Notes under the pieces: model-generated
Told to the model about the DNA's origin: nothing
The model's database searches: none
The model's input: only the letters and a program-made list of their open reading frames with translations
In this document: piece by piece, positions 1 through 49,003 of the stretch
Layout: each line of letters starts with the position of its first letter
Position numbering within the stretch: the stretch's first letter is position 1
Program-made: the position numbers and the translations under genes
Source of the DNA: Nemertoderma westbladi
Lineage: Eukaryota > Animalia > Xenacoelomorpha
Reading direction: 5' to 3'
NCBI GenBank assembly: GCA_032718475.1
Contig: JAUCBJ010002603.1
Location: 1-49,003 of the forward strand
DNA length: 49,003 bases

Positions 1-1461
1 GCAGTCAGTCAGTTTAGTCGTACAGATTTTTGAAAACCTTGTTAGAACCCATAGAACAATCGAGAATTTTCTCGATTGATTGCAGCACAAATTTGCTATA
101 TAAAGGTGCGATTTGTTCATTAGTTATTACAACCTACTTCACAGATTATCTTATCAATATTCTGTCGTGCTTAGTTTATTCTCAGATTACATTGTATTAT
201 AATTGTATCTTCTGTAATAAAGTCAGAATATTCTCTCAGCTTTTCTATCTGTTTTACCATGGATTCACTACGGTGAACAAACTCAGGGACAGGATGGCCG
301 GCTAGAGATCGGGCCGCAGCAATGAACGGGAACATCACGGGAATGTAGACGAGAGACAACCCGCAATACCATCTAGAGTTATTCGCCCATCGCCTGAAAG
401 GTTAGACAGCGTTCGATCCTTGCTACCTAAGTATAAGACCAAAAGATCAAAAGGTAGACGTAGTGACACGCTGTAAGCCCAAAATTACATCATAGGGACT
501 GTACTGTCTTGATTCAGGAAAACCCACAGTAGACCTTCACATTCCTACGGGAGGGAGAGAGCGCAGGCCGATACTAGTACGCAGATAAGACGTAGGCACA
601 CCGGTACAAGGCATACACATTGGTTAGGGTGCAGCAAACTGTACGCTTAACTCTTGCTAAGTACAGGTGCGTCTGTGACTATTTGCCGTGCAACGGTGTC
701 CATTACATCAGAACTTGTAGGCTAGGGGGGTTGCTGTGTTTTCACCTGAATTAGGATTGTACCGTTCAGGCGGTAGGGCAGTTTACGTACTAGGCGCAAA
801 TAAATTGAGGCTATCAGGGATATACTAACATCTACCGTGTCCCCGCCAACGCCCTAATAGGAAGTTACCCGGACTACCTGGGTGACTAAAATTCTAGATA
901 GGAGCCAGGATAGCTATTAGTACCCGTACGCCTACAGTAGTAAACTAACACATCTCTTCTTAGTATCAGGGACCTGGTACCTAAAATTGCCGAATTCTGG
1001 GCGTAGTATTAACCTTATGCCTGAATTTGAGGAAGGAGGAAAACTGTTTTTGACCGTTCAGAATTAACACACGCGCGTTAGAATTATTTACACCTCGAAA
1101 TATATAAAATTAACTTTGTCCGTACTGTGCTTTGCCCGCTAGTTAGACATCTCCAAATATCTGCCTGCACCTAGCTAGCGTCTCTTCGCCCAACCATATA
1201 AATCACACCGCGGCAAAGTATACGAGCCCCTTAGTCCGTCAGTGAGTCAGCCTGATTTTAGGATTCGCTGCGCGGGATTTTTGTTTTATCGAAGTTTGTC
1301 TGCTCGTAGACTGTTTTCTGCCTCACCGGTTATAAGAGATCGATACTGCAATATATTCGCTTGCTTAGAGTTTACTGTTTTGGTGAGAAGGTCGGATTTA
1401 TGATTTGATTTACAAACTTTACAGTAGGATATTGCAGGTATTGTTACCGTCTCTTCCAATA
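1..1461 (+). repeat. 5' LTR (left-truncated by the window edge)
   Basis: 33-1461 matches 14375-15916 apart from a 113-bp indel and one substitution that I could see; identity ends at ...CTCTTCCAATA. Contains TATA-like boxes (97, 1197) and AATAAA (216, 799). Inclusion of 1-32 is inferred. Confidence 0.88.
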
Positions 1462-1480
1462 GTAGGAATGTGTTTTACTG
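1462..1480 (+). other. Non-tRNA primer-binding site candidate (self-priming)
   Basis: GTAGGAATGTG (1462-1472) immediately follows the LTR and is the exact reverse complement of CACATTCCTAC (538-548); there is no TGG-led tRNA PBS at this position. Confidence 0.7.
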
Positions 1481-2062
1481 AACTACGGTTCGGTAGGACT
1501 AAAGTTATTTGAAAATTTTGTATTTTGAGGTAAAAATTCGTATTTGATTAGCTAAGTGCTAATTTTTTGAAATAAAATTTGATTTGAACCGCGTGTAAAA
1601 TATTTTTGGAATTGAATACCGGTGTTTAAAAGGGTTTAAATACCATATTGTACCGGTACAAAATTTTCGTAAAGTAAAACCTAACTCTTTTGTTTTTCAG
1701 GATTCAGAACTCATTTCTAGACTGTAACGGGAGCAAGACCGTGTTTAGCAAGTTTGGGAGATAGATAACCCAACAACTTTGGTTGGGAAAATCGCGTTTC
1801 GTCCGCAACGTTAAAAACGGAAAGGTTCACGTTCGGTTTGTATCTGGGAATCTGTTTTTCTGGAGAATTATTGGAGTGGGTGAGTTCGAAAAGTTGCATA
1901 AATAAGTTAGGCATTACCGTATTAGTTAAAATTATTGTGGGTTCCACTGTCTCAAGTATTTATGCATTCCGTACGATTTCTTTGTTCATTGCTGAATTAG
2001 TCCGTATTATTGTATTTAATTTACCTTTTGATAACGCATATCGTTATCCGATTTATTTGTTA

Positions 2063-2185
2063 TAAAATTGGCCGCTAGGCTAACTTTATTATATACTTAT
2101 TCCGTGACATTTATTTGCTGTAAAATTGGCCGTTTAGGCTAATTTTATCCATCTGCTATAAAATCGGCCGGTAGGCTAATTTTAT
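2063..2185 (+). repeat. Three imperfect copies of TAAAATTGGCCG..TAGGCTAATTTTAT in the 5' leader
   Basis: Copies near 2063, 2120 and 2159. Confidence 0.75.
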
Positions 2186-3285
2186 AAGACTGTAATTAGT
2201 ACCGTTTAGATATAAATACGGTAAAACTCGATACTTTGACACTCACTTTACTTGACTTACAACTACCGAAATGAGTGACAAACAAGACTATACAAAGAAT
2301 ACACCTACCGACTATGACTCGTGTGACGCGGATAAGTCAGCAGCGGAAGGACAACAGGGGAAGACTCGCGAGCCTACCGAACCTACACCGTGTGCGTCAC
2401 CAGTACATCCAACGGGAGTACCGGATGCCGTAGTACGAGGCGACGGCAGGACCGAGGACTTTCTAACTGTTCCGCAACCTAGATACAGGGAAACGGACAT
2501 GGTAAGTTCAGCAGGAAGCCAGGAAAGTGTGGTTAGAAGCGTCGGAGGTTACATGGCGCATATAACCAGGAGTATTGGAGAAGGTCATCGCATATTAGAC
2601 GAGTTGACCGCTCCGATGTCTCGATTCGAGTTCTACACCCTCCAGGTTAGAGTGCAAACTAGAGTACACAAGTCCGTAGATAACCTAGCTAATTGGTCTA
2701 CAAGATCTAGCTAGACAGAGACAGGACATGGACACTCAACTTAGAATCCTCGAGAAACTAATGATCGCTAGAGAGAAACTGATTCAGTTTAAGTCGACGA
2801 TTAGGCAGATACAACAGGAACAAGCAGACCAGTTGCTAGGTGAGTCAGTTTCGGACGAATTATTACAGCCCGAGGAAGAACAGGAACTGTACCGACTGGA
2901 TGGACAATTGAAACATCTGACGGACCACTTACGTATGTGCGGCGAGGATGTCGGAGATTGGGAAACCGTGCCGGAATATACGAGGGAAACTTCACCCGTA
3001 CGAATCGAATCGGCACCGGGAATACTGGACCAATCGTTAGTGAGTATTCGCAGCGAAATTGGCGAGATAAGTATAGTGACGTCAGAAATTTCCAGACAGC
3101 AACAACAAGTGGATAGACAACAACGGGAAGCGGAGGAACAAGCTCAACTGTTGACGGCACAAGCAGCGGTACAAGAAGAAAAACTACGCGTTGCGGATGT
3201 TGCAAGAATCTCTCATCTGCGAGAACAAGCCGAGTTGGAAGCGGCTGAGATGGAAAGGTTGGAGCTAGAAATAGCACAGCGAACA

Positions 3286-3384
3286 GCGGCAGCTGAGTTA
3301 GCGCAACAAGCGGCAGCAGCTGAGTTAGAACGACAAGCGGCAGCAGCTGAGTTAGAATGACAAGCGGCAGCAGCTGAGTTGGAA
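3286..3384 (+). repeat. 27-bp coding tandem repeat (AAAELERQA-like, 4 copies)
   Basis: Units of GCAGCTGAGTTAGAACGACAAGCGGCA; one unit has CGA changed to TGA. Confidence 0.9.
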
Positions 3385-4064
3385 GAACACAAGCGAGTTT
3401 CGGAAGCAAGAGCTGAAATGAAAAAACGGCAAATAAAGGCTCAATCAGCGATAAGACAAGCGGAGCTCGAAGCGCAACAACGACAGACGGAACAACGCGA
3501 GAAGGAAGTTAAACTTCATTTCGAACTCGGGAAGAAGGCGAGAGAATTAGCCAACGCGAAGGAAGATCTGGATCTACAAGCCCGCGATCGATCGATGAGA
3601 TCTCGAGACGGACACGATCTAGACCAGTTAGAGGTAAGACACCGCCAAATTCAGGAACGGAAGAAGGAAGGAAGCGTAGGAGCACCCGGACGGGAACGAC
3701 AATTAGTAAAGGACTTGTGTCAACGATTCCCACAGGTAACTCATATGTTTGCACCGGTTACGACTAAGGAACCTGTTTCGATTGCTGGTAGTAGTAATAT
3801 TTCTCCTATCCATGGTGCGACGGAACACAGGTTTGTTATTCCGGACAAGTTTACACCGCCAAGAGCAACGTCGTCGCCTATTCCGAAAGTCAAGGTAAGT
3901 AACCCACCGATTACAGATCGTAGTAGTTTATTAGTCGAACCTGTACTACTGACGACGAAACAGGTGAGTCCACCGTCGACACCTAAACCCGTTACACACT
4001 ACGCTTACCCAATGACGTTTAGGCCAACAAGGCCAGTTGTTTCAAATGCTGTCATTCGCCCACC

Positions 4065-4213
4065 GATCAACCAGTTTACATCGCAATCTACGACTTCGAG
4101 GAAGACTTGTGAGCCTACCGAACAACGGACACTAGTGGATACGCGACTGATCAACCAGTTTACATCGCAATCTACGACTTCGAGGAAGACTTGTGAGCCT
4201 ACCGAACAACGGA
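4065..4213 (+). repeat. 84-bp-period coding duplication (INQFTSQSTTSRKTCEPTEQR, 2 copies)
   Basis: About 65 identical nt at 4065 and 4149. Confidence 0.92.
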
Positions 4214-7200
4214 GATCAGTGGACGATGTTCCGAAACGGAATGTTAGAATTCGAACGACGCAACGAACGCGAGCACGTCGACCACCATATCCAGATGATA
4301 GTAGTACTTCGAGCGAATCGGATTACCCGAAACGCGAAGTATTTAGAACAGGGGCGGCCGATGGATATAAACGCGAGCGTTCAGACAACTCCTTTGTAGA
4401 TAATCCTCCACAGAATACACCAACACAAAAGGCGTTACAACCAACAGACGCGATCAGTACCCAACAGTTCGCCGACATCATGCGACCAGTTGTCAACAAG
4501 TTGGCTCAGATCGAGGAGCGTCTGGAGGAAGTTCAAACCGATAGTTCGAGGAACACCGAATTCGAACACAATAGACACCCGAAGGAACCACAAAGACCGG
4601 TACCTTCAAACCCCACATCGTATCAGGGAAAAGCGCCAAGAAGGGAGAACATCAACCAGACTACCAACCAAGGACGCGAAACTCTGAACGTTGCAGAGGA
4701 GATAGCGAAATTCGCAGCCAGACAGGGATTGCCGGTACAACAACCACCGAAGTTCTCCGGTAGCTCAAAACACTGGCATACCTTCGTAGACTATATCGAA
4801 TCCCAGATCGCCGTGTGCGCCTTTACATCACGGGAGAAGTTCAATTACCTGCTCCAAACGTTGTCAGGAGAACCTAAACGTTTGGCAGAGACCTTCGTTG
4901 GTGTACCGGACGCTTTCGAACTAGCGTACGATCGTTTAACTTCGATATACGGAGGTACAGTGAGCATGGCCAGGTCAGTAATAGAGGAACTCTGTAAGGG
5001 AGGGGCTATCACTAAACCCGTCGACTTACTAAAACTAGCTGACGAGATCAAGAACGCTATCACTACCTTAAGATCAATTGGACAACTTGATTACGGGAAT
5101 ACCCCTACAGTCCTATTAAAGATCATAGGACGACTCCACCATCGACTTCGTCGGGAGTGGAGAAAGGTCGAATACCAGCGAGAGGAGCGAGGAGGATTCC
5201 TAAAATTAGAAGATGTGTACATTTTAATATCCAGGGAGGCGGTAGTAGAAACTCGATCTAACTACACCGACCAGCACATCGTGGCAGAAGGGATCACATT
5301 GCCATCCTCCAACCGACAAAAACCCCAGACAACATCCACTAAGACGGCCACTTACACCACACCGACGGAATTACGACAATTCTCGGACGGAGGTAGGGTA
5401 TCTGCGCCCATTGGGACAAAACAAACGAGACAGCAACTTGGTACCGACTTCAGTGGCTGCCAATACTGCGAGCATCTAGGTAAGCGGTATATCGGCCACA
5501 AGTTACGAGGTTGTCGACAATTTCGCGAGTTGAACTCGGAAGAACGACGGCTGCAAATACGGCCACTGGACTCTTGTTGGCAGTGTACGCGACACGGACA
5601 CGTGCGTAAGGATTGCCCAAATACTGACACTTGTCCATCCTGTGGACGCAACCACGACGGTCTGCTCCACACAGACAGCCACACGCCGACGAAACGCTTC
5701 GCCAGGGAACACCCGGAAGCAGCAGCGAGATGTGATGCGGCCTATAGAAAACGAGAATCAAAAACGACTCCAACCTTCGTGACCCATATTGAGGATTGCT
5801 TCTCAGAACAATCCGGATCGTCGGACGAAGAATCAGAAGACGACGACGAATATTCTAATGGAGACGAACAACCGTCGATCGCGCTTCTGACCACTGATCA
5901 ACTGAAGGGATTCAGTGTAATCCCGATTAAGGTTACTGGCACAAAGGGGAGCAAGAGGATCTATGCGATTCTAGATTCAGCCTCATCTCATAGCTACGTG
6001 GACGAAAAGATAGCTGACGTCGTGACGGATCTAAAACAAGGTAAGCACGTCAGTTATACAGTAAGTAGTATGCACGGACAGCGTGCAATACCAGTGACGC
6101 GAGTTAAGTTGGACTTAGACTCTCTTCTTCCAAAATCGCAACACAGCGAGAGGGAGAGGTCTTTGTTGCCCTTTAGAGATCTAACCTTTGCGGCCACGAA
6201 GGACTTTAGTAACCTACTAGGTCCAGTGCCGGAACAATCTCTAGAGGACCGTAAGTATTTCAGACACCTTGGTGTACCCGAATGTCCTGTCAATTATAGA
6301 TCGGTAGCAATGCTGATCGGGACGGACCAATTCAACCTACATCAGGTGTGGGAAACCAGACCATCGGCAGTTGTAGCGGGAAACGCATACGCCTGCAGAA
6401 CGCCGATAGGGTGGTATACTCGAGCGCCTGTGCGCACACTAGACGTAAGTGACGAGGAAGACGATGTACAGAGTACATGTAGTTTATTAACTACAAATTC
6501 AATTCATTCCTTTTCACACGACGTGAACCATACTACACTACAGTCGACAAAACATGACAGACGTGTAACTAGTATGATAAGTCACAAGGAGCAGCTAACC
6601 CACAAGGTGAGTTTAGAACTTGGGGGGAAGACGAGTCAGCTAGAGATTCCATCGACGACAGATGATAGGCTTGCGAGTCTACCTACCCCAATAACCTCAA
6701 CAGTGCCCGTCGATATCGATGATGACGCGTTGAGAAATCATCAGTTGGAACAAGCCACCTTGGACAAAGAATTAACGGAGAAGACTATCAGGTGGTTAGA
6801 ACAAGATACAGCTGAACCTGGTAGCTATGAACCTTGTATGTCGGAACAGGAGAAACAATCTCTGAAGATCATGGAAGATACTATCCACCAGACGAAAGAC
6901 GGACATTATGAGGTAGGGATGTTATGGCGTAGCCAAAGTCCTAAACTTATAAACAACTATCCACTGGCTTTAAGACGTCTACACTCAATCCGACAACGTC
7001 TATTAAAAGACGAGAAAGCCCATCTGCAGTATAACACTCAGATGGAGACGTATTTGACAAAGGGATACGCTATCCGAATGACTAACCCGGAGCGAGTGAC
7101 CGACCAAACGTATTACTTGCCACATCACTACGTGAGACACCCCGACAAACCAGACAAAGTACGTGTAGTCAATGACTGTGCGGCTCTGTTTGAGGGAATG

Positions 7201-10200
7201 TCCCTCAATAGTGAGTTGATGGATGGACCGAACATGAATAATTATCTTATGGGGGTGATTATGCGCTTCCGTCAGCGTCAAGTAGCTTTTACTTGTGACG
7301 TTGAAGCGATGTTTCACCAAGTAAAAGCGTTAGAGCGAGACAGAGACAGTTTGCGGTTCCTCTGGTACCCGGAAGGAGATTTAAGTCTACCACCGGCGAC
7401 TTACCAAATGCAAGTTCGCGTTTTCGGTGCCAGAGACAGCCCAAATTGTACGATGTACGCCCTAAAGCAGGCCGCTAGGGATCAGAAACATCTATATGAC
7501 CCAGAGATAATTAGAATTGTGGAGCGTGACTTTTACGTTGATGACGGATTACAGAGTTGCGACACAGTAGAACGTGCTACAACAGTAGCACATCAATTAC
7601 GGGACTGCTTGGCGGGCGGAGGTTTTAACCTCACCAAATTCGCCTCAAACAGTGCCGAATTAGTAGACTCATTCGGAACTACTGAGCGTGGAGGTGGTGA
7701 CATAGACCTAGAGTTCGAACCACTACCGACGACTAAGGTGTTGGGGCTCTTTTGGGACCCAAACACAGACAACTTTCGAGTGAAGGTGAGACTGGACAGT
7801 CAAGGGAACACACTGACAAAGAGATCATGCTTGTCAAAATTGAGCCGATTGTTCGATCCGTTAGGATTCATCAGTCCAGTGATACTGCAAGCCCGCATTT
7901 ATATGCGCAGTATATGGAAGGATGGACTAACATGGGACGAGCCGATCTCATCAGACCAAGTGGACTTATGGAAGACCTGGGAGGCGGAATTATCTTCGCT
8001 AGAGGATTATTCCATACCCAGGGTTTACTTTCCATTACAAAGTACATTTCCTGACAACTTGGAACTACACTGTTTTTCTGACGCCAGTGACAACGGTTTT
8101 GGTGTGGCAGCGTACTTGCGCAGACAAGTAGAATCAGACGAGTTCGATGTTTCGCTCATTACTTCTAAGGCTAAGACCATGCCTACTAAGTATATGACGA
8201 CACCACGAGCCGAGCTACAAGCCGCAACCCTGTCAACCACCATCGTGAACCTCATACAGACAGAACTACAGTCGAGTTTACAGATATTTTATTGGACTGA
8301 CGCGACGTTGGTTTTATTTTACATAAACAACGACACACTCGAATTCAAGACATTCGTAGCTAACCGTCGCGCGGAAATTCTAGACCGTTCAATAAAAGAG
8401 GATTGGCGACATTGTCCCGGACCACAAAACCCAGCTGATATTGCGTCGCGAGGAATGATGCCTGAGGAATTCTGTAAACCGGAGAACAAAGAATTTTGGC
8501 AACACGGACCCCAATTCTTGCAGAAATCGACACAAGATTGGCCTCCGTTATACGACAACAAGTCCAACACCATTCCCAAGGACGCCGAAATCAAGAAACC
8601 AAAAAAGGGAAAGACAAAGAAAAGGACGACGGCGGTAAAACTCAAGAAAAAACCGAAGGCGAAATGGAAAGATATAACTTCAAAGGTCAAGAGAGGAAGA
8701 CTTGCGAGCCTTTCTACACCAGACATATCGCCAGACGGTCAACCAGACATGTTACTAGACAGCCAACCAGACATTTTGCCAGACATATCACAAAATGTCC
8801 CACCAGACGCTAGTAACACACTGACAAACAGTAAAGCCGCAGTTTCCCTATTGGAGCGGCCTTGTATTGACAAACTACCAATTTTGACACACTTGAGCAA
8901 CCATAAGCACGGTGAAACCTCATGTATTACAGATGTGGGTAGTACCTACGCTAATGTAAATACAGGTGTTACTCTGCGCTCAAGAGACATACCGAACTTG
9001 CAACCTATGGTGAGACCTGGGATTAATGTCGGCAGAAAAATAAGTTTACCGAAACCTGCTGACCCCATAGAGTTCAAACCACCATTAACGATCGACTTAC
9101 AAAGTACTGACGATCAAGGTAAGAAGACAAAGAAGGACAAATTACTTGTAGACCCGGACGGATCAACAGTCAACAAGGGAATACTTACCGGCGGACCCGT
9201 GGGCCCTTCTAGTAATTCAAAACCTTCCAAAATCTCCATTGACTTACCTGATGACGTCACAAATACTTACGTCGACCGTATTGTAAACCTAACAGAATCT
9301 TGGACAAACGCTTGCCGAAAATTAGCGTGGATTGTACGTTTTGTACAATACGTTAAAGGCAAACGCGACTTTACACGTCGACTTACATTGACTGAGATTG
9401 ACAGGTGTGAGATTAAATTAATTCGCCATTATCAACTGCGATATTTCGCGCGCGAATTCACATCTATAAATCAAGGTCAACCAATCAAGTCGTCACCAAT
9501 ACTGAGTTGGAGTCCGATAATTTATAATGGCTTAATTTGTCATAAATCTCGGCTTCAAAACATTGACTTTAACACGAACTTTAGGTACCCAATAATAATA
9601 CCGCAACACCACGAACTACAACGTGCAATGATACTGGACGCACATCTACATCTGAAACACGCTGGAAGACACCACTGTCTTTCCTACTTACGTACTAGAT
9701 TTGTATTAATTAGACCCAGTAAAGCATTAAGTTCAGTGACACGTACGTGTATTATTTGTAAAAAGGTACATTCTAGAATAGGTACCCAAGAAATGAGTGA
9801 ACTACCACAAGCACGACTTCAAGCATTCAGACCACCTTTTACAGAGACTGGAATTGATTGCTTTGGTCCCATACATACGAAACGTGGACGTATACTAGTA
9901 AAACGCTGGGGACTGATTTTCACATGTATGTCCAGTAGGGCAGTTCACATTGAACGTGTGATGGATCTTTCCACCAACGCGTTTATACTAGCACTGCGGC
10001 GATTTATCGCTAGACGCGGACTAGTAAAATGCTTGTACTCAGACCAAGGGACAAACTTTGTTGGTGCTCGGAATGAGATTGCTAGAGCCTTTAAGAAATT
10101 AGATCATGATCAAATCTCGAACGAACTACAACCTCACAAGATTGTTTGGAAGTTCAATCCTCCAGATAGTCCTTGGAGAGGCGGAGTCTGGGAGAGATTG

Positions 10201-11487
10201 ATTAGATCTATAAAGACAGCCATGGCAAAGGTCATTCCAGTAAACCACATATTAACAGACGACCAACTGACAACATTGTTTGTTGAAATCGAGGCAATAC
10301 TAAATACTAGACCAATAGTATTAGTACCCGATGACAAACAATCCCAGTTTGCTTTAACACCGGCACACCTGCTTATGCAGGCACCGACGACATTGACACC
10401 TATTTCTATTCCAATAGAAAGCGACAGTTACGGTAGAAAAGCGTGGAAAATCACGCAACTACTGGCTAACAAATTCTGGGAAATATGGCAAAACCATTAT
10501 TTGCCCTCTATTTCTGCCAGAACAACTTGGTATAATAACACCCGCGCATTAAAGCCGGGAGATCACGTGCTGTTGGCAGAAGTGAATCTAAAAAGACGCT
10601 TCTGGATAACAGGTGTCATTTTAGCCACACATCCATCTATGGATGGAGTGACAAGAACTGTGACGGTACGGACAATTGACGGTCGAACAGTAGACAGACC
10701 GACTCAACGTCTCGTACTTCTTGAAGAGACTCGTAACGAGTCTGGAGACTACAAATCTCCACCTAATACTAGTAAATAATTAGGAGTTTACAAATAGATT
10801 TCCACGTACCTGTACACCGTAGTAAGGACAGCGGTAGAATTCCATTGTCTTTATATGTGAACATTGAGGGTGGTACCCTTACGTGTCACATAGGAGCGGG
10901 ATTTGTAGGTATAAGAAATGGAATTCTACTTGGAACTCACAATATTGAGACATTTTCGAAATTTTAGACAATCCATTTGGATTTGAAAAATTTTTAAAAA
11001 ATTTTCTCCAGTGAATAGATTTCAGGGTACAGTCGGGTGGAACTTAAAATTAGAAGAAACAAGAGAGGAAGACTTGCGAGCCTTTCTTAAAAAATTTTTT
11101 AATTAAATTTTACACGGTCTTGTTTCAATAAGTTACGTCAAAATAGACTCCCCTATATTTATTTACTAATTCTTGACTGCTTATTTTCTGATAATAGTTT
11201 GGGATCAAAAAGTGAGTATTTTAGACTCACAGCCAGTTTAGCCCAAATTCGTTTTTATTTCGGCAAAAATTTTAGATAAGAAGCAGCGTGTCATTAAAGA
11301 AACCTTAGATCTTAGGCTATGGGTAGGAGGTTAGAGCGTTGTCGAAGCCCAAAAGGCAGACGAAACTCTCACGTCTCCTCACAACTAACCACAAACTCTG
11401 TTGTATTCCCTCTAGTAGTAATGATTATGTAACTACACCTCTAATTATGGAGAAAGGGATACAAGGAGAGCCGAGATGGGGATATGA

Positions 11488-13149
11488 TATCCAAGAGGAA
11501 GCGGCAGCTTCATTCGAACGATTTGGAGCAAAGGACTACACTATATTTGGTATAAAGGAATTATCAGAAAGTACAGCGAAGCTCGCAAAGACAGCAATGC
11601 CTTTACTCGAGCAGGATTTAGTATATTTCGAGACGTGTATCTTCGCTGTGCGGGATCTCTTATCGAAAGACCATCTATGTTTACATTGTTACCCTATGAA
11701 GGAGAACGTATCGTGGAGATTATGGATGAATCACGGCAGACGCGCGCGCCTATCGGTCACCTTGGTGATGAATTCGAAGTAACTACTACGATCGCCGACG
11801 ATCCTTTAGAGGAACTTCTTGAGATAGAAAGGAACCTCCCGAAGAAATCTCAGACGGAGATTCGACAACTTGAAGCAACAGATGCTATAGTTTGTATACA
11901 ACCTTCAGAAACCTACCAACCCATAGACCCAGATGATTACGATTATAGTATGGGAGGAAGCGCTCGACCGATTGGAGATCTTATATACGAACGAGTGTGG
12001 TACCCTGCCAATACGATGTGTAGTAAATGTGGCGTCGCTGGACATCATATGGCAAAGTGCAGTGGAAAGCACATTACTACGACTCAGCTAATCTGTGGAT
12101 GGTGTGGGGATCAAGGGTCTCATACCTTTTATACTTGCTGGAGATTTATGGCCCAATGTACTTATTGCAATATAAAGGGACATCGAGCATCTGAATGCCA
12201 ACTAAGAGACATACCTTATGAACACGAATCTGTAAAACTCGTGAGGAAGTTATTTGATGAGTGGGAAGATTTAGCCGACGAACATGTATCGGCACAAAGA
12301 AGACGGTTTCCGATGAGAGCGCATCTCGGATTTTGGGCGGTAAATCCTCAGACGATGATGTCGGAAGGATATATCTCCGCTATGCCCCAATATGACGAAC
12401 TTATCGAGGTTGTCGATATTTTGCCCCACGACAGCGGATTCCGAGTGGTGCGCGAGTATCTGTTACAAATTCACCCGGATAACAAAAACACGTGGAATTT
12501 TCAGAAAGTCGTTAATCGGATTACGTATGGTGAATTCGATCGTTTCCGAACTGAAAAGCGGAACAAGGGAGCTTGGTTAACCGTCGCATGGGCGTACCGA
12601 GCCGCGTTTTACCATAAACGTATACGAGCGAGCGTATTCGAGGAAGAGGAGGTCCTAGAGGCGACGAATATACCAGCCACTCCGGTTGCGCCGTCTGCAC
12701 GTCACCCTCGGGAGGACGGGCAGGGTAGGATCATACGGGTCCAGAAAGTGGGCCAACAGTTAAAGAAAATTATTAATGTAGAAGAACGCAAGGGAGTTGA
12801 GCCGACTATTCGAGTTACTCGGGATACGGTATCACTTCCAAGAGAACCAGTAGGAGGATCGGGACATACACCAGCTGATCAACAGGGGGCGCAAGCTACT
12901 CTTGGGTCTGCGTCGTCCACTTCTCGCGTGTTCCCAGACGTTTTACCAACTGTAGTGACAACTGATCGGTCACGAGGAATCGGTCGAGGTTTTGGGATGC
13001 CAAATAGACGAATTTGCGAGGAAATAGTCGCACCGTCTCTCAACGTCCCAAGTAAACCAGTGACTCGCCCCATTAGTCCCATATCGCGAGCAAAGTCACC
13101 TGTGCGCAGTTTTCGAGGACGCGGCAGGGCTCGATCAACTAAGCGATAA
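11488..13149 (+). CDS. Accessory ORF of the BEL element: triple CCHC zinc-knuckle protein with RG-rich tail (start uncertain)
   Basis: Frame is open from 11488 with first ATG at 11677; an overlapping ORF starts at ATG 11447 in another frame. Knuckles CSKCGVAGHHMAKC, CGWCGDQGSHTFYTC, CTYCNIKGHRASEC at 12019-12198; C-terminal RGIGRG and RGRGRAR. Confidence 0.85.
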   Translation, partial: YPRGSGSFIRTIWSKGLHYIWYKGIIRKYSEARKDSNAFTRAGFSIFRDVYLRCAGSLIERPSMFTLLPYEGERIVEIMDESRQTRAPIGHLGDEFEVTTTIADDPLEELLEIERNLPKKSQTEIRQLEATDAIVCIQPSETYQPIDPDDYDYSMGGSARPIGDLIYERVWYPANTMCSKCGVAGHHMAKCSGKHITTTQLICGWCGDQGSHTFYTCWRFMAQCTYCNIKGHRASECQLRDIPYEHESVKLVRKLFDEWEDLADEHVSAQRRRFPMRAHLGFWAVNPQTMMSEGYISAMPQYDELIEVVDILPHDSGFRVVREYLLQIHPDNKNTWNFQKVVNRITYGEFDRFRTEKRNKGAWLTVAWAYRAAFYHKRIRASVFEEEEVLEATNIPATPVAPSARHPREDGQGRIIRVQKVGQQLKKIINVEERKGVEPTIRVTRDTVSLPREPVGGSGHTPADQQGAQATLGSASSTSRVFPDVLPTVVTTDRSRGIGRGFGMPNRRICEEIVAPSLNVPSKPVTRPISPISRAKSPVRSFRGRGRARSTKR

Positions 13150-13267
13150 AAGGGAGGGCAAGGGTGGACGGAAGACTCGTGGGCCTTTCTTATGATTTTG
13201 TGATTTATTTTGAATTATATGTTTTATGTTTAGAAAATTTAGTAAAACTTATATTTTATATTTGTGC

Positions 13268-13800
13268 TTATTCCGAACTTATGCAATTTGTATTGTTCCG
13301 AATTTATGAAATTTAGAGAGTTTATATTTAGAAGGAACTTATATTTGAAAGATTTATGTTTCATATTTGAAGATGCAAAGGAGTTTATATTATTCTAAAC
13401 TTATGCAGTTTATATCTATATTTAGTAAGACTTATATTTGTAAGAATTTATATTTTATATTTGTGATTATTCCGAACTTATGCAATTTATATTATTCCGA
13501 ACTTATGCAATTTATATTGTTCCGAATATTATGCAATTTATATTTTATAAGCAGTATTTGTATTTACAGTGAAATAGAAAGTTTATAGATAGAAAATTTT
13601 GTGCTCAGAAAGACTCATATTTGTAATTATTCCAAACTTATGCAATCTACATTTAGGTACGAAAGTATTTGTAATTACTTGAATTTATGCAATATTTGAG
13701 ATGCAATAGTAGATGGAAGACTCGCGAGCCTTTCTTATTGTTTTCATTTATTTGTATTTGTAATTGTTTGAATTTATGCAATATTGAAATGCAATAGATT
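13268..13800 (+). repeat. Array of about 25-bp AT-rich units with core (TTCCG)AACTTATGCAAT
   Basis: About nine imperfect copies, e.g. near 13270, 13295, 13392, 13469, 13494, 13519, 13629, 13680 and 13770. Confidence 0.8.
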
Positions 13801-13901
13801 TATATTGGTGAATTTAATTTAGATTTATATTGTACTTACTTAGTAAAGCCTTAAATACGTAAAGTTTGAATTTGTAATTATTTTGTATCGAATCATTACG
13901 T

Positions 13902-13911
13902 AGAAAGGAAG
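13902..13911 (+). other. Polypurine tract candidate AGAAAGGAAG (alternative: 13148-13164 AAAAGGGAGGGCAAGGG)
   Basis: Directly followed by TATTG, the inverted complement of the LTR end CAATA. Confidence 0.5.
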
Positions 13912-15916
13912 TATTGTTTGAAATTTAATTGTAAATATGTAAGTACGCCCTAAGTATTCTATAGTTTGATTGATTATTGGTGAAAACCGTATATTTTATG
14001 CACGATAATATCCTGTTTTCATGGAGCGGTATAGAATTATATTCCCTAAATGCCGTGGATTTTCAAAATTTTATTTTATTCGAATTAACTTTGTAAAGAT
14101 TGCTTTGAGTTCTCATTAGTATTGGTTCTATCTATTGTACATCTATCGGTCAAGTGGTTCAGTAGCTCAGTTGGTAGAGCGTTGGAAATTATATGTGTAG
14201 TAGGTATTGAGTTCGAATCCTAGTAAGTGCGTATTATTTTTTGTGCAGAATTTCAACTCATTTAAATTAACCGCTACAAATTAATTGCATTTGTCTGTAC
14301 CAATGAGACTGTAGTTATTTGATTGTAACCAATGTCGTGCAAGTTATATATTAGCTGGACCAATAGCTATCTTTAAAACCTTGTTAGAACCCATAGAACA
14401 ATCGAGAATTTTCTCGATTGATTGCAGCACAAATTTGCTATATAAAGGTGCGATTTGTTCATTAGTTATTACAACCTACTTCACAGATTATCTTATCAAT
14501 ATTCTGTCGTGCTTAGTTTATTCTCAGATTACATTGTATTATAATTGTATCTTCTGTAATAAAGTCAGAATATTCTCTCAGCTTTTCTATCTGTTTTACC
14601 ATGGATTCACTACGGTGAACAAACTCAGGGACAGGATGGCCGGCTAGAGATCGGGCCGCAGCAATGAACGGGAACATCACGGGAATGTAGACGAGAGACA
14701 ACCCGCAATACCATCTAGAGTTATTCGCCCATCGCCTGAAAGGTTAGACAGCGTTCGATCCTTGCTACCTAAGTATAAGACCAAAAGATCAAAAGGTAGA
14801 CGTAGTGACACGCTGTAAGCCCAAAATTACATCATAGGGACTGTACTGTCTTGATTCAGGAAAACCCACAGTAGACCTTCACATTCCTACGGGAGGGAGA
14901 GAGCGCAGGCCGATACTAGTACGCAGATAAGACGTAGGCACACCGGTACAAGGCATACACATTGGTTAGGGTGCAGCAAACTGTACGCTTAACTCTTGCT
15001 AAGTACAGGTGCGTCTGTGACTATTTGCCGTGCAACGGTGTCCATTACATCAGAACTTGTAGGCTAGGGGGGTTGCTGTGTTTTCACCTGAATTAGGATT
15101 GTACCGTTCAGGCGGTAGGGCAGTTTACGTACTAGGCGCAAATAAATTGAGGCTATCAGGGATATACTAACATCTACCGTGTCCCCGCCAACGCCCTAAT
15201 AGGAAGTTACCCGGACTACCTGGGTGACTAAAATTCTAGATAGGAGCCAGGATAGCTATTAGTACCCGTACGCCTACAGTAGTAAACTAACACATCTCTT
15301 CTTAGTATCAGGGACCTGGTACCTAAAATTGCCGAATTCTGGGCGTAGTATTAACCTTATGCCTGAATTTGAGTCCTGGAAATACGCAAGAGGGGAAGGA
15401 ACCTTATCATTCGTGAGTATTGGACCTACAAGTTATAAAATTAGAATATTCGTAAAATGCACACCGTACCCAGTAATTATATATGTGAAGGAGCAAAACT
15501 GTTTTTGACCGTTCAGAATTAACACACGCGCGTTAGAATTATTTACACCTCGAAATATATAAAATTAACTTTGTCCGTACTGTGCTTTGCCCGCTAGTTA
15601 GACATCTCCAAATATCTGCCTGCACCTAGCTAGCGTCTCTTCGCCCAACCATATAAATCACACCGCGGCAAAGTATACGAGCCCCTTAGTCCGTCAGTGA
15701 GTCAGCCTGATTTTAGGATTCGCTGCGCGGGATTTTTGTTTTATCGAAGTTTGTCTGCTCGTAGACTGTTTTCTGCCTCACCGGTTATAAGAGATCGATA
15801 CTGCAATATATTCGCTTGCTTAGAGTTTACTGTTTTGGTGAGAAGGTCGGATTTATGATTTGATTTACAAACTTTACAGTAGGATATTGCAGGTATTGTT
15901 ACCGTCTCTTCCAATA
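13912..15916 (+). repeat. 3' LTR (start inferred; demonstrable identity 14375-15916)
   Basis: Direct repeat of 33-1461 with an extra 113 bp at 15374-15486. Start inferred from the PPT and TATTG...CAATA termini. Confidence 0.8.
14156..14242 (+). promoter_or_regulatory. tRNA-derived Pol III cassette (A box, B box, T6 terminator); not a functional tRNA
   Basis: TAGCTCAGTTGGTAGAGC (14163-14180, intact D arm), GAGTTCGAATCC (14209-14220), TTTTTT (14237-14242). Acceptor and anticodon stems do not pair. Confidence 0.75.
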
Positions 15917-16686
15917 ATTATCTTATTTTTCTTTTTCCGCAAGGAAAAAAAATCAATACTCTTATGGATTACTTTTTTCATTTTCATTATTCATTTCCTC
16001 ACGATTTTGGGGTATAAAAGTTTTTAAAAATGTTCTGGAAAAATAGTTTTTTCAACTGTTGACAGCAACTTGTTGGTGGACTCCTTCACACACAGAAAGT
16101 TTTGTTGCGAATTGTTTCTGAGTGTATCAAATCAACATATTGTTGACCCCCTTGCAAGGAGCAATTTTAGTTGCAGAAAAAAATTGCAGAAACGAAAGTT
16201 GCTCCGCGTGAGGAAAACCTGAAATAATATTAAAATTATATTATATCTTCAGTGTGTATTATAATGATAATGATAATATTTGGAATGTCGCGGTGCGATA
16301 TAATGTTGGGAAATATCGGGCGATTTGGTAGTGCGAAATTAATTCCCTACAAAATAAATAATATAAATTTTAAATTAGTATTATTATTTTATTTTATATT
16401 TTTATGTGGAATTGATATGATAATATTAAATTTCCCATTGATGTTTGTTTCAGAATTATAATAGTTGCACATTTTGATTAGATAGCAACTTTTAACTTTG
16501 TTTGTTTTCATAAAAAATTATACTTAAATGATGCTCGGTTTTAGTAAAAAAATAAAATGTTATTCTCAAATTGCTACTTTTTCGCCCGTGTCTACCTCAA
16601 AATCAAGATGAAAAGGGAGTAGAAAAGAAAATGTAACACATATTATAGCATTGATTTTACTCTTTTCGGAGTAATAATAACTAATT

Positions 16687-16824
16687 ATTATATTGTGTAT
16701 AATGTAGGACTTTATCTCACGCCGGTCCCGAGTGTAAATATTTACAGGAACGAGCGAAGCGAGTGAGTAAAATATTGAAACGAGGGACCGAAGTGAGATA
16801 AAGGTACATTATACACAATATAAT
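16687..16824. repeat. Foldback hairpin with about 42-bp arms and central GAGCGAAGCGAG
   Basis: ATTATATTGTGTATAATGTA..CTTTATCTCAC..CGGTCCC is mirrored by GGGACCG..GTGAGATAAAG.TACATTATACACAATATAAT. Confidence 0.85.
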
Positions 16825-16858
16825 GTTGTTTTACTGATTACTTAACAAGATGTATATA

Positions 16859-17730
16859 CACCATGAACCGTAATATAGTGTCATTTTCTGATGACACGGA
16901 CCCCCCCCCCCCCCCCCAGATTTTTCTACAAATCTTTATCATATTGCTTAAAATTTGAAACATAAACTCGTTCCACTCACCGTCGATAACCCAATGAAGC
17001 CGGAATTTTCGATTTTGACTTCCGTATCGTGGACATACTTCACATTAGTCGTAATTTTTTCATATCAATAGAAAGCTTGAGTTGCAAGGATTCGAAATAT
17101 GTAACAATATCTGAATTTCGTTGAGAAACAACTGAGATACAGGAGTTCAAAGATTGCAAGAAGTATTGTTCGCTGCAGGCCATTTATTCTATTAAATAAA
17201 TACACAAAATTCTAGAATGTGTTATTTATTTTATAAGTTGGTTGGCAACAGCGGTATTCCTCTATACAATATATCTATTGTGTAGCTATTCATTCTTAAA
17301 CAAATTGTTCCAGAACATCGTGTATTTATTAAATAGGAATAAATGGCCTCCCGCGAACGATAATTCTTGCAATCTTTGAACTCCTATATCTCAGTTGTTT
17401 CTCAACGAAATTCAGATATTGTTACATATTTGTAATCCTTGCAACGCAAGCTTTTTAATGATATTACTTATAATTAATTACGAATAATGTGAAGAATGAC
17501 CACGATACGGAGGGTGCGATTTCGCAAAAGATACTTAAATACGCTTATAAAAAAATTTAAAGTCAAAAATCGAAAACTCCGGCTTCATAGTAACAACGAC
17601 GGTGAGTTCAACTAGTTATGTTTCAAATTTTAAGCAATATGATAAAGATTTGTAGAAAAATCTGGGGGGGGGGGGGGGGGGGGGGGGTCCGTGTCATCAG
17701 AAAATGGACACTATATTACGGGACATGATG
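16859..17730. mobile_element. Palindromic MITE with TA target duplication (Tc1/mariner-type)
   Basis: Inverted arms of about 360 bp including poly-C/poly-G tracts; TA at 16857-16858 and 17731-17732. Confidence 0.85.
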
Positions 17731-17740
17731 TATGTAGGAC

Positions 17741-20700
17741 ATGTATTCTTTTTGCCTCATTGAAACATCTGTAGCTGAAACGCACTACAACCTCCTTCAA
17801 CTATATCCCAATACTTCAACAAACGATTCATTCCCGGTCGCGCTTATTAAGTTGGTTGCGGAGCCATTAGCGCGTCACTTAACGTACTTAATAAACTTAG
17901 CTGTTACTACAGGTGAATTCCCTGCTAGTTTGAAGATGTCTAAGGTTATTGCAAGCTACAAAGGGGGTGACCCTCTTGATGCCAATAACTACCGGCCCAT
18001 ATCCATTTTGCCTGTGTTCACAAAATTGTACGAAAAAATAATCTACGACCAGCTTATTTCTTACCTGGATCACTTTTCAATTCTCACCAAATGCCAGTTT
18101 GGATTTCGAAAGAAAGTTTCAACTTACTGCGCTATTTTAATTGTGACTGAGAAAATTCGTACTTTTCTTGATTCGAAAGAAACCAGCTGCGCGATATACA
18201 TTGACCTGAAAAAGGCGTTTGATGCGCAGGACCACAGTATATTAATTAAAAAACTCAAAAATTATGGTATTCGTGGAACTCCTAATGCGTTAATAAAAAG
18301 CTTTCTAACCGAACGTAAGCAGGTCGTAGTGATAAATGATTACAATTTCTGACCCACTATCTTTAACCCTATTAGTACCGGGCTATAAAATGTTGTACAA
18401 ATACCGGGGGGGGGGGGGGGTCATATTGACCCCCCCCCCCCCCCCCCTCTAAAATCTACAAATATTTACGAAAACGTCTGATTTTTTGTTTGTACGTAGG
18501 TATCACTTGTCTGGATCCGACCGAAAAAAAAAATTTTCGAAAAAATGTACTGGGGTGGTTATATTGCAGCACCAAAATTACAAGTAGTGCACAATTTTCA
18601 CAAAATTTGAAAGTTACATTTTCGGCTAATTATTTTTCAATACAGGTTTTTTGGGGTGCATAATACATTGGAAAATATTTAAAAATGATATGATTACTAT
18701 AAATGGCTGTTTAGTCCTCTCTGCGTAGGAAAAAAATGAAAAAAACAAGTAACCAGCACTTTTCAGTTAGAACTCAAAATTTTTAATTCACTTATACGAT
18801 GCTATAAATTTACATTTTCAGGTTTTCGAGGGCGCTGATTCTAATGTAATACATTTCTAATATGCCAGATCATTGCTACTTGTATTTTTCGGCGTAATTT
18901 GGCAAATTTTGGTGCTAGCACCAAATTTCGTACCCATCACCAAAAAGTACAAGTTTGCGATGTCCAGTGCTGTTTTTATTGATTCCATCGGATTCAGGAC
19001 CCTCATAAACCCGTATAACGCAAGAAACAAGGTGATACTATCTACTTATCAATTTGCATATTTTCCAAAATTTGGTGCTGGCACAACAATTTTCACCCAC
19101 CGGCGAAAAATACAAGTTTGAGAACTCTTATGAAATTTTTACTGATTCCATTGAATTCAGAACCATCACAAACCCGTATAACGCAAGAAACAAGGTGACA
19201 CAATCAATTGATATATTTGATGGTTTTCAAAATTTGGTGCTAGCACCACATTTTGCACCCACATCCGAAAAATACAAGTTTGAGATGTCTAGTTCGATAA
19301 TTATATTTTCCATTGAATTCAGAACAGCCATAAACCTCTAAAACGCAAGAAATAAATTGTCACAAGCAATTTTATATATTGAATGGATTTTCAAAATTTC
19401 GTGCTAGCACCAAAATTTGCACACAGCACCGAAAAATACAAGTTTGATACGCTTGGTGCAACTTCGTATATATTTCATCGAATCCAGAACCCCAAAAAAC
19501 CCCAATTGCGTAAAAAACAAGTTTCAAACAATCAATTTACAAAATTGACTTATTTCAAAATTTGGTGCTGGCACCAAAATTTGGCACCCATCGAAAAAAA
19601 CAAGTTTGAAATTTCTAAATCAATTTATATGAATTCCATCCAATTTCTAACACCAAAAAACCGGTGTAAATCAAAAATAGAGATGTTACAATTCATATTT
19701 AATGAAATGTAATTTTCAAAAAACGTCTCAAAAAAAGTGCCAAAAGTAGGGTTAAAAAATGGTGCTATAACTCGAAAAGTACCCAATATTTTTGAAAACG
19801 GTTTTCACTACCATGAAGACAATAGATTTTTAGGAAAAGTCATAAAATTTCAGATTCCCAACTGCGTTTGTTTCAGAATTATAATAAAAAAACCACGGGG
19901 GGGGGTCATATTGACCCCCCCCCCCCCCGGGTTTAATAGGGTTAAAATGTGGTACTGTACAAGGATCCGTGTTATCTCCGTTATTATTTTTACTATATAT
20001 AAATGACCTGCCGTTAGTATCCAAATTTATGACAACCCTTTTTGCAGATGACACCACCTTGCTGCATAACGATTCCAATATTGAATTATTAATTGAATCT
20101 TCAAATAGTGAACTCAAAAAAATATATGAATGGCTGGCCGACAATCGACTGTCTCTGAACTTAAAAAAAACCGAGTACTCAATTTTTACGAACAAAAATT
20201 ATTTCCTAGATGGCCTACCCAAAGTTAAAATTAAAGACAATATTATAAAGAAAGTAGAGTGTACAAAGTTTTTAGGTGTCTGGATAGATGATAAGCTTAA
20301 CTGGAAAATACACATTGGGCATATTTTAAAGAAAATTAGTAAAAGCACTGGGATATTTTATAAATTACGACATATTTTTCCGACAGACATACTTCGTACA
20401 CTTTACTTCACACTGATCCATCCATACTTAACATATGGAATTTTGGCTTGGGGTTCGGCATGTAAGAGCGATTTAATGAAAATTAAAACCAAAACTAATA
20501 AAATTATCCGTGCTATCACTTTTAGCCATTTCCGCCAAACAGCTTATCCCCTATATAAAACAATGAATATACTACCTTTGGAGTCACTACCGGTATATGT
20601 CTATCATGTTTCCCAACTATTGCTAGACATATCACATAACCCCTCACACCCTCTCTCGCACCTTTTTACAAAATGTTCTGCCATGCACCGATATAGTACC

Positions 20701-21396
20701 CGTGCGGCTTTGACAGGAAAATATGTTATTCCCCTAACCCGTTTAGAAGTAGCTCACAAATCGATCGGAGTAATAGGACCGACTATCTGGAATGATCTCC
20801 CAACTGACATTAGAGCAATAAAATCAAAAGCCATATTTTTAAAGCACCTTAAGAAATATTTACTCGATAAACTCTGATTAAGTTTTTTTGCTTATGAATC
20901 ACTCAAGTTAATACATGTAGTAACTACAAATCTATTTTATTAAACAAATACAGCACTCCCATATCTGTTTACTTTCATTAACCAGGTGGAAATTATTAAG
21001 CTTTAACAAATGTATATGAATATATAAATTACTCTAGATACAAATTATATTCTACAATAAAAACTACTACAAAGCAGAGTATTACGCATATATGGTAAAT
21101 TTTCATAATATATTCTTAACTTATATGTCTTAGAATAATTGTGCAATTTATTTCTTTGTGATACACTTTGCCCTCTTTGTACAACAGATGACCTTGACTA
21201 GCATTACGCTACTGCCAGCTGTTGTACGACAAATTATTTAGCATAAAGGTGCAGCGCAACCAAACATATGTATGTAGTAGGCCTACAAACGTAGTGTATA
21301 ATTATAATATGAAAGCTCTGTTTTGGTGGTGGCTGCAGGTTTATGCCGTTATATGTATTGAATCTTATATTATAATAATAAATTGAATTGAATTGT
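17741..21396 (+). mobile_element. 5'-truncated CR1/L2-group LINE, split by a piggyBac-type insertion
   Basis: NYRPISIL, QFGFR, DLKKAFD in 17741-18352. After removing the insert it reads LSLKCGTVQGSVLSPLLFLLYINDL..LFADDT (to 20877). 3' end AATAAA followed by (TTGAA)n. Confidence 0.92.
18367..19941. mobile_element. Non-autonomous piggyBac element
   Basis: TTAA on both sides (18363-18366, 19942-19945); CCCTATTA...TAATAGGG termini; subterminal Gn-TCATATTGA-Cn palindromes; internal tandem units of about 164 bp; excision restores the LINE RT sequence. Confidence 0.93.
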
Positions 21397-21687
21397 ATCA
21401 TATAGTTTAGGTTATTTAGTTTATGTTGTTTTTGTGATATTGTACTTGTTAAGTAGCCTATAGTGAAGAAGTGCCCGTATAATTAATTAGCTTTTGGCAA
21501 TATTGGTAGGGGGACTGCATCATAAATAACAGGGGTGGGTTGCTGGACGCGCTATTAGTGGAAAAGCGCTATTAGGATTAAAAGGGCTATTAGCACAAAT
21601 AGTGCTATTAGTAAATAGAGACTTTAAAAAACGTTGCCTGAAACAGTATTAATAGCCCTTTTTACTAATAGGATTATTAGTGCTAAT

Positions 21688-21872
21688 TGAATGGGAGAAT
21701 CTTTTAGGCTCGTTAAGCCAAGGAATGCCTGTTCACCACCATGGGTGATCTTCCACAGTAAACCCTTCCACTCTGTTTCCCAGGTTGCCTTGGTTCCCAT
21801 TTCTCGACCACTGAAGGATGAAAGCCGGGGTTGGGCTAGGCTGCAGCATTTAAAGCACTGTGCCCAAACATA
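21688..21872 (-). mobile_element. 5'-truncated SINE with a Nin/Deu-like central domain
   Basis: 15-bp TSD ATTATTAGTGCTAAT (21673-21687, 21873-21887); GGTTCCCATTTCTCGACCACTGAAGGATGAAAGCC resembles the reverse complement of the Nin domain as I recall it. Confidence 0.7.
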
Positions 21873-24075
21873 ATTATTAGTGCTAATAGGACTTTAATAG
21901 CGCTATTAGTAATTAAATAATAAATAATACCATCTCATCACTATAGCTCTATCACTATTTCTAGAATTCAAGTTTGAGTATTAAATATTAATTGTAAAAA
22001 ATAATAAAGGCCCACAAGTAGTCCATTCAATCTAGGAAAAGGAGGGGAAAACGTGTAAACAAAAACTAATTCGCTAAAACTAAACTCCTTAACTTAAAAC
22101 TAAAACTTTTATAATAGTCCGGCAGCCGCAATGGTATACCGAAAATTTTTGGACGGATTCATTTTTTTTGATGTTTTGAGTTCTATGGGTCCCACTTATT
22201 GAGGAAATGGCGATTTTAAAATTTTTGACTTTGGGCATTTTGAAATAACAACCTAGTTGCTAAGGACCACGTAATTCTAATTTAAAGCATAGCAACTGCA
22301 AACAGCATGTCATAATGGATTGAAATCTTCTACAAAGTCAATATAGTTCATTTACGAAATAATGACAATCTTTTTTGTCTGATGTTTAGATCCTGTTGCT
22401 ATGGAGACGGCATTCAAGTTTAGTGTTTCGATTTCAAACGCCTTTAATTATACCATTAGTTACAAAATATGCACCAAAGTTAGTTAAATTGTGTTAATTT
22501 TATTATCGTGGCTTTTCTGTAACTTTAGACAAGGTTAAGAATCTAAATTGGGCTGATATTTATTTCCTAACCTGACATGTTTGAGTGTTAACATAATTAT
22601 TAAAGACAACAAATTTCAGCGATTATAACATTTAGCTGACGTTTCTACGGTAACTATATTTGTTATTTCCAGTTTAGCTCCTTTCTACTGTATTGTGCAT
22701 CTTATTTTATTGTCCCCGTATTCATAAATCGATACCGTAAGGGATAGTACAGATAAAGTGCATAAGTACCTTAGCAAAGTAGATTAGAGTGGATTCTACT
22801 GTACAGTATAGTATGTTCCTGCGTTACAATGTACGTTATAATAATATTTATAATATACCAAATTTTGAGTTGGGTACTACAGTACTTTTTCTTGGGTGAC
22901 CATTTCGATATGGAGAATTGGGTTTGGAATTCATAACTAATGATGATCATTAGTTATGATTATTAGTGTTCTAGAAAATTGATATAGTTGTAGTTTCTTA
23001 TACGGTAAGTCGAATTGTTCGTTTAATTGTCATCGACGTATGTTTTTTTTAATGTTTTTTTAATAATTAAAATGGTACTGTATGTTTGCTTAGTTCTCTA
23101 GAAATATAACAGTTGATGATAGCTAATCGAATTAGGAAGCCTAGCAATTACTGTAAAAAATTATAAAATGACTAGTTCGAACATTCATAAGATATTATGG
23201 GGGCCAACTGGAAAAAACAGTAACTATTGTATCTGGTAAAAGAAATAGCTAGTAAAATCTCAAAAATTGTTCATATTTAAAAGTCAACGGGCCGGTACTA
23301 GTTAACGGGTCAGGACTAGAGTCATCCGACTCCCCTACAGGTTGACCTCGGAGTTTACTTAGGTAATGCCAAGCAAACTACAGTATAAACGAATTTAAGT
23401 TCCATGAATTGTAAGAAATCCAGGCACTAACCCTTTCCAGCCCATGGCATATATCTATGCCACCACTAAATGCTCCATGGCATATATTTATGCCATGGTT
23501 ATCCTTTGAGATGTACGGCTTGTTTGTTTTGTAGAGCAGTACTAGGGATGTTCTGTGAGCTGTTGGAGCATTTCTAGGCAATATAATATGCTGCGCACCA
23601 ACTTTTGGCGGTAAATTCAAACCTATTTAGACCTTATTAGAGTGTTGTATTGATACTGCAGTTCAGTACAATTGTACATTCAAGGCTTTATACGACTTGT
23701 TATACATCAGTATTCCCCTTACCCCCCCCCCCCCCCCCCCCCCCATACGTTTAGACAGTATCTAAGGTACCGAAGTCTGGATTCTGTTACTGGTAGGCTG
23801 TCTTATTGCACCAATAGATGTTTGTTTATTGTTTTGGTTACTGCCTACCGGTAAGTAACCTAGGTCAGTAGGTAGTAGGTACTAACCCTAAATAGTCCAT
23901 CCCTAAGTAGTAATATTTCCATTCAGCCATTATAATTTCGCTATAATTTCGGACTGTCGGACACTATTGTCACGCGAATATAACAATCCGGATATAGTCG
24001 TGTAGGATATACCGGTAGCCGACTACTGGACTAGACCTAACGCCCTAGTCAGCCAGTGTTGGAAATTGGCTGAGA

Positions 24076-24582
24076 ATGCCATACCCAGTACAGCAACGAA
24101 AACCACCCCATTCTTATGGTTTTTCGGGAGTGGATTCAGATGAAGACATAGACGAAGATGGTAGTGAGGCTGACACAGCTGGCAGTGACGACGACAGTGT
24201 TAGTGGTACCGGTGGTAGCGATGACGACGATGACCGCTTTATGCTCCCTGAATCCAATGTTTGGAAATCGATTGATCCAGACCAGGATCCATTTCAGCCT
24301 CACTGTTTCAATTCAACATCTAGCTGGCGGGGTGTGGATACAACAAATTTTGAAATTGGAGATTATGTTGATCTTTTCTTGACTGATAATTTAATTGACA
24401 TAATTGTAAAGTGCACCAATCAAAGAATCCACCAAGCGAACAAAGCAGCATTGGATTTAGCTACTACGTCCGGGAAGAAAGTTATACCTGTCAAAGATAT
24501 CGCAGCTTCTGAAATGCGACGATTTTTGGGAATTACATTTTTGATGGGTGTAATAAGAAAATGTACTTTGATAAATAAATAA
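24076..24582 (+). pseudogene. piggyBac transposase N-terminal fragment
   Basis: Acidic N-terminus, then YVDLFLTDNLIDIIVKCTN...EMRRFLGITFLMG; truncated before the catalytic aspartates. Confidence 0.88.
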
Positions 24583-24692
24583 ATAAATTGATAAATAAAA
24601 ATCAATAATTGATCAATCAATCAATAAATTTTGCTCAAAAATGTTTTTTTACTTGAAATTCAAATTCTACATAAAAATTTAAGTCAGAATAT

Positions 24693-26163
24693 GTGGCTGG
24701 TTGCGAGAAAAGGGACCTGGGGAAAAAATTTTCATTCTGAGAAAAACGCGTTTAAAGTTTGGCTCTTAAAATCGACTGTTTTCATTGGTTTATTGGTCGT
24801 TATTGGGGTGTTTGCATTGGTTTATTGGTCGTTATTGGGGTGTTTGCATTGGTTTATTGGTCGTTATTGGGTTTTATTAGAGCGAAATTCAAACTGAATT
24901 ATTTTAATAATAGTACTAAGTACTGTATACACTTGTTTTTTTAGATTATCGTAGAATATCTGTAGCCTATTCGGTTAGTAATTGTACAAACAAGTTAATA
25001 CACTAATAATTTAGAATTTATTATGGAAACTGAAGCAGAGTGGCTGAACCTATTAAATAATAGGGTTTTCAGGTCGCTGATCACGATAAAACTTGTTAAA
25101 ATATTTTTTGAAAAAGCAACCATAATTTTTTGTGGTATTTGGGTCCCCCAGTATGAAAAGTACAAGTAAAAAAATCTCAAAATAAAAAAATTTGTGTTTG
25201 ATTTGCTAATGCTGAACGTACGTGTTTTCGAGGTCGCTGATTACGATGAAATTAGTTATAAATATTCCTAGTAATGCAAACCCAATTTTGGTGCTATTCT
25301 AGTGCCCCAGAACGAAAATTACAAGTTGCACAAACTTATAAACTGTCAAATTATGCCTTTGGTTTGGTAATGCTGCTTCTATACTGGTTTTCAAGGTAGC
25401 TGATCACGATACAACACGTTACAAATCATTCGTGGTAACGCAACTGTCAATTTTGGTGCTTGTCTGGTGGGACGAAAATTACAAGTAGCAAACATTTCAA
25501 ATTGCAAAAAGCGAATTTGGTTGGATAATACGATATTTTTTAGTGTCATATTCGTGATCAGTGTCCCAGAACACCCATAATGTCCAAAATTCAGGTTGAT
25601 TTGGTAATGATTTTTGGTTATCAAACTTTTGCTACTTGTATTTTTCGTGCCGCACATTGACACATATCGAAAAAATTGTTTTAATTCGTGATCAGCATTC
25701 CAAAAAAACCATATGTTCATAAAATCAATTAAATTTTGTGGTGATTTTTCATTATCATATTTGCACTACGATTTTTTTCGTGCCCCATGGACCGCATTAA
25801 AATTACCAAAAATTTTCTAGAATGTTATATTTGAGTTCAATATTTGTGATCATTGTCCAAAAAAAAACGCTATAGCGCAAATATATTAATCTTAGTGAAT
25901 TATAAAAACATTTGAAAATTTTAGCACGAAAAATACCTGAGATGGATGCCAGAAATGGACCACATCAAAAAATTAACATTGGTTGCGAGAAAAGGGACCT
26001 GCGTTTTTAATTTTTTGTTTAAACACTCATAACTTTTTAACGAAAAGCGATATGAAAAAACTAGTTCGATATTCGGAAAGCCCACAAAATTCTGCATCTA
26101 ATAGGCCTAAAAACGCAAATTCGACCATGTGGTCCCCAGGTCCCTTTTCTCGCAACCAGCCAC
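24693..26163. mobile_element. Non-autonomous TIR element with ATAT flanks (Sola1-like; superfamily tentative)
   Basis: 31-bp TIR GTGGCTGGTTGCGAGAAAAGGGACCTGGGGA; ATAT on both sides; partial internal TIR copy at 25980. Confidence 0.75.
24783..24872 (+). repeat. 32-bp tandem repeat, about 3 copies (CATTGGTTTATTGGTCGTTATTGGGGTGTTTG)
   Basis: Directly visible in the sequence. Confidence 0.92.
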
Positions 26164-26398
26164 ATATGTAAAAATTATTTTTAATTATGAACTATTGTAC
26201 AAATCAATTATTTAATAAATAAATTGATCAAAATCAATAACTAATTTGAAAAAAATTAAAAATCATCCAGAAATTCGGAATCTACAGATAATTTTGTGTA
26301 AGAAAAGTAAAATGGACATTTCTGAATAAAACTTTCAATTTTTCAAATTTTACGGAGCATTGGCCCACACTTATTTTAAAGCACTGGGCTGGAAAGGG

Positions 26399-27373
26399 CT
26401 AGTGTGTTATAGCTACACCCCCCTCCAAATTTGTATTACTAGCTAGTTTTTGCTATTTCTTTTTTTTGAAATGTTCTAGAACATGAAATACATTTGAAAA
26501 AAAATAATAAAATGTTCTAGAACAAATATTTTTTGTTCTAGAACAATATTTAAAAAAATTAAAAAAATTAATATACTATTTTTCTACTTTAATAATGTTC
26601 TAGAACATGTTAGCTATTCAGAACTAGAAAAAAAAAAGTTCTAGAACAAATAGTTTTTGTTCTAGAACAGTTAAAAAAAATGAAATTTTTTTTTAATTTT
26701 ATTTAGAATTTGTTTCATATAATTTTTAATCGTTGCTGGCAAGATGGGTTTTGGGGGGGGGGTTAGCTAGTATTTTTTAAATAGCTAATTAAAAATAAAA
26801 ATTCACTGTATTGAGGTCATTATATTCAGAAATTAATGATAGTTACATAGATAAATTAATGATTTAAACATAAAAGTCATGTAACTAATAAGTAATGTAC
26901 GTAAGTATGTATGTAAGTATGTATGTAAGTTACGTGCTTTAGTAATGTAACGCGTGTTTGAGCATCACAACCTATTTTCGAACATTGTCGGATTATCTTG
27001 TCATCATTGGATGGTAAAAGGCCAATTGACTGTGCGTAAAAAATTGAACTTTCCTCACACATTAAGTTCTTACACAATTCCACTATACCCAAATCAGTCA
27101 TTATTTACGTGTTAGCAATCACAAATTTTAGCTATAGAAATTATATTATTCTAGAAAATTCACTTTCCTTGACATCAAATAAAAAAAACTAACAAAAAAT
27201 AAAATTTGTATGATTTTTTAATTTTTTGTTCTAGAACAAAAAATATTTGTTCTAGAACATTTTATTATTTTTTTTCAAATGTATTTTATGTTCTAGAACA
27301 TTTCAAAAAAAAGAAATAGCAAAAACTAGCTAGTAATAAAAATTTGAGGGGGGGTGTAGCTATAACACACTAG
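26399..27373. mobile_element. Long-TIR element with repeated GTTCTAGAAC palindromes and a possible Merlin-like transposase stub
   Basis: Inverted arms of about 145 bp starting CTAGTGTGTTATAGCTACACCCCCC; minus-strand ORF 26877-27101 (ELCKNLMCEESSIFYAQSIGLLP..C..C) resembles a Merlin/IS1595 N-terminus. Confidence 0.7.
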
Positions 27374-27374
27374 T

Positions 27375-30300
27375 ACCGAAATCCACGCATTCCCTAGCTA
27401 TGCTAATAACCAAACCAAACAGGAATATTGAACCTACCTTATCACATGTGATGAAGCGGATCATTCTATACTGTGTTTGACCAAAAAGGAAATGTCAAAA
27501 GAACTAGATTATGACATAGATATCAAGAGTTATACTGGTATTTCAAACCCGGTAATGCCTTGCCATTAAAAGTTTTGGCGGGGTCTGCTATTGGTCAACA
27601 TCGAGCTAAACGTATTGACCATGAGTTCCTCAAAGATGTCACTATGTAATTTGGTATTTTCCTGTTCAGGACAGGACGATGGACTTACATTAGGGGGGAT
27701 GCATACATTAATGAGTTTCATTGGATCCATAGGAAGTTTAATGGTTGAAACCGGCCTCTCTGAAGTCTATCGTGTATATTTTGGCGGTGTTTCGAAGATG
27801 TTATCTGGGAAAAAGTTTCCACAGAACATGCGCGCTATGCGCCTTTTCGCAGATAAATATTCTGTATTTCTTCTATTATTACATTTTTATCTGAGGGAAA
27901 TTACAGGTATAACCAATTCAATTTTCGTAAAGTCCCCATTAAAAACCGTACCGCAGTAATAGACGTGGGAGAAACAGTAAATGCATCGCGGTATCATAGG
28001 AAATCTTTTTGGAGGCCATGCATTAAAACAGTAACAGTTAGGTCTATGAAAAATTACAGCAAGGAACGCTTTTTAAGTTTGTTAGTTAATTCTGACTGGG
28101 AACCCTGTTTTAAGGCCGCTGACATTAACCTTGCGTACACTGTTTTTAAAGATATATTTTTAAAGGCACTTAATACTGTAGCACCAATTAAAGAAATTAG
28201 TCTTAAACAACGCACTGAGCCCTGGATGACCTCGGGTATTCTTAGTAATATCAGAGAAAGAGATAACTATTTGTATAAATTTAGGAAATACCGTGTTTTA
28301 GCTGATTATAATAATTACTGCAAATATAGAAACCTTGTCCAACGGGAAATAAAAAAAGCTAAATCTGAATATTTGTACAACTAAATAAGTGAGAATAAAG
28401 ATAATCCTAAAAGTCTATGGTCTACCCTAAAATCTTTAGGTTATAAAAACCTTAAATCTAAATCGAATATTGTTCTGCAAGATAACGGTGAGCTGATTCA
28501 TGATCATACTCTAGTTAGTAATTTATTTAATAATTATTTTACTAATGTTGCCTCTAATTTAGTTAAGAAATTACCGTTATCAAGTAATAAATATAGTATA
28601 GGGTCCGAAACTCTAAATAATTTTTATTTAGAAAAGTTACAAAATTCAGAAAAGTTATTTTTAAAACCCGTTTCTGAGGATTTCGTTTTTAAAAATCTAC
28701 TTAGCCTATCAGCCTCAAAAAGTACCGGTCTAGACCTAATACCTGCCCGTTTTCTTAAGGATGGTGCTTAAGTACTTAAAGTGCCTATTACTTTTATTAT
28801 TAATTACTCTATCGTAGATAATGTAGTACCAGACGAACTGAAATTAGCTAAGGTTGTTCCTCTGTATAAAAAGAATAGTAAAGTAGAACCCTGTAATTAC
28901 AGACCTGTTAGTATCTTAAGTATTGTATCTAAAATTCTAGAACGTTCTGTTTTTCTACAGCTGGAGGCACATCTTAGTAGGCTAAATCTGATCTATGAAC
29001 TTCAGTCCGGTTTTCGTAAATCATATTCTACAGACACCTGCCTTATTAACTTAACTGATACAATTAGATGTAATAACGCAAAGGGTTTATATACTGGTAT
29101 GGTAATGTTGGACCTACAAAAGGCTTTCGATACTGTAGATCACGAAATTCTGCTTGGTAAGTTAGGTCTGATGGGTGTAGGTTCTATAGACTGGTTCAAG
29201 TCCTACCTGGCAGACAGAGGTCAAACTGTAGTCATTAGCAAATCGCTGTCTACTGTACAAGAGATTACCTGTGGTGTACCGCAAGGTAGTATATTAGGTC
29301 CTCTGCTTTTTGTATGCTATGTAAATGATATGATAAGTAGTATAGATCCCGATTTTAAACTCATTTTATATGCCGACGACAGTGCTCTTATTTTCTCTCA
29401 TAAAGATCCTATCCATATTTCCCAAAAGTTAAGTGCAGTTCTAGAATCCTGTAATGAGTGGTTGGTTGATAATAAGCTATCCATTCACTACGGTAAAACT
29501 GAAAGTATTTTGTTTGGTTCCAAAAGAAAGTTAAAGAAAGTAACTAAGTTTGAAGTCACTAGTAATGGACATAAGATTGAAAATAAAAAGGAAGTTAAAT
29601 ATTTAGGCGCCACATTGGATAACTGCTTATCAGGAGAAAGTACAGTGAAAAATATTTTCTCGAAAGTTAACAGTAGGCTTAGGTTTCTATACAGAAATAA
29701 AAATAGTTTGAACACCGACTCCCGCAAGTTACTTTGCTCTTCTTTAATACAGTGTCACATGGACTATGCGTGCTCTTCTTGGTATGAAGGCTTAACCAAA
29801 CAGCTTAAATGTAAATTACAAGTAGCTCAGAATAAAGTAGTACGATTTATTAAAGACTACAAACCTAGGCACCACCTAACTCCAGATGACTTTTCTGAAT
29901 CTGGACTACTTAACTTAGATAGTAGAGTTAAGCAGCTACGCCTTAACCATGTGCATAAAGTGTATAATGGTAAATGTCCCAATTACCTAAAACAAAAATT
30001 CAACAGAGTACGCGATACACACTCTTACAGTACCAGAGCTAGTGCTTCAAACTTCTACCTCCCGAATTGTAAATCCTTTGAATCTGATACTTTCTTTTTT
30101 AACGGCATAAAAAATTGGAACGCTCTGCCAAATGAAATTAAAAACCTAAATAATCAACATTCTTTTAAATCTGCAGTTAAATCTCATCTCCGTGTGCAAT
30201 GTAAAAATAGGTACAATAGTCCTACAGTAAGTTATTAGTTTATTAATTATTTACTATTTATATACTGAATTACGTTTTATAATAAATTGTTCTGTACATT

Positions 30301-31170
30301 ACATCTTTATCGTTGAGTCGGGCATTGTCACGCTCTCGGTAAAGTTGTACATGTACATAGTGTAATTACGTTTTATATTGGTTTTAGGTTAGCGTAGTGT
30401 AATATTGTATTTGTAACCAAGTAACATAAAGGACCCCCTTGGAAATAAGCTGCAAAGCTTTAGGGGTAATCCTATATGTTATGTTGGACAATACCTTTAT
30501 ACCGGTACATTGTTTGGTGTATTTGTTATTGTTTTTACATAATGTATAAATAAATCTATCTATCTATCTATCTATCATTACCCGAGTGTGACATGGTTGC
30601 AAGTATGTTTAGGATTGGCAAAGCGAAAGTCATCAAGGCTTTGGATAAAGGACTCACTCTTACTTGTTTGGGAGATATGGAAGCACCGCAATCTACAGTC
30701 TTAATGGAATGTACTAACTTTATAACTGACTGGCGTGACTGCTATGGATATGACTCAGACAACATGACCCAGTCACGACAAAAGTGTGCACAGAAAAAAC
30801 AATTACCAGCTGTGCAAAGCTGCAAACAATACCACCAACCACTGACTCCTTCGTCAGAGAACGTGAAAAGGGCCCATTTGAAAGTAATGGTGTGGAAGAA
30901 CACAATGGAGAACACAGTTAGACCACCTAGTGTAGACCCCAGAGAATATGGGTGGAGAATAGCTAACAATCAACTTTCCCCGATTGCAATCCCTGAGGGC
31001 ATACCACCAGCTCCGGAATGCATTTTGCAATTAATTCGGTGTACCTGTTCAGTTCATCCAAAATCCCATGTAAATCGCAGAAGTGCACCTGCAGAAAAAA
31101 CCAACCTGATTTCACAGAATTTTGCAACTGCACTAAAGATTAATGCGCAAACTTTTCGTAATTTCATATT
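27375..31170 (+). pseudogene. Academ transposase fragments (27375-28025 and 30581-31170), split by a LINE
   Basis: LGGMHTLMSFIGSIG..GGVSKMLSGKKFPQN; VFLLLLHFY; GGHAL|PECDMVASMFRIGK rejoined across the LINE; NVKRAHL..WK..DPREYGW..PAPECILQLIRCTC. Confidence 0.8.
28026..30575 (+). mobile_element. 5'-truncated CR1/L2-group LINE; ORF2 remnant 28026-30238 with two in-frame stops
   Basis: [47 protein letters not shown]; AATAAA followed by a (TCTA)n tail; candidate TSD CATTA (28021-28025, 30576-30580). Confidence 0.94.
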
Positions 31171-32082
31171 GTATTATAATCAAACAATGAATAATATAAA
31201 ATGCATAGTCTCCATGTTCGCCATGCATTAAATACATTTTGTATATTTAGAATTAAAAAAGTGTAATAAACAAGCAGGAGACAAATTATTTATATATACA
31301 TTTTAAGGTAATAAATTTCTGTCAAGGTTTTAAATGCTTCAGATGTGATGTCCGCAATAAATTACTGTGGTTTCCATGAATACGGGTATTTGTTGCTAAC
31401 CATACTTCTACACAAAATTGATGTGGTGCATATTAATTAGGGAAACATATTATTAATAAAGTGCACAAACGAAACAAAAAACACATGAGTGTCAGTAGGT
31501 ATAGTAGTTTTTCATTTGGAAAGATAGAGCGATAGTTGTAGTGCCTTCGTTACCATAGCAACACTTCAATAGTTTCTCTAAAATTTTCATATTTTCGATC
31601 AAAATTACAACCACTTCAAGCCCACCAGTTAATCGCCATTCTGATCGCTAAGCTTTCATATAAATTGCTGTAGTCCATAGAAACGGGTCATTAATAAAAA
31701 TTGCCCAAGGTGTCAAAGTCCATAAATCACTTTTTTATGTTAAGAGGGACCCCTAGAAACCAAAACATCCAAAAAATGTATTCCGTCCAAAAATTTTCGG
31801 TTAGGCCAAAAAGAGGTACGTGGCTGCCGGACTATAACGCAATGACAGAGATATACTTTTGCGTTTATAAATTGATTTATTTATTTACATAATTTCATAC
31901 AAATTATATGTACTGTATGTATTACGGTCCTACAGTATTCGATCTGCGTTCGAGCATAGAAATTTTTCTGTCACTAAAATTTATGATAGGAAGGAAATAT
32001 ATTTTGGGTCTTATGCTAGATTGACTTGCCTAAATATACGACTGAGACTCTCATTATACTACATACTAACTTAGACATTACG

Positions 32083-32169
32083 ATGGCGAAAAGAAATAGA
32101 AAGCCAGCATGGAATGATAAAGAACGAGCCTGTCTAGAGGAATGCGTTAGACCACCCACGCGTCAATAA
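32083..32169 (+). pseudogene. Myb/SANT-like N-terminal stub (Harbinger DNA-binding ORF)
   Basis: MAKRNRKPAWNDKERACLEECV, then truncated. Confidence 0.6.
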
Positions 32170-32225
32170 ATAATATAATAAAAGTAAAAAATTGAATTAA
32201 TAAATAAATATTAATTATGTATTAA

Positions 32226-32399
32226 TTAATCATATCTCTTAAAAGCGTCGCGAATGATATCTGAAATGTCTATAATAGCTGATTTATCAAACCGAAACCT
32301 TTGGATAAGTTCCTTGTCGCTGAAAACCTCAAATGGGTTGTCTTTACTTCTTAATACGCGCTCACGATTTAACTGCATTTGCGTTATGTTGTCAAGCAT
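32226..32399 (-). pseudogene. Harbinger transposase N-terminal stub
   Basis: MLDNITQMQLNRERVLRSKDNPFEVFSDKELIQRFRFDKSAIIDISDII fits the R.R..R...NP....D..L..RFRF pattern. Confidence 0.75.
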
Positions 32400-33091
32400 C
32401 TAAGATACCGAAATAAAAACATTAAATAATACGAAATAATATATTTCTAGAATCTAATTAGGGTAATATATCGCCATGGAGGCAACCCTCTACGTTTTTT
32501 GGACTTCGTAGCTTTAAGTCACTTTTAATGATCATTAGAATTTCTAATATTGGTTCTTCTAGTATAGTATGATTATTCTAGAATATATTTGACATTAAAC
32601 ATTGATATATTCATTGTTCTAGAATAAATGTGGCCACAAAAATGACACGATATTAATGATGTTATGGTACAAAAATATATAATGCATTATTGTTATAGCC
32701 TTTAATAGCAACTAAAAGGTGCTTCGAAGTAACTTTTAACCCCTATTAGTGGTTCCATAGAAAATAGTTGTCTTACTAAAAGCGCTTTTAGCAGACTAAA
32801 AGTGCTTTTATGTTAAAAGGGTGTCAAGCAACCTTATTAAGCTAAAAGCGTTATTTAAAGTTATTTAAAAGCGCTTTTAACTAATAGGGGTTAAGTAGGG
32901 CGTCCAGCAACCCACCCCAGGAAGCTGGCTATAAGGAAACCGTGTACAGACAAACAAAACTTATTAAAGCATTTCGCTTTATATTGAATTAGCTAGAAGG
33001 TGCATGTGAAAGTGAAAGTGAAAGTTTTTTGTCGAAAGATTTACTTTTTTGTCCAAAATGATTGCTTGGTACCTAAAACAAATATTATGCT

Positions 33092-33237
33092 ATTACGTTA
33101 CGGTTTACGGTAAAAATATACAGTAAAATTACGTTACGGTATTGAAAACGGTATTACGTTACGGTTTACATTACGGAAAAATATTGAGCTACGGTATTCC
33201 TGAAAAGATACCGTAACGTAACGTAATAACATCCTTG
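33092..33237. repeat. TTACGTTACGGT-rich repeat, probable end of a hAT-type MITE
   Basis: Repeated (CG)TTACGG motifs in both orientations, ending AACATCCTTG; no partner end found. Confidence 0.45.
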
Positions 33238-33283
33238 CCTTTGGGGTTTCGTTCTTATCAAATGTAATTTAAACCGAATAAAA

Positions 33284-34840
33284 CTAACTGCCCGCGATAC
33301 TCTCAATAATGTTTGATTTTAAACCAGGAAATTCTAATTGATCTTCTAACCATTTTGATACAGATAGGAGTAGAGATTCATTAAATCGCGCTGCCATTAA
33401 CTGCACCCCTATTGGGGTCATCTTATTAGATAGACAGCATGGCAGTGATATGGCAGGAATTCCGGCCATATTGGCGGATATTGTTAGGGCGTCTTCCTCG
33501 CACGTACGAGTATCGGTATAATCCGATACACGATGATGCGGTTCGCTAACGGTTGGGGTTACGATGAGATCAAAACGATTAAACAATTTACTCAATTCAT
33601 CGGAGATTAATCGTCGGATTATCTGAGCCCGGACTAAATATTTATCGTGATTTTCTTTGAGGAGGAAATAGTTACCGGCCAATATTCTATGACGAACGAC
33701 GGAATTGAATCCGATTTCTCGGGTCGCCGCGAACACCGCTGGCGACACAGATTCGCGAATATCGCGGTATCCGAACTCTAAACCGTCGTATCTGGCCATG
33801 TTGCTAGCTATCTCGCAACTAGCCATAATGCTGTAGACAGCAGATGCGTACTGCGTTAACGGCAGCCTAACTTGTTCTACACGAGCACCGACATCCGTAA
33901 ACAAATCGGCGACCATCTGCCACGATCTCCGGACTTCATCATCCAAGGAAGGTGGATGGAAGTCAAAGGGAATTCCAATTCGCAACCCTCTGATATCTTC
34001 GTCACTTATATCGGTAGATATTTCGTTGAACGGCGGATCTAAACTTGTAGAATCGAAGGGATCGAATCCTTTTAGAAGTTCGAAAATCATTGCGGAATCG
34101 TCTACGGTTCGGGTTACTATTCCCGGTACGTCAAGCGAGTTGACTAGCGGGATGAGTCCGTGACGGGAAAGTAAACCGTACGAGGGTTTAAATCCTACAA
34201 CGCCGCATCTCGCGGCGGGGTTCCGGGTTGAGCCACCGGTGTCCGAGCCGAGAGCGGCGTAGCACATGAAAGCGGCGACTGCTGCGCCACTGCCACCCGA
34301 ACTGCCGCCCGCTATGTACCAGTCCGGGAGGTTCCTCGAATCTCCCTCTGACCTACATAACTCGGATCCATCGGCTAACGTCCACGGGTTAACAACCGAC
34401 CCAGAACTCGAGTCAAGACTAGCCGAGCCCATCGCAAATTCGTCCATATTGGTTTTCCCAATGATGGCTGCGCCACTGCGTAACAGCCGTTCTACTAATG
34501 TGGCATTGTAGGGCGGTTTAAAGGTGGCTAGCATTCTCGAACTACAACTTGTAGGGTGACCTCGCAAGCAGTAATTGTCTTTTATAGCAATGGGCAAACC
34601 CTTTAGTGGAGTCTCAGAATAGTCGATATTATAGATACTGGAGGCTTCTTCAATCTCCTCCAATGATAAGATGTTTGTAAACGCATTGATGAAGGCGAGA
34701 TTTTTTGATCGTTTGACACAGATTTTTTGAATATCTTTGGATGATATTGTTTTGTTTTCGAGGCAAGTTATAGCTTCTTTTGCCGAAATGCTCAAACGAA
34801 AAGGTTTAGTTTTAGATATAGAAGTTGCGGCTGAAGACAT
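33284..34840 (-). CDS. QRSL1: Glutamyl-tRNA(Gln) amidotransferase subunit A, mitochondrial (518 aa from the first ATG), single coding exon
   Basis: Amidase signature AIKDN, GKTNMDEFAMG, GGSSGGS, GSDTGGSTRNPA, plus GatA-specific SNMARYDGLEFG and VRHRILAGNYFLL; ORF intact. Confidence 0.96.
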   Translation of the reverse strand: MSSAATSISKTKPFRLSISAKEAITCLENKTISSKDIQKICVKRSKNLAFINAFTNILSLEEIEEASSIYNIDYSETPLKGLPIAIKDNYCLRGHPTSCSSRMLATFKPPYNATLVERLLRSGAAIIGKTNMDEFAMGSASLDSSSGSVVNPWTLADGSELCRSEGDSRNLPDWYIAGGSSGGSGAAVAAFMCYAALGSDTGGSTRNPAARCGVVGFKPSYGLLSRHGLIPLVNSLDVPGIVTRTVDDSAMIFELLKGFDPFDSTSLDPPFNEISTDISDEDIRGLRIGIPFDFHPPSLDDEVRRSWQMVADLFTDVGARVEQVRLPLTQYASAVYSIMASCEIASNMARYDGLEFGYRDIRESVSPAVFAATREIGFNSVVRHRILAGNYFLLKENHDKYLVRAQIIRRLISDELSKLFNRFDLIVTPTVSEPHHRVSDYTDTRTCEEDALTISANMAGIPAISLPCCLSNKMTPIGVQLMAARFNESLLLSVSKWLEDQLEFPGLKSNIIESIAGS

Positions 34841-35027
34841 TATCTGGTATAGGCCTAATTTCAATATCCGCTCAGGCCATATACATTATTTATAAATTAA
34901 CACAAAATTAATAATTTCGGTAGGCTAAATCAAAATGTAAAAGGTGAAGAATATTAATAAATAAATACAGTAACAAGTTCTCCTAAACAATTACGCATAC
35001 TTCGATGATGACGCTTGATGGAACATA

Positions 35028-35804
35028 CTAAAAAGCGGAAACACCTAGTTTTAATACCAGAATCATATAGAAACACCTTGATTTATAAATACTGAGGCAG
35101 AAAACAATAGATAAGTTCGGCATATTATTTATTCGGTGAAAATTCGAAATGAAACAATGTAATTGTTGAAATATGTCTGTTCGTTGTTATGTTAACCCGA
35201 GCGCAGTTTTTAAATTACATAATTGATACTACTGTAATTTAGCCAGTAATGTAGTGGATACACTGCTGCACTGCGTTGTACTGGTACTAGAATAGACTCC
35301 TAGACTATGAATGATAATTATTCCGACTAAACTCTGAAACTGCAAGCTTTATGATGATAAGGTGGCTGAACTTTGCCAAATAATTTATTTTTATGATTTT
35401 TTATTTATATATATTTTTTATCTCCATGACGTCATACTTTATGGTCGACCAAAAACTAATTTATGGTTATATAAATCGGTTTTAAAACCGGTATAAAATC
35501 GGTTTACTTTTACTCCATTTTACTACACTAGTTTAGTCGAAATCGTTCATATACGTTAGTAGGTCCGGTACAACGCAGTGCATTCTACTGAATTACTGGC
35601 TGAAGTGTTATCAATTCTGCAATTTAAAACTCCCGCTCGGATTTGCATAGCAACGGACATATGTAGTTAATTATGACGTTTAGTTTTGAATTTTGTGCTG
35701 ACAAATTATAGCTGTATGTAATATGTATAGCGAACCATAGTTTTCTGCCTCATTCTTGATAAATTTAGGTGTTCTAGATGTTTCTATGTGTTTCCGCTTT
35801 TTAG
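35028..35804. mobile_element. MITE with long imperfect inverted arms and TA flanks
   Basis: TA|CTAAAAAGCGGAAACAC ... GTGTTTCCGCTTTTTAG|TA; degenerate symmetry continues for about 250 bp. Confidence 0.8.
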
Positions 35805-36195
35805 TACGTACCCTACTAAAGACTGAAAGAATATCAAGTCTGACTTAGTAAGTGTAGGTACCAGTACTTTTACTTAGGCCATGCCAGTAAGCAGTACCGG
35901 TACCTCCTTGTAAACCTACCATGCTGAATGACTTCACTACATTTAAATCTACCGTTAATACTGCAAACATCATTGCCATTTTTGCCAGCTTGTATAATGG
36001 AAATGTAACATCTGATTTAATTATTATAATAAAAGTATTAAGAAAATTATAATAACGTGGGAAGTTACAGTACTCCGTTACTTTATTCACCAAAAATTAT
36101 AAGAATGCCAAATTGAAAAAAGTATTCAGTTAACATATACAGGTAGCAAATTACAGTCTACTGTACAAAAGATTTCATGTGGTGTGCCAAAGGTA

Positions 36196-37759
36196 CTACT
36201 ACTACTAGGATCGGCATGCTGCATTGCAGCTGCATTTTTAAGAATGCTGTACCGGCTTGTCAACAAAATTGCACCGCCACAACTCCCTATCACCCATGAC
36301 ATTTGCTAGATCATCCGCATCTTCAAGGCCAGTGTCCTTTAGGATGCGTCTCAAGAAAGTCATGGGCTGTCCACCATGCTTATTCACGCCATGAGGCTGC
36401 CAAAGTACAAGATTATGCACTGGCTGGTCCTCACGGCGAAAGCAATGTCCTGCAAAGCGGAGGCGATTTTGTTCTAGTGTCAAGCTTGGGGGAACCAATG
36501 AGACACCTCCAATGTTATATAGTGTCTGGTTGGAGATGTGTGCATTGTACTTGACACAATGAACCCGGCGTAGCATTCTTGTGAATGTGCCATCCAGAGA
36601 TTTGGTGTCCTCAGCAGTTAGAGCCCAGCATGGACTCCCGTAGAGGAGTACTGGAACTACTGTACTGCTGCTCTAAATAATCGGACCTTAAGTTTCCGAT
36701 TAATTCTCGGTGACTTCCAAATCCTGGAAAGCCTATTCAAGGCTGCCCATGCCTTTCCCTTACGTATTCGAAGGTCCTCACCTGACTTCCGGATCCATGA
36801 TCCCAGGTAACAGAAGTCGTCCACATGCTCAAGCATACCATCCTTTGAGCTTATGCTCATCCGATCAGAGACTTGCTGAGGACTTTCAAAGTTAACTGTC
36901 AGAATTTTGGTCTTTCTGGAGTTAATAAAAAGACCAACACTAGAAGCAGCATGTTCTAATGAGCTGAGGAGCCGTTGGGCTCCCTCTAATGATTCTGAGA
37001 GTACTCCTAAGTCATCAGCAAAGTCTAGATCAGTTAGGTACTTGGCAGGATTTCCTCGACTTCTGGAGCCAGTAGGTGGAGTTATCATCACCCCATCATC
37101 ATTATAATGATCTAAGGACATGCGTAGAACATAGTCAACCACAATAATGAGCAAAAATGGTGCAAGTGTGTCTCCTTGGAGGACGCCCCATAACACTTCA
37201 AATGGTTCTGTGTCACCGTCAACAGTAGACACAAATGTTGTCGAACCATCGTATACTGATCTGATTGCTGCAATAATTTCATCAGGAATCCCATATAATG
37301 AAAGTATGCTGAACATACGTGAGCGAGAGACTGAATCAAAGGCCTTGAAGAAGTCAACAAAGATAACAGCCAGATGCCTGTCTTTCTTTTTTGATAACTC
37401 TTCAATTATCCTTCTAAGTGCCAAAATGGGCTCCATGGTCCCACGACCTTTACGGAACCCATTCTGATTTCCACGGAGCAGTCTCTCAATGGGATCCCTG
37501 ATGCGATTTATTCACTTCTGCAAAGGAGATATCGCCAATAGGAATATCTGGGAGTACAGACTCAGACACTTTTACTTCTATAAAGTTATCAGGCAATACC
37601 CTGTCATTATTGAGGAGCTTTTCAAAGTGGGCTTTCCAACCATTGAGGCGATCGGCTGGTGATTCAGCCTTAACCTTGGTGGTTGGTTGGCTTTTCCGCC
37701 CAGTAAGCAGATTGATCGATTTCCATGCCTGGGATGATTGCCTGTTGTCGTCAGCATCA
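36196..37759 (-). mobile_element. 5'-truncated, internally deleted RTE-clade LINE
   Basis: QNGFR, FVDFFKAFDSV, GVLQGDTLAP, DLDFADD, RLRFAGHC..DRELWR; TAGTA-type tail; candidate TSD AAAGGTA (36189-36195, 37760-37766). Confidence 0.92.
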
Positions 37760-37806
37760 AAAGGTAGTAAGTATATTAGGTCCCAGTATCGCTTCCCTCC
37801 AGGGAC

Positions 37807-37899
37807 CAGGGACTGGGATTGAATCGAAATCGAATCGAAAAATATATGGGAAATCGAAGACGAAAAATTGCTCTCGATTCGATTCGATGCCAGTCCATG
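37807..37899. mobile_element. Tiny hAT-like MITE
   Basis: CAGGGACTGGGATTGAATCGAA ... TTCGATTCGATGCCAGTCCATG imperfect TIR; no TSD seen. Confidence 0.45.
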
Positions 37900-39216
37900 T
37901 TGCTCTCCCGTATTGAGTGAGCCAGAATTGTTATTAACCAATTAAAAATAACACAGAGTAGATTAGTAGACTAACGATATATCATAATCCATATTGCGGA
38001 TGACAGCTACCGGTGAAATCAGACTTTACTATACATATTTGATATATACTTCACTCATGTCTGACTATTACGAAAACTATAACAAGATATGAAATAACTT
38101 TCAGTGTAAGAAACGTTCTCCTATAGAATGCACTTCTAATGCTATATTTATATATTGAATACGTTCAGTAGTTTTGTCAAAATATATCAATATACAACTT
38201 TACCTATACTCAAAATATAATTTTTTTAAAGAATTTGGGAATATGCTAACATTACAATAGTGGAGCGTAGTCGGATTTGGGGTGGTGTAATTATTGTAAC
38301 TATAATTATTGGGAAGGGGGGTGGGGTTAGTAAACTTCTTTGCACAAATTGTCTATCTAACAGAATGTTACTTGCATATTTTATTAATGATGTAGAAAAT
38401 TATATTTTCCATTCAAATATGATCAATCAAATGAAATCATAAACATTATCTTGACATGCTATTTCGTGGGAACATCTACATACTCTAACAAGTTTTCCAA
38501 CATCATTGTATAATGATATCGGATATACACTAATATGGTGATATTAGGGATTTGCCTGATTGATTTTATAATTATATATTAAATAATGTCAATATGTATT
38601 ATTATTTAATAATCATAATTGAATAAAATATATTTGACACTACTTATTGAGTCAATGTGTAGAACCCATGCATTAGTTATTTGTACTGTACATCTCACTC
38701 AACTGCTGAAAAGTAAATATAATCTTACATATGATTGTATAACTTATATTGTCACTTTGAGATGCTTCAATTTAATATCATCAAGAAACGAAATCCTCTA
38801 ATTACCTTACGTGTGCTATTATTATTCTAAATATGCTCTTTGAGGACAGGAAAGGATCTTTTTTAAAGCAGTTTGCACGCCACAATGACTATCCCATCAA
38901 GTAATTTATTTGAAGTTAATATGATTAATTGAACCGAAAACCCATGTCATATTAGAACTCCAAATTTACCCCATGTATCATTTACTCTCACAATTGTTTA
39001 TGTTCCCTTTTAGTGTCCATTTCTAAGAAGTAAATTCGATACCGGAATGATTATGGGGCCCCCAATATAATGAAATAAATTGAGCCAGTGAAATCCATTT
39101 TAGTAATGGTGTTTGAAATATTTCTTTTGACTGAGATATCAAGGATTTGGCTTCTCGACCACATAATGCAGTGTTAGAGGTCCATGACTTTATAATGGGG
39201 CTTATAAGATATATTT

Positions 39217-39755
39217 ACAACACGAAGTGGGGACTTCGCGCAGCACGAAGTTGGCAGAGCCTTAGCGAATTGACACTGTTAGGGGGTAGGTCAATTTATG
39301 CAAATAGTCACGTTGGCCCTCTAGCGGCAGACTGGAGAACTGCAGATGGATTCGCCTCCTTTGAAAGTCACAGCTAATGGTCTAATACATATCTGCCAAG
39401 TTTCAGCTTAAACGGATTAAAAGCAAAGAAATGGGAGGGCATTTAATGTTTAGACATGTGGCCCTCTAGCGGGAGACCATTGCACTGATGGTGTCTGAAA
39501 GTCTCTCAAAAATCTCAACTTTTGCTCATATTGTTACCTACAAATTTTCAACTTGGCAGCTTTAAATCCGACAAAGTTATTAGCATGTCAAAATCGTAAC
39601 GACGACGACGACGACAACGACGACGACGACAACGACGACGACGACAACGACGACGACGACAACTATTTGCATAAATTGACCCACCCCCTAACAGTGTCAA
39701 TTCGCTAAGGCTCCGCCAACTTCGTGGCTCGCCCCACGATCTATGCATGGCCCCA
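39217..39755. mobile_element. Helentron-associated (HINE/DINE-1-like) non-autonomous element
   Basis: Terminal hairpin CGAAGT-GGGG-ACTTCG; subterminal inverted repeats of about 64 bp (39245-39309, 39662-39725); (ACG)n microsatellite at 39599-39661; AAATTTTCA/AAGTTTCA core blocks. Confidence 0.68.
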
Positions 39756-40214
39756 ACCAGGTATATGATATATACTGCCTTTTTCCACAGATGAGTTGGG
39801 GGTAATGGTGATTAAAAGGCCCCCTATGAGGCAGGGATCCGTCCATTTCTCTGAAAGGATACAAGTTGCATGATATACCTCATTATATCTCGCATGATTA
39901 TGACTATGACAATCATGTAGCTTTTACGCCTTTACGCATACCGATTTATTCGCATATTATATTGGGTAGAGGGCCATGATTATATATACGTCGGGATCAG
40001 ACGACTACCACCGCGTGGAATAAGTGCCCCTACTCGGCTACAGTGAGTATACTCTAGTTTTCATTACTGGATTAACAGAGAGTTCTATTGGTGAGTAATA
40101 ACTGATGAGTAATCATTCTGCATCACTATCAGATCAGTACATGTAGTAGCCAGAAAGCTTACTAGCGGTACTAATTTGTTTAGTTAAATTATAGTAAAAT
40201 GGACATTATAGAAG

Positions 40215-40309
40215 TGGCCGAGTAATGTAGAGGGGCCGAGTAGTGTAGGGGGGCCGAGTCTAGTGTAGGGGGGCCGAGTAGTGTAGAGGGGCCGAGTAGT
40301 GTAGGGGGG
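40215..40309 (+). repeat. About 19-bp minisatellite GGCCGAGTAGTGTAGRGGG, 5 copies
   Basis: Directly visible in the sequence. Confidence 0.9.
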
Positions 40310-41979
40310 AATGGTATCGGGTGAAGTTATTACGTAGGTAGGGAAAGTAGTTTAGTAGAAAAATTGGGAAATAAAACACTTAGGGGGTACAAACTACAAA
40401 CCATACAATACATAGGGCACTATTAGGTTAGAATGCATTTGGGTAGAGAGGGAAAATGGTAGGGTAGAAGTTTTAGAAGGGGTAAGTGTTATAGGATCGG
40501 TTGGGGCTAGTAGTGAAGTTGTAGATAGGTGTAGTAATTGTATGAGGGCTAGTGTTTCGGGGATGGTGGTTGCATTGGGGGTATATACAGGGGAATGTAG
40601 AAATGGGAAGTATGGGATACTGGGGAACAGAAAGGGAACATTTGCAGTTTGTAGGTGGTACATCAGTGGGAGTAAAGTTTCAAAGTGGGCAAACGCTTGG
40701 CTATACCTGTGGTATCTACTCAAAAAGTCTAGATATGGGGGAATTTACAAAATTATACTGGAAAGTTTAAGGGAATCTTGGTGGGGGGTCAGGGGTCAAT
40801 TTTCAAAGGAGGTGCAGGAACATTTGAGTGATAGGGACATTTTTAGGGACATTAATAAGGGAGGTGGGTGTACATTACAGGTCGGTGCGATGACCAATGC
40901 GATAGATTCTTTTACATATCCGGTTGTGAAATGTCCTCTCGGTTGCCATTAATTTTTCGAACGCTGCAATATACAACCTTTTCACAATTTCTTACACAAA
41001 TGGGTTCCATCATTCAAAGAATTTCGCCCAAAACCGTACGTGCCTCGAGGTGTTCTACCAGACTCGACTCGGGACAGTTCCCATTTAGATTGGACTGTAA
41101 TAACTGAAAATGAGGGACTCTGTGTGGCCTTCTGTGAACACCACAGCGACGCTATACGGACTTACATACACGCACCAAGACACCCGGGGAATGACAACAG
41201 TTACAACACTTAGAACGACTGGCACCATTAACTGTTGTACCACAACTAGTACGGGAGGGTAGAGCAGAGGAGATGACAGCGAGTAATGACGTAGTAAAGG
41301 GGGTAGGTGGTACTTTGGCTACTGCAGTTGCTCCTTAATTTCGGACCCAGATTGCCACATAGTTGACGAGCGGCTGGGCAATTCGGAGACTCTTGTTCTA
41401 TAGAACAGATCCGATATCGCACAGTCTGTTTCCAACCACGCCTTTCTGGGTCCTGAATTTGTGGAGCAAATGACGTTGCCACGGACACCACGGTACAATA
41501 CAGAGGATGGACAGGACTGCATAAGGGGGGCAACGATTGTACCATGTGACGAGGCTCTATTCCAATGGCAAAATTACACGACACGGTATAGGGGGTGGGA
41601 CCAGTACCACAATTACAGTTTGCCATTGGCTCATCCTGACGACTTTGGAATGACGCCTTTTACTGAACTTAATACTGACAACACTTGTGTTAGGGACTTT
41701 AGTTAGGATACTTTGTCATTCCCCACTGAGGTTCAATTATGATTATTCAATTCAATTCATAATATAATATTCAAATTATTCAATTCATTATTATGAGGTC
41801 CAATATAATTACACAAATATAAATATATTTCGGGCACAAATAATGTTTATTAGGCCTATCAATAGAAGTACTGGAATAACAAAACTATGGGTTGAGTCTG
41901 GATGTATAGGTGTATGGATGTATAATGGTGGGGTTGGTCCCAGACAACTTTAATTAACCAGGATATTTTAAAACGTGTA

Positions 41980-42288
41980 TTGAATCAACCAAACTCTGCC
42001 ACAAAATTCCACACATACCGAAATATTATAAATCCAGAACTGAAATGCCACCAAATAAACTCATGTAAAACACTATACATCCCGGATGATGTAAGAGTGA
42101 CAGTGATGTGGCTGAGGCTAATGTCACACAATATGTTGGTGGAAAAAGGGAGGTGGTCCAAAATGTCACATGAAAATAGTGCGTTGTGTCCTTGCGATGG
42201 CACCTCAGTACATAATGAACCACACGTTTTATTGCATTGTGTACTGACCAATATATTTATGGAAGAAGTACTGCAATTTAACATTTGA
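41980..42288 (+). pseudogene. C-terminal zinc-finger relic of a non-LTR retrotransposon ORF2 (RTEX-like)
   Basis: LRLMSHNMLVEKGRW...LCPC....VHNEPHVLLHC. Confidence 0.75.
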
Positions 42289-43946
42289 TTCATGCTCTTC
42301 TATTTTCCTCGAATGACAACTTAGCCAATCTGTGCAATTTTATCTACTCAGCTGCAAAATTTTTTGATACTAATTAGTAAAATTAATATTGTTTTTTTTA
42401 TTTATGTTTTCCTTTTTTTGTATAACCACTTGGCCCAGAATAATTAATAGGAATTTCTCTTCACTAAATTTATTTGAATATTTGGACGTTTTTATGAGTT
42501 TATGATTCCTTGATTTCTCTATAATGTGAATATTTACGCGTTTTGTATGTATAGATGTTATAATGTCAACTGTATAACCTAAAAATATCAATAAACATAA
42601 CTAACTATAGAACTACCGGTACTTAATGAATGTAAATAATAATATAATAATTATATATATATAATATAATAATAGTTATAATATAATAACTTAACAATTA
42701 CTTTTTTTTCAACTTTTTTTAAAATAATAGTCTTTAAATTTTACTATTTATACATGCAGACATGGACTCTAGCAGCCCACCTACACCTACACCTACCAGT
42801 CTCCCTTTGACAGAGCACAGACGTGCTCAATTGACAGATTTGCAGTGTGACATGAATAGGCGAATTTCGCAAATCAATGAAGAAACTGCTGAGATTGAGG
42901 ATAATGGATGATGTAAAATAGTGGGGCTAATTCTGGAAGGCTAAATTCAAATAACCCCAAAAACGGTACCAGTACCGGTATTAAACAAACTGAGCGAGGT
43001 CATCCAGTATGAGACGGTTGACGAATAGTACTGATAGACGGCCTAAGTCTACTACCAGAACAGGTGTTACTGGCGGTTAGTCATGGTTGTTACAGATAAA
43101 AACAAGCTCACATAGAATGTGGTTGTGGTTAGACTAAAGGTGACGTACTTTTAATGGAGATTTGATGGTGACCACTCGGTGAATCAAATGTGCTTAAGAT
43201 TCGGCTACCCATGAATGGAAATTTAGTATCAGTCGTCACCATTTTCAGGATAAAGTTTTTGCGGATAATAATCACTGCAGTGCTTTGAATAACTATGCTC
43301 TACCCACAGATGCTGGGACTTATACTTTTTCTTTGTGGTCCTTAAGTGGAGAACTTACAGGAAAATACGTAAGTTTAAGGGATTATGTACAGAATTCTGA
43401 ACATTGAATTCTGACATCGAGATGGATACTACTTCCTCCTCTCCACCAACTGTTCCAATGGTTCCTGTTGGAAATGCTTGCTTTATTGTTTGAGATAAGG
43501 AGATAGCTTTTAATGTTGACGATTTTTACACTAACTCTACAGTACTCTACTGGCAGTGTTACTGTTATACTAGTTTAAATAAGATGGATTTTGATTCTCC
43601 TACTGTGTCTAGTACAAATGTATCCAACTCTACTGGAAGTGTTACTGTTGGTACCAGTTTAAACCAGATGAATTGTGATTCTCTGTGGCTGGTACAAATA
43701 TCGAACAAGCCCCTGATGATTTATTTAATGATGAGTGTTATTTCTCTTCTATATATATAACTAACAGTAACATACCGGCAGTAGAGGCTGAGTGCGGGAA
43801 TTGGGGTAAGTCAGAATTTAACCACCCACCCAACTTAAGGAAGAGTTCACACCATTTAAGAAACAACGTTTTCAAAGTCCCACAGAGCAGAATTGTTGGA
43901 ATTGTCTATGATATTTTAGACGAAGTTGAAATGGTATCCCCAAAAG

Positions 43947-44051
43947 TTGCGACTGTTTTTAGATGAAGAGGGGTTTGACACTGGAGGTTTCATGAGAGAA
44001 TTGTTTACTAATTTCTATATTGAACTGTCAGGATCCTTGTTTCGAGGTTAA
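43947..44051 (+). pseudogene. HECT-domain N-lobe fragment
   Basis: LFLDEEGFDTGGFMRELFTNFY..LSGSLFRG matches F.xEEG.D.GG..RE.F. Confidence 0.65.
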
Positions 44052-44104
44052 TTTCGTACTTATCCATAATATTGATTTATTTGTGATATTGATTTATTAT
44101 TGAT

Positions 44105-45095
44105 TGATTTATTGCATCATATCTATATTTGGAATCATCCTCATTCCCACAACAATGGCATCAGCAATTGCCCGCCCCGTAAGACCCTTCAACTCAATCA
44201 CGGCAATAACATATTCAACAATTTTCCTACCATGCAAATACCTGATCGTTATGCTCAGAAGTTCTTTCTTTGAGGTGTCTTTTAATTCATCAAAACAAAT
44301 TGAGTAGCAACCCGCTTCCTGGACCTCTCTGGCAATCTTCTTCTTCAAAACAATAGCTGCGCAAAAAAGGAGCTCATTCTGAATTTATGGGCTGAGCATC
44401 GTTAAGTTTTTGCCCAGCTGCTCCAGTCACTGCTTGATTGTCACATCGTATGTACCCAGGAGGTTAAAGAGAGCTAAAAAATTGCCACTGTTGCCCTCAC
44501 CCGCCTCTTCTTGGGACTCATGTGTCCCACGCAAAGCAATTCCCTGCTTTGCTGCGAATATGAGGATGTACAGTACCACCTTCATATGGGCACGGTTTCG
44601 TTCCACGAAAGATGTAGTAGCCTGGGTGGGTTGTAGCTGTTCTAATACACTCCCGACGGCGCCATTTTCACGCTTCTGCTAGTCCATGGCAGACAGGTGA
44701 TTTTGAATGTGTGAGGTTGATAATTGATGCTTTCTAGCAGATGCGGACAGGTTGTTCCACATTTGATACCCATTCTCAAAGACAGATAGGCCGCTGCCAA
44801 ATATGCGACATGGCTGACAAAAAACAGCATCAGTTACTGAGCTAGATTCCAGCCAAGGGAATTCCTTATTGCTTGTTGGTAATAGGGAACTTCTTTATTG
44901 CTTGCATGCAAGGCTCTCCAAGCCGAGACAGGTCTACAACAACATCCATTTCCGCAGGAGCAATTACTGGTGCGGCTGCAATGGTTACTGCTGGTGGTGG
45001 TGGTGGTAGTTGGGGTTTAAGTTCTGGGGCTGACAAGCTTCTGCTGCTGCTGAGGTCACAATAACAGTAGTCTCTGGGTTTGCTGGGCGACCTGT
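44105..45095 (-). pseudogene. hAT transposase relic (ZMYM1/DUF4371-like)
   Basis: QGIALRG.HE....GNSGNFLAL, IQNELL, YSICFDELKDTSKKELLSITIRY, LTGRAIADAI; contains stops and frameshifts. Confidence 0.88.
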
Positions 45096-46922
45096 CAAAT
45101 CAAATATATATATTTCCTTCTGGTACCAAACTGCACATACATAATTGTATATATGTTTGTGGGAATATTTTAATTGTTAATACTTGTACAAAAGCGCGCT
45201 GCTGCAGCTGGACAATAGCAATGCTAGTGAAGTTATATAATATAAATATAAAGTATAAATAAATATAAATAATATTGCATATACATACATAAATATATTA
45301 AGTTAAGTTAAGATAGAATGTTGACTGTAGTGGGCAGTGGCACATATGCATTTAATATTTTAATTGAACAGCTTTATTTATTTTTGTTTATTATTGGACA
45401 CAAGACGGATGCAAAAAAATAAACTAAAAAATATGTACTTCATTAGTAATTTTAAGGAAATCTAATAATTTGCATAGTGTAGCTGTAGCCTACCTTTTAT
45501 CAGTAGACCCATGCAGCATTAACTACATATAATATACCGCAATGCAACTATAACTGATAACTGGATACGATCACGACTAATTCAATATACATTAACAACA
45601 TTTATTATTGTTTTGGTTAGAAAAGTCCACCCCTGTGATTTAGTAATGACTTGGTTTATTGTTTTGGTTAAGAAAACTGCAACCAAAAACAGCGATCAGC
45701 GATTAACGATCAGCTAACAATCAAAAGCATGCATTTAAGAAATAAATAAAAGTTAGTACCAGTATTTAAACAGTGGCTGTTTATTTCGTATTTTTTAAAA
45801 ATTGGATGTCGATGATTAAAAGTTAATATTATATCAAACTGGTAAATCATAAAGTTTTTATTATTGTAGCTGAATAATGGGGAGATTTTATTTAAAACTT
45901 ATTTGATGGCATGGGGGCTTGGCATATAACTTTTGCAAGTTGAAGTTTGCAAGGTTGATTTTTTCACTTTTTAATGAGCAACATAACTGCAATTATAAAT
46001 TAAATGACTGCGTAAAATTAACTCTTTAACCGTATACAGTTACAATCTCCAATTATGTTCTTCGCAGTAGTGAAAAAATAAATTAATTATTAATTCATTA
46101 ATGCTATTATGTTGAATATGAAAATATTGGGCTAAGTTGCCCCGCTGCGCAAAGTAGCCCCATTTTACAGTACAGTTATGTTTGTGGAAGATTTAATAAC
46201 ATATTACTTCAGTCAGAAATAACTTTTTTCCCTATAAAATTATTAAATTTACATTTGTGATAGGCTTACTACGCACCAAAGAAAGACAGCAAATTTGTTT
46301 GTAATTTTCGGCGTTTGGGGACTTCGGCCGGCGGTAATTCATTGTCAGAATTAGAATCCATTATTACTTATGACATACAGTTCAGCATTAGAAAAAAACT
46401 GGAAAATCTTAAAAAAGCGTAGGACTACACTAACTGCTAACACTACCAGCACAACATAACACAAAACAAAAAAGAAACATAAAAAAAAGATATACTACAA
46501 CTAAACAGCACACACAACACACACTAGCACTAGGCAAAGCAGAACACAAAAAAGGTGGGGGAGAGTTGCTGAGAAACATCCCTTTTATTGGTAATATACA
46601 ACACACTCTACGTACCTAGCTAGCTCAAGGACTGCTATACTACAGGACTGGCACACTGAATATCCAGACCCCGCTAGCGGGGTCCATTAGTTGCAGAATT
46701 CCAGTACTGCTGTCTGGCTGTACAACTGTGTAATCAACCCAATTACTTATGTACTTTTTTAAATCAGTGGATTTATATTTATGTATTTAATATTTATTAT
46801 TTAGTAATGTTTAAAAAGGTTTAACATAACTACAGGCTGACAGGTTGCAGCTTAGTACCGGTAGCTACGGTAGTTTTAACACACATCACCGTAATATCAG
46901 ACTATTTGGGTTATGAACTGGA

Positions 46923-49003
46923 ATGGGGAAACACTGTTGTGTGTATGGATGCGATGGCAACTACGAGGGAAGAACTGTACGAACTGTCAAGCTCCCATTC
47001 GGCGTGGAACGTCAGCAATGGATTGCTGCTCTTCCAAAGCGGTCTGCTCCTGATGGATTGGCCATAAAGTATAGCGCCGATGCTGTATATGACATTGTGT
47101 GTGTGTGTGTATATGACATTGGCCAGGATTCCCGCAGGATATCCCTCATCGGAAGGTTCCCGGAGGAGCGTTGCGGCCGACTATCCCGCCATTCTTCTTT
47201 CCTGGGGTTCCAGCATCCTGTGTTCCTCTGCCACCAGGGAAAATACGAGCGGAGCCACCGATCGAAGAGCGACAGGTTCAATCGCTAAACCGCCAGGATG
47301 TAATTGGCGGGTTTGATATCTTCCGTGGCGATGTCGAAACGTGGATTTGCAACGATGTTTGTGTTGAATCCGTCGATATATTTGTTAAGATAACTGCTGA
47401 TTTCATTATGCTGTATGTTTTTGTCAGCGATTCCTACGCTGGCAAAATATGTATTGAAACGAGGCAGCTTCTCTGCAGTGATATCTATGTTACTGCGTTT
47501 AATCCTACTAACAAACGTATATCGCTCAACTATTGCCTCGCTCCTAACACGCAGCTCATTCGCTGGTCCCAGCTGTTGGAGGTTATTGTCGCAGTTAAAT
47601 GAAGCATGGTAGGAACTGATCGATGATTGATTGATGACGCTATCGCCTCCAGCTCTGATTATAAATACAAAACCCAGCTGGAGTTTATATCCCATCAGTT
47701 GCAGCTGCATTGTAGCGGTTCAAAGTGTTACTCACAGTCGGATTATCTACTGGCTGTTCAGGGCTACCCGCGTCTGCCATATAGTATACTGCGGCAGATT
47801 GCTATTCTTCCATGCGAAAGGAAGATAAGATCGCTAAAACAGGGAGTCACCAGTGATTTGCTCATAGAAACAGCCATTCGTAAAGCAAAGAACAGCTTAC
47901 CAGCTGGTACACCTGTTGCCGAATCCCCAAAGGCGATTCTTATAACGGACGAAGTAAAGGTGGTTCCCAAACTATTGTTTCAAGGACATGGAGTGTTTGG
48001 CTACACTAAGGATGACCCATCGGAGTTGGCCAACTCAGTCCTCTGCTCCATGGTTAAGATTTTATACGGGGACCTTCAGTGATGGTGCAGATGATTCCAG
48101 TTCATTCCATGACAGCCCTATTTGCCCATACGTGTATCAAGAAAGCAATTACCTCTTTCCACAAACATGGCGGTGATATTGTTGCTTTGGTAAATGACAA
48201 CCTCCGGGCCAACAATTGCTCGAACAATCTATTTTGTGACGAAATAGAGGATAAGGACAGACTAGAGCTATGTAAAGTACGTCATCCTTTGGATTCAACT
48301 CGACATCTATTCTTGATTCCTGATCCCGTCCATGTGTTAAAGTGTATCCACAATAATTGGATAACTGAGAAGAATCGGGAGCTCAAATTTGGTTGCCCTA
48401 TCGGTAAATGGAGTGATATAGTGGACTTATATGAGGAAGACAAGTCCAGAGTCTTACGTCTTACGTCACTAACAAAGGCAGCTATCAACCCATCCAACTT
48501 ACAGAAGCAGAATGTCAACCATGTGCTTTGCGTTTTTAACAACCATGTTGTAGCTGCGGTATTGGTGTCCGTCGCATATGGAGTCTTCGACAGATACCCA
48601 CAGGGCGCTGTGCCAGTCAGCGGCCGGTATGATAGACCTTTCTCGCTACCTTTTAAGCAGCGGGTTCACATACTTTCTTACTGGAACAGTTTCCCAAGAT
48701 CGCTTGGAGGATGAGTTCGGATGTCTGCGTGGTATGACCGGTTCTAACCAGTCAATTACTGTAAAGGATATTGAATCTGGGATGCGTCTACGTAGCCTTC
48801 TAGCATTTGTAAAGATGGGTGAAATGCCAGATGTGTTGACGGCCATTAAACACCCTATTGAATGTCCAGGTTGCGTAACCCCATTTACCGAAGAATCCCT
48901 TGTCCTTATAGATCGTTTGGGTGAACTTGAGGCTACTGTTGGTGAGCGGCATGCTGCTGCCTATGTAGCTGGTTATATCATTCGTGTAATTCCAGAGATA
49001 GAA
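46923..49003 (+). pseudogene. P-element superfamily (THAP9-like) transposase, frameshifted, running off the window
   Basis: THAP domain MGKHCCVYGC..LP..W..; ILITDEV; LVNDN; DPVHVLKCIHNNW; NLQKQNV; QDRLEDEFG; AYVAGYI. Possible left end near 46643. Confidence 0.9.

Follow-up and report, generated by a model that had tools for sequence, protein, structure and literature searches.

A BEL/Pao retrotransposon of Nemertoderma westbladi with a primer-binding site complementary to its own long terminal repeat, a possible case of self-primed reverse transcription

The element and its coding content

The window, i.e. the whole stretch of 49,003 nucleotides that was analysed (contig JAUCBJ010002603.1 of assembly GCA_032718475.1, Nemertoderma westbladi), carries at its left end an LTR retrotransposon of at least 15.9 kb, the features of which are listed in Table 1. 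The initial annotation had assigned the element to the BEL/Pao group, and this identity is borne out by Pao-type Gag and Pol domains in Pfam (Peptidase_A17, E 2e-42; DUF1759, E 7e-11; DUF5641, E 3e-20; all past cut-off) and by the domain order PR-RT-RH-IN, with DSAS at residue 872 of the 2472-aa frame, YVDD at 1392, the A17 region at 1486-1647, HHCC at 2084-2138 and the core motifs at 2166-2279. PF05380 is carried by all of the 240 homologues among the matches listed. The nearest relatives in the RT are 43-44% identical, and as none of the 240 matches listed exceeds 44% local identity, the element represents an isolated BEL/Pao lineage of an animal. For the extra 553-aa frame downstream of pol no homologue was found; it is not env-like by Pfam, and the matches were zinc-knuckle look-alikes, all below 0.9. 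On positions 1-2400 there are 4320 overlapping contigs in run X1 and 1661 in run X3, and the family is therefore high-copy and polymorphic.

The element contains seven copies of a 20-nt motif (2359, 4100, 4184, 8695, 11067, 13170, 13715), four of them in coding frames; the remainder of the window has none. Its 8-nt core exists in four variants, each of which is fully self-complementary if G-U pairs are counted, and on these sequence properties the motif is a candidate RNA dimerisation or packaging signal. The remainder of the window holds an uninterrupted amidase frame of 533 aa on the reverse strand (33284-34885, Pfam E 2e-109), two RVT_1-matching frames (19915-20877 and 28772-30238) that are probably non-LTR elements, MITE-like or DNA-transposon-like inverted-repeat elements (16853-17736, 24689-26167, 26399-27373 and 39244-39726), and 163-nt tandem arrays (18897-19611 and 25063-25497). 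An Rfam search of 1-16500 gave one chance-level match and no ribozyme match, and viral contigs scanned by protein, by alignment and by DNA pattern yielded no locus.

Table 1. Features of the BEL/Pao element, in order of position in the window
Feature	Position	Strand	Remarks
5' LTR, visible part	33..1461	+	direct repeat; probably truncated on the left
TATA box, main promoter	97..104	+	
First AATAAA	216..221	+	
GT..AG intron containing both primer and PBS, splice donor 401	401..1700	+	joint 400 to 1701; donor/acceptor consensus
Initiator-like word, candidate second start	537..543	+	YYANWYY match; A+1 at 539
Candidate self-primer	538..548	+	3' LTR copy at 14880-14890
Possible R arm of R-U5 stem	553..560	+	within purine run 549-561
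Second AATAAA	799..804	+	putative use; required as poly(A) signal for the R region if self-priming occurs at 548
Possible U5 arm of R-U5 stem	1450..1457	+	
Primer-binding site (PBS), without TGG	1462..1472	+	complementary to 538-548
12-bp hairpin, cUACGg tetraloop, adjoining PBS	1472..1499	+	z -4.2; 0/1000 shuffles
N-terminal gag region	2271..3360	+	frame change near 2690-2714; in-frame stop 3358-3360
gag-pol frame, open, 2472 aa	3361..10779	+	DUF1759, zinc knuckles, PR, RT (YVDD), Pao A17/RNase H region, integrase, DUF5641
Extra 553-aa frame after pol	11488..13149	+	three CCHC-type knuckles
Candidate polypurine tract, then TG	13148..13166	+	putative; possible true LTR start 13165
tRNA-like A-box/B-box cassette	14163..14223	+	Rfam tRNA 12.2 bits vs cut-off 29
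Three CCAAT boxes	14300..14364	+	30-nt spacing; upstream of visible 3' repeat start
3' repeat copy	14375..15916	+	includes 113 nt (15374-15486) lacking in 5' copy

Terminal repeats and element ends

Between the two repeat copies there is one substitution and one indel, of 113 nt; the longer form is present also in runs X4 and X5. Repeat identity stops at 1461 and 15916, the former being the boundary that had been read earlier. At the visible left end there is neither a polypurine tract nor a TG nor a target-site duplication, and the flanks overlap at 33-36. In X5, one contig covers 1-36 and then diverges, and a contig that extends upstream of the 3' repeat start by 255 nt or more has a depth of 5.8, which is like that of the LTR (5.6-6.4) and not like that of the interior (3.0-3.3). 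The 5' LTR has therefore probably lost its left part, which would account for the missing target-site duplication. The segment 13148-14374, with its PPT-like tract and TG, AT-rich tandem repeats, the tRNA-like cassette and the three CCAAT boxes, is probably the U3 that has been lost from the 5' copy, and judging from these letters the true LTR may begin at the tract and TG at 13148-13166, so that an LTR of at least 1.4 kb would possibly measure 2.75 kb. ARAGORN reported no tRNA anywhere in the window, the cassette included. The four visible right junctions all lie at 1460-1461, 2-3 nt past a CA, which may reflect either a non-CA end or a preference for targets starting with AT; the PBS is thus offset from the LTR end by 0 nt, or by 3 nt should the CA at 1457-1458 be the LTR end.

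Complementarity between LTR and PBS

The 11 nt that directly follow the repeat (1462-1472) are the perfect reverse complement of 538-548, as the initial annotation claimed, and this complementarity is real and well beyond chance. It is longest exactly at the boundary, with 11 nt from 1462 versus 6 nt from 1461; by composition, an 11-nt complement in the LTR is expected at 3.4e-4, and such a complement anywhere in the LTR is found for 3 of 12,800 internal positions. The duplex formed by 1447-1482 amounts to -37.1 kcal/mol, an energy that is reached by none of 60 random internal 36-mers (best -34.5), and in a null comparison for this duplex one in 300 reached its length and one in 300 its energy. 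With a length of at least 10 bp and a start 0-5 nt after the LTR, the match has the properties by which self-primers have been recognised in silico, as far as the accessible part of PMC6317226 describes them. A primer assembled at a splice junction was dropped as unneeded, because the match is contiguous. The first TGG past the repeat is at 1607; thus the 3' end (CCA) of a tRNA cannot bind at the repeat end, and the earlier statement that a TGG tRNA PBS is missing there holds.

Predicted RNA structure around primer and PBS

In a two-strand fold, a 10-bp primer duplex (539-548) directly adjoins the 1472-1499 hairpin. The hairpin occupies 1474-1480 with a probability of 0.85 versus 0.14 for pairing with 527-533, and this extension of the duplex, which had been proposed earlier and can indeed be drawn, was rejected in favour of the hairpin and is probably not formed. 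Similarly, the proposed R-U5 stem 553-560:1450-1457 can be drawn with 8 bp including one G-U, and so can the 4x4 internal loop between it and the primer duplex, but in global partition-function folds that keep the primer duplex the stem reaches only 0.02, because both arms pair at 1315-1339. Stems of at least 8 bp with the same U5 piece are available at 27 of 1367 LTR positions. Many copies carry the purine block at the R arm displaced by two positions; as the variant table reads, it could still pair.

The pairing of primer and PBS depends on where the RNA starts. In folds from 520 or 538 it is close to 1.0 and in folds from 125, 401, 440, 480 or 500 it is 0, values that come from RNA folds at the 1-kb scale, which are unreliable, and that as a modelled hint fit an RNA with a short start. 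The leader holds three cUACGg hairpins, at 268 (5-bp stem), 545 (4 bp) and 1483 (12 bp), of which the second shares bases with the 3' end of the primer.

Promoters, splicing and poly(A) signals

The transcription signals that the initial annotation had named, the initiator-like word at 537-543 and the AATAAA at 799, are both present, but that picture had overlooked the TATA box, the AATAAA at 216, the three CCAAT boxes and the splice donor at 401. There are 11 YYANWYY sites in 1429 nt, so an initiator A at most one base from the primer 5' end has a chance of about 2%; no TATA box lies ahead of 539. The joint from 400 to 1701, placed at 398-1699 with a cut of +2, is found in run X4 only, in one contig with a depth of 250 and a short side of 25 nt, and two further X4 contigs leave the element at 400. 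The label of X4 ('DNA?') is a guess, and all run data are contigs, which cannot show RNA starts; we infer that X4 is RNA or holds spliced copies. These contigs suggest that some transcripts begin upstream of about 375 and lose both primer and PBS by splicing.

An RNA spliced from 400 to 1701 has lost primer and PBS and hence does not begin with the primer. A strictly Tf1-like arrangement, in which the primer is formed by the first 11 nt of the transcript, is compatible with the initiator A at 539 and with the folds, but the main promoter lies about 410 nt upstream and the splice joint indicates starts further upstream. Self-priming thus calls for a second start close to 538-539 or else for an internal cut. 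Furthermore, self-priming at 548 needs polyadenylation downstream of 549, and the AATAAA at 216 must thus be skipped; otherwise it would end the RNA ahead of any usable R region, which is an argument against self-priming.

Variation among copies and putative dead-end products

In 421 contigs from three runs, the region 1405-1545 shows one substitution at a frequency of at least 1% and no indel. This sole listed variant is at 1485 (1.3% in X1) and falls on the N that is left free in the UNCG loop; the PBS itself has no variant at 1% or above. The 63-70 variants per run at 5% or more in 1-2400 predict 3-4 in 1405-1545, which gives a Poisson p of 0.02-0.06 per run, with runs that are not independent; the conservation is suggestive only, because the filter ignores differences near contig ends. 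For 538-548, invariance refers to the dominant X4 contig alone, in which six differences all lie outside this stretch (two gaps unplaced; 40 of 101 variants listed).

In X3, two contigs, apparently of one locus, leave the element directly after 1472/1473 (among the 20 of 27 loose ends listed). Since about half of the Tf1 cDNAs keep a full copy of the PBS at their 3' end, as reported in the accessible part of PMC11042837, this end fits by analogy a cDNA that would have kept an 11-nt primer copy; a deletion would look alike. Among the joints and loose ends listed, none leads from the PBS at 1472 into the complement of 537 and upstream. X1, X3 and X4 contain a variant at 1450-1469 in which a short tandem duplication takes in the LTR end, the initial 8 PBS letters and 7 others; in some contigs the full PBS follows. 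It looks like an aberrant plus-strand transfer that has become incorporated in the LTR.

Distant relatives

Of 75 metagenome loci, 52 were checked for repeats and 22 had one. Four of these were left out as 21-nt or whole-element duplications, and of the 18 examined another eleven were left out, ten with a 3' copy ending at the contig end and one that was fragmented, so that seven were tested. Four of the seven end cleanly in CA. A 10-nt self-complement was found in none of these four; one has a TGG at +5 that resembles a tRNA-Tyr end given in the accessible part of the supplement of PMC13524379, and the other three also lack a near TGG. Another relative (L040) has a 12-nt self-complement (50-61 and 165-176) just past the shared repeat end, which was matched by 0 of 200 nulls, with an uncertain boundary. 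The seven thus comprise one tRNA-Tyr-like site, one 12-nt self-complement with uncertain boundary, and five loci with neither. With 34-46% RT identity these relatives are too distant, and therefore they neither support nor refute self-priming.

Is reverse transcription self-primed?

The best explanation for the 11-nt match at a repeat end without TGG is that minus-strand synthesis is primed by the element's own RNA (538/539-548) and not by a tRNA, and we give this reading a probability of roughly 65%. This upholds in part the self-priming proposed in the initial annotation, the strictly Tf1-like form being conjectural. The initiator A beside the primer 5' end and the modelled primer:PBS folds from 520 and 538 fit self-priming, and the near-invariance of 1405-1545 and the X3 contigs that leave after 1472/1473 are suggestive of it. 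Against it, the transcript evidence (one X4 contig and two loose ends) suggests that the start is upstream of about 375, and the X3 contigs that end at 1472 stem apparently from one locus and may reflect a deletion.

As to the form that self-priming takes, a short primer from a second, unspliced transcript that starts at the initiator at 539 is tentatively favoured. The unspliced genomic RNA would start at 538-539, and its first letters (538/539-548) would fold onto 1462-1471/1472 and stack on the 1472-1499 hairpin; the element's RNase H, by analogy with Tf1, would then cut after 548 and free a primer of 10-11 nt. The RT would copy from 1461 back to 549 and jump to the 3' LTR, for which polyadenylation downstream of 549 would be required, e.g. 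after the AATAAA at 799. The upstream CCAAT/TATA promoter would give rise to the spliced mRNA without primer and PBS, which would serve translation only. It is conceivable, if a good deal more speculative than self-priming as such, that self-priming has arisen independently in BEL/Pao and that the life cycle is split between two LTR promoters, a CCAAT/TATA promoter for mRNA only and, 410 nt downstream, a TATA-less initiator for the packaged genome, the first 10-11 nt of which would be the primer, docked on the UNCG hairpin.

The primer could also derive from a long transcript, with a single start near 120-130 and a cut after 548, such that the 420-nt 5' fragment or the 3' LTR copy of 538-548 primes. 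This form, which takes its share of the probability given to self-priming, has in its favour that the sole well-formed promoter is the upstream one, that the spliced joint departs from 400, and that there is no TATA ahead of 539. It is rather improbable nevertheless, as folds from 125, 440, 480 and 500 bury the primer with 717-725, and no joint or listed loose end runs on past 1472 into sequence complementary to 537 and the letters upstream of it. Nor does a poly(A) signal stand 10-35 nt ahead of 548, which tells against this form too; a primer made at a poly(A) site was rejected because there is no signal before 548.

A host tRNA fragment or another small RNA that primes at 1462-1472 is unlikely. 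The LTR would then have R at about 125-240 and a U5 of 1.2 kb, and the pairing with 538-548 would be a switch that hides the PBS. The TATA box, initiator-like words near 117-130 and the AATAAA at 216 do have the ordinary U3-R-U5 layout, tRNA halves prime some Copia lineages according to the accessible parts of PMC6317226 and PMC10886601, and an invariant PBS is expected whatever the primer. However, a tRNA 3' end is excluded by the missing TGG, and the self-match coincides exactly with the first 11 nt, a length that is known for a self-primer from the accessible part of PMC7175516. The tRNA-like cassette of the element was rejected as a primer, as it has no 11-nt match to the PBS, and searches of published supplements for matching tRNA fragments, which had no positive control for whole tRNA sequences, found none.

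Marginally less likely still is that the true primer binds elsewhere and that the pairing arose by chance or has a role in the splicing, packaging or translational control of the 1.3-kb intron, in which both partners lie and which belongs to a leader with other selected-looking structures (the three cUACGg hairpins), since the duplex starts at the first base past the repeat end, where a primer must end, and no other primer site is visible.

Significance and comparison with known systems

To our knowledge, self-priming has been proven for Tf1 alone; for relatives of Tf1 and for one plant Copia lineage it is a prediction. If true, the BEL case places self-priming in all three LTR superfamilies and argues that self-primers made by RNase H are easily evolved. 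A switch of promoter and splicing that sets priming-competent RNA apart from mRNA would constitute a new point of control. The very high copy number of the family makes it possible to mine dead-end cDNAs and RNA ends directly. Annotation tools with tRNA-PBS filters miss such elements.

Self-priming in BEL/Pao was not found in the titles and abstracts listed, a search whose coverage ended short of Repbase Reports, GyDB, subscription journals and bioRxiv supplements. The words primer, PBS and tRNA do not occur in PMC3118150, nor PBS and tRNA in PMC554778, and the accessible parts of PMC3601003, PMC12440569, PMC10886601 and PMC13524379 hold no statement on BEL self-priming. A Troyka-like structure is not supported by the published description, as far as it is accessible.

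In Tf1, the RNA's initial 11 bases anneal to the PBS and RNase H cleaves between bases 11 and 12 (accessible part of PMC7175516), the same self-priming has been proposed for Tj1 (likewise, PMC4600332), and in Tf2 alternative starts lead to priming-competent and priming-incompetent RNAs (likewise, PMC5341516). Like Tf1, Tf2 and Tj1, as far as the sources describe these members of the Tf1/sushi group of Ty3/gypsy chromoviruses, the element has, beside the 5' LTR, an 11-nt PBS with complementarity to its own LTR, a possible R-U5 stem, and cDNA ends that perhaps keep a PBS copy. Membership in that group goes with a Ty3/gypsy chromovirus Pol, whereas the Pol found here is of the BEL/Pao type and thus of another superfamily. 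Moreover, the primer of Tf1 is the first 11 nt of the RNA, whereas here the main promoter is about 410 nt upstream of it, primer and PBS share an intron and are separated by a loop of about 910 nt, and a UNCG hairpin adjoins the PBS.

The same type of complementarity has led to the prediction of self-priming in the plant Copia TAR lineage (Houba, Osr-1) and in Tcn1, and independent origins have therefore been proposed already (accessible part of PMC6317226); these are Copia or chromovirus elements of plants and fungi, not BEL/Pao. With the Helenus and Cassandra TRIMs, in the description accessible from PMC10886601, the element shares a tRNA-like A/B-box cassette, perhaps within the LTR, but TRIMs are short, non-coding and primed by host tRNA, and here the cassette is weak (12.2 bits) and its place in the LTR putative.

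The ICTV profile of the Belpaoviridae (PMC8742986) gives an 18-nt PBS for tRNA-Arg/Gly, LTRs of 0.2-1.2 kb and genomes of 4.2-10 kb, and describes replication as tRNA-primed and 'poorly understood'. The element agrees with this family in its gag-pol, the PR-RT-RH-IN order, the Pao-specific domains and the long direct terminal repeats, and differs in having no PBS for a tRNA end, an LTR of at least 1.4 kb, a total length of at least 15.9 kb and an extra zinc-knuckle frame. By its Pol, it is filed as a BEL/Pao lineage that departs from the ICTV profile in the trait of the tRNA PBS.

Follow-up and report, generated by a model that had tools for sequence, protein, structure and literature searches.

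In dispersed packaging signals, a sparse loop motif is common to otherwise different stems. In retroviruses, HIV-1 NC binds the guanines that stand second and fourth in GGAG and GGUG tetraloops, as described in part of PMC7599994. RSV NC binds a UGCG tetraloop; the portion of PMC5035970 drawn on here describes this loop as unimportant for Gag specificity in vitro, with no packaging effect of a GC-to-UU change. The VANC motifs of VANDAL elements are family-specific, lie in the same orientation and have spread by duplication, according to sections of PMC5735166. For CERV, encoded by the gypsy-type element Cer1 of C. elegans, the discussion section of PMC10309623 names no RNA target. The ICTV profile gives BEL/Pao elements a length of 4.2-10 kb, LTRs of 0.2-1.2 kb and an 18-nt primer site complementary to the 3′ end of a host tRNA, and calls their replication poorly understood; the maxima in a BEL/Pao survey are 22.8 kb for the element and 2.4 kb for the LTR. 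No description of a packaging or export signal or of a repeated hairpin in BEL/Pao was found in a literature search that lay largely outside subscription papers.

The window analyzed here is the whole 49,003-nt stretch of DNA from contig JAUCBJ010002603.1 of Nemertoderma westbladi. It contains a 20-nt, near-self-complementary motif in 10 copies, spanning gag to the LTR of a single BEL/Pao-type element (Table 1). The Gag-Pol has Pao-type domains in the order PR-RT-RH-IN (PF05380 at 2e-42, PF03564 and PF18701), its best homologues are all BEL/Pao polyproteins with at most 44% identity, and its Gag carries three knuckle-like motifs at 5458-5680. The gag-pol frame is interrupted twice, first by a change of frame near 2690-2715 and then by a stop at 3358-3360. 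In a midpoint-rooted tree of 34 rows (the element, 12 loci and 21 named proteins) the element forms a long branch with no close kin. As read from the DNA, the element is flanked by LTRs and has a polypurine tract, with a presumptive left LTR boundary; the 5′ and 3′ LTRs are direct repeats of 99.8-99.9% identity. The extra ORF has its 5′ part in another frame, with a probable frame change near 11690-11710. It has no homologue among 5.8 billion proteins and only 2 generic knuckle matches among 1.84 billion. Its best Atlas match (0.87, fungal DUF8363/CCHC clusters) is under the lead threshold, the PDB gave no match and a single-sequence structure model had a pLDDT of 38.

Neither this element nor any of the 12 relatives whose LTR end was placed has a TGG tRNA-type primer site in the 8 nt next to that end. 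The element is called BEL/Pao-type by its proteins because it lacks the tRNA primer site of that group. The pairing of the candidate self-primer (11 + 8 bp) is predicted at -29.7 kcal/mol, against a best value of -21.3 among 14,127 control windows, and resembles Tf1-type self-priming in that the primer site can pair with the LTR of the same element. The element and 11 of 12 relatives have a primer site that is self-complementary and not of the tRNA type. A TATA-like box at 97-104 suggests that the RNA starts well upstream of 538.

Table 1. Positions in the window of the element's features and of the motif copies
Feature	Position	Strand	Remarks
5′ LTR, truncated on its 5′ side, without 113 nt of the 3′ LTR	30..1458	+	
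Candidate self-primer, LTR segment	538..560	+	11 bp with 1462-1472, 8 bp with U5 end 1450-1457
Primer-site position	1462..1472	+	Exact reverse complement of 538-548
gag-pol, BEL/Pao type	2271..10779	+	DUF1759, Peptidase_A17, integrase zinc finger, DUF5641
Motif copy 1, exact, loop CGCG	2359..2378	+	gag N-terminal frame
Motif copy 2, exact, loop TGTG	4100..4119	+	Low-complexity gag; unit 1 of 84-nt tandem duplication
Motif copy 3, exact, loop TGTG	4184..4203	+	Unit 2 of 84-nt tandem duplication
Motif copy 4, divergent	6664..6683	.	Sense with A.C to G.U, or inverted; protease-RT linker insertion
Motif copy 5, exact, loop TGCG	8695..8714	+	Near start of ~200-aa RNase H-integrase linker insertion
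Motif copy 6, divergent, loop CGTG	9190..9209	+	Two pairs double-changed; near end of RNase H-integrase linker insertion
Motif copy 7, exact	11067..11086	+	Non-coding, between pol and extra ORF
Extra ORF past pol	11447..13149	+	Three CCHC-like knuckles, 12019-12198
Motif copy 8, divergent, loop CGCG	11735..11754	+	Loop-closing U-A to G-C; 5′ part of extra ORF
Inferred polypurine tract	13148..13164	+	16/17 purines, then TG
Inferred 3′ LTR (TGGA...TCCA)	13165..15913	+	Alternative left end 13714
Motif copy 9, exact, U-G closing pair	13170..13189	+	5 nt past purine tract; inferred 3′ LTR start
Motif copy 10, exact	13715..13734	+	Inferred U3

The earlier note had listed seven copies, and all seven coordinates carry an exact GGAAGACTYGYGRGCCT match on the + strand. 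The total is nevertheless 10, since a scan by sequence only (+ strand, at most 4 mismatches in the 20 nt) also detects the copies at 6664, 9190 and 11735. With up to 2 mismatches allowed, 100 dinucleotide shuffles gave a mean of 0.02 matches and a maximum of 1, and a descriptor search found at least one match in 5 of 500 shuffles, against 10 in the element. A covariance model built from the ten copies scores them, by construction, at 28.8-35.9 bits and its next independent match in the 49 kb at 14.8 bits. The view that no copy lies outside the element holds for the other 33 kb except for a 2-mismatch match at 22008-22024 on the - strand, which has two broken stem pairs and is absent from the covariance-model list at E up to 10. 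That all lie on the sense strand is true of nine of the ten, which share one orientation, but 6664-6683 has 2 mismatches on the - strand versus 4 on the +. Spacing between copies is mostly 0.5-2.6 kb (evenness not significant, P 0.06), and the covariance-model scan detects no copy in the leader before gag (1459-2270). Rfam over 1-16500 (E up to 1) and ARAGORN returned no match.

The three divergent copies all keep pairs 4-17, 5-16, 7-14 and 8-13, the last of which occurs as U-A, U-G, C-G and G-C. At least three double-sided changes in two divergent copies arose in 0.9-2.2e-4 of 100,000 random-substitution trials, a simulation that used 9190 and 11735 and omitted 6664 as ambiguous. The covariation score of 0.247 was reached by 5 of 500 shuffles and exceeds all six slid controls; the number of double-changed pairs, three, was matched or exceeded by 79 of 500. 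Copy 11735 is a GC run and possibly a slippage product. Loop positions 2 and 4, read on the + strand, are G in 20 of 20 cases; the 20 cases at positions 1 and 3 divide into 11 C and 9 T. That 2-3 divergent copies retain the YGYG loop is by itself not significant (0.11-0.27). CpG deamination as the source of the loop variation is ruled out by a CpG o/e of 1.14 in the element, which means no CpG depletion, and by the count of 9 TG and 0 CA. A tRNA or other outside RNA partner was likewise rejected, as the deduced partner does not fit the tRNA 3′ end on inspection and the divergent copies covary internally. An alternative register scores equally (1 of 500 shuffles), and the structure is therefore pinned down no further than the two loop-closing pairs. 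A nucleotide-level signal that appears to keep its structure is supported.

The proposal that all copies fold alike stands as far as the possible pairs are concerned, but in folds of 42-mers (9 copies) the common hairpin is the best structure only at 13715 and 6664, and 8695 and 11067 adopt a shifted register. The sense hairpins are marginal at -0.4 to -4.2 kcal/mol, in an energy model that leaves out protonated A.C pairs and protein binding, and with 40-nt flanks the inner pair probability exceeds 0.5 in one copy of ten. The A.C mismatch is retained in 9 of the 10. On the antisense RNA the hairpin is stabler in eight copies with the structure imposed and in nine by best fold.

Our leading interpretation, which is tentative, is that the ten copies may constitute a docking signal on the sense RNA for Gag or for the three-knuckle protein of the extra ORF. 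A repeated RNA signal had already been suggested. It is favored by the independence of reading frame, the double-sided changes and the fixed loop guanines, and is weakened by the marginal sense hairpin, the stabler antisense form, the one copy that may be inverted, the relatedness of the copies, the lack of the motif in the relatives examined and the RSV results on the UGCG loop. The accompanying idea of a knuckle ligand is consistent with a loop that fits N-G-N-G and with the three knuckle-like motifs in each of Gag and the extra ORF.

The copies are related to one another. The reported 28-nt identity of 8688-8715 and 11060-11087 was confirmed, and flanks are shared between other neighbours over 29 nt (86%), 53 nt (79%) and the 84-nt tandem. 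Because 4100 and 4184 are tandem units and 13170 and 13715 sit within the 53-nt duplication, the copies are not ten independent events. Together with the T before it, copy 13715 reads TGGAAGA, which recurs in inverted form (7 nt) at the right end of the LTR. Among the exact copies, the statement that they occupy different frames and non-coding DNA is borne out (offset 1 at 2359, 4100 and 4184, offset 0 at 8695, the others non-coding). Six of the ten are in gag-pol frames and one further copy is in the extra ORF; a peptide-level repeat is ruled out by the two frames and the non-coding copies. The three pol copies (6664, 8695 and 9190) fall in alignment columns that none of 40 homologues occupies (occupancy 0.0), and the coding copies as a whole have no aligned homologous sequence. 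The linker between RNase H and integrase measures 382 aa here and no more than 245 aa in any homologue measured, and peptides of the motif copies occur in 0 of 240 related proteins.

Relatives were represented by 79 loci (78 from metagenomes and one viral; 62 distinct families, 584 kb), in which the motif has three matches at 4 mismatches and none closer, with a best model score of 14.5 bits. Such absence had been counted in advance against a signal, but the loci are too distant (Pol at most 44%) for a fair test. No array of at least four same-loop hairpins was found in the relatives, by a weak test that also missed the element itself. IMG/VR contains no match to the 20-mer; its 11 matches to the 17-mer were taken as chance, being single-copy and without BEL homology. 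Three 16-mers have no match in 2.0 million characters of the PMC3118150 supplements, a small part of its 7,861 elements.

In one alternative, the copies have no function and arose through short-patch copying, by template switching or slippage and perhaps from a seed at the purine-tract/U3 junction, and they survive only where insertions are harmless. The flanks common to neighbours, the two copies at candidate LTR left ends, the confinement of coding copies to lineage-specific insertions and the absence of the motif from every relative are all as this would predict. However, the likeness ends sharply at the core, beyond which flanks are unrelated, both core differences within the 13170/13715 duplication are at tolerated positions, and pairing is preserved in the divergent copies. 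Moreover, the element has 7 dispersed 18-mers against at most 3 in each of the 62 distinct relatives; the array is therefore no routine product of BEL replication. We regard this explanation as unlikely.

Palindromic RNA-RNA pairing, which is compatible with protein binding, seems rather improbable as the main role. Hairpins that are weak in the monomer would open into duplexes of 14-20 bp, which would either join a pair of genomic RNAs in register or compact a single molecule. A YGYG loop can pair with any other YGYG through G.U, which accounts for the pyrimidines at loop positions 1 and 3 (20 of 20) that knuckle binding does not need. Sense self-dimers of -15 to -24 kcal/mol in eight of ten copies rank in the top 0.2-6% of the element's 20-mers, compared with hairpins of -0.4 to -4 kcal/mol, and copy 6664 is the best partner for every copy (-20 to -30). 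However, the two TGTG copies dimerize no better than 40% of 20-mers, the element contains stronger palindromes unrelated to the motif (to -28), six of ten copies form the stronger dimer on the antisense strand, and the A.C mismatch persists in nine.

Zinc knuckles typically bind single strands, and some zinc fingers tolerate TpG/CpG interchange. The former tells against, and the latter for, a dyad site in double-stranded proviral DNA, where a host factor or the extra-ORF protein would act on a VANC-like enhancer, insulator or anti-silencing mark. Two copies lie within the inferred U3, the motif is a quasi-palindrome that reads best inverted in one copy, and the family specificity, single orientation and duplication of VANC motifs set a precedent. 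Double-sided changes are, however, not demanded of DNA, and nine of ten copies share the same orientation and asymmetry. In addition, VANC motifs are 8-9 nt, dense and non-coding, whereas the motif here is 20 nt and sparse, with six copies in the gag-pol ORF; such a site has a low probability. A minus-strand hairpin (first-strand DNA or antisense RNA) causing a pause, transfer or internal plus-strand priming along the long genome is very improbable: A.C becomes G.U or G.T on that strand, with the RNA hairpin stabler in 8-9 of 10, five copies have a purine run of 8-12 nt that ends in their 5′ arm and copy 13170 adjoins the purine tract, but the DNA energies are only -0.4 to -1.7 kcal/mol with no hairpin in two of ten, pairing of the U-G at 13170 and of the G.U at 6664 is confined to the sense strand, and the purine runs of the other five copies are 3-6 nt.

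In the preferred docking reading, weak stem-loops on the genomic sense RNA would present two fixed loop guanines to be gripped by the zinc knuckles of Gag or the extra-ORF protein, and protein binding would stabilize a hairpin that is marginal on its own. Copies may have spread via short-patch copying, which would leave flanks common to neighbours, and been retained where the polyprotein tolerates insertions. The ~14-kb RNA would thereby carry a site every 0.5-2.6 kb, and with many weak sites the protein could recognize the element RNA selectively, coat it, and compact or export it. If true, a cis-signal has spread into protein linkers, making the polyprotein longer by hundreds of residues. 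A bolder proposal, which we consider doubtful, is a new protein-RNA pair in the BEL/Pao lineage, in which an accessory protein with three knuckles and a 20-nt stem-loop that presents guanines, copied by the element into permissive polyprotein linkers and into its LTR, would form a distributed packaging or export code tiling an oversized self-primed RNA and maybe zipping two genomes. Since the 20-nt motif is well delimited, comes in natural variants and has two candidate ligands, RNA recognition by such an element becomes testable with short RNAs and isolated domains.

The motif resembles retroviral NC tetraloops (HIV-1 SL3 GGAG and SL2 GGUG, RSV SL-C UGCG) in its guanines at loop positions 2 and 4 and in the presence of CCHC knuckle proteins from the same element, binding here being a candidate; the UGCG loop of SL-C occurs in three copies. 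The retroviral hairpins are single, distinct, stable-stemmed and clustered in the 5′ leader. In contrast, one sequence is found here ten times over ORFs, spacers and U3, with none in the leader, and the stem is marginal instead of stable. Dispersed packaging signals of ssRNA viruses and hepatitis B virus also consist of many weak stem-loops with a shared loop motif, as described in part of PMC6281560. Dispersal and a common motif are present here, with sense hairpins mostly unformed in context, but as near-identical 17-20-mers within insertions in a polyprotein that an LTR retrotransposon encodes. Cer1 CERV and Rev-type export offer an LTR element with an extra candidate zinc-binding RNA-site protein that might act on the genomic RNA of the same element (PMC10309623, in the part used), whereas the knuckles of the present extra ORF are CCHC-like and the ORF matches no CERV-like protein. 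VANC/VANDAL, in the portion of the source considered, shares a family-specific motif multiplied in the element, mostly in one orientation, beside an extra gene; unlike the present case it is a DNA transposon whose 8-9-nt non-palindromic motif is bound as duplex DNA in dense non-coding tandem arrays, and no such dense, same-orientation non-coding array was found here. With BEL/Pao (Belpaoviridae) the element shares Peptidase_A17, DUF1759, DUF5641, three Gag knuckles, the PR-RT-RH-IN order and a purine tract. It differs in its length of ~16 kb or more, in LTRs of 2.2-2.7 kb and in carrying a knuckle ORF where env may stand.

On its sequence, the 20-nt YGYG-centred motif of the BEL/Pao-type retroelement is a real, lineage-specific and structure-keeping repeat, and a larger one than first reported. 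The seven copies claimed in the earlier note (2359, 4100, 4184, 8695, 11067, 13170 and 13715) are all exact motif matches, against a chance mean of 0.02, but they are not the full set: a sequence-only scan allowing up to 4 mismatches of 20 gives three further plus-strand copies at 6664, 9190 and 11735. A structural descriptor, composed after the ten copies had been seen, matches ten times within the element, never in the other 33 kb of the window and twice in the 584 kb of relatives; of 500 shuffles of the internal region, 5 give one match and none gives more. A covariance model of the ten copies gave no other hit in the window scoring more than 14.8 bits. Nine copies are on the sense strand, as had been said of all. 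Copy 6664 is doubtful, readable as sense with the A.C stem mismatch turned to G.U or as inverted with two changes, and parsimony favours an inverted copy. The copies are evidently related through copying, recorded in an 84-nt tandem, a stretch of 28 identical nt, a duplication of 53 nt (79% identity) and a match of 86% over 29 nt; their flanks are unrelated beyond the core. That the repeat is a by-product of copying, without function, is unlikely.

Eight of the 20 motif positions are invariant. Pair 8-13 (motif numbering) is seen as U-A, U-G, C-G and G-C, and pair 4-17 as A-U and G-C. Of 500 shuffles, 5 reached the covariation score and 79 reached the number of pairs changed on both sides, in a test that related sequences can pass according to the tool's own warning. 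When exact copies were mutated to the observed distance in simulation, two copies acquired at least three double-sided changes at a rate of 0.9-2.2e-4, with retention of all four pairs (4-17, 5-16, 7-14, 8-13) in three copies at 0.012-0.021, and retention of the loop at 0.11-0.27. Methylation bias as the cause of C/T freedom beside a fixed G is ruled out because the element shows no CpG depletion. Against these signs of a kept structure stand a marginal sense hairpin (RNAalifold -1.15 kcal/mol) and an equally good score for an alternative register, which contains a 4-nt bulge and prevails at 8695 and 11067; in 8-9 of the ten copies, folding is also better on the antisense strand. Of the common fold proposed earlier, self-complementarity around the YGYG centre is secure, whereas no particular fold is.

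Coding copies occur in two reading frames, as the note had observed, and the constraint on the motif therefore seems to act on nucleotides. The three pol copies (6664, 8695, 9190) fall in alignment columns occupied by 0/40 homologous Pol proteins; the conserved domains and the pre-gag leader hold no copy. Two copies lie near the ends of an insertion in the RNase H-integrase linker, which spans 382 aa; in the homologues whose two anchors could be located it reaches no more than 245. Gaps between copies, with the tandem pair collapsed, run from 495 to 2564 nt, and their evenness is not significant (P 0.06). The Pol linker insertions that the 40 homologues lack are in frame, and a possible internal polypurine tract lies about 40 nt before copy 6664 (Table). 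The motif, which the earlier note proposed to seek in relatives, is absent from 79 related loci that represent 62 distinct families and total 584 kb, though these are too distant for testing its conservation; 240 proteins contain no motif-encoded peptide. Dispersed 18-mers with up to 3 mismatches number at most 3 in any relative against 7 in the element, loci above 12 kb being examined over 12 kb and many being without ends. These comparisons show that the array belongs specifically to the element's lineage and is no routine feature of BEL elements.

Table. Coordinates of features in the element and the rest of the window
Feature	Position	Remarks
LTR retroelement, BEL/Pao type	30-15913	Pol domains and direct repeats
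Direct repeats	30-1461, 14372-15916	99.8-99.9% identity; 5′ copy 113 nt shorter (113 nt absent)
TATA-like box	97-104	LTR
AATAAA	216, 798	LTR
Primer-site position	1462-1472	Exact complement of LTR 538-548
Frame change in gag-pol	near 2690-2715
Stop in gag-pol	3358-3360
Long frame	3361-10779	DUF1759, Peptidase_A17, integrase zinc finger, DUF5641
Three knuckle-like motifs	5458-5680	Inside long frame
In-frame Pol linker insertion	6511-6800
G6 purine tract, then AAGAC (half motif)	6621-6632	Possible internal polypurine tract
In-frame Pol linker insertion	8611-9211	Lysine-rich stretch, 24-nt tandem repeat
Extra ORF, env position after pol	11447-13149	Three CCHC-like knuckles; basic, low-complexity tail
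Purine tract, then TG	13148-13164
AT-rich repeats, 25-37 nt	13237-13800	Between both U3 motif copies
tRNA-like A and B boxes, 35 nt apart	14163-14220	Inside inferred U3
Long-terminal-inverted-repeat elements (MITE or foldback type)	16853-17736, 24689-26167, 26399-27373, 39244-39726
160-163-nt tandem arrays	18897-19611, 25063-25424
Four RVT_1 fragments, amidase ORF, transposase GTP-binding-domain fragment	17738-18352, 19915-20877, 28772-30238, 36657-37511, 33284-34885, 48058-48714

The near-identity of the element's direct repeats indicates that the insertion is young, and in this single copy of the element gag-pol is disrupted twice. The purine tract and TG suggest a 3′ LTR beginning at 13165 and a truncated 5′ LTR; an alternative left end would be 13714, where 7 nt repeat the right end in inverted form. 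ARAGORN and Rfam make no call at the tRNA-like boxes, which may serve the LTR as a Pol III promoter or TFIIIC site. Identity to the nearest Pol proteins does not exceed 44%, those named being mostly from aquatic animals, and the element forms a long branch in a 34-row tree. The extra ORF has a frame change near its 5′ end, and protein searches gave no homologues beyond generic knuckles.

Directly after the LTR end there is no primer site of tRNA type. The 11-nt complement found there (P 0.04 alone, with wobble scoring) is extended by 8 further pairs to the U5 end, and the pairing of 538-560 with 1450-1472 reaches -29.7 kcal/mol against a best of -21.3 in 14,127 control windows. Twelve relatives have a placed LTR end (loci L001, L009, L017, L021, L026, L041, L048, L049, L064, L066, L073 and L078). 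None has TGG there; 5/12 have a direct 9-12-nt LTR complement (control fractions 0-0.013), 6/12 an 11-15-nt complement across a GTAAG...AG LTR intron (0/200 controls each) and 1/12 neither. The ICTV profile gives tRNA priming for BEL/Pao (PMC8742986). Self-priming of Tf1 and Tj1 is treated in a portion of PMC4600332 and priming in chromoviruses is mentioned in one of PMC3601003; neither PMC554778 nor PMC3118150 mentioned priming in term look-ups, and a literature search found no publication title on BEL self-priming. The BEL/Pao clade of the element would be a candidate for self-priming. A simple Tf1 layout conflicts with the element's first AATAAA, upstream of the candidate self-primer, unless the one at 798 is used.

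A role of the repeated motif as an RNA docking site is plausible. Since its fixed loop guanines follow the pattern gripped by retroviral NC and knuckles are carried by two of the element's proteins, docking on the sense RNA is ranked first, tentatively and at less than an even chance. The outcome would be packaging, in the manner of the dispersed signals covered in a section of PMC6281560, or alternatively export, in the manner of the Cer1 accessory protein CERV (a section of PMC10309623). Behind the functionless by-product come sites of RNA-RNA pairing, rather improbable, which would account for the loop pyrimidines and the weak hairpin and for which 8 of the ten copies form self-dimers of -15 to -24 kcal/mol; the TGTG copies, however, are unremarkable as self-dimers. 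Next and also doubtful is a site in duplex DNA, as for VANC, the anti-silencing proteins of VANDAL transposons (part of PMC5735166). A minus-strand hairpin, weak under DNA energies, is very improbable.

Docking on the sense RNA has its nearest likeness in retroviral NC tetraloops. HIV-1 NC grips the guanines at loop positions 2 and 4 in GGAG and GGUG tetraloops (a passage of PMC7599994). In RSV, NC binds a tetraloop of sequence UGCG, the loop being dispensable for Gag specificity in vitro (a passage of PMC5035970). The fixed guanines of the element's loop follow the same pattern. In contrast to the stable retroviral stem that of the motif is marginal, and its copies do not lie at the retroviral position, which places the motif outside that class. 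It would work like NC tetraloops that have been multiplied to form a dispersed code.

Follow-up and report, generated by a model that had tools for sequence, protein, structure and literature searches.

A zinc-knuckle gene and nine repeated hairpins in an atypical BEL/Pao retrotransposon of Nemertoderma westbladi: a candidate Rev-like regulator

Third genes of LTR retrotransposons and the present locus

The BEL/Pao elements roo, Tas and Cer7/13 carry env-like third ORFs. Third ORFs of obscure function mostly offer no testable target, and the nuclear exit of unspliced LTR-retrotransposon RNA is understood for few elements. For BEL/Pao, the ICTV profile describes replication as poorly understood and mentions only env-like third genes (PMC8742986), as does the accessible portion of de la Chaux and Wagner; the corresponding portion of Llorens 2009 names accessory genes in other families. 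The locus described here comes from Nemertoderma westbladi (contig JAUCBJ010002603.1; the window, that is, the whole stretch of DNA analysed, has 49,003 nt). It resembles BEL/Pao elements with an env-like third ORF in gag-pol domain order, in Pfam set and in the position of the third ORF (PMC8742986), but this ORF, called ORF-B below, does not encode a membrane protein. Our literature search, which may have missed the slash spelling of the family name and had Repbase, GyDB and subscription papers outside its reach, found no knuckle ORF in BEL/Pao.

In the accessible text of the Cer1 study (PMC10309623), CERV is expressed from a spliced RNA, lies in the env position, depends on its cysteines and is needed for export of the unspliced RNA. 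That text places it in a Ty3/Gypsy element of C. elegans, whereas the present element belongs to BEL/Pao, and it describes a C4 loop in CERV where ORF-B has three CCHC knuckles (PMC10309623). Our element differs further in that the splice donor precedes gag, with no exons shared with Gag seen, in that two frames overlap, and in that a discrete repeated hairpin is visible. The export function is demonstrated for CERV, according to the same text (PMC10309623), and would apply to ORF-B by analogy only. A spliced RNA from which gag-pol is removed, as expected for a Rev- or CERV-like adaptor, was seen here in one contig of one run. Like the Rev and Rex adaptors, ORF-B is an accessory protein from spliced RNA with an arginine-rich stretch, accompanied by a candidate RNA element that is mostly intronic; in contrast to them, it has about 500 residues with zinc knuckles, and nine dispersed small hairpins stand in place of the one large element of Rev and Rex. 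The database searches with ORF-B brought up nothing similar in sequence to Rev or CERV.

Bdelloid rotifer LTR elements also possess family-specific, non-envelope ORF3s, typically expressed from spliced messages, as the accessible part of the corresponding paper describes (PMC5408684). The types given there for Juno, Vesta, TelKA and Mag are DEDDy, GDSL, coiled-coil or membrane proteins, with no knuckle array among them (PMC5408684). With CNBP and Air1-2, ORF-B shares tandem CCHC knuckles with short linkers and a weak resemblance at the level of protein features. CNBP has an RGG box, and Air has five knuckles. ORF-B, on the other hand, has three knuckles only, no RGG and an extra orphan helical domain, and it gave no significant sequence match to these proteins; homology to CNBP or Air was thus rejected. 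Retrotransposons with an extra ORF are common, and what distinguishes the present element is an orphan knuckle protein paired with a visible, covarying candidate site.

The host element and its extra gene

The LTR retrotransposon that contains the extra knuckle ORF occupies positions 33-15916 of the forward strand, on which all features given below also lie. Its gag-pol (2271..10779) matches the Pfam families DUF1759, Peptidase_A17, Integrase_H2C2 and DUF5641, and by this domain set the element is assigned to BEL/Pao (Belpaoviridae). We found 997 relatives at E<=1e-30, with 38-45% identity over the integrase among the matches listed. The nucleocapsid region of Gag has its own three fingers, at residues 700, 739 and 758, the last being a CCHH finger. 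A three-finger Gag with a terminal CCHH finger is a hallmark of BEL/Pao. Since Gag keeps its own fingers, the knuckles of ORF-B are not a replacement nucleocapsid. In the present copy, gag is damaged twice, with a frame change near 2689-2714 and a stop codon at 3358-3360, whereas the extra frame has stayed open.

For a BEL/Pao member, the element is unusual in its size, in the ends of its LTRs and in its priming. The ICTV profile gives genomes of 4.2-10 kb, LTRs of 0.2-1.2 kb and tRNA priming (PMC8742986), traits that are typical rather than defining, whereas our element measures ~15.9 kb, has LTRs of 1.9 kb and shows no tRNA-type primer site. The 3' LTR (14030..15916, ~1.9 kb) ends in TAT..ATA, and its start was placed by a purine run before 14030 and a loose end at 14030 in sequencing run X4. 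LTR alignment locates the 5' LTR at 33..1461, truncated at its start and without 113 nt present in the 3' LTR. Apart from that gap, 1428 of 1429 aligned bases are identical, and this near-identity indicates a very young insertion. Other flanking sequences beyond 1461 appear in contigs of run X4. The primer-binding-site position that follows the LTR (1462..1472) is not of the TGG tRNA type and has a perfect 11-nt complement at 538..548, the predicted self-primer and RNA 5' end. This complementarity stops at exactly 11 nt and was matched by 1 of 5000 shuffles; judged from the sequence, the element appears to prime reverse transcription from its own RNA.

ORF-B (11488-13149), situated downstream of integrase and upstream of the 3' LTR, is open for 553 codons from stop to stop, or 490 codons when counted from the ATG at 11677, its first, the longest frame among 1000 shuffles having 187 codons. 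It encodes three CCHC knuckles, of the forms CX2CX4HX4C (12019-12060), CX2CX5HX4C (12094-12138) and CX2CX4HX4C (12157-12198). At least one such knuckle occurred in only 0.015% of 20000 shuffled proteins, and the third matches Pfam zf-CCHC with E 0.0039, below the Pfam cut-off. The knuckles are followed by an aromatic, predicted helical orphan domain of ~150 residues (12205..12657) under strong purifying selection and by a low-complexity basic tail (12670..13146), rich in Pro, Ser, Thr and Gly, with S/T-P sites, an arginine-rich end and a net charge of +12 over the last 70 residues. No signal peptide or membrane segment was seen in ORF-B, whose best 19-residue hydropathy window reaches 0.78 (1.07 in ORF-A, the shorter overlapping frame); N-glycosylation sequons number zero, and nearly all cysteines fall within the knuckles. 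Three leucine-rich export-signal patterns were counted, where shuffles average 4.9; the export signal is not above chance, a point against the reading favoured below.

Most of this had been anticipated. The original prediction described an intact frame of over 500 codons downstream of integrase, the three knuckle patterns exactly as found, a helical-looking aromatic region, an overlapping 111-codon ORF at 11447-11782, and the absence of signal peptide and transmembrane segment that speaks against an envelope, and each of these holds. The RG-rich tail it described is indeed basic and of low complexity, yet it contains four RG dipeptides and no RGG. Structure prediction, among the checks then proposed, took the form of two single-sequence models, with pLDDT 34 and 41, both too poor for a comparison of folds.

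Copies of the element were compared through contigs of four public runs (X1, X3, X4 and X5) set against it; nine runs are listed, none of them recorded as RNA, X4 being labelled 'DNA?' and X5 guessed as RNA. The ratio of median ORF depth to gag-pol depth was 1.15 in X1 and 1.12 in X3, both DNA runs; depth of this kind does not measure copy number. Of the 10 indels listed, none falls within 11441-13195, and they cluster in the upstream spacer and the downstream UTR. Of 76 substitutions, the 40 listed were scored: 9 lie beyond both frames, 7 where the frames overlap and 24 in ORF-B alone, after 11782. Among these 24, 20 are synonymous where 32% would be expected (p 3e-7), and in the knuckle and helical core (12019-12660) all 15 listed substitutions are synonymous. 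The knuckle gene is very probably real and under selection.

Splicing and the start of the knuckle protein

In one contig of one run, a splice joint connects the leader of the element to the knuckle gene. This X4 contig (n=1, depth 211) joins 1879 to 11416 across a GT..AG gap of 9536 nt that spans all of gag-pol. The donor in use is GG/GTGAGT (1880..1885), and the acceptor region (11385..11415) combines a branch-point-like CTAAC, a pyrimidine tract and the acceptor itself, CCCTCTAG ending 11415. The short side of the joint has 29 nt, just below the caution level of 30-31 nt, and no such joint is listed for X1 or X3, both far deeper than X4, or for X5, where cover is thin. Depth in X4 rises about a hundredfold toward the 3' end and drops after the donor, a profile that suggests poly(A) RNA despite the 'DNA?' label. 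Were X4 DNA after all, the joint would stem from a copy that had been spliced and then inserted again, and it would still imply splicing. Among the 8 joints listed, none uses the GTGAGT at 11212 and none is a GT..AG joint that would mark a second intron within the ORFs.

The splice signals predicted at 11212, 11385 and 11415 are all present and the joint uses the acceptor at 11415, but the donor seen in use is the one at 1880 and not that at 11212. The claim of an accessory gene of the element, expressed from a spliced RNA, is upheld by selection and by the joint, whereas a single, simply initiated protein of 500 codons is not, given that the front of the frame is not coding. The junction that was to define the start of the protein was observed once, as the 1879/11416 joint in X4, and does not by itself fix that start.

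ORF-A (11447..11782, 111 codons) begins 31 nt after the acceptor, in a strong start context, and its ATG is the first strong one downstream of that acceptor; ORF-B is in the -1 frame relative to it. The front of ORF-A is under purifying selection. Between 11500 and 11530, four of the five listed substitutions are synonymous in ORF-A and none of the five in the long frame, and because selection there follows ORF-A, the 553-codon frame does not code for protein at its front. Coding of ORF-B likely begins between 11530 and about 11720. Changes at 11723 and 11772 are non-synonymous in both frames and milder in ORF-B. The ATGs at 11722 and 11950 were discarded as poor starts, since both vary among copies. 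The offset between the two frames is kept in contigs that cross the overlap, so it is not private damage of this copy.

Three routes into ORF-B are candidates. A candidate switch point at 11594..11620 contains a weak second acceptor ending at 11614 and, in the ORF-A frame, a slippery-like heptamer at 11614-11620, the same as the MMTV pro-pol site. A -1 shift at this heptamer would give a product of ~567 residues; an in-frame heptamer arises in 29% of shuffles, and the stem that follows it scores z -0.46 to +1.12, no better than shuffles. The second route would use the weaker acceptor at 11614 and then the first ATG of ORF-B, at 11677, and the third would be re-initiation. A minor variant in X3 (depth 491) is without the stretch that carries both the slippery site and ATG 11677, and for this reason none of the routes is established.

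The repeated hairpins and the possible role of the knuckle protein

A 20-nt hairpin motif occurs nine times on the sense strand of the element, with no antisense occurrence and none in the other 33 kb of the window. Six copies lie in the intron: one at 2359..2378; two at 4100..4119 and 4184..4203, which share an 84-nt duplication; two inside pol, at 8695..8714 and 9190..9209, the latter with two compensatory pair changes; and one in non-coding spacer at 11067..11086. The remaining three, also contained in the spliced RNA, are found inside the ORF-A/ORF-B overlap (11735..11754) and in the 3' UTR (13170..13189 and 13715..13734), and the leader and LTR have none. Three copies in the spliced RNA would be needless for a pure intron marker, and the partner of the hairpins could be Gag or some host protein instead; both points weigh against the reading favoured below.

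The fold has a stem of five pairs, then an A-C mismatch, two further pairs and a YGYG loop, with 93% of cells pairing; an alternative with a 4-nt bulge was rejected as a worse fit (80% paired). Two pairs change on both sides, and the covariation score was reached by 3 of 500 shuffles. The search pattern was derived from its own matches, and one of the covarying pairs (columns 11-24) lies outside it. The motif occurs in two different reading phases and also outside coding sequence, so it is kept as RNA. Rfam returned no match at E<=1 over positions 1-16000.

A word-index search recovered no ORF-B homologue among 7999 candidates or among 26 shorter ones, and none was found in viral or metagenome contigs. 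The best PDB match had E 0.85, and NCBIfam gave none, a VOC match of ORF-A being noise (15.8 bits against a cut-off of 391). Against 1.84 billion representatives, ORF-B had two matches, confined to the knuckles and both to Gag arrays (E 1.5e-7 and 2.6e-4). Its look-alikes by ESM features are fungal CCHC proteins, including CNBP/Air2-like clusters, at 0.79-0.89, scores under 0.9 being leads only; the helical domain alone had no usable look-alike. Related BEL loci were represented by the best 80 of 395 (36-43% identical, 539 kb), of which 17 have at least 2 kb after integrase. These 80 loci hold no hairpin motif and no homologue of ORF-A or ORF-B beyond Gag knuckles at E>=0.03. Knuckle-bearing ORFs after integrase are present in five of them, all Gag-type.

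An element whose working donor precedes gag and whose acceptor follows pol must overcome nuclear retention of its unspliced RNA. Cer1 solves this problem through CERV, and the nucleocapsid proteins of HIV-1 and RSV bind tetraloop guanines through their knuckles, as the accessible text of PMC7599994 reports. On these two grounds we tentatively favour a role like that of Rev or CERV, in which ORF-B may be a conserved accessory RNA-binding regulator of the unspliced RNA, acting in its export or protection; we regard this as plausible, short of probable. Considered by itself, binding of the three-knuckle protein to the repeated hairpins of the element is likely. By default, splicing would remove all of gag-pol, and the spliced RNA would leave the nucleus normally, to be translated from the ORF-A ATG with a -1 shift or from 11677 after the second acceptor. 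The basic tail would then carry the knuckle protein to the nucleus, where its knuckles would hold the guanines in the YGYG loops; six of these loops would mark the intron. The orphan helical domain could oligomerise or recruit a host export or stabilising factor, and the full-length RNA would in this way reach the cytoplasm for Gag-Pol synthesis and packaging. More doubtful is the wider picture of a 'complex' BEL/Pao element that has its own Rev-like circuit, makes by recoding or a second acceptor a knuckle protein that reads the nine hairpins, primes itself and ends in TAT..ATA. Because a candidate RNA-binding protein and a covarying 20-nt candidate site occur in one element, the proposal is directly testable by binding assay or reporter. 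If true, Rev-like control would have arisen independently in a further retroelement family, built from zinc knuckles.

The knuckle protein could instead be an anti-silencing or decoy factor, Air/CNBP-like, that shields the RNA from TRAMP/exosome or small-RNA pathways. The CNBP/Air2-like clusters among the look-alikes agree with this, as do the hairpins on both RNA forms and an element family that is young and abundant. However, all look-alike scores stay below 0.9 and are explicable by the knuckles alone, the helical domain has no usable match, and no sequence match to host proteins was found, which leaves such a factor rather unlikely. We consider unlikely as well that ORF-B is a second, free nucleocapsid-like chaperone that would fold the long leader, anneal the 11-nt self-primer or aid cytoplasmic packaging. 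A basic tail behind knuckles would fit an RNA chaperone, the top two library matches are Gag knuckle arrays, and the element appears self-priming, unlike the tRNA priming given for BEL/Pao; yet Gag has three fingers of its own, the leader and LTR are without hairpin, and the strongly conserved 150-residue helical domain would be left unexplained.

It is improbable that the hairpins serve as packaging or dimer signals bound by Gag and have no connection with the ORF, which would then act on host RNAs or otherwise. G-rich tetraloops are classic nucleocapsid sites in the accessible text of PMC7599994, and the sole link between ORF and hairpins is that both are peculiar to the family (0 of 80 related loci with either). 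Packaging signals are expected only on unspliced RNA, whereas three of the hairpins persist in the spliced form and one of them lies inside the start region of the knuckle gene itself.

The original prediction had named two cases against itself, a one-off captured host fragment and the gag of a nested element, either of which would give the ORF no role in the family. That the only sequence matches are other retroelement Gag knuckle arrays, and that the knuckle ORFs after integrase in five of the 80 related loci are Gag-type, would suit them. A one-off capture is ruled out by the gag-pol-equal depth, the lack of any listed frame-breaking indel and the synonymous excess across copies, to which splicing from the element's leader and the shared hairpins can be added; a nested gag is ruled out because ORF-B has no capsid or protease Pfam match, no bounding repeat and a depth equal to that of the host element. 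Both cases are largely refuted and highly improbable. A strongly diverged envelope or fusogen has position and an env-like splicing pattern in its favour, but the hydropathy profile, with the missing sequons and the confinement of cysteines to the knuckles, refutes it, short of an unseen exon that would supply both signal peptide and anchor. The origin of ORF-B may lie, distantly, in a Gag knuckle array.

Primer site and LTR ends

Perfect complementarity over 11 nt was found in the window between positions 538-548, inside the LTR, and 1462-1472, at the primer-site position of the BEL/Pao element. A self-complement of the same length is present in Tf1. The pairing at 538-548 and 1462-1472 agrees with the criterion for self-priming given in PMC6317226. 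According to the ICTV profile of the Belpaoviridae (PMC8742986), members of the family are primed by tRNA, whereas the element studied here carries an LTR complement at the primer-site position. In a literature search that listed three papers, no title concerned BEL/Pao.

The LTR, about 1.9 kb long, appears to start with TAT and to end with ATA instead of TG..CA (14030-14036 and 15910-15916). Within the 3' LTR there is a tRNA-like piece (14138-14232; A-box at 14163, B-box at 14209), called by ARAGORN at a lowered threshold only, at which a second, doubtful call also arises. A putative role as Pol III promoter or insulator is possible.

Leader signals and the start of the two overlapping frames

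The leader contains a strong branch point and acceptor (1681-1700), accompanied by donor-like sites at 1242, 1382 and 1436. An intron within the leader is possible; none was present among the splice joints listed from the run contigs. Between the acceptor at 11415 and the start of ORF-A (11447-11782) lies an upstream ORF of three codons (11421-11432), which could tune the choice of ATG.

In a minor variant from the public run X3, the 118 bases at 11590-11707 are replaced by 19 different ones, leaving the frame of ORF-A intact and closing the front of ORF-B, the overlapping zinc-knuckle frame. A contig from run X4 (labelled 'DNA?') begins to diverge at the same place. Run X1 has two divergent contigs whose first base is at 11695, one with a net gap of 3 and the other with one of 6. 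If all these contigs belong to one lineage, ORF-A and ORF-B may form a single frame in it.

Hairpin copies and repeats

Two hairpins 2.4 kb apart, one in coding and the other in non-coding sequence, have 28 identical bases in common (8688-8715 and 11060-11087), and this sequence identity suggests copying inside the element. Two of the hairpins lie where a lengthy low-complexity insert separates RNase H from integrase (about 8500-9250). X4 depth is maximal directly upstream of an A-rich stretch in this insert, as internal oligo-dT priming would give. The 3' UTR at 13237-13800 is A/T-rich, with variable repeats of 25-100 nt that are not alike between copies.

Other frames and elements

At the related BEL locus L070, a 299-codon frame (5397-6293) starts about 220 nt past integrase; it has no Pfam match, no knuckles and no resemblance to the zinc-knuckle ORF of the window. 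Elsewhere in the window, an uninterrupted amidase frame of 533 codons occupies 33284-34885 on the minus strand (Pfam Amidase, E 2e-109). Reverse-transcriptase fragments of other retroelements were located by Pfam search (19915-20877, 28772-30238 and 36657-37511), and several inverted-repeat elements are present (16850-17740, 24689-26167, 26399-27373 and 39244-39726).
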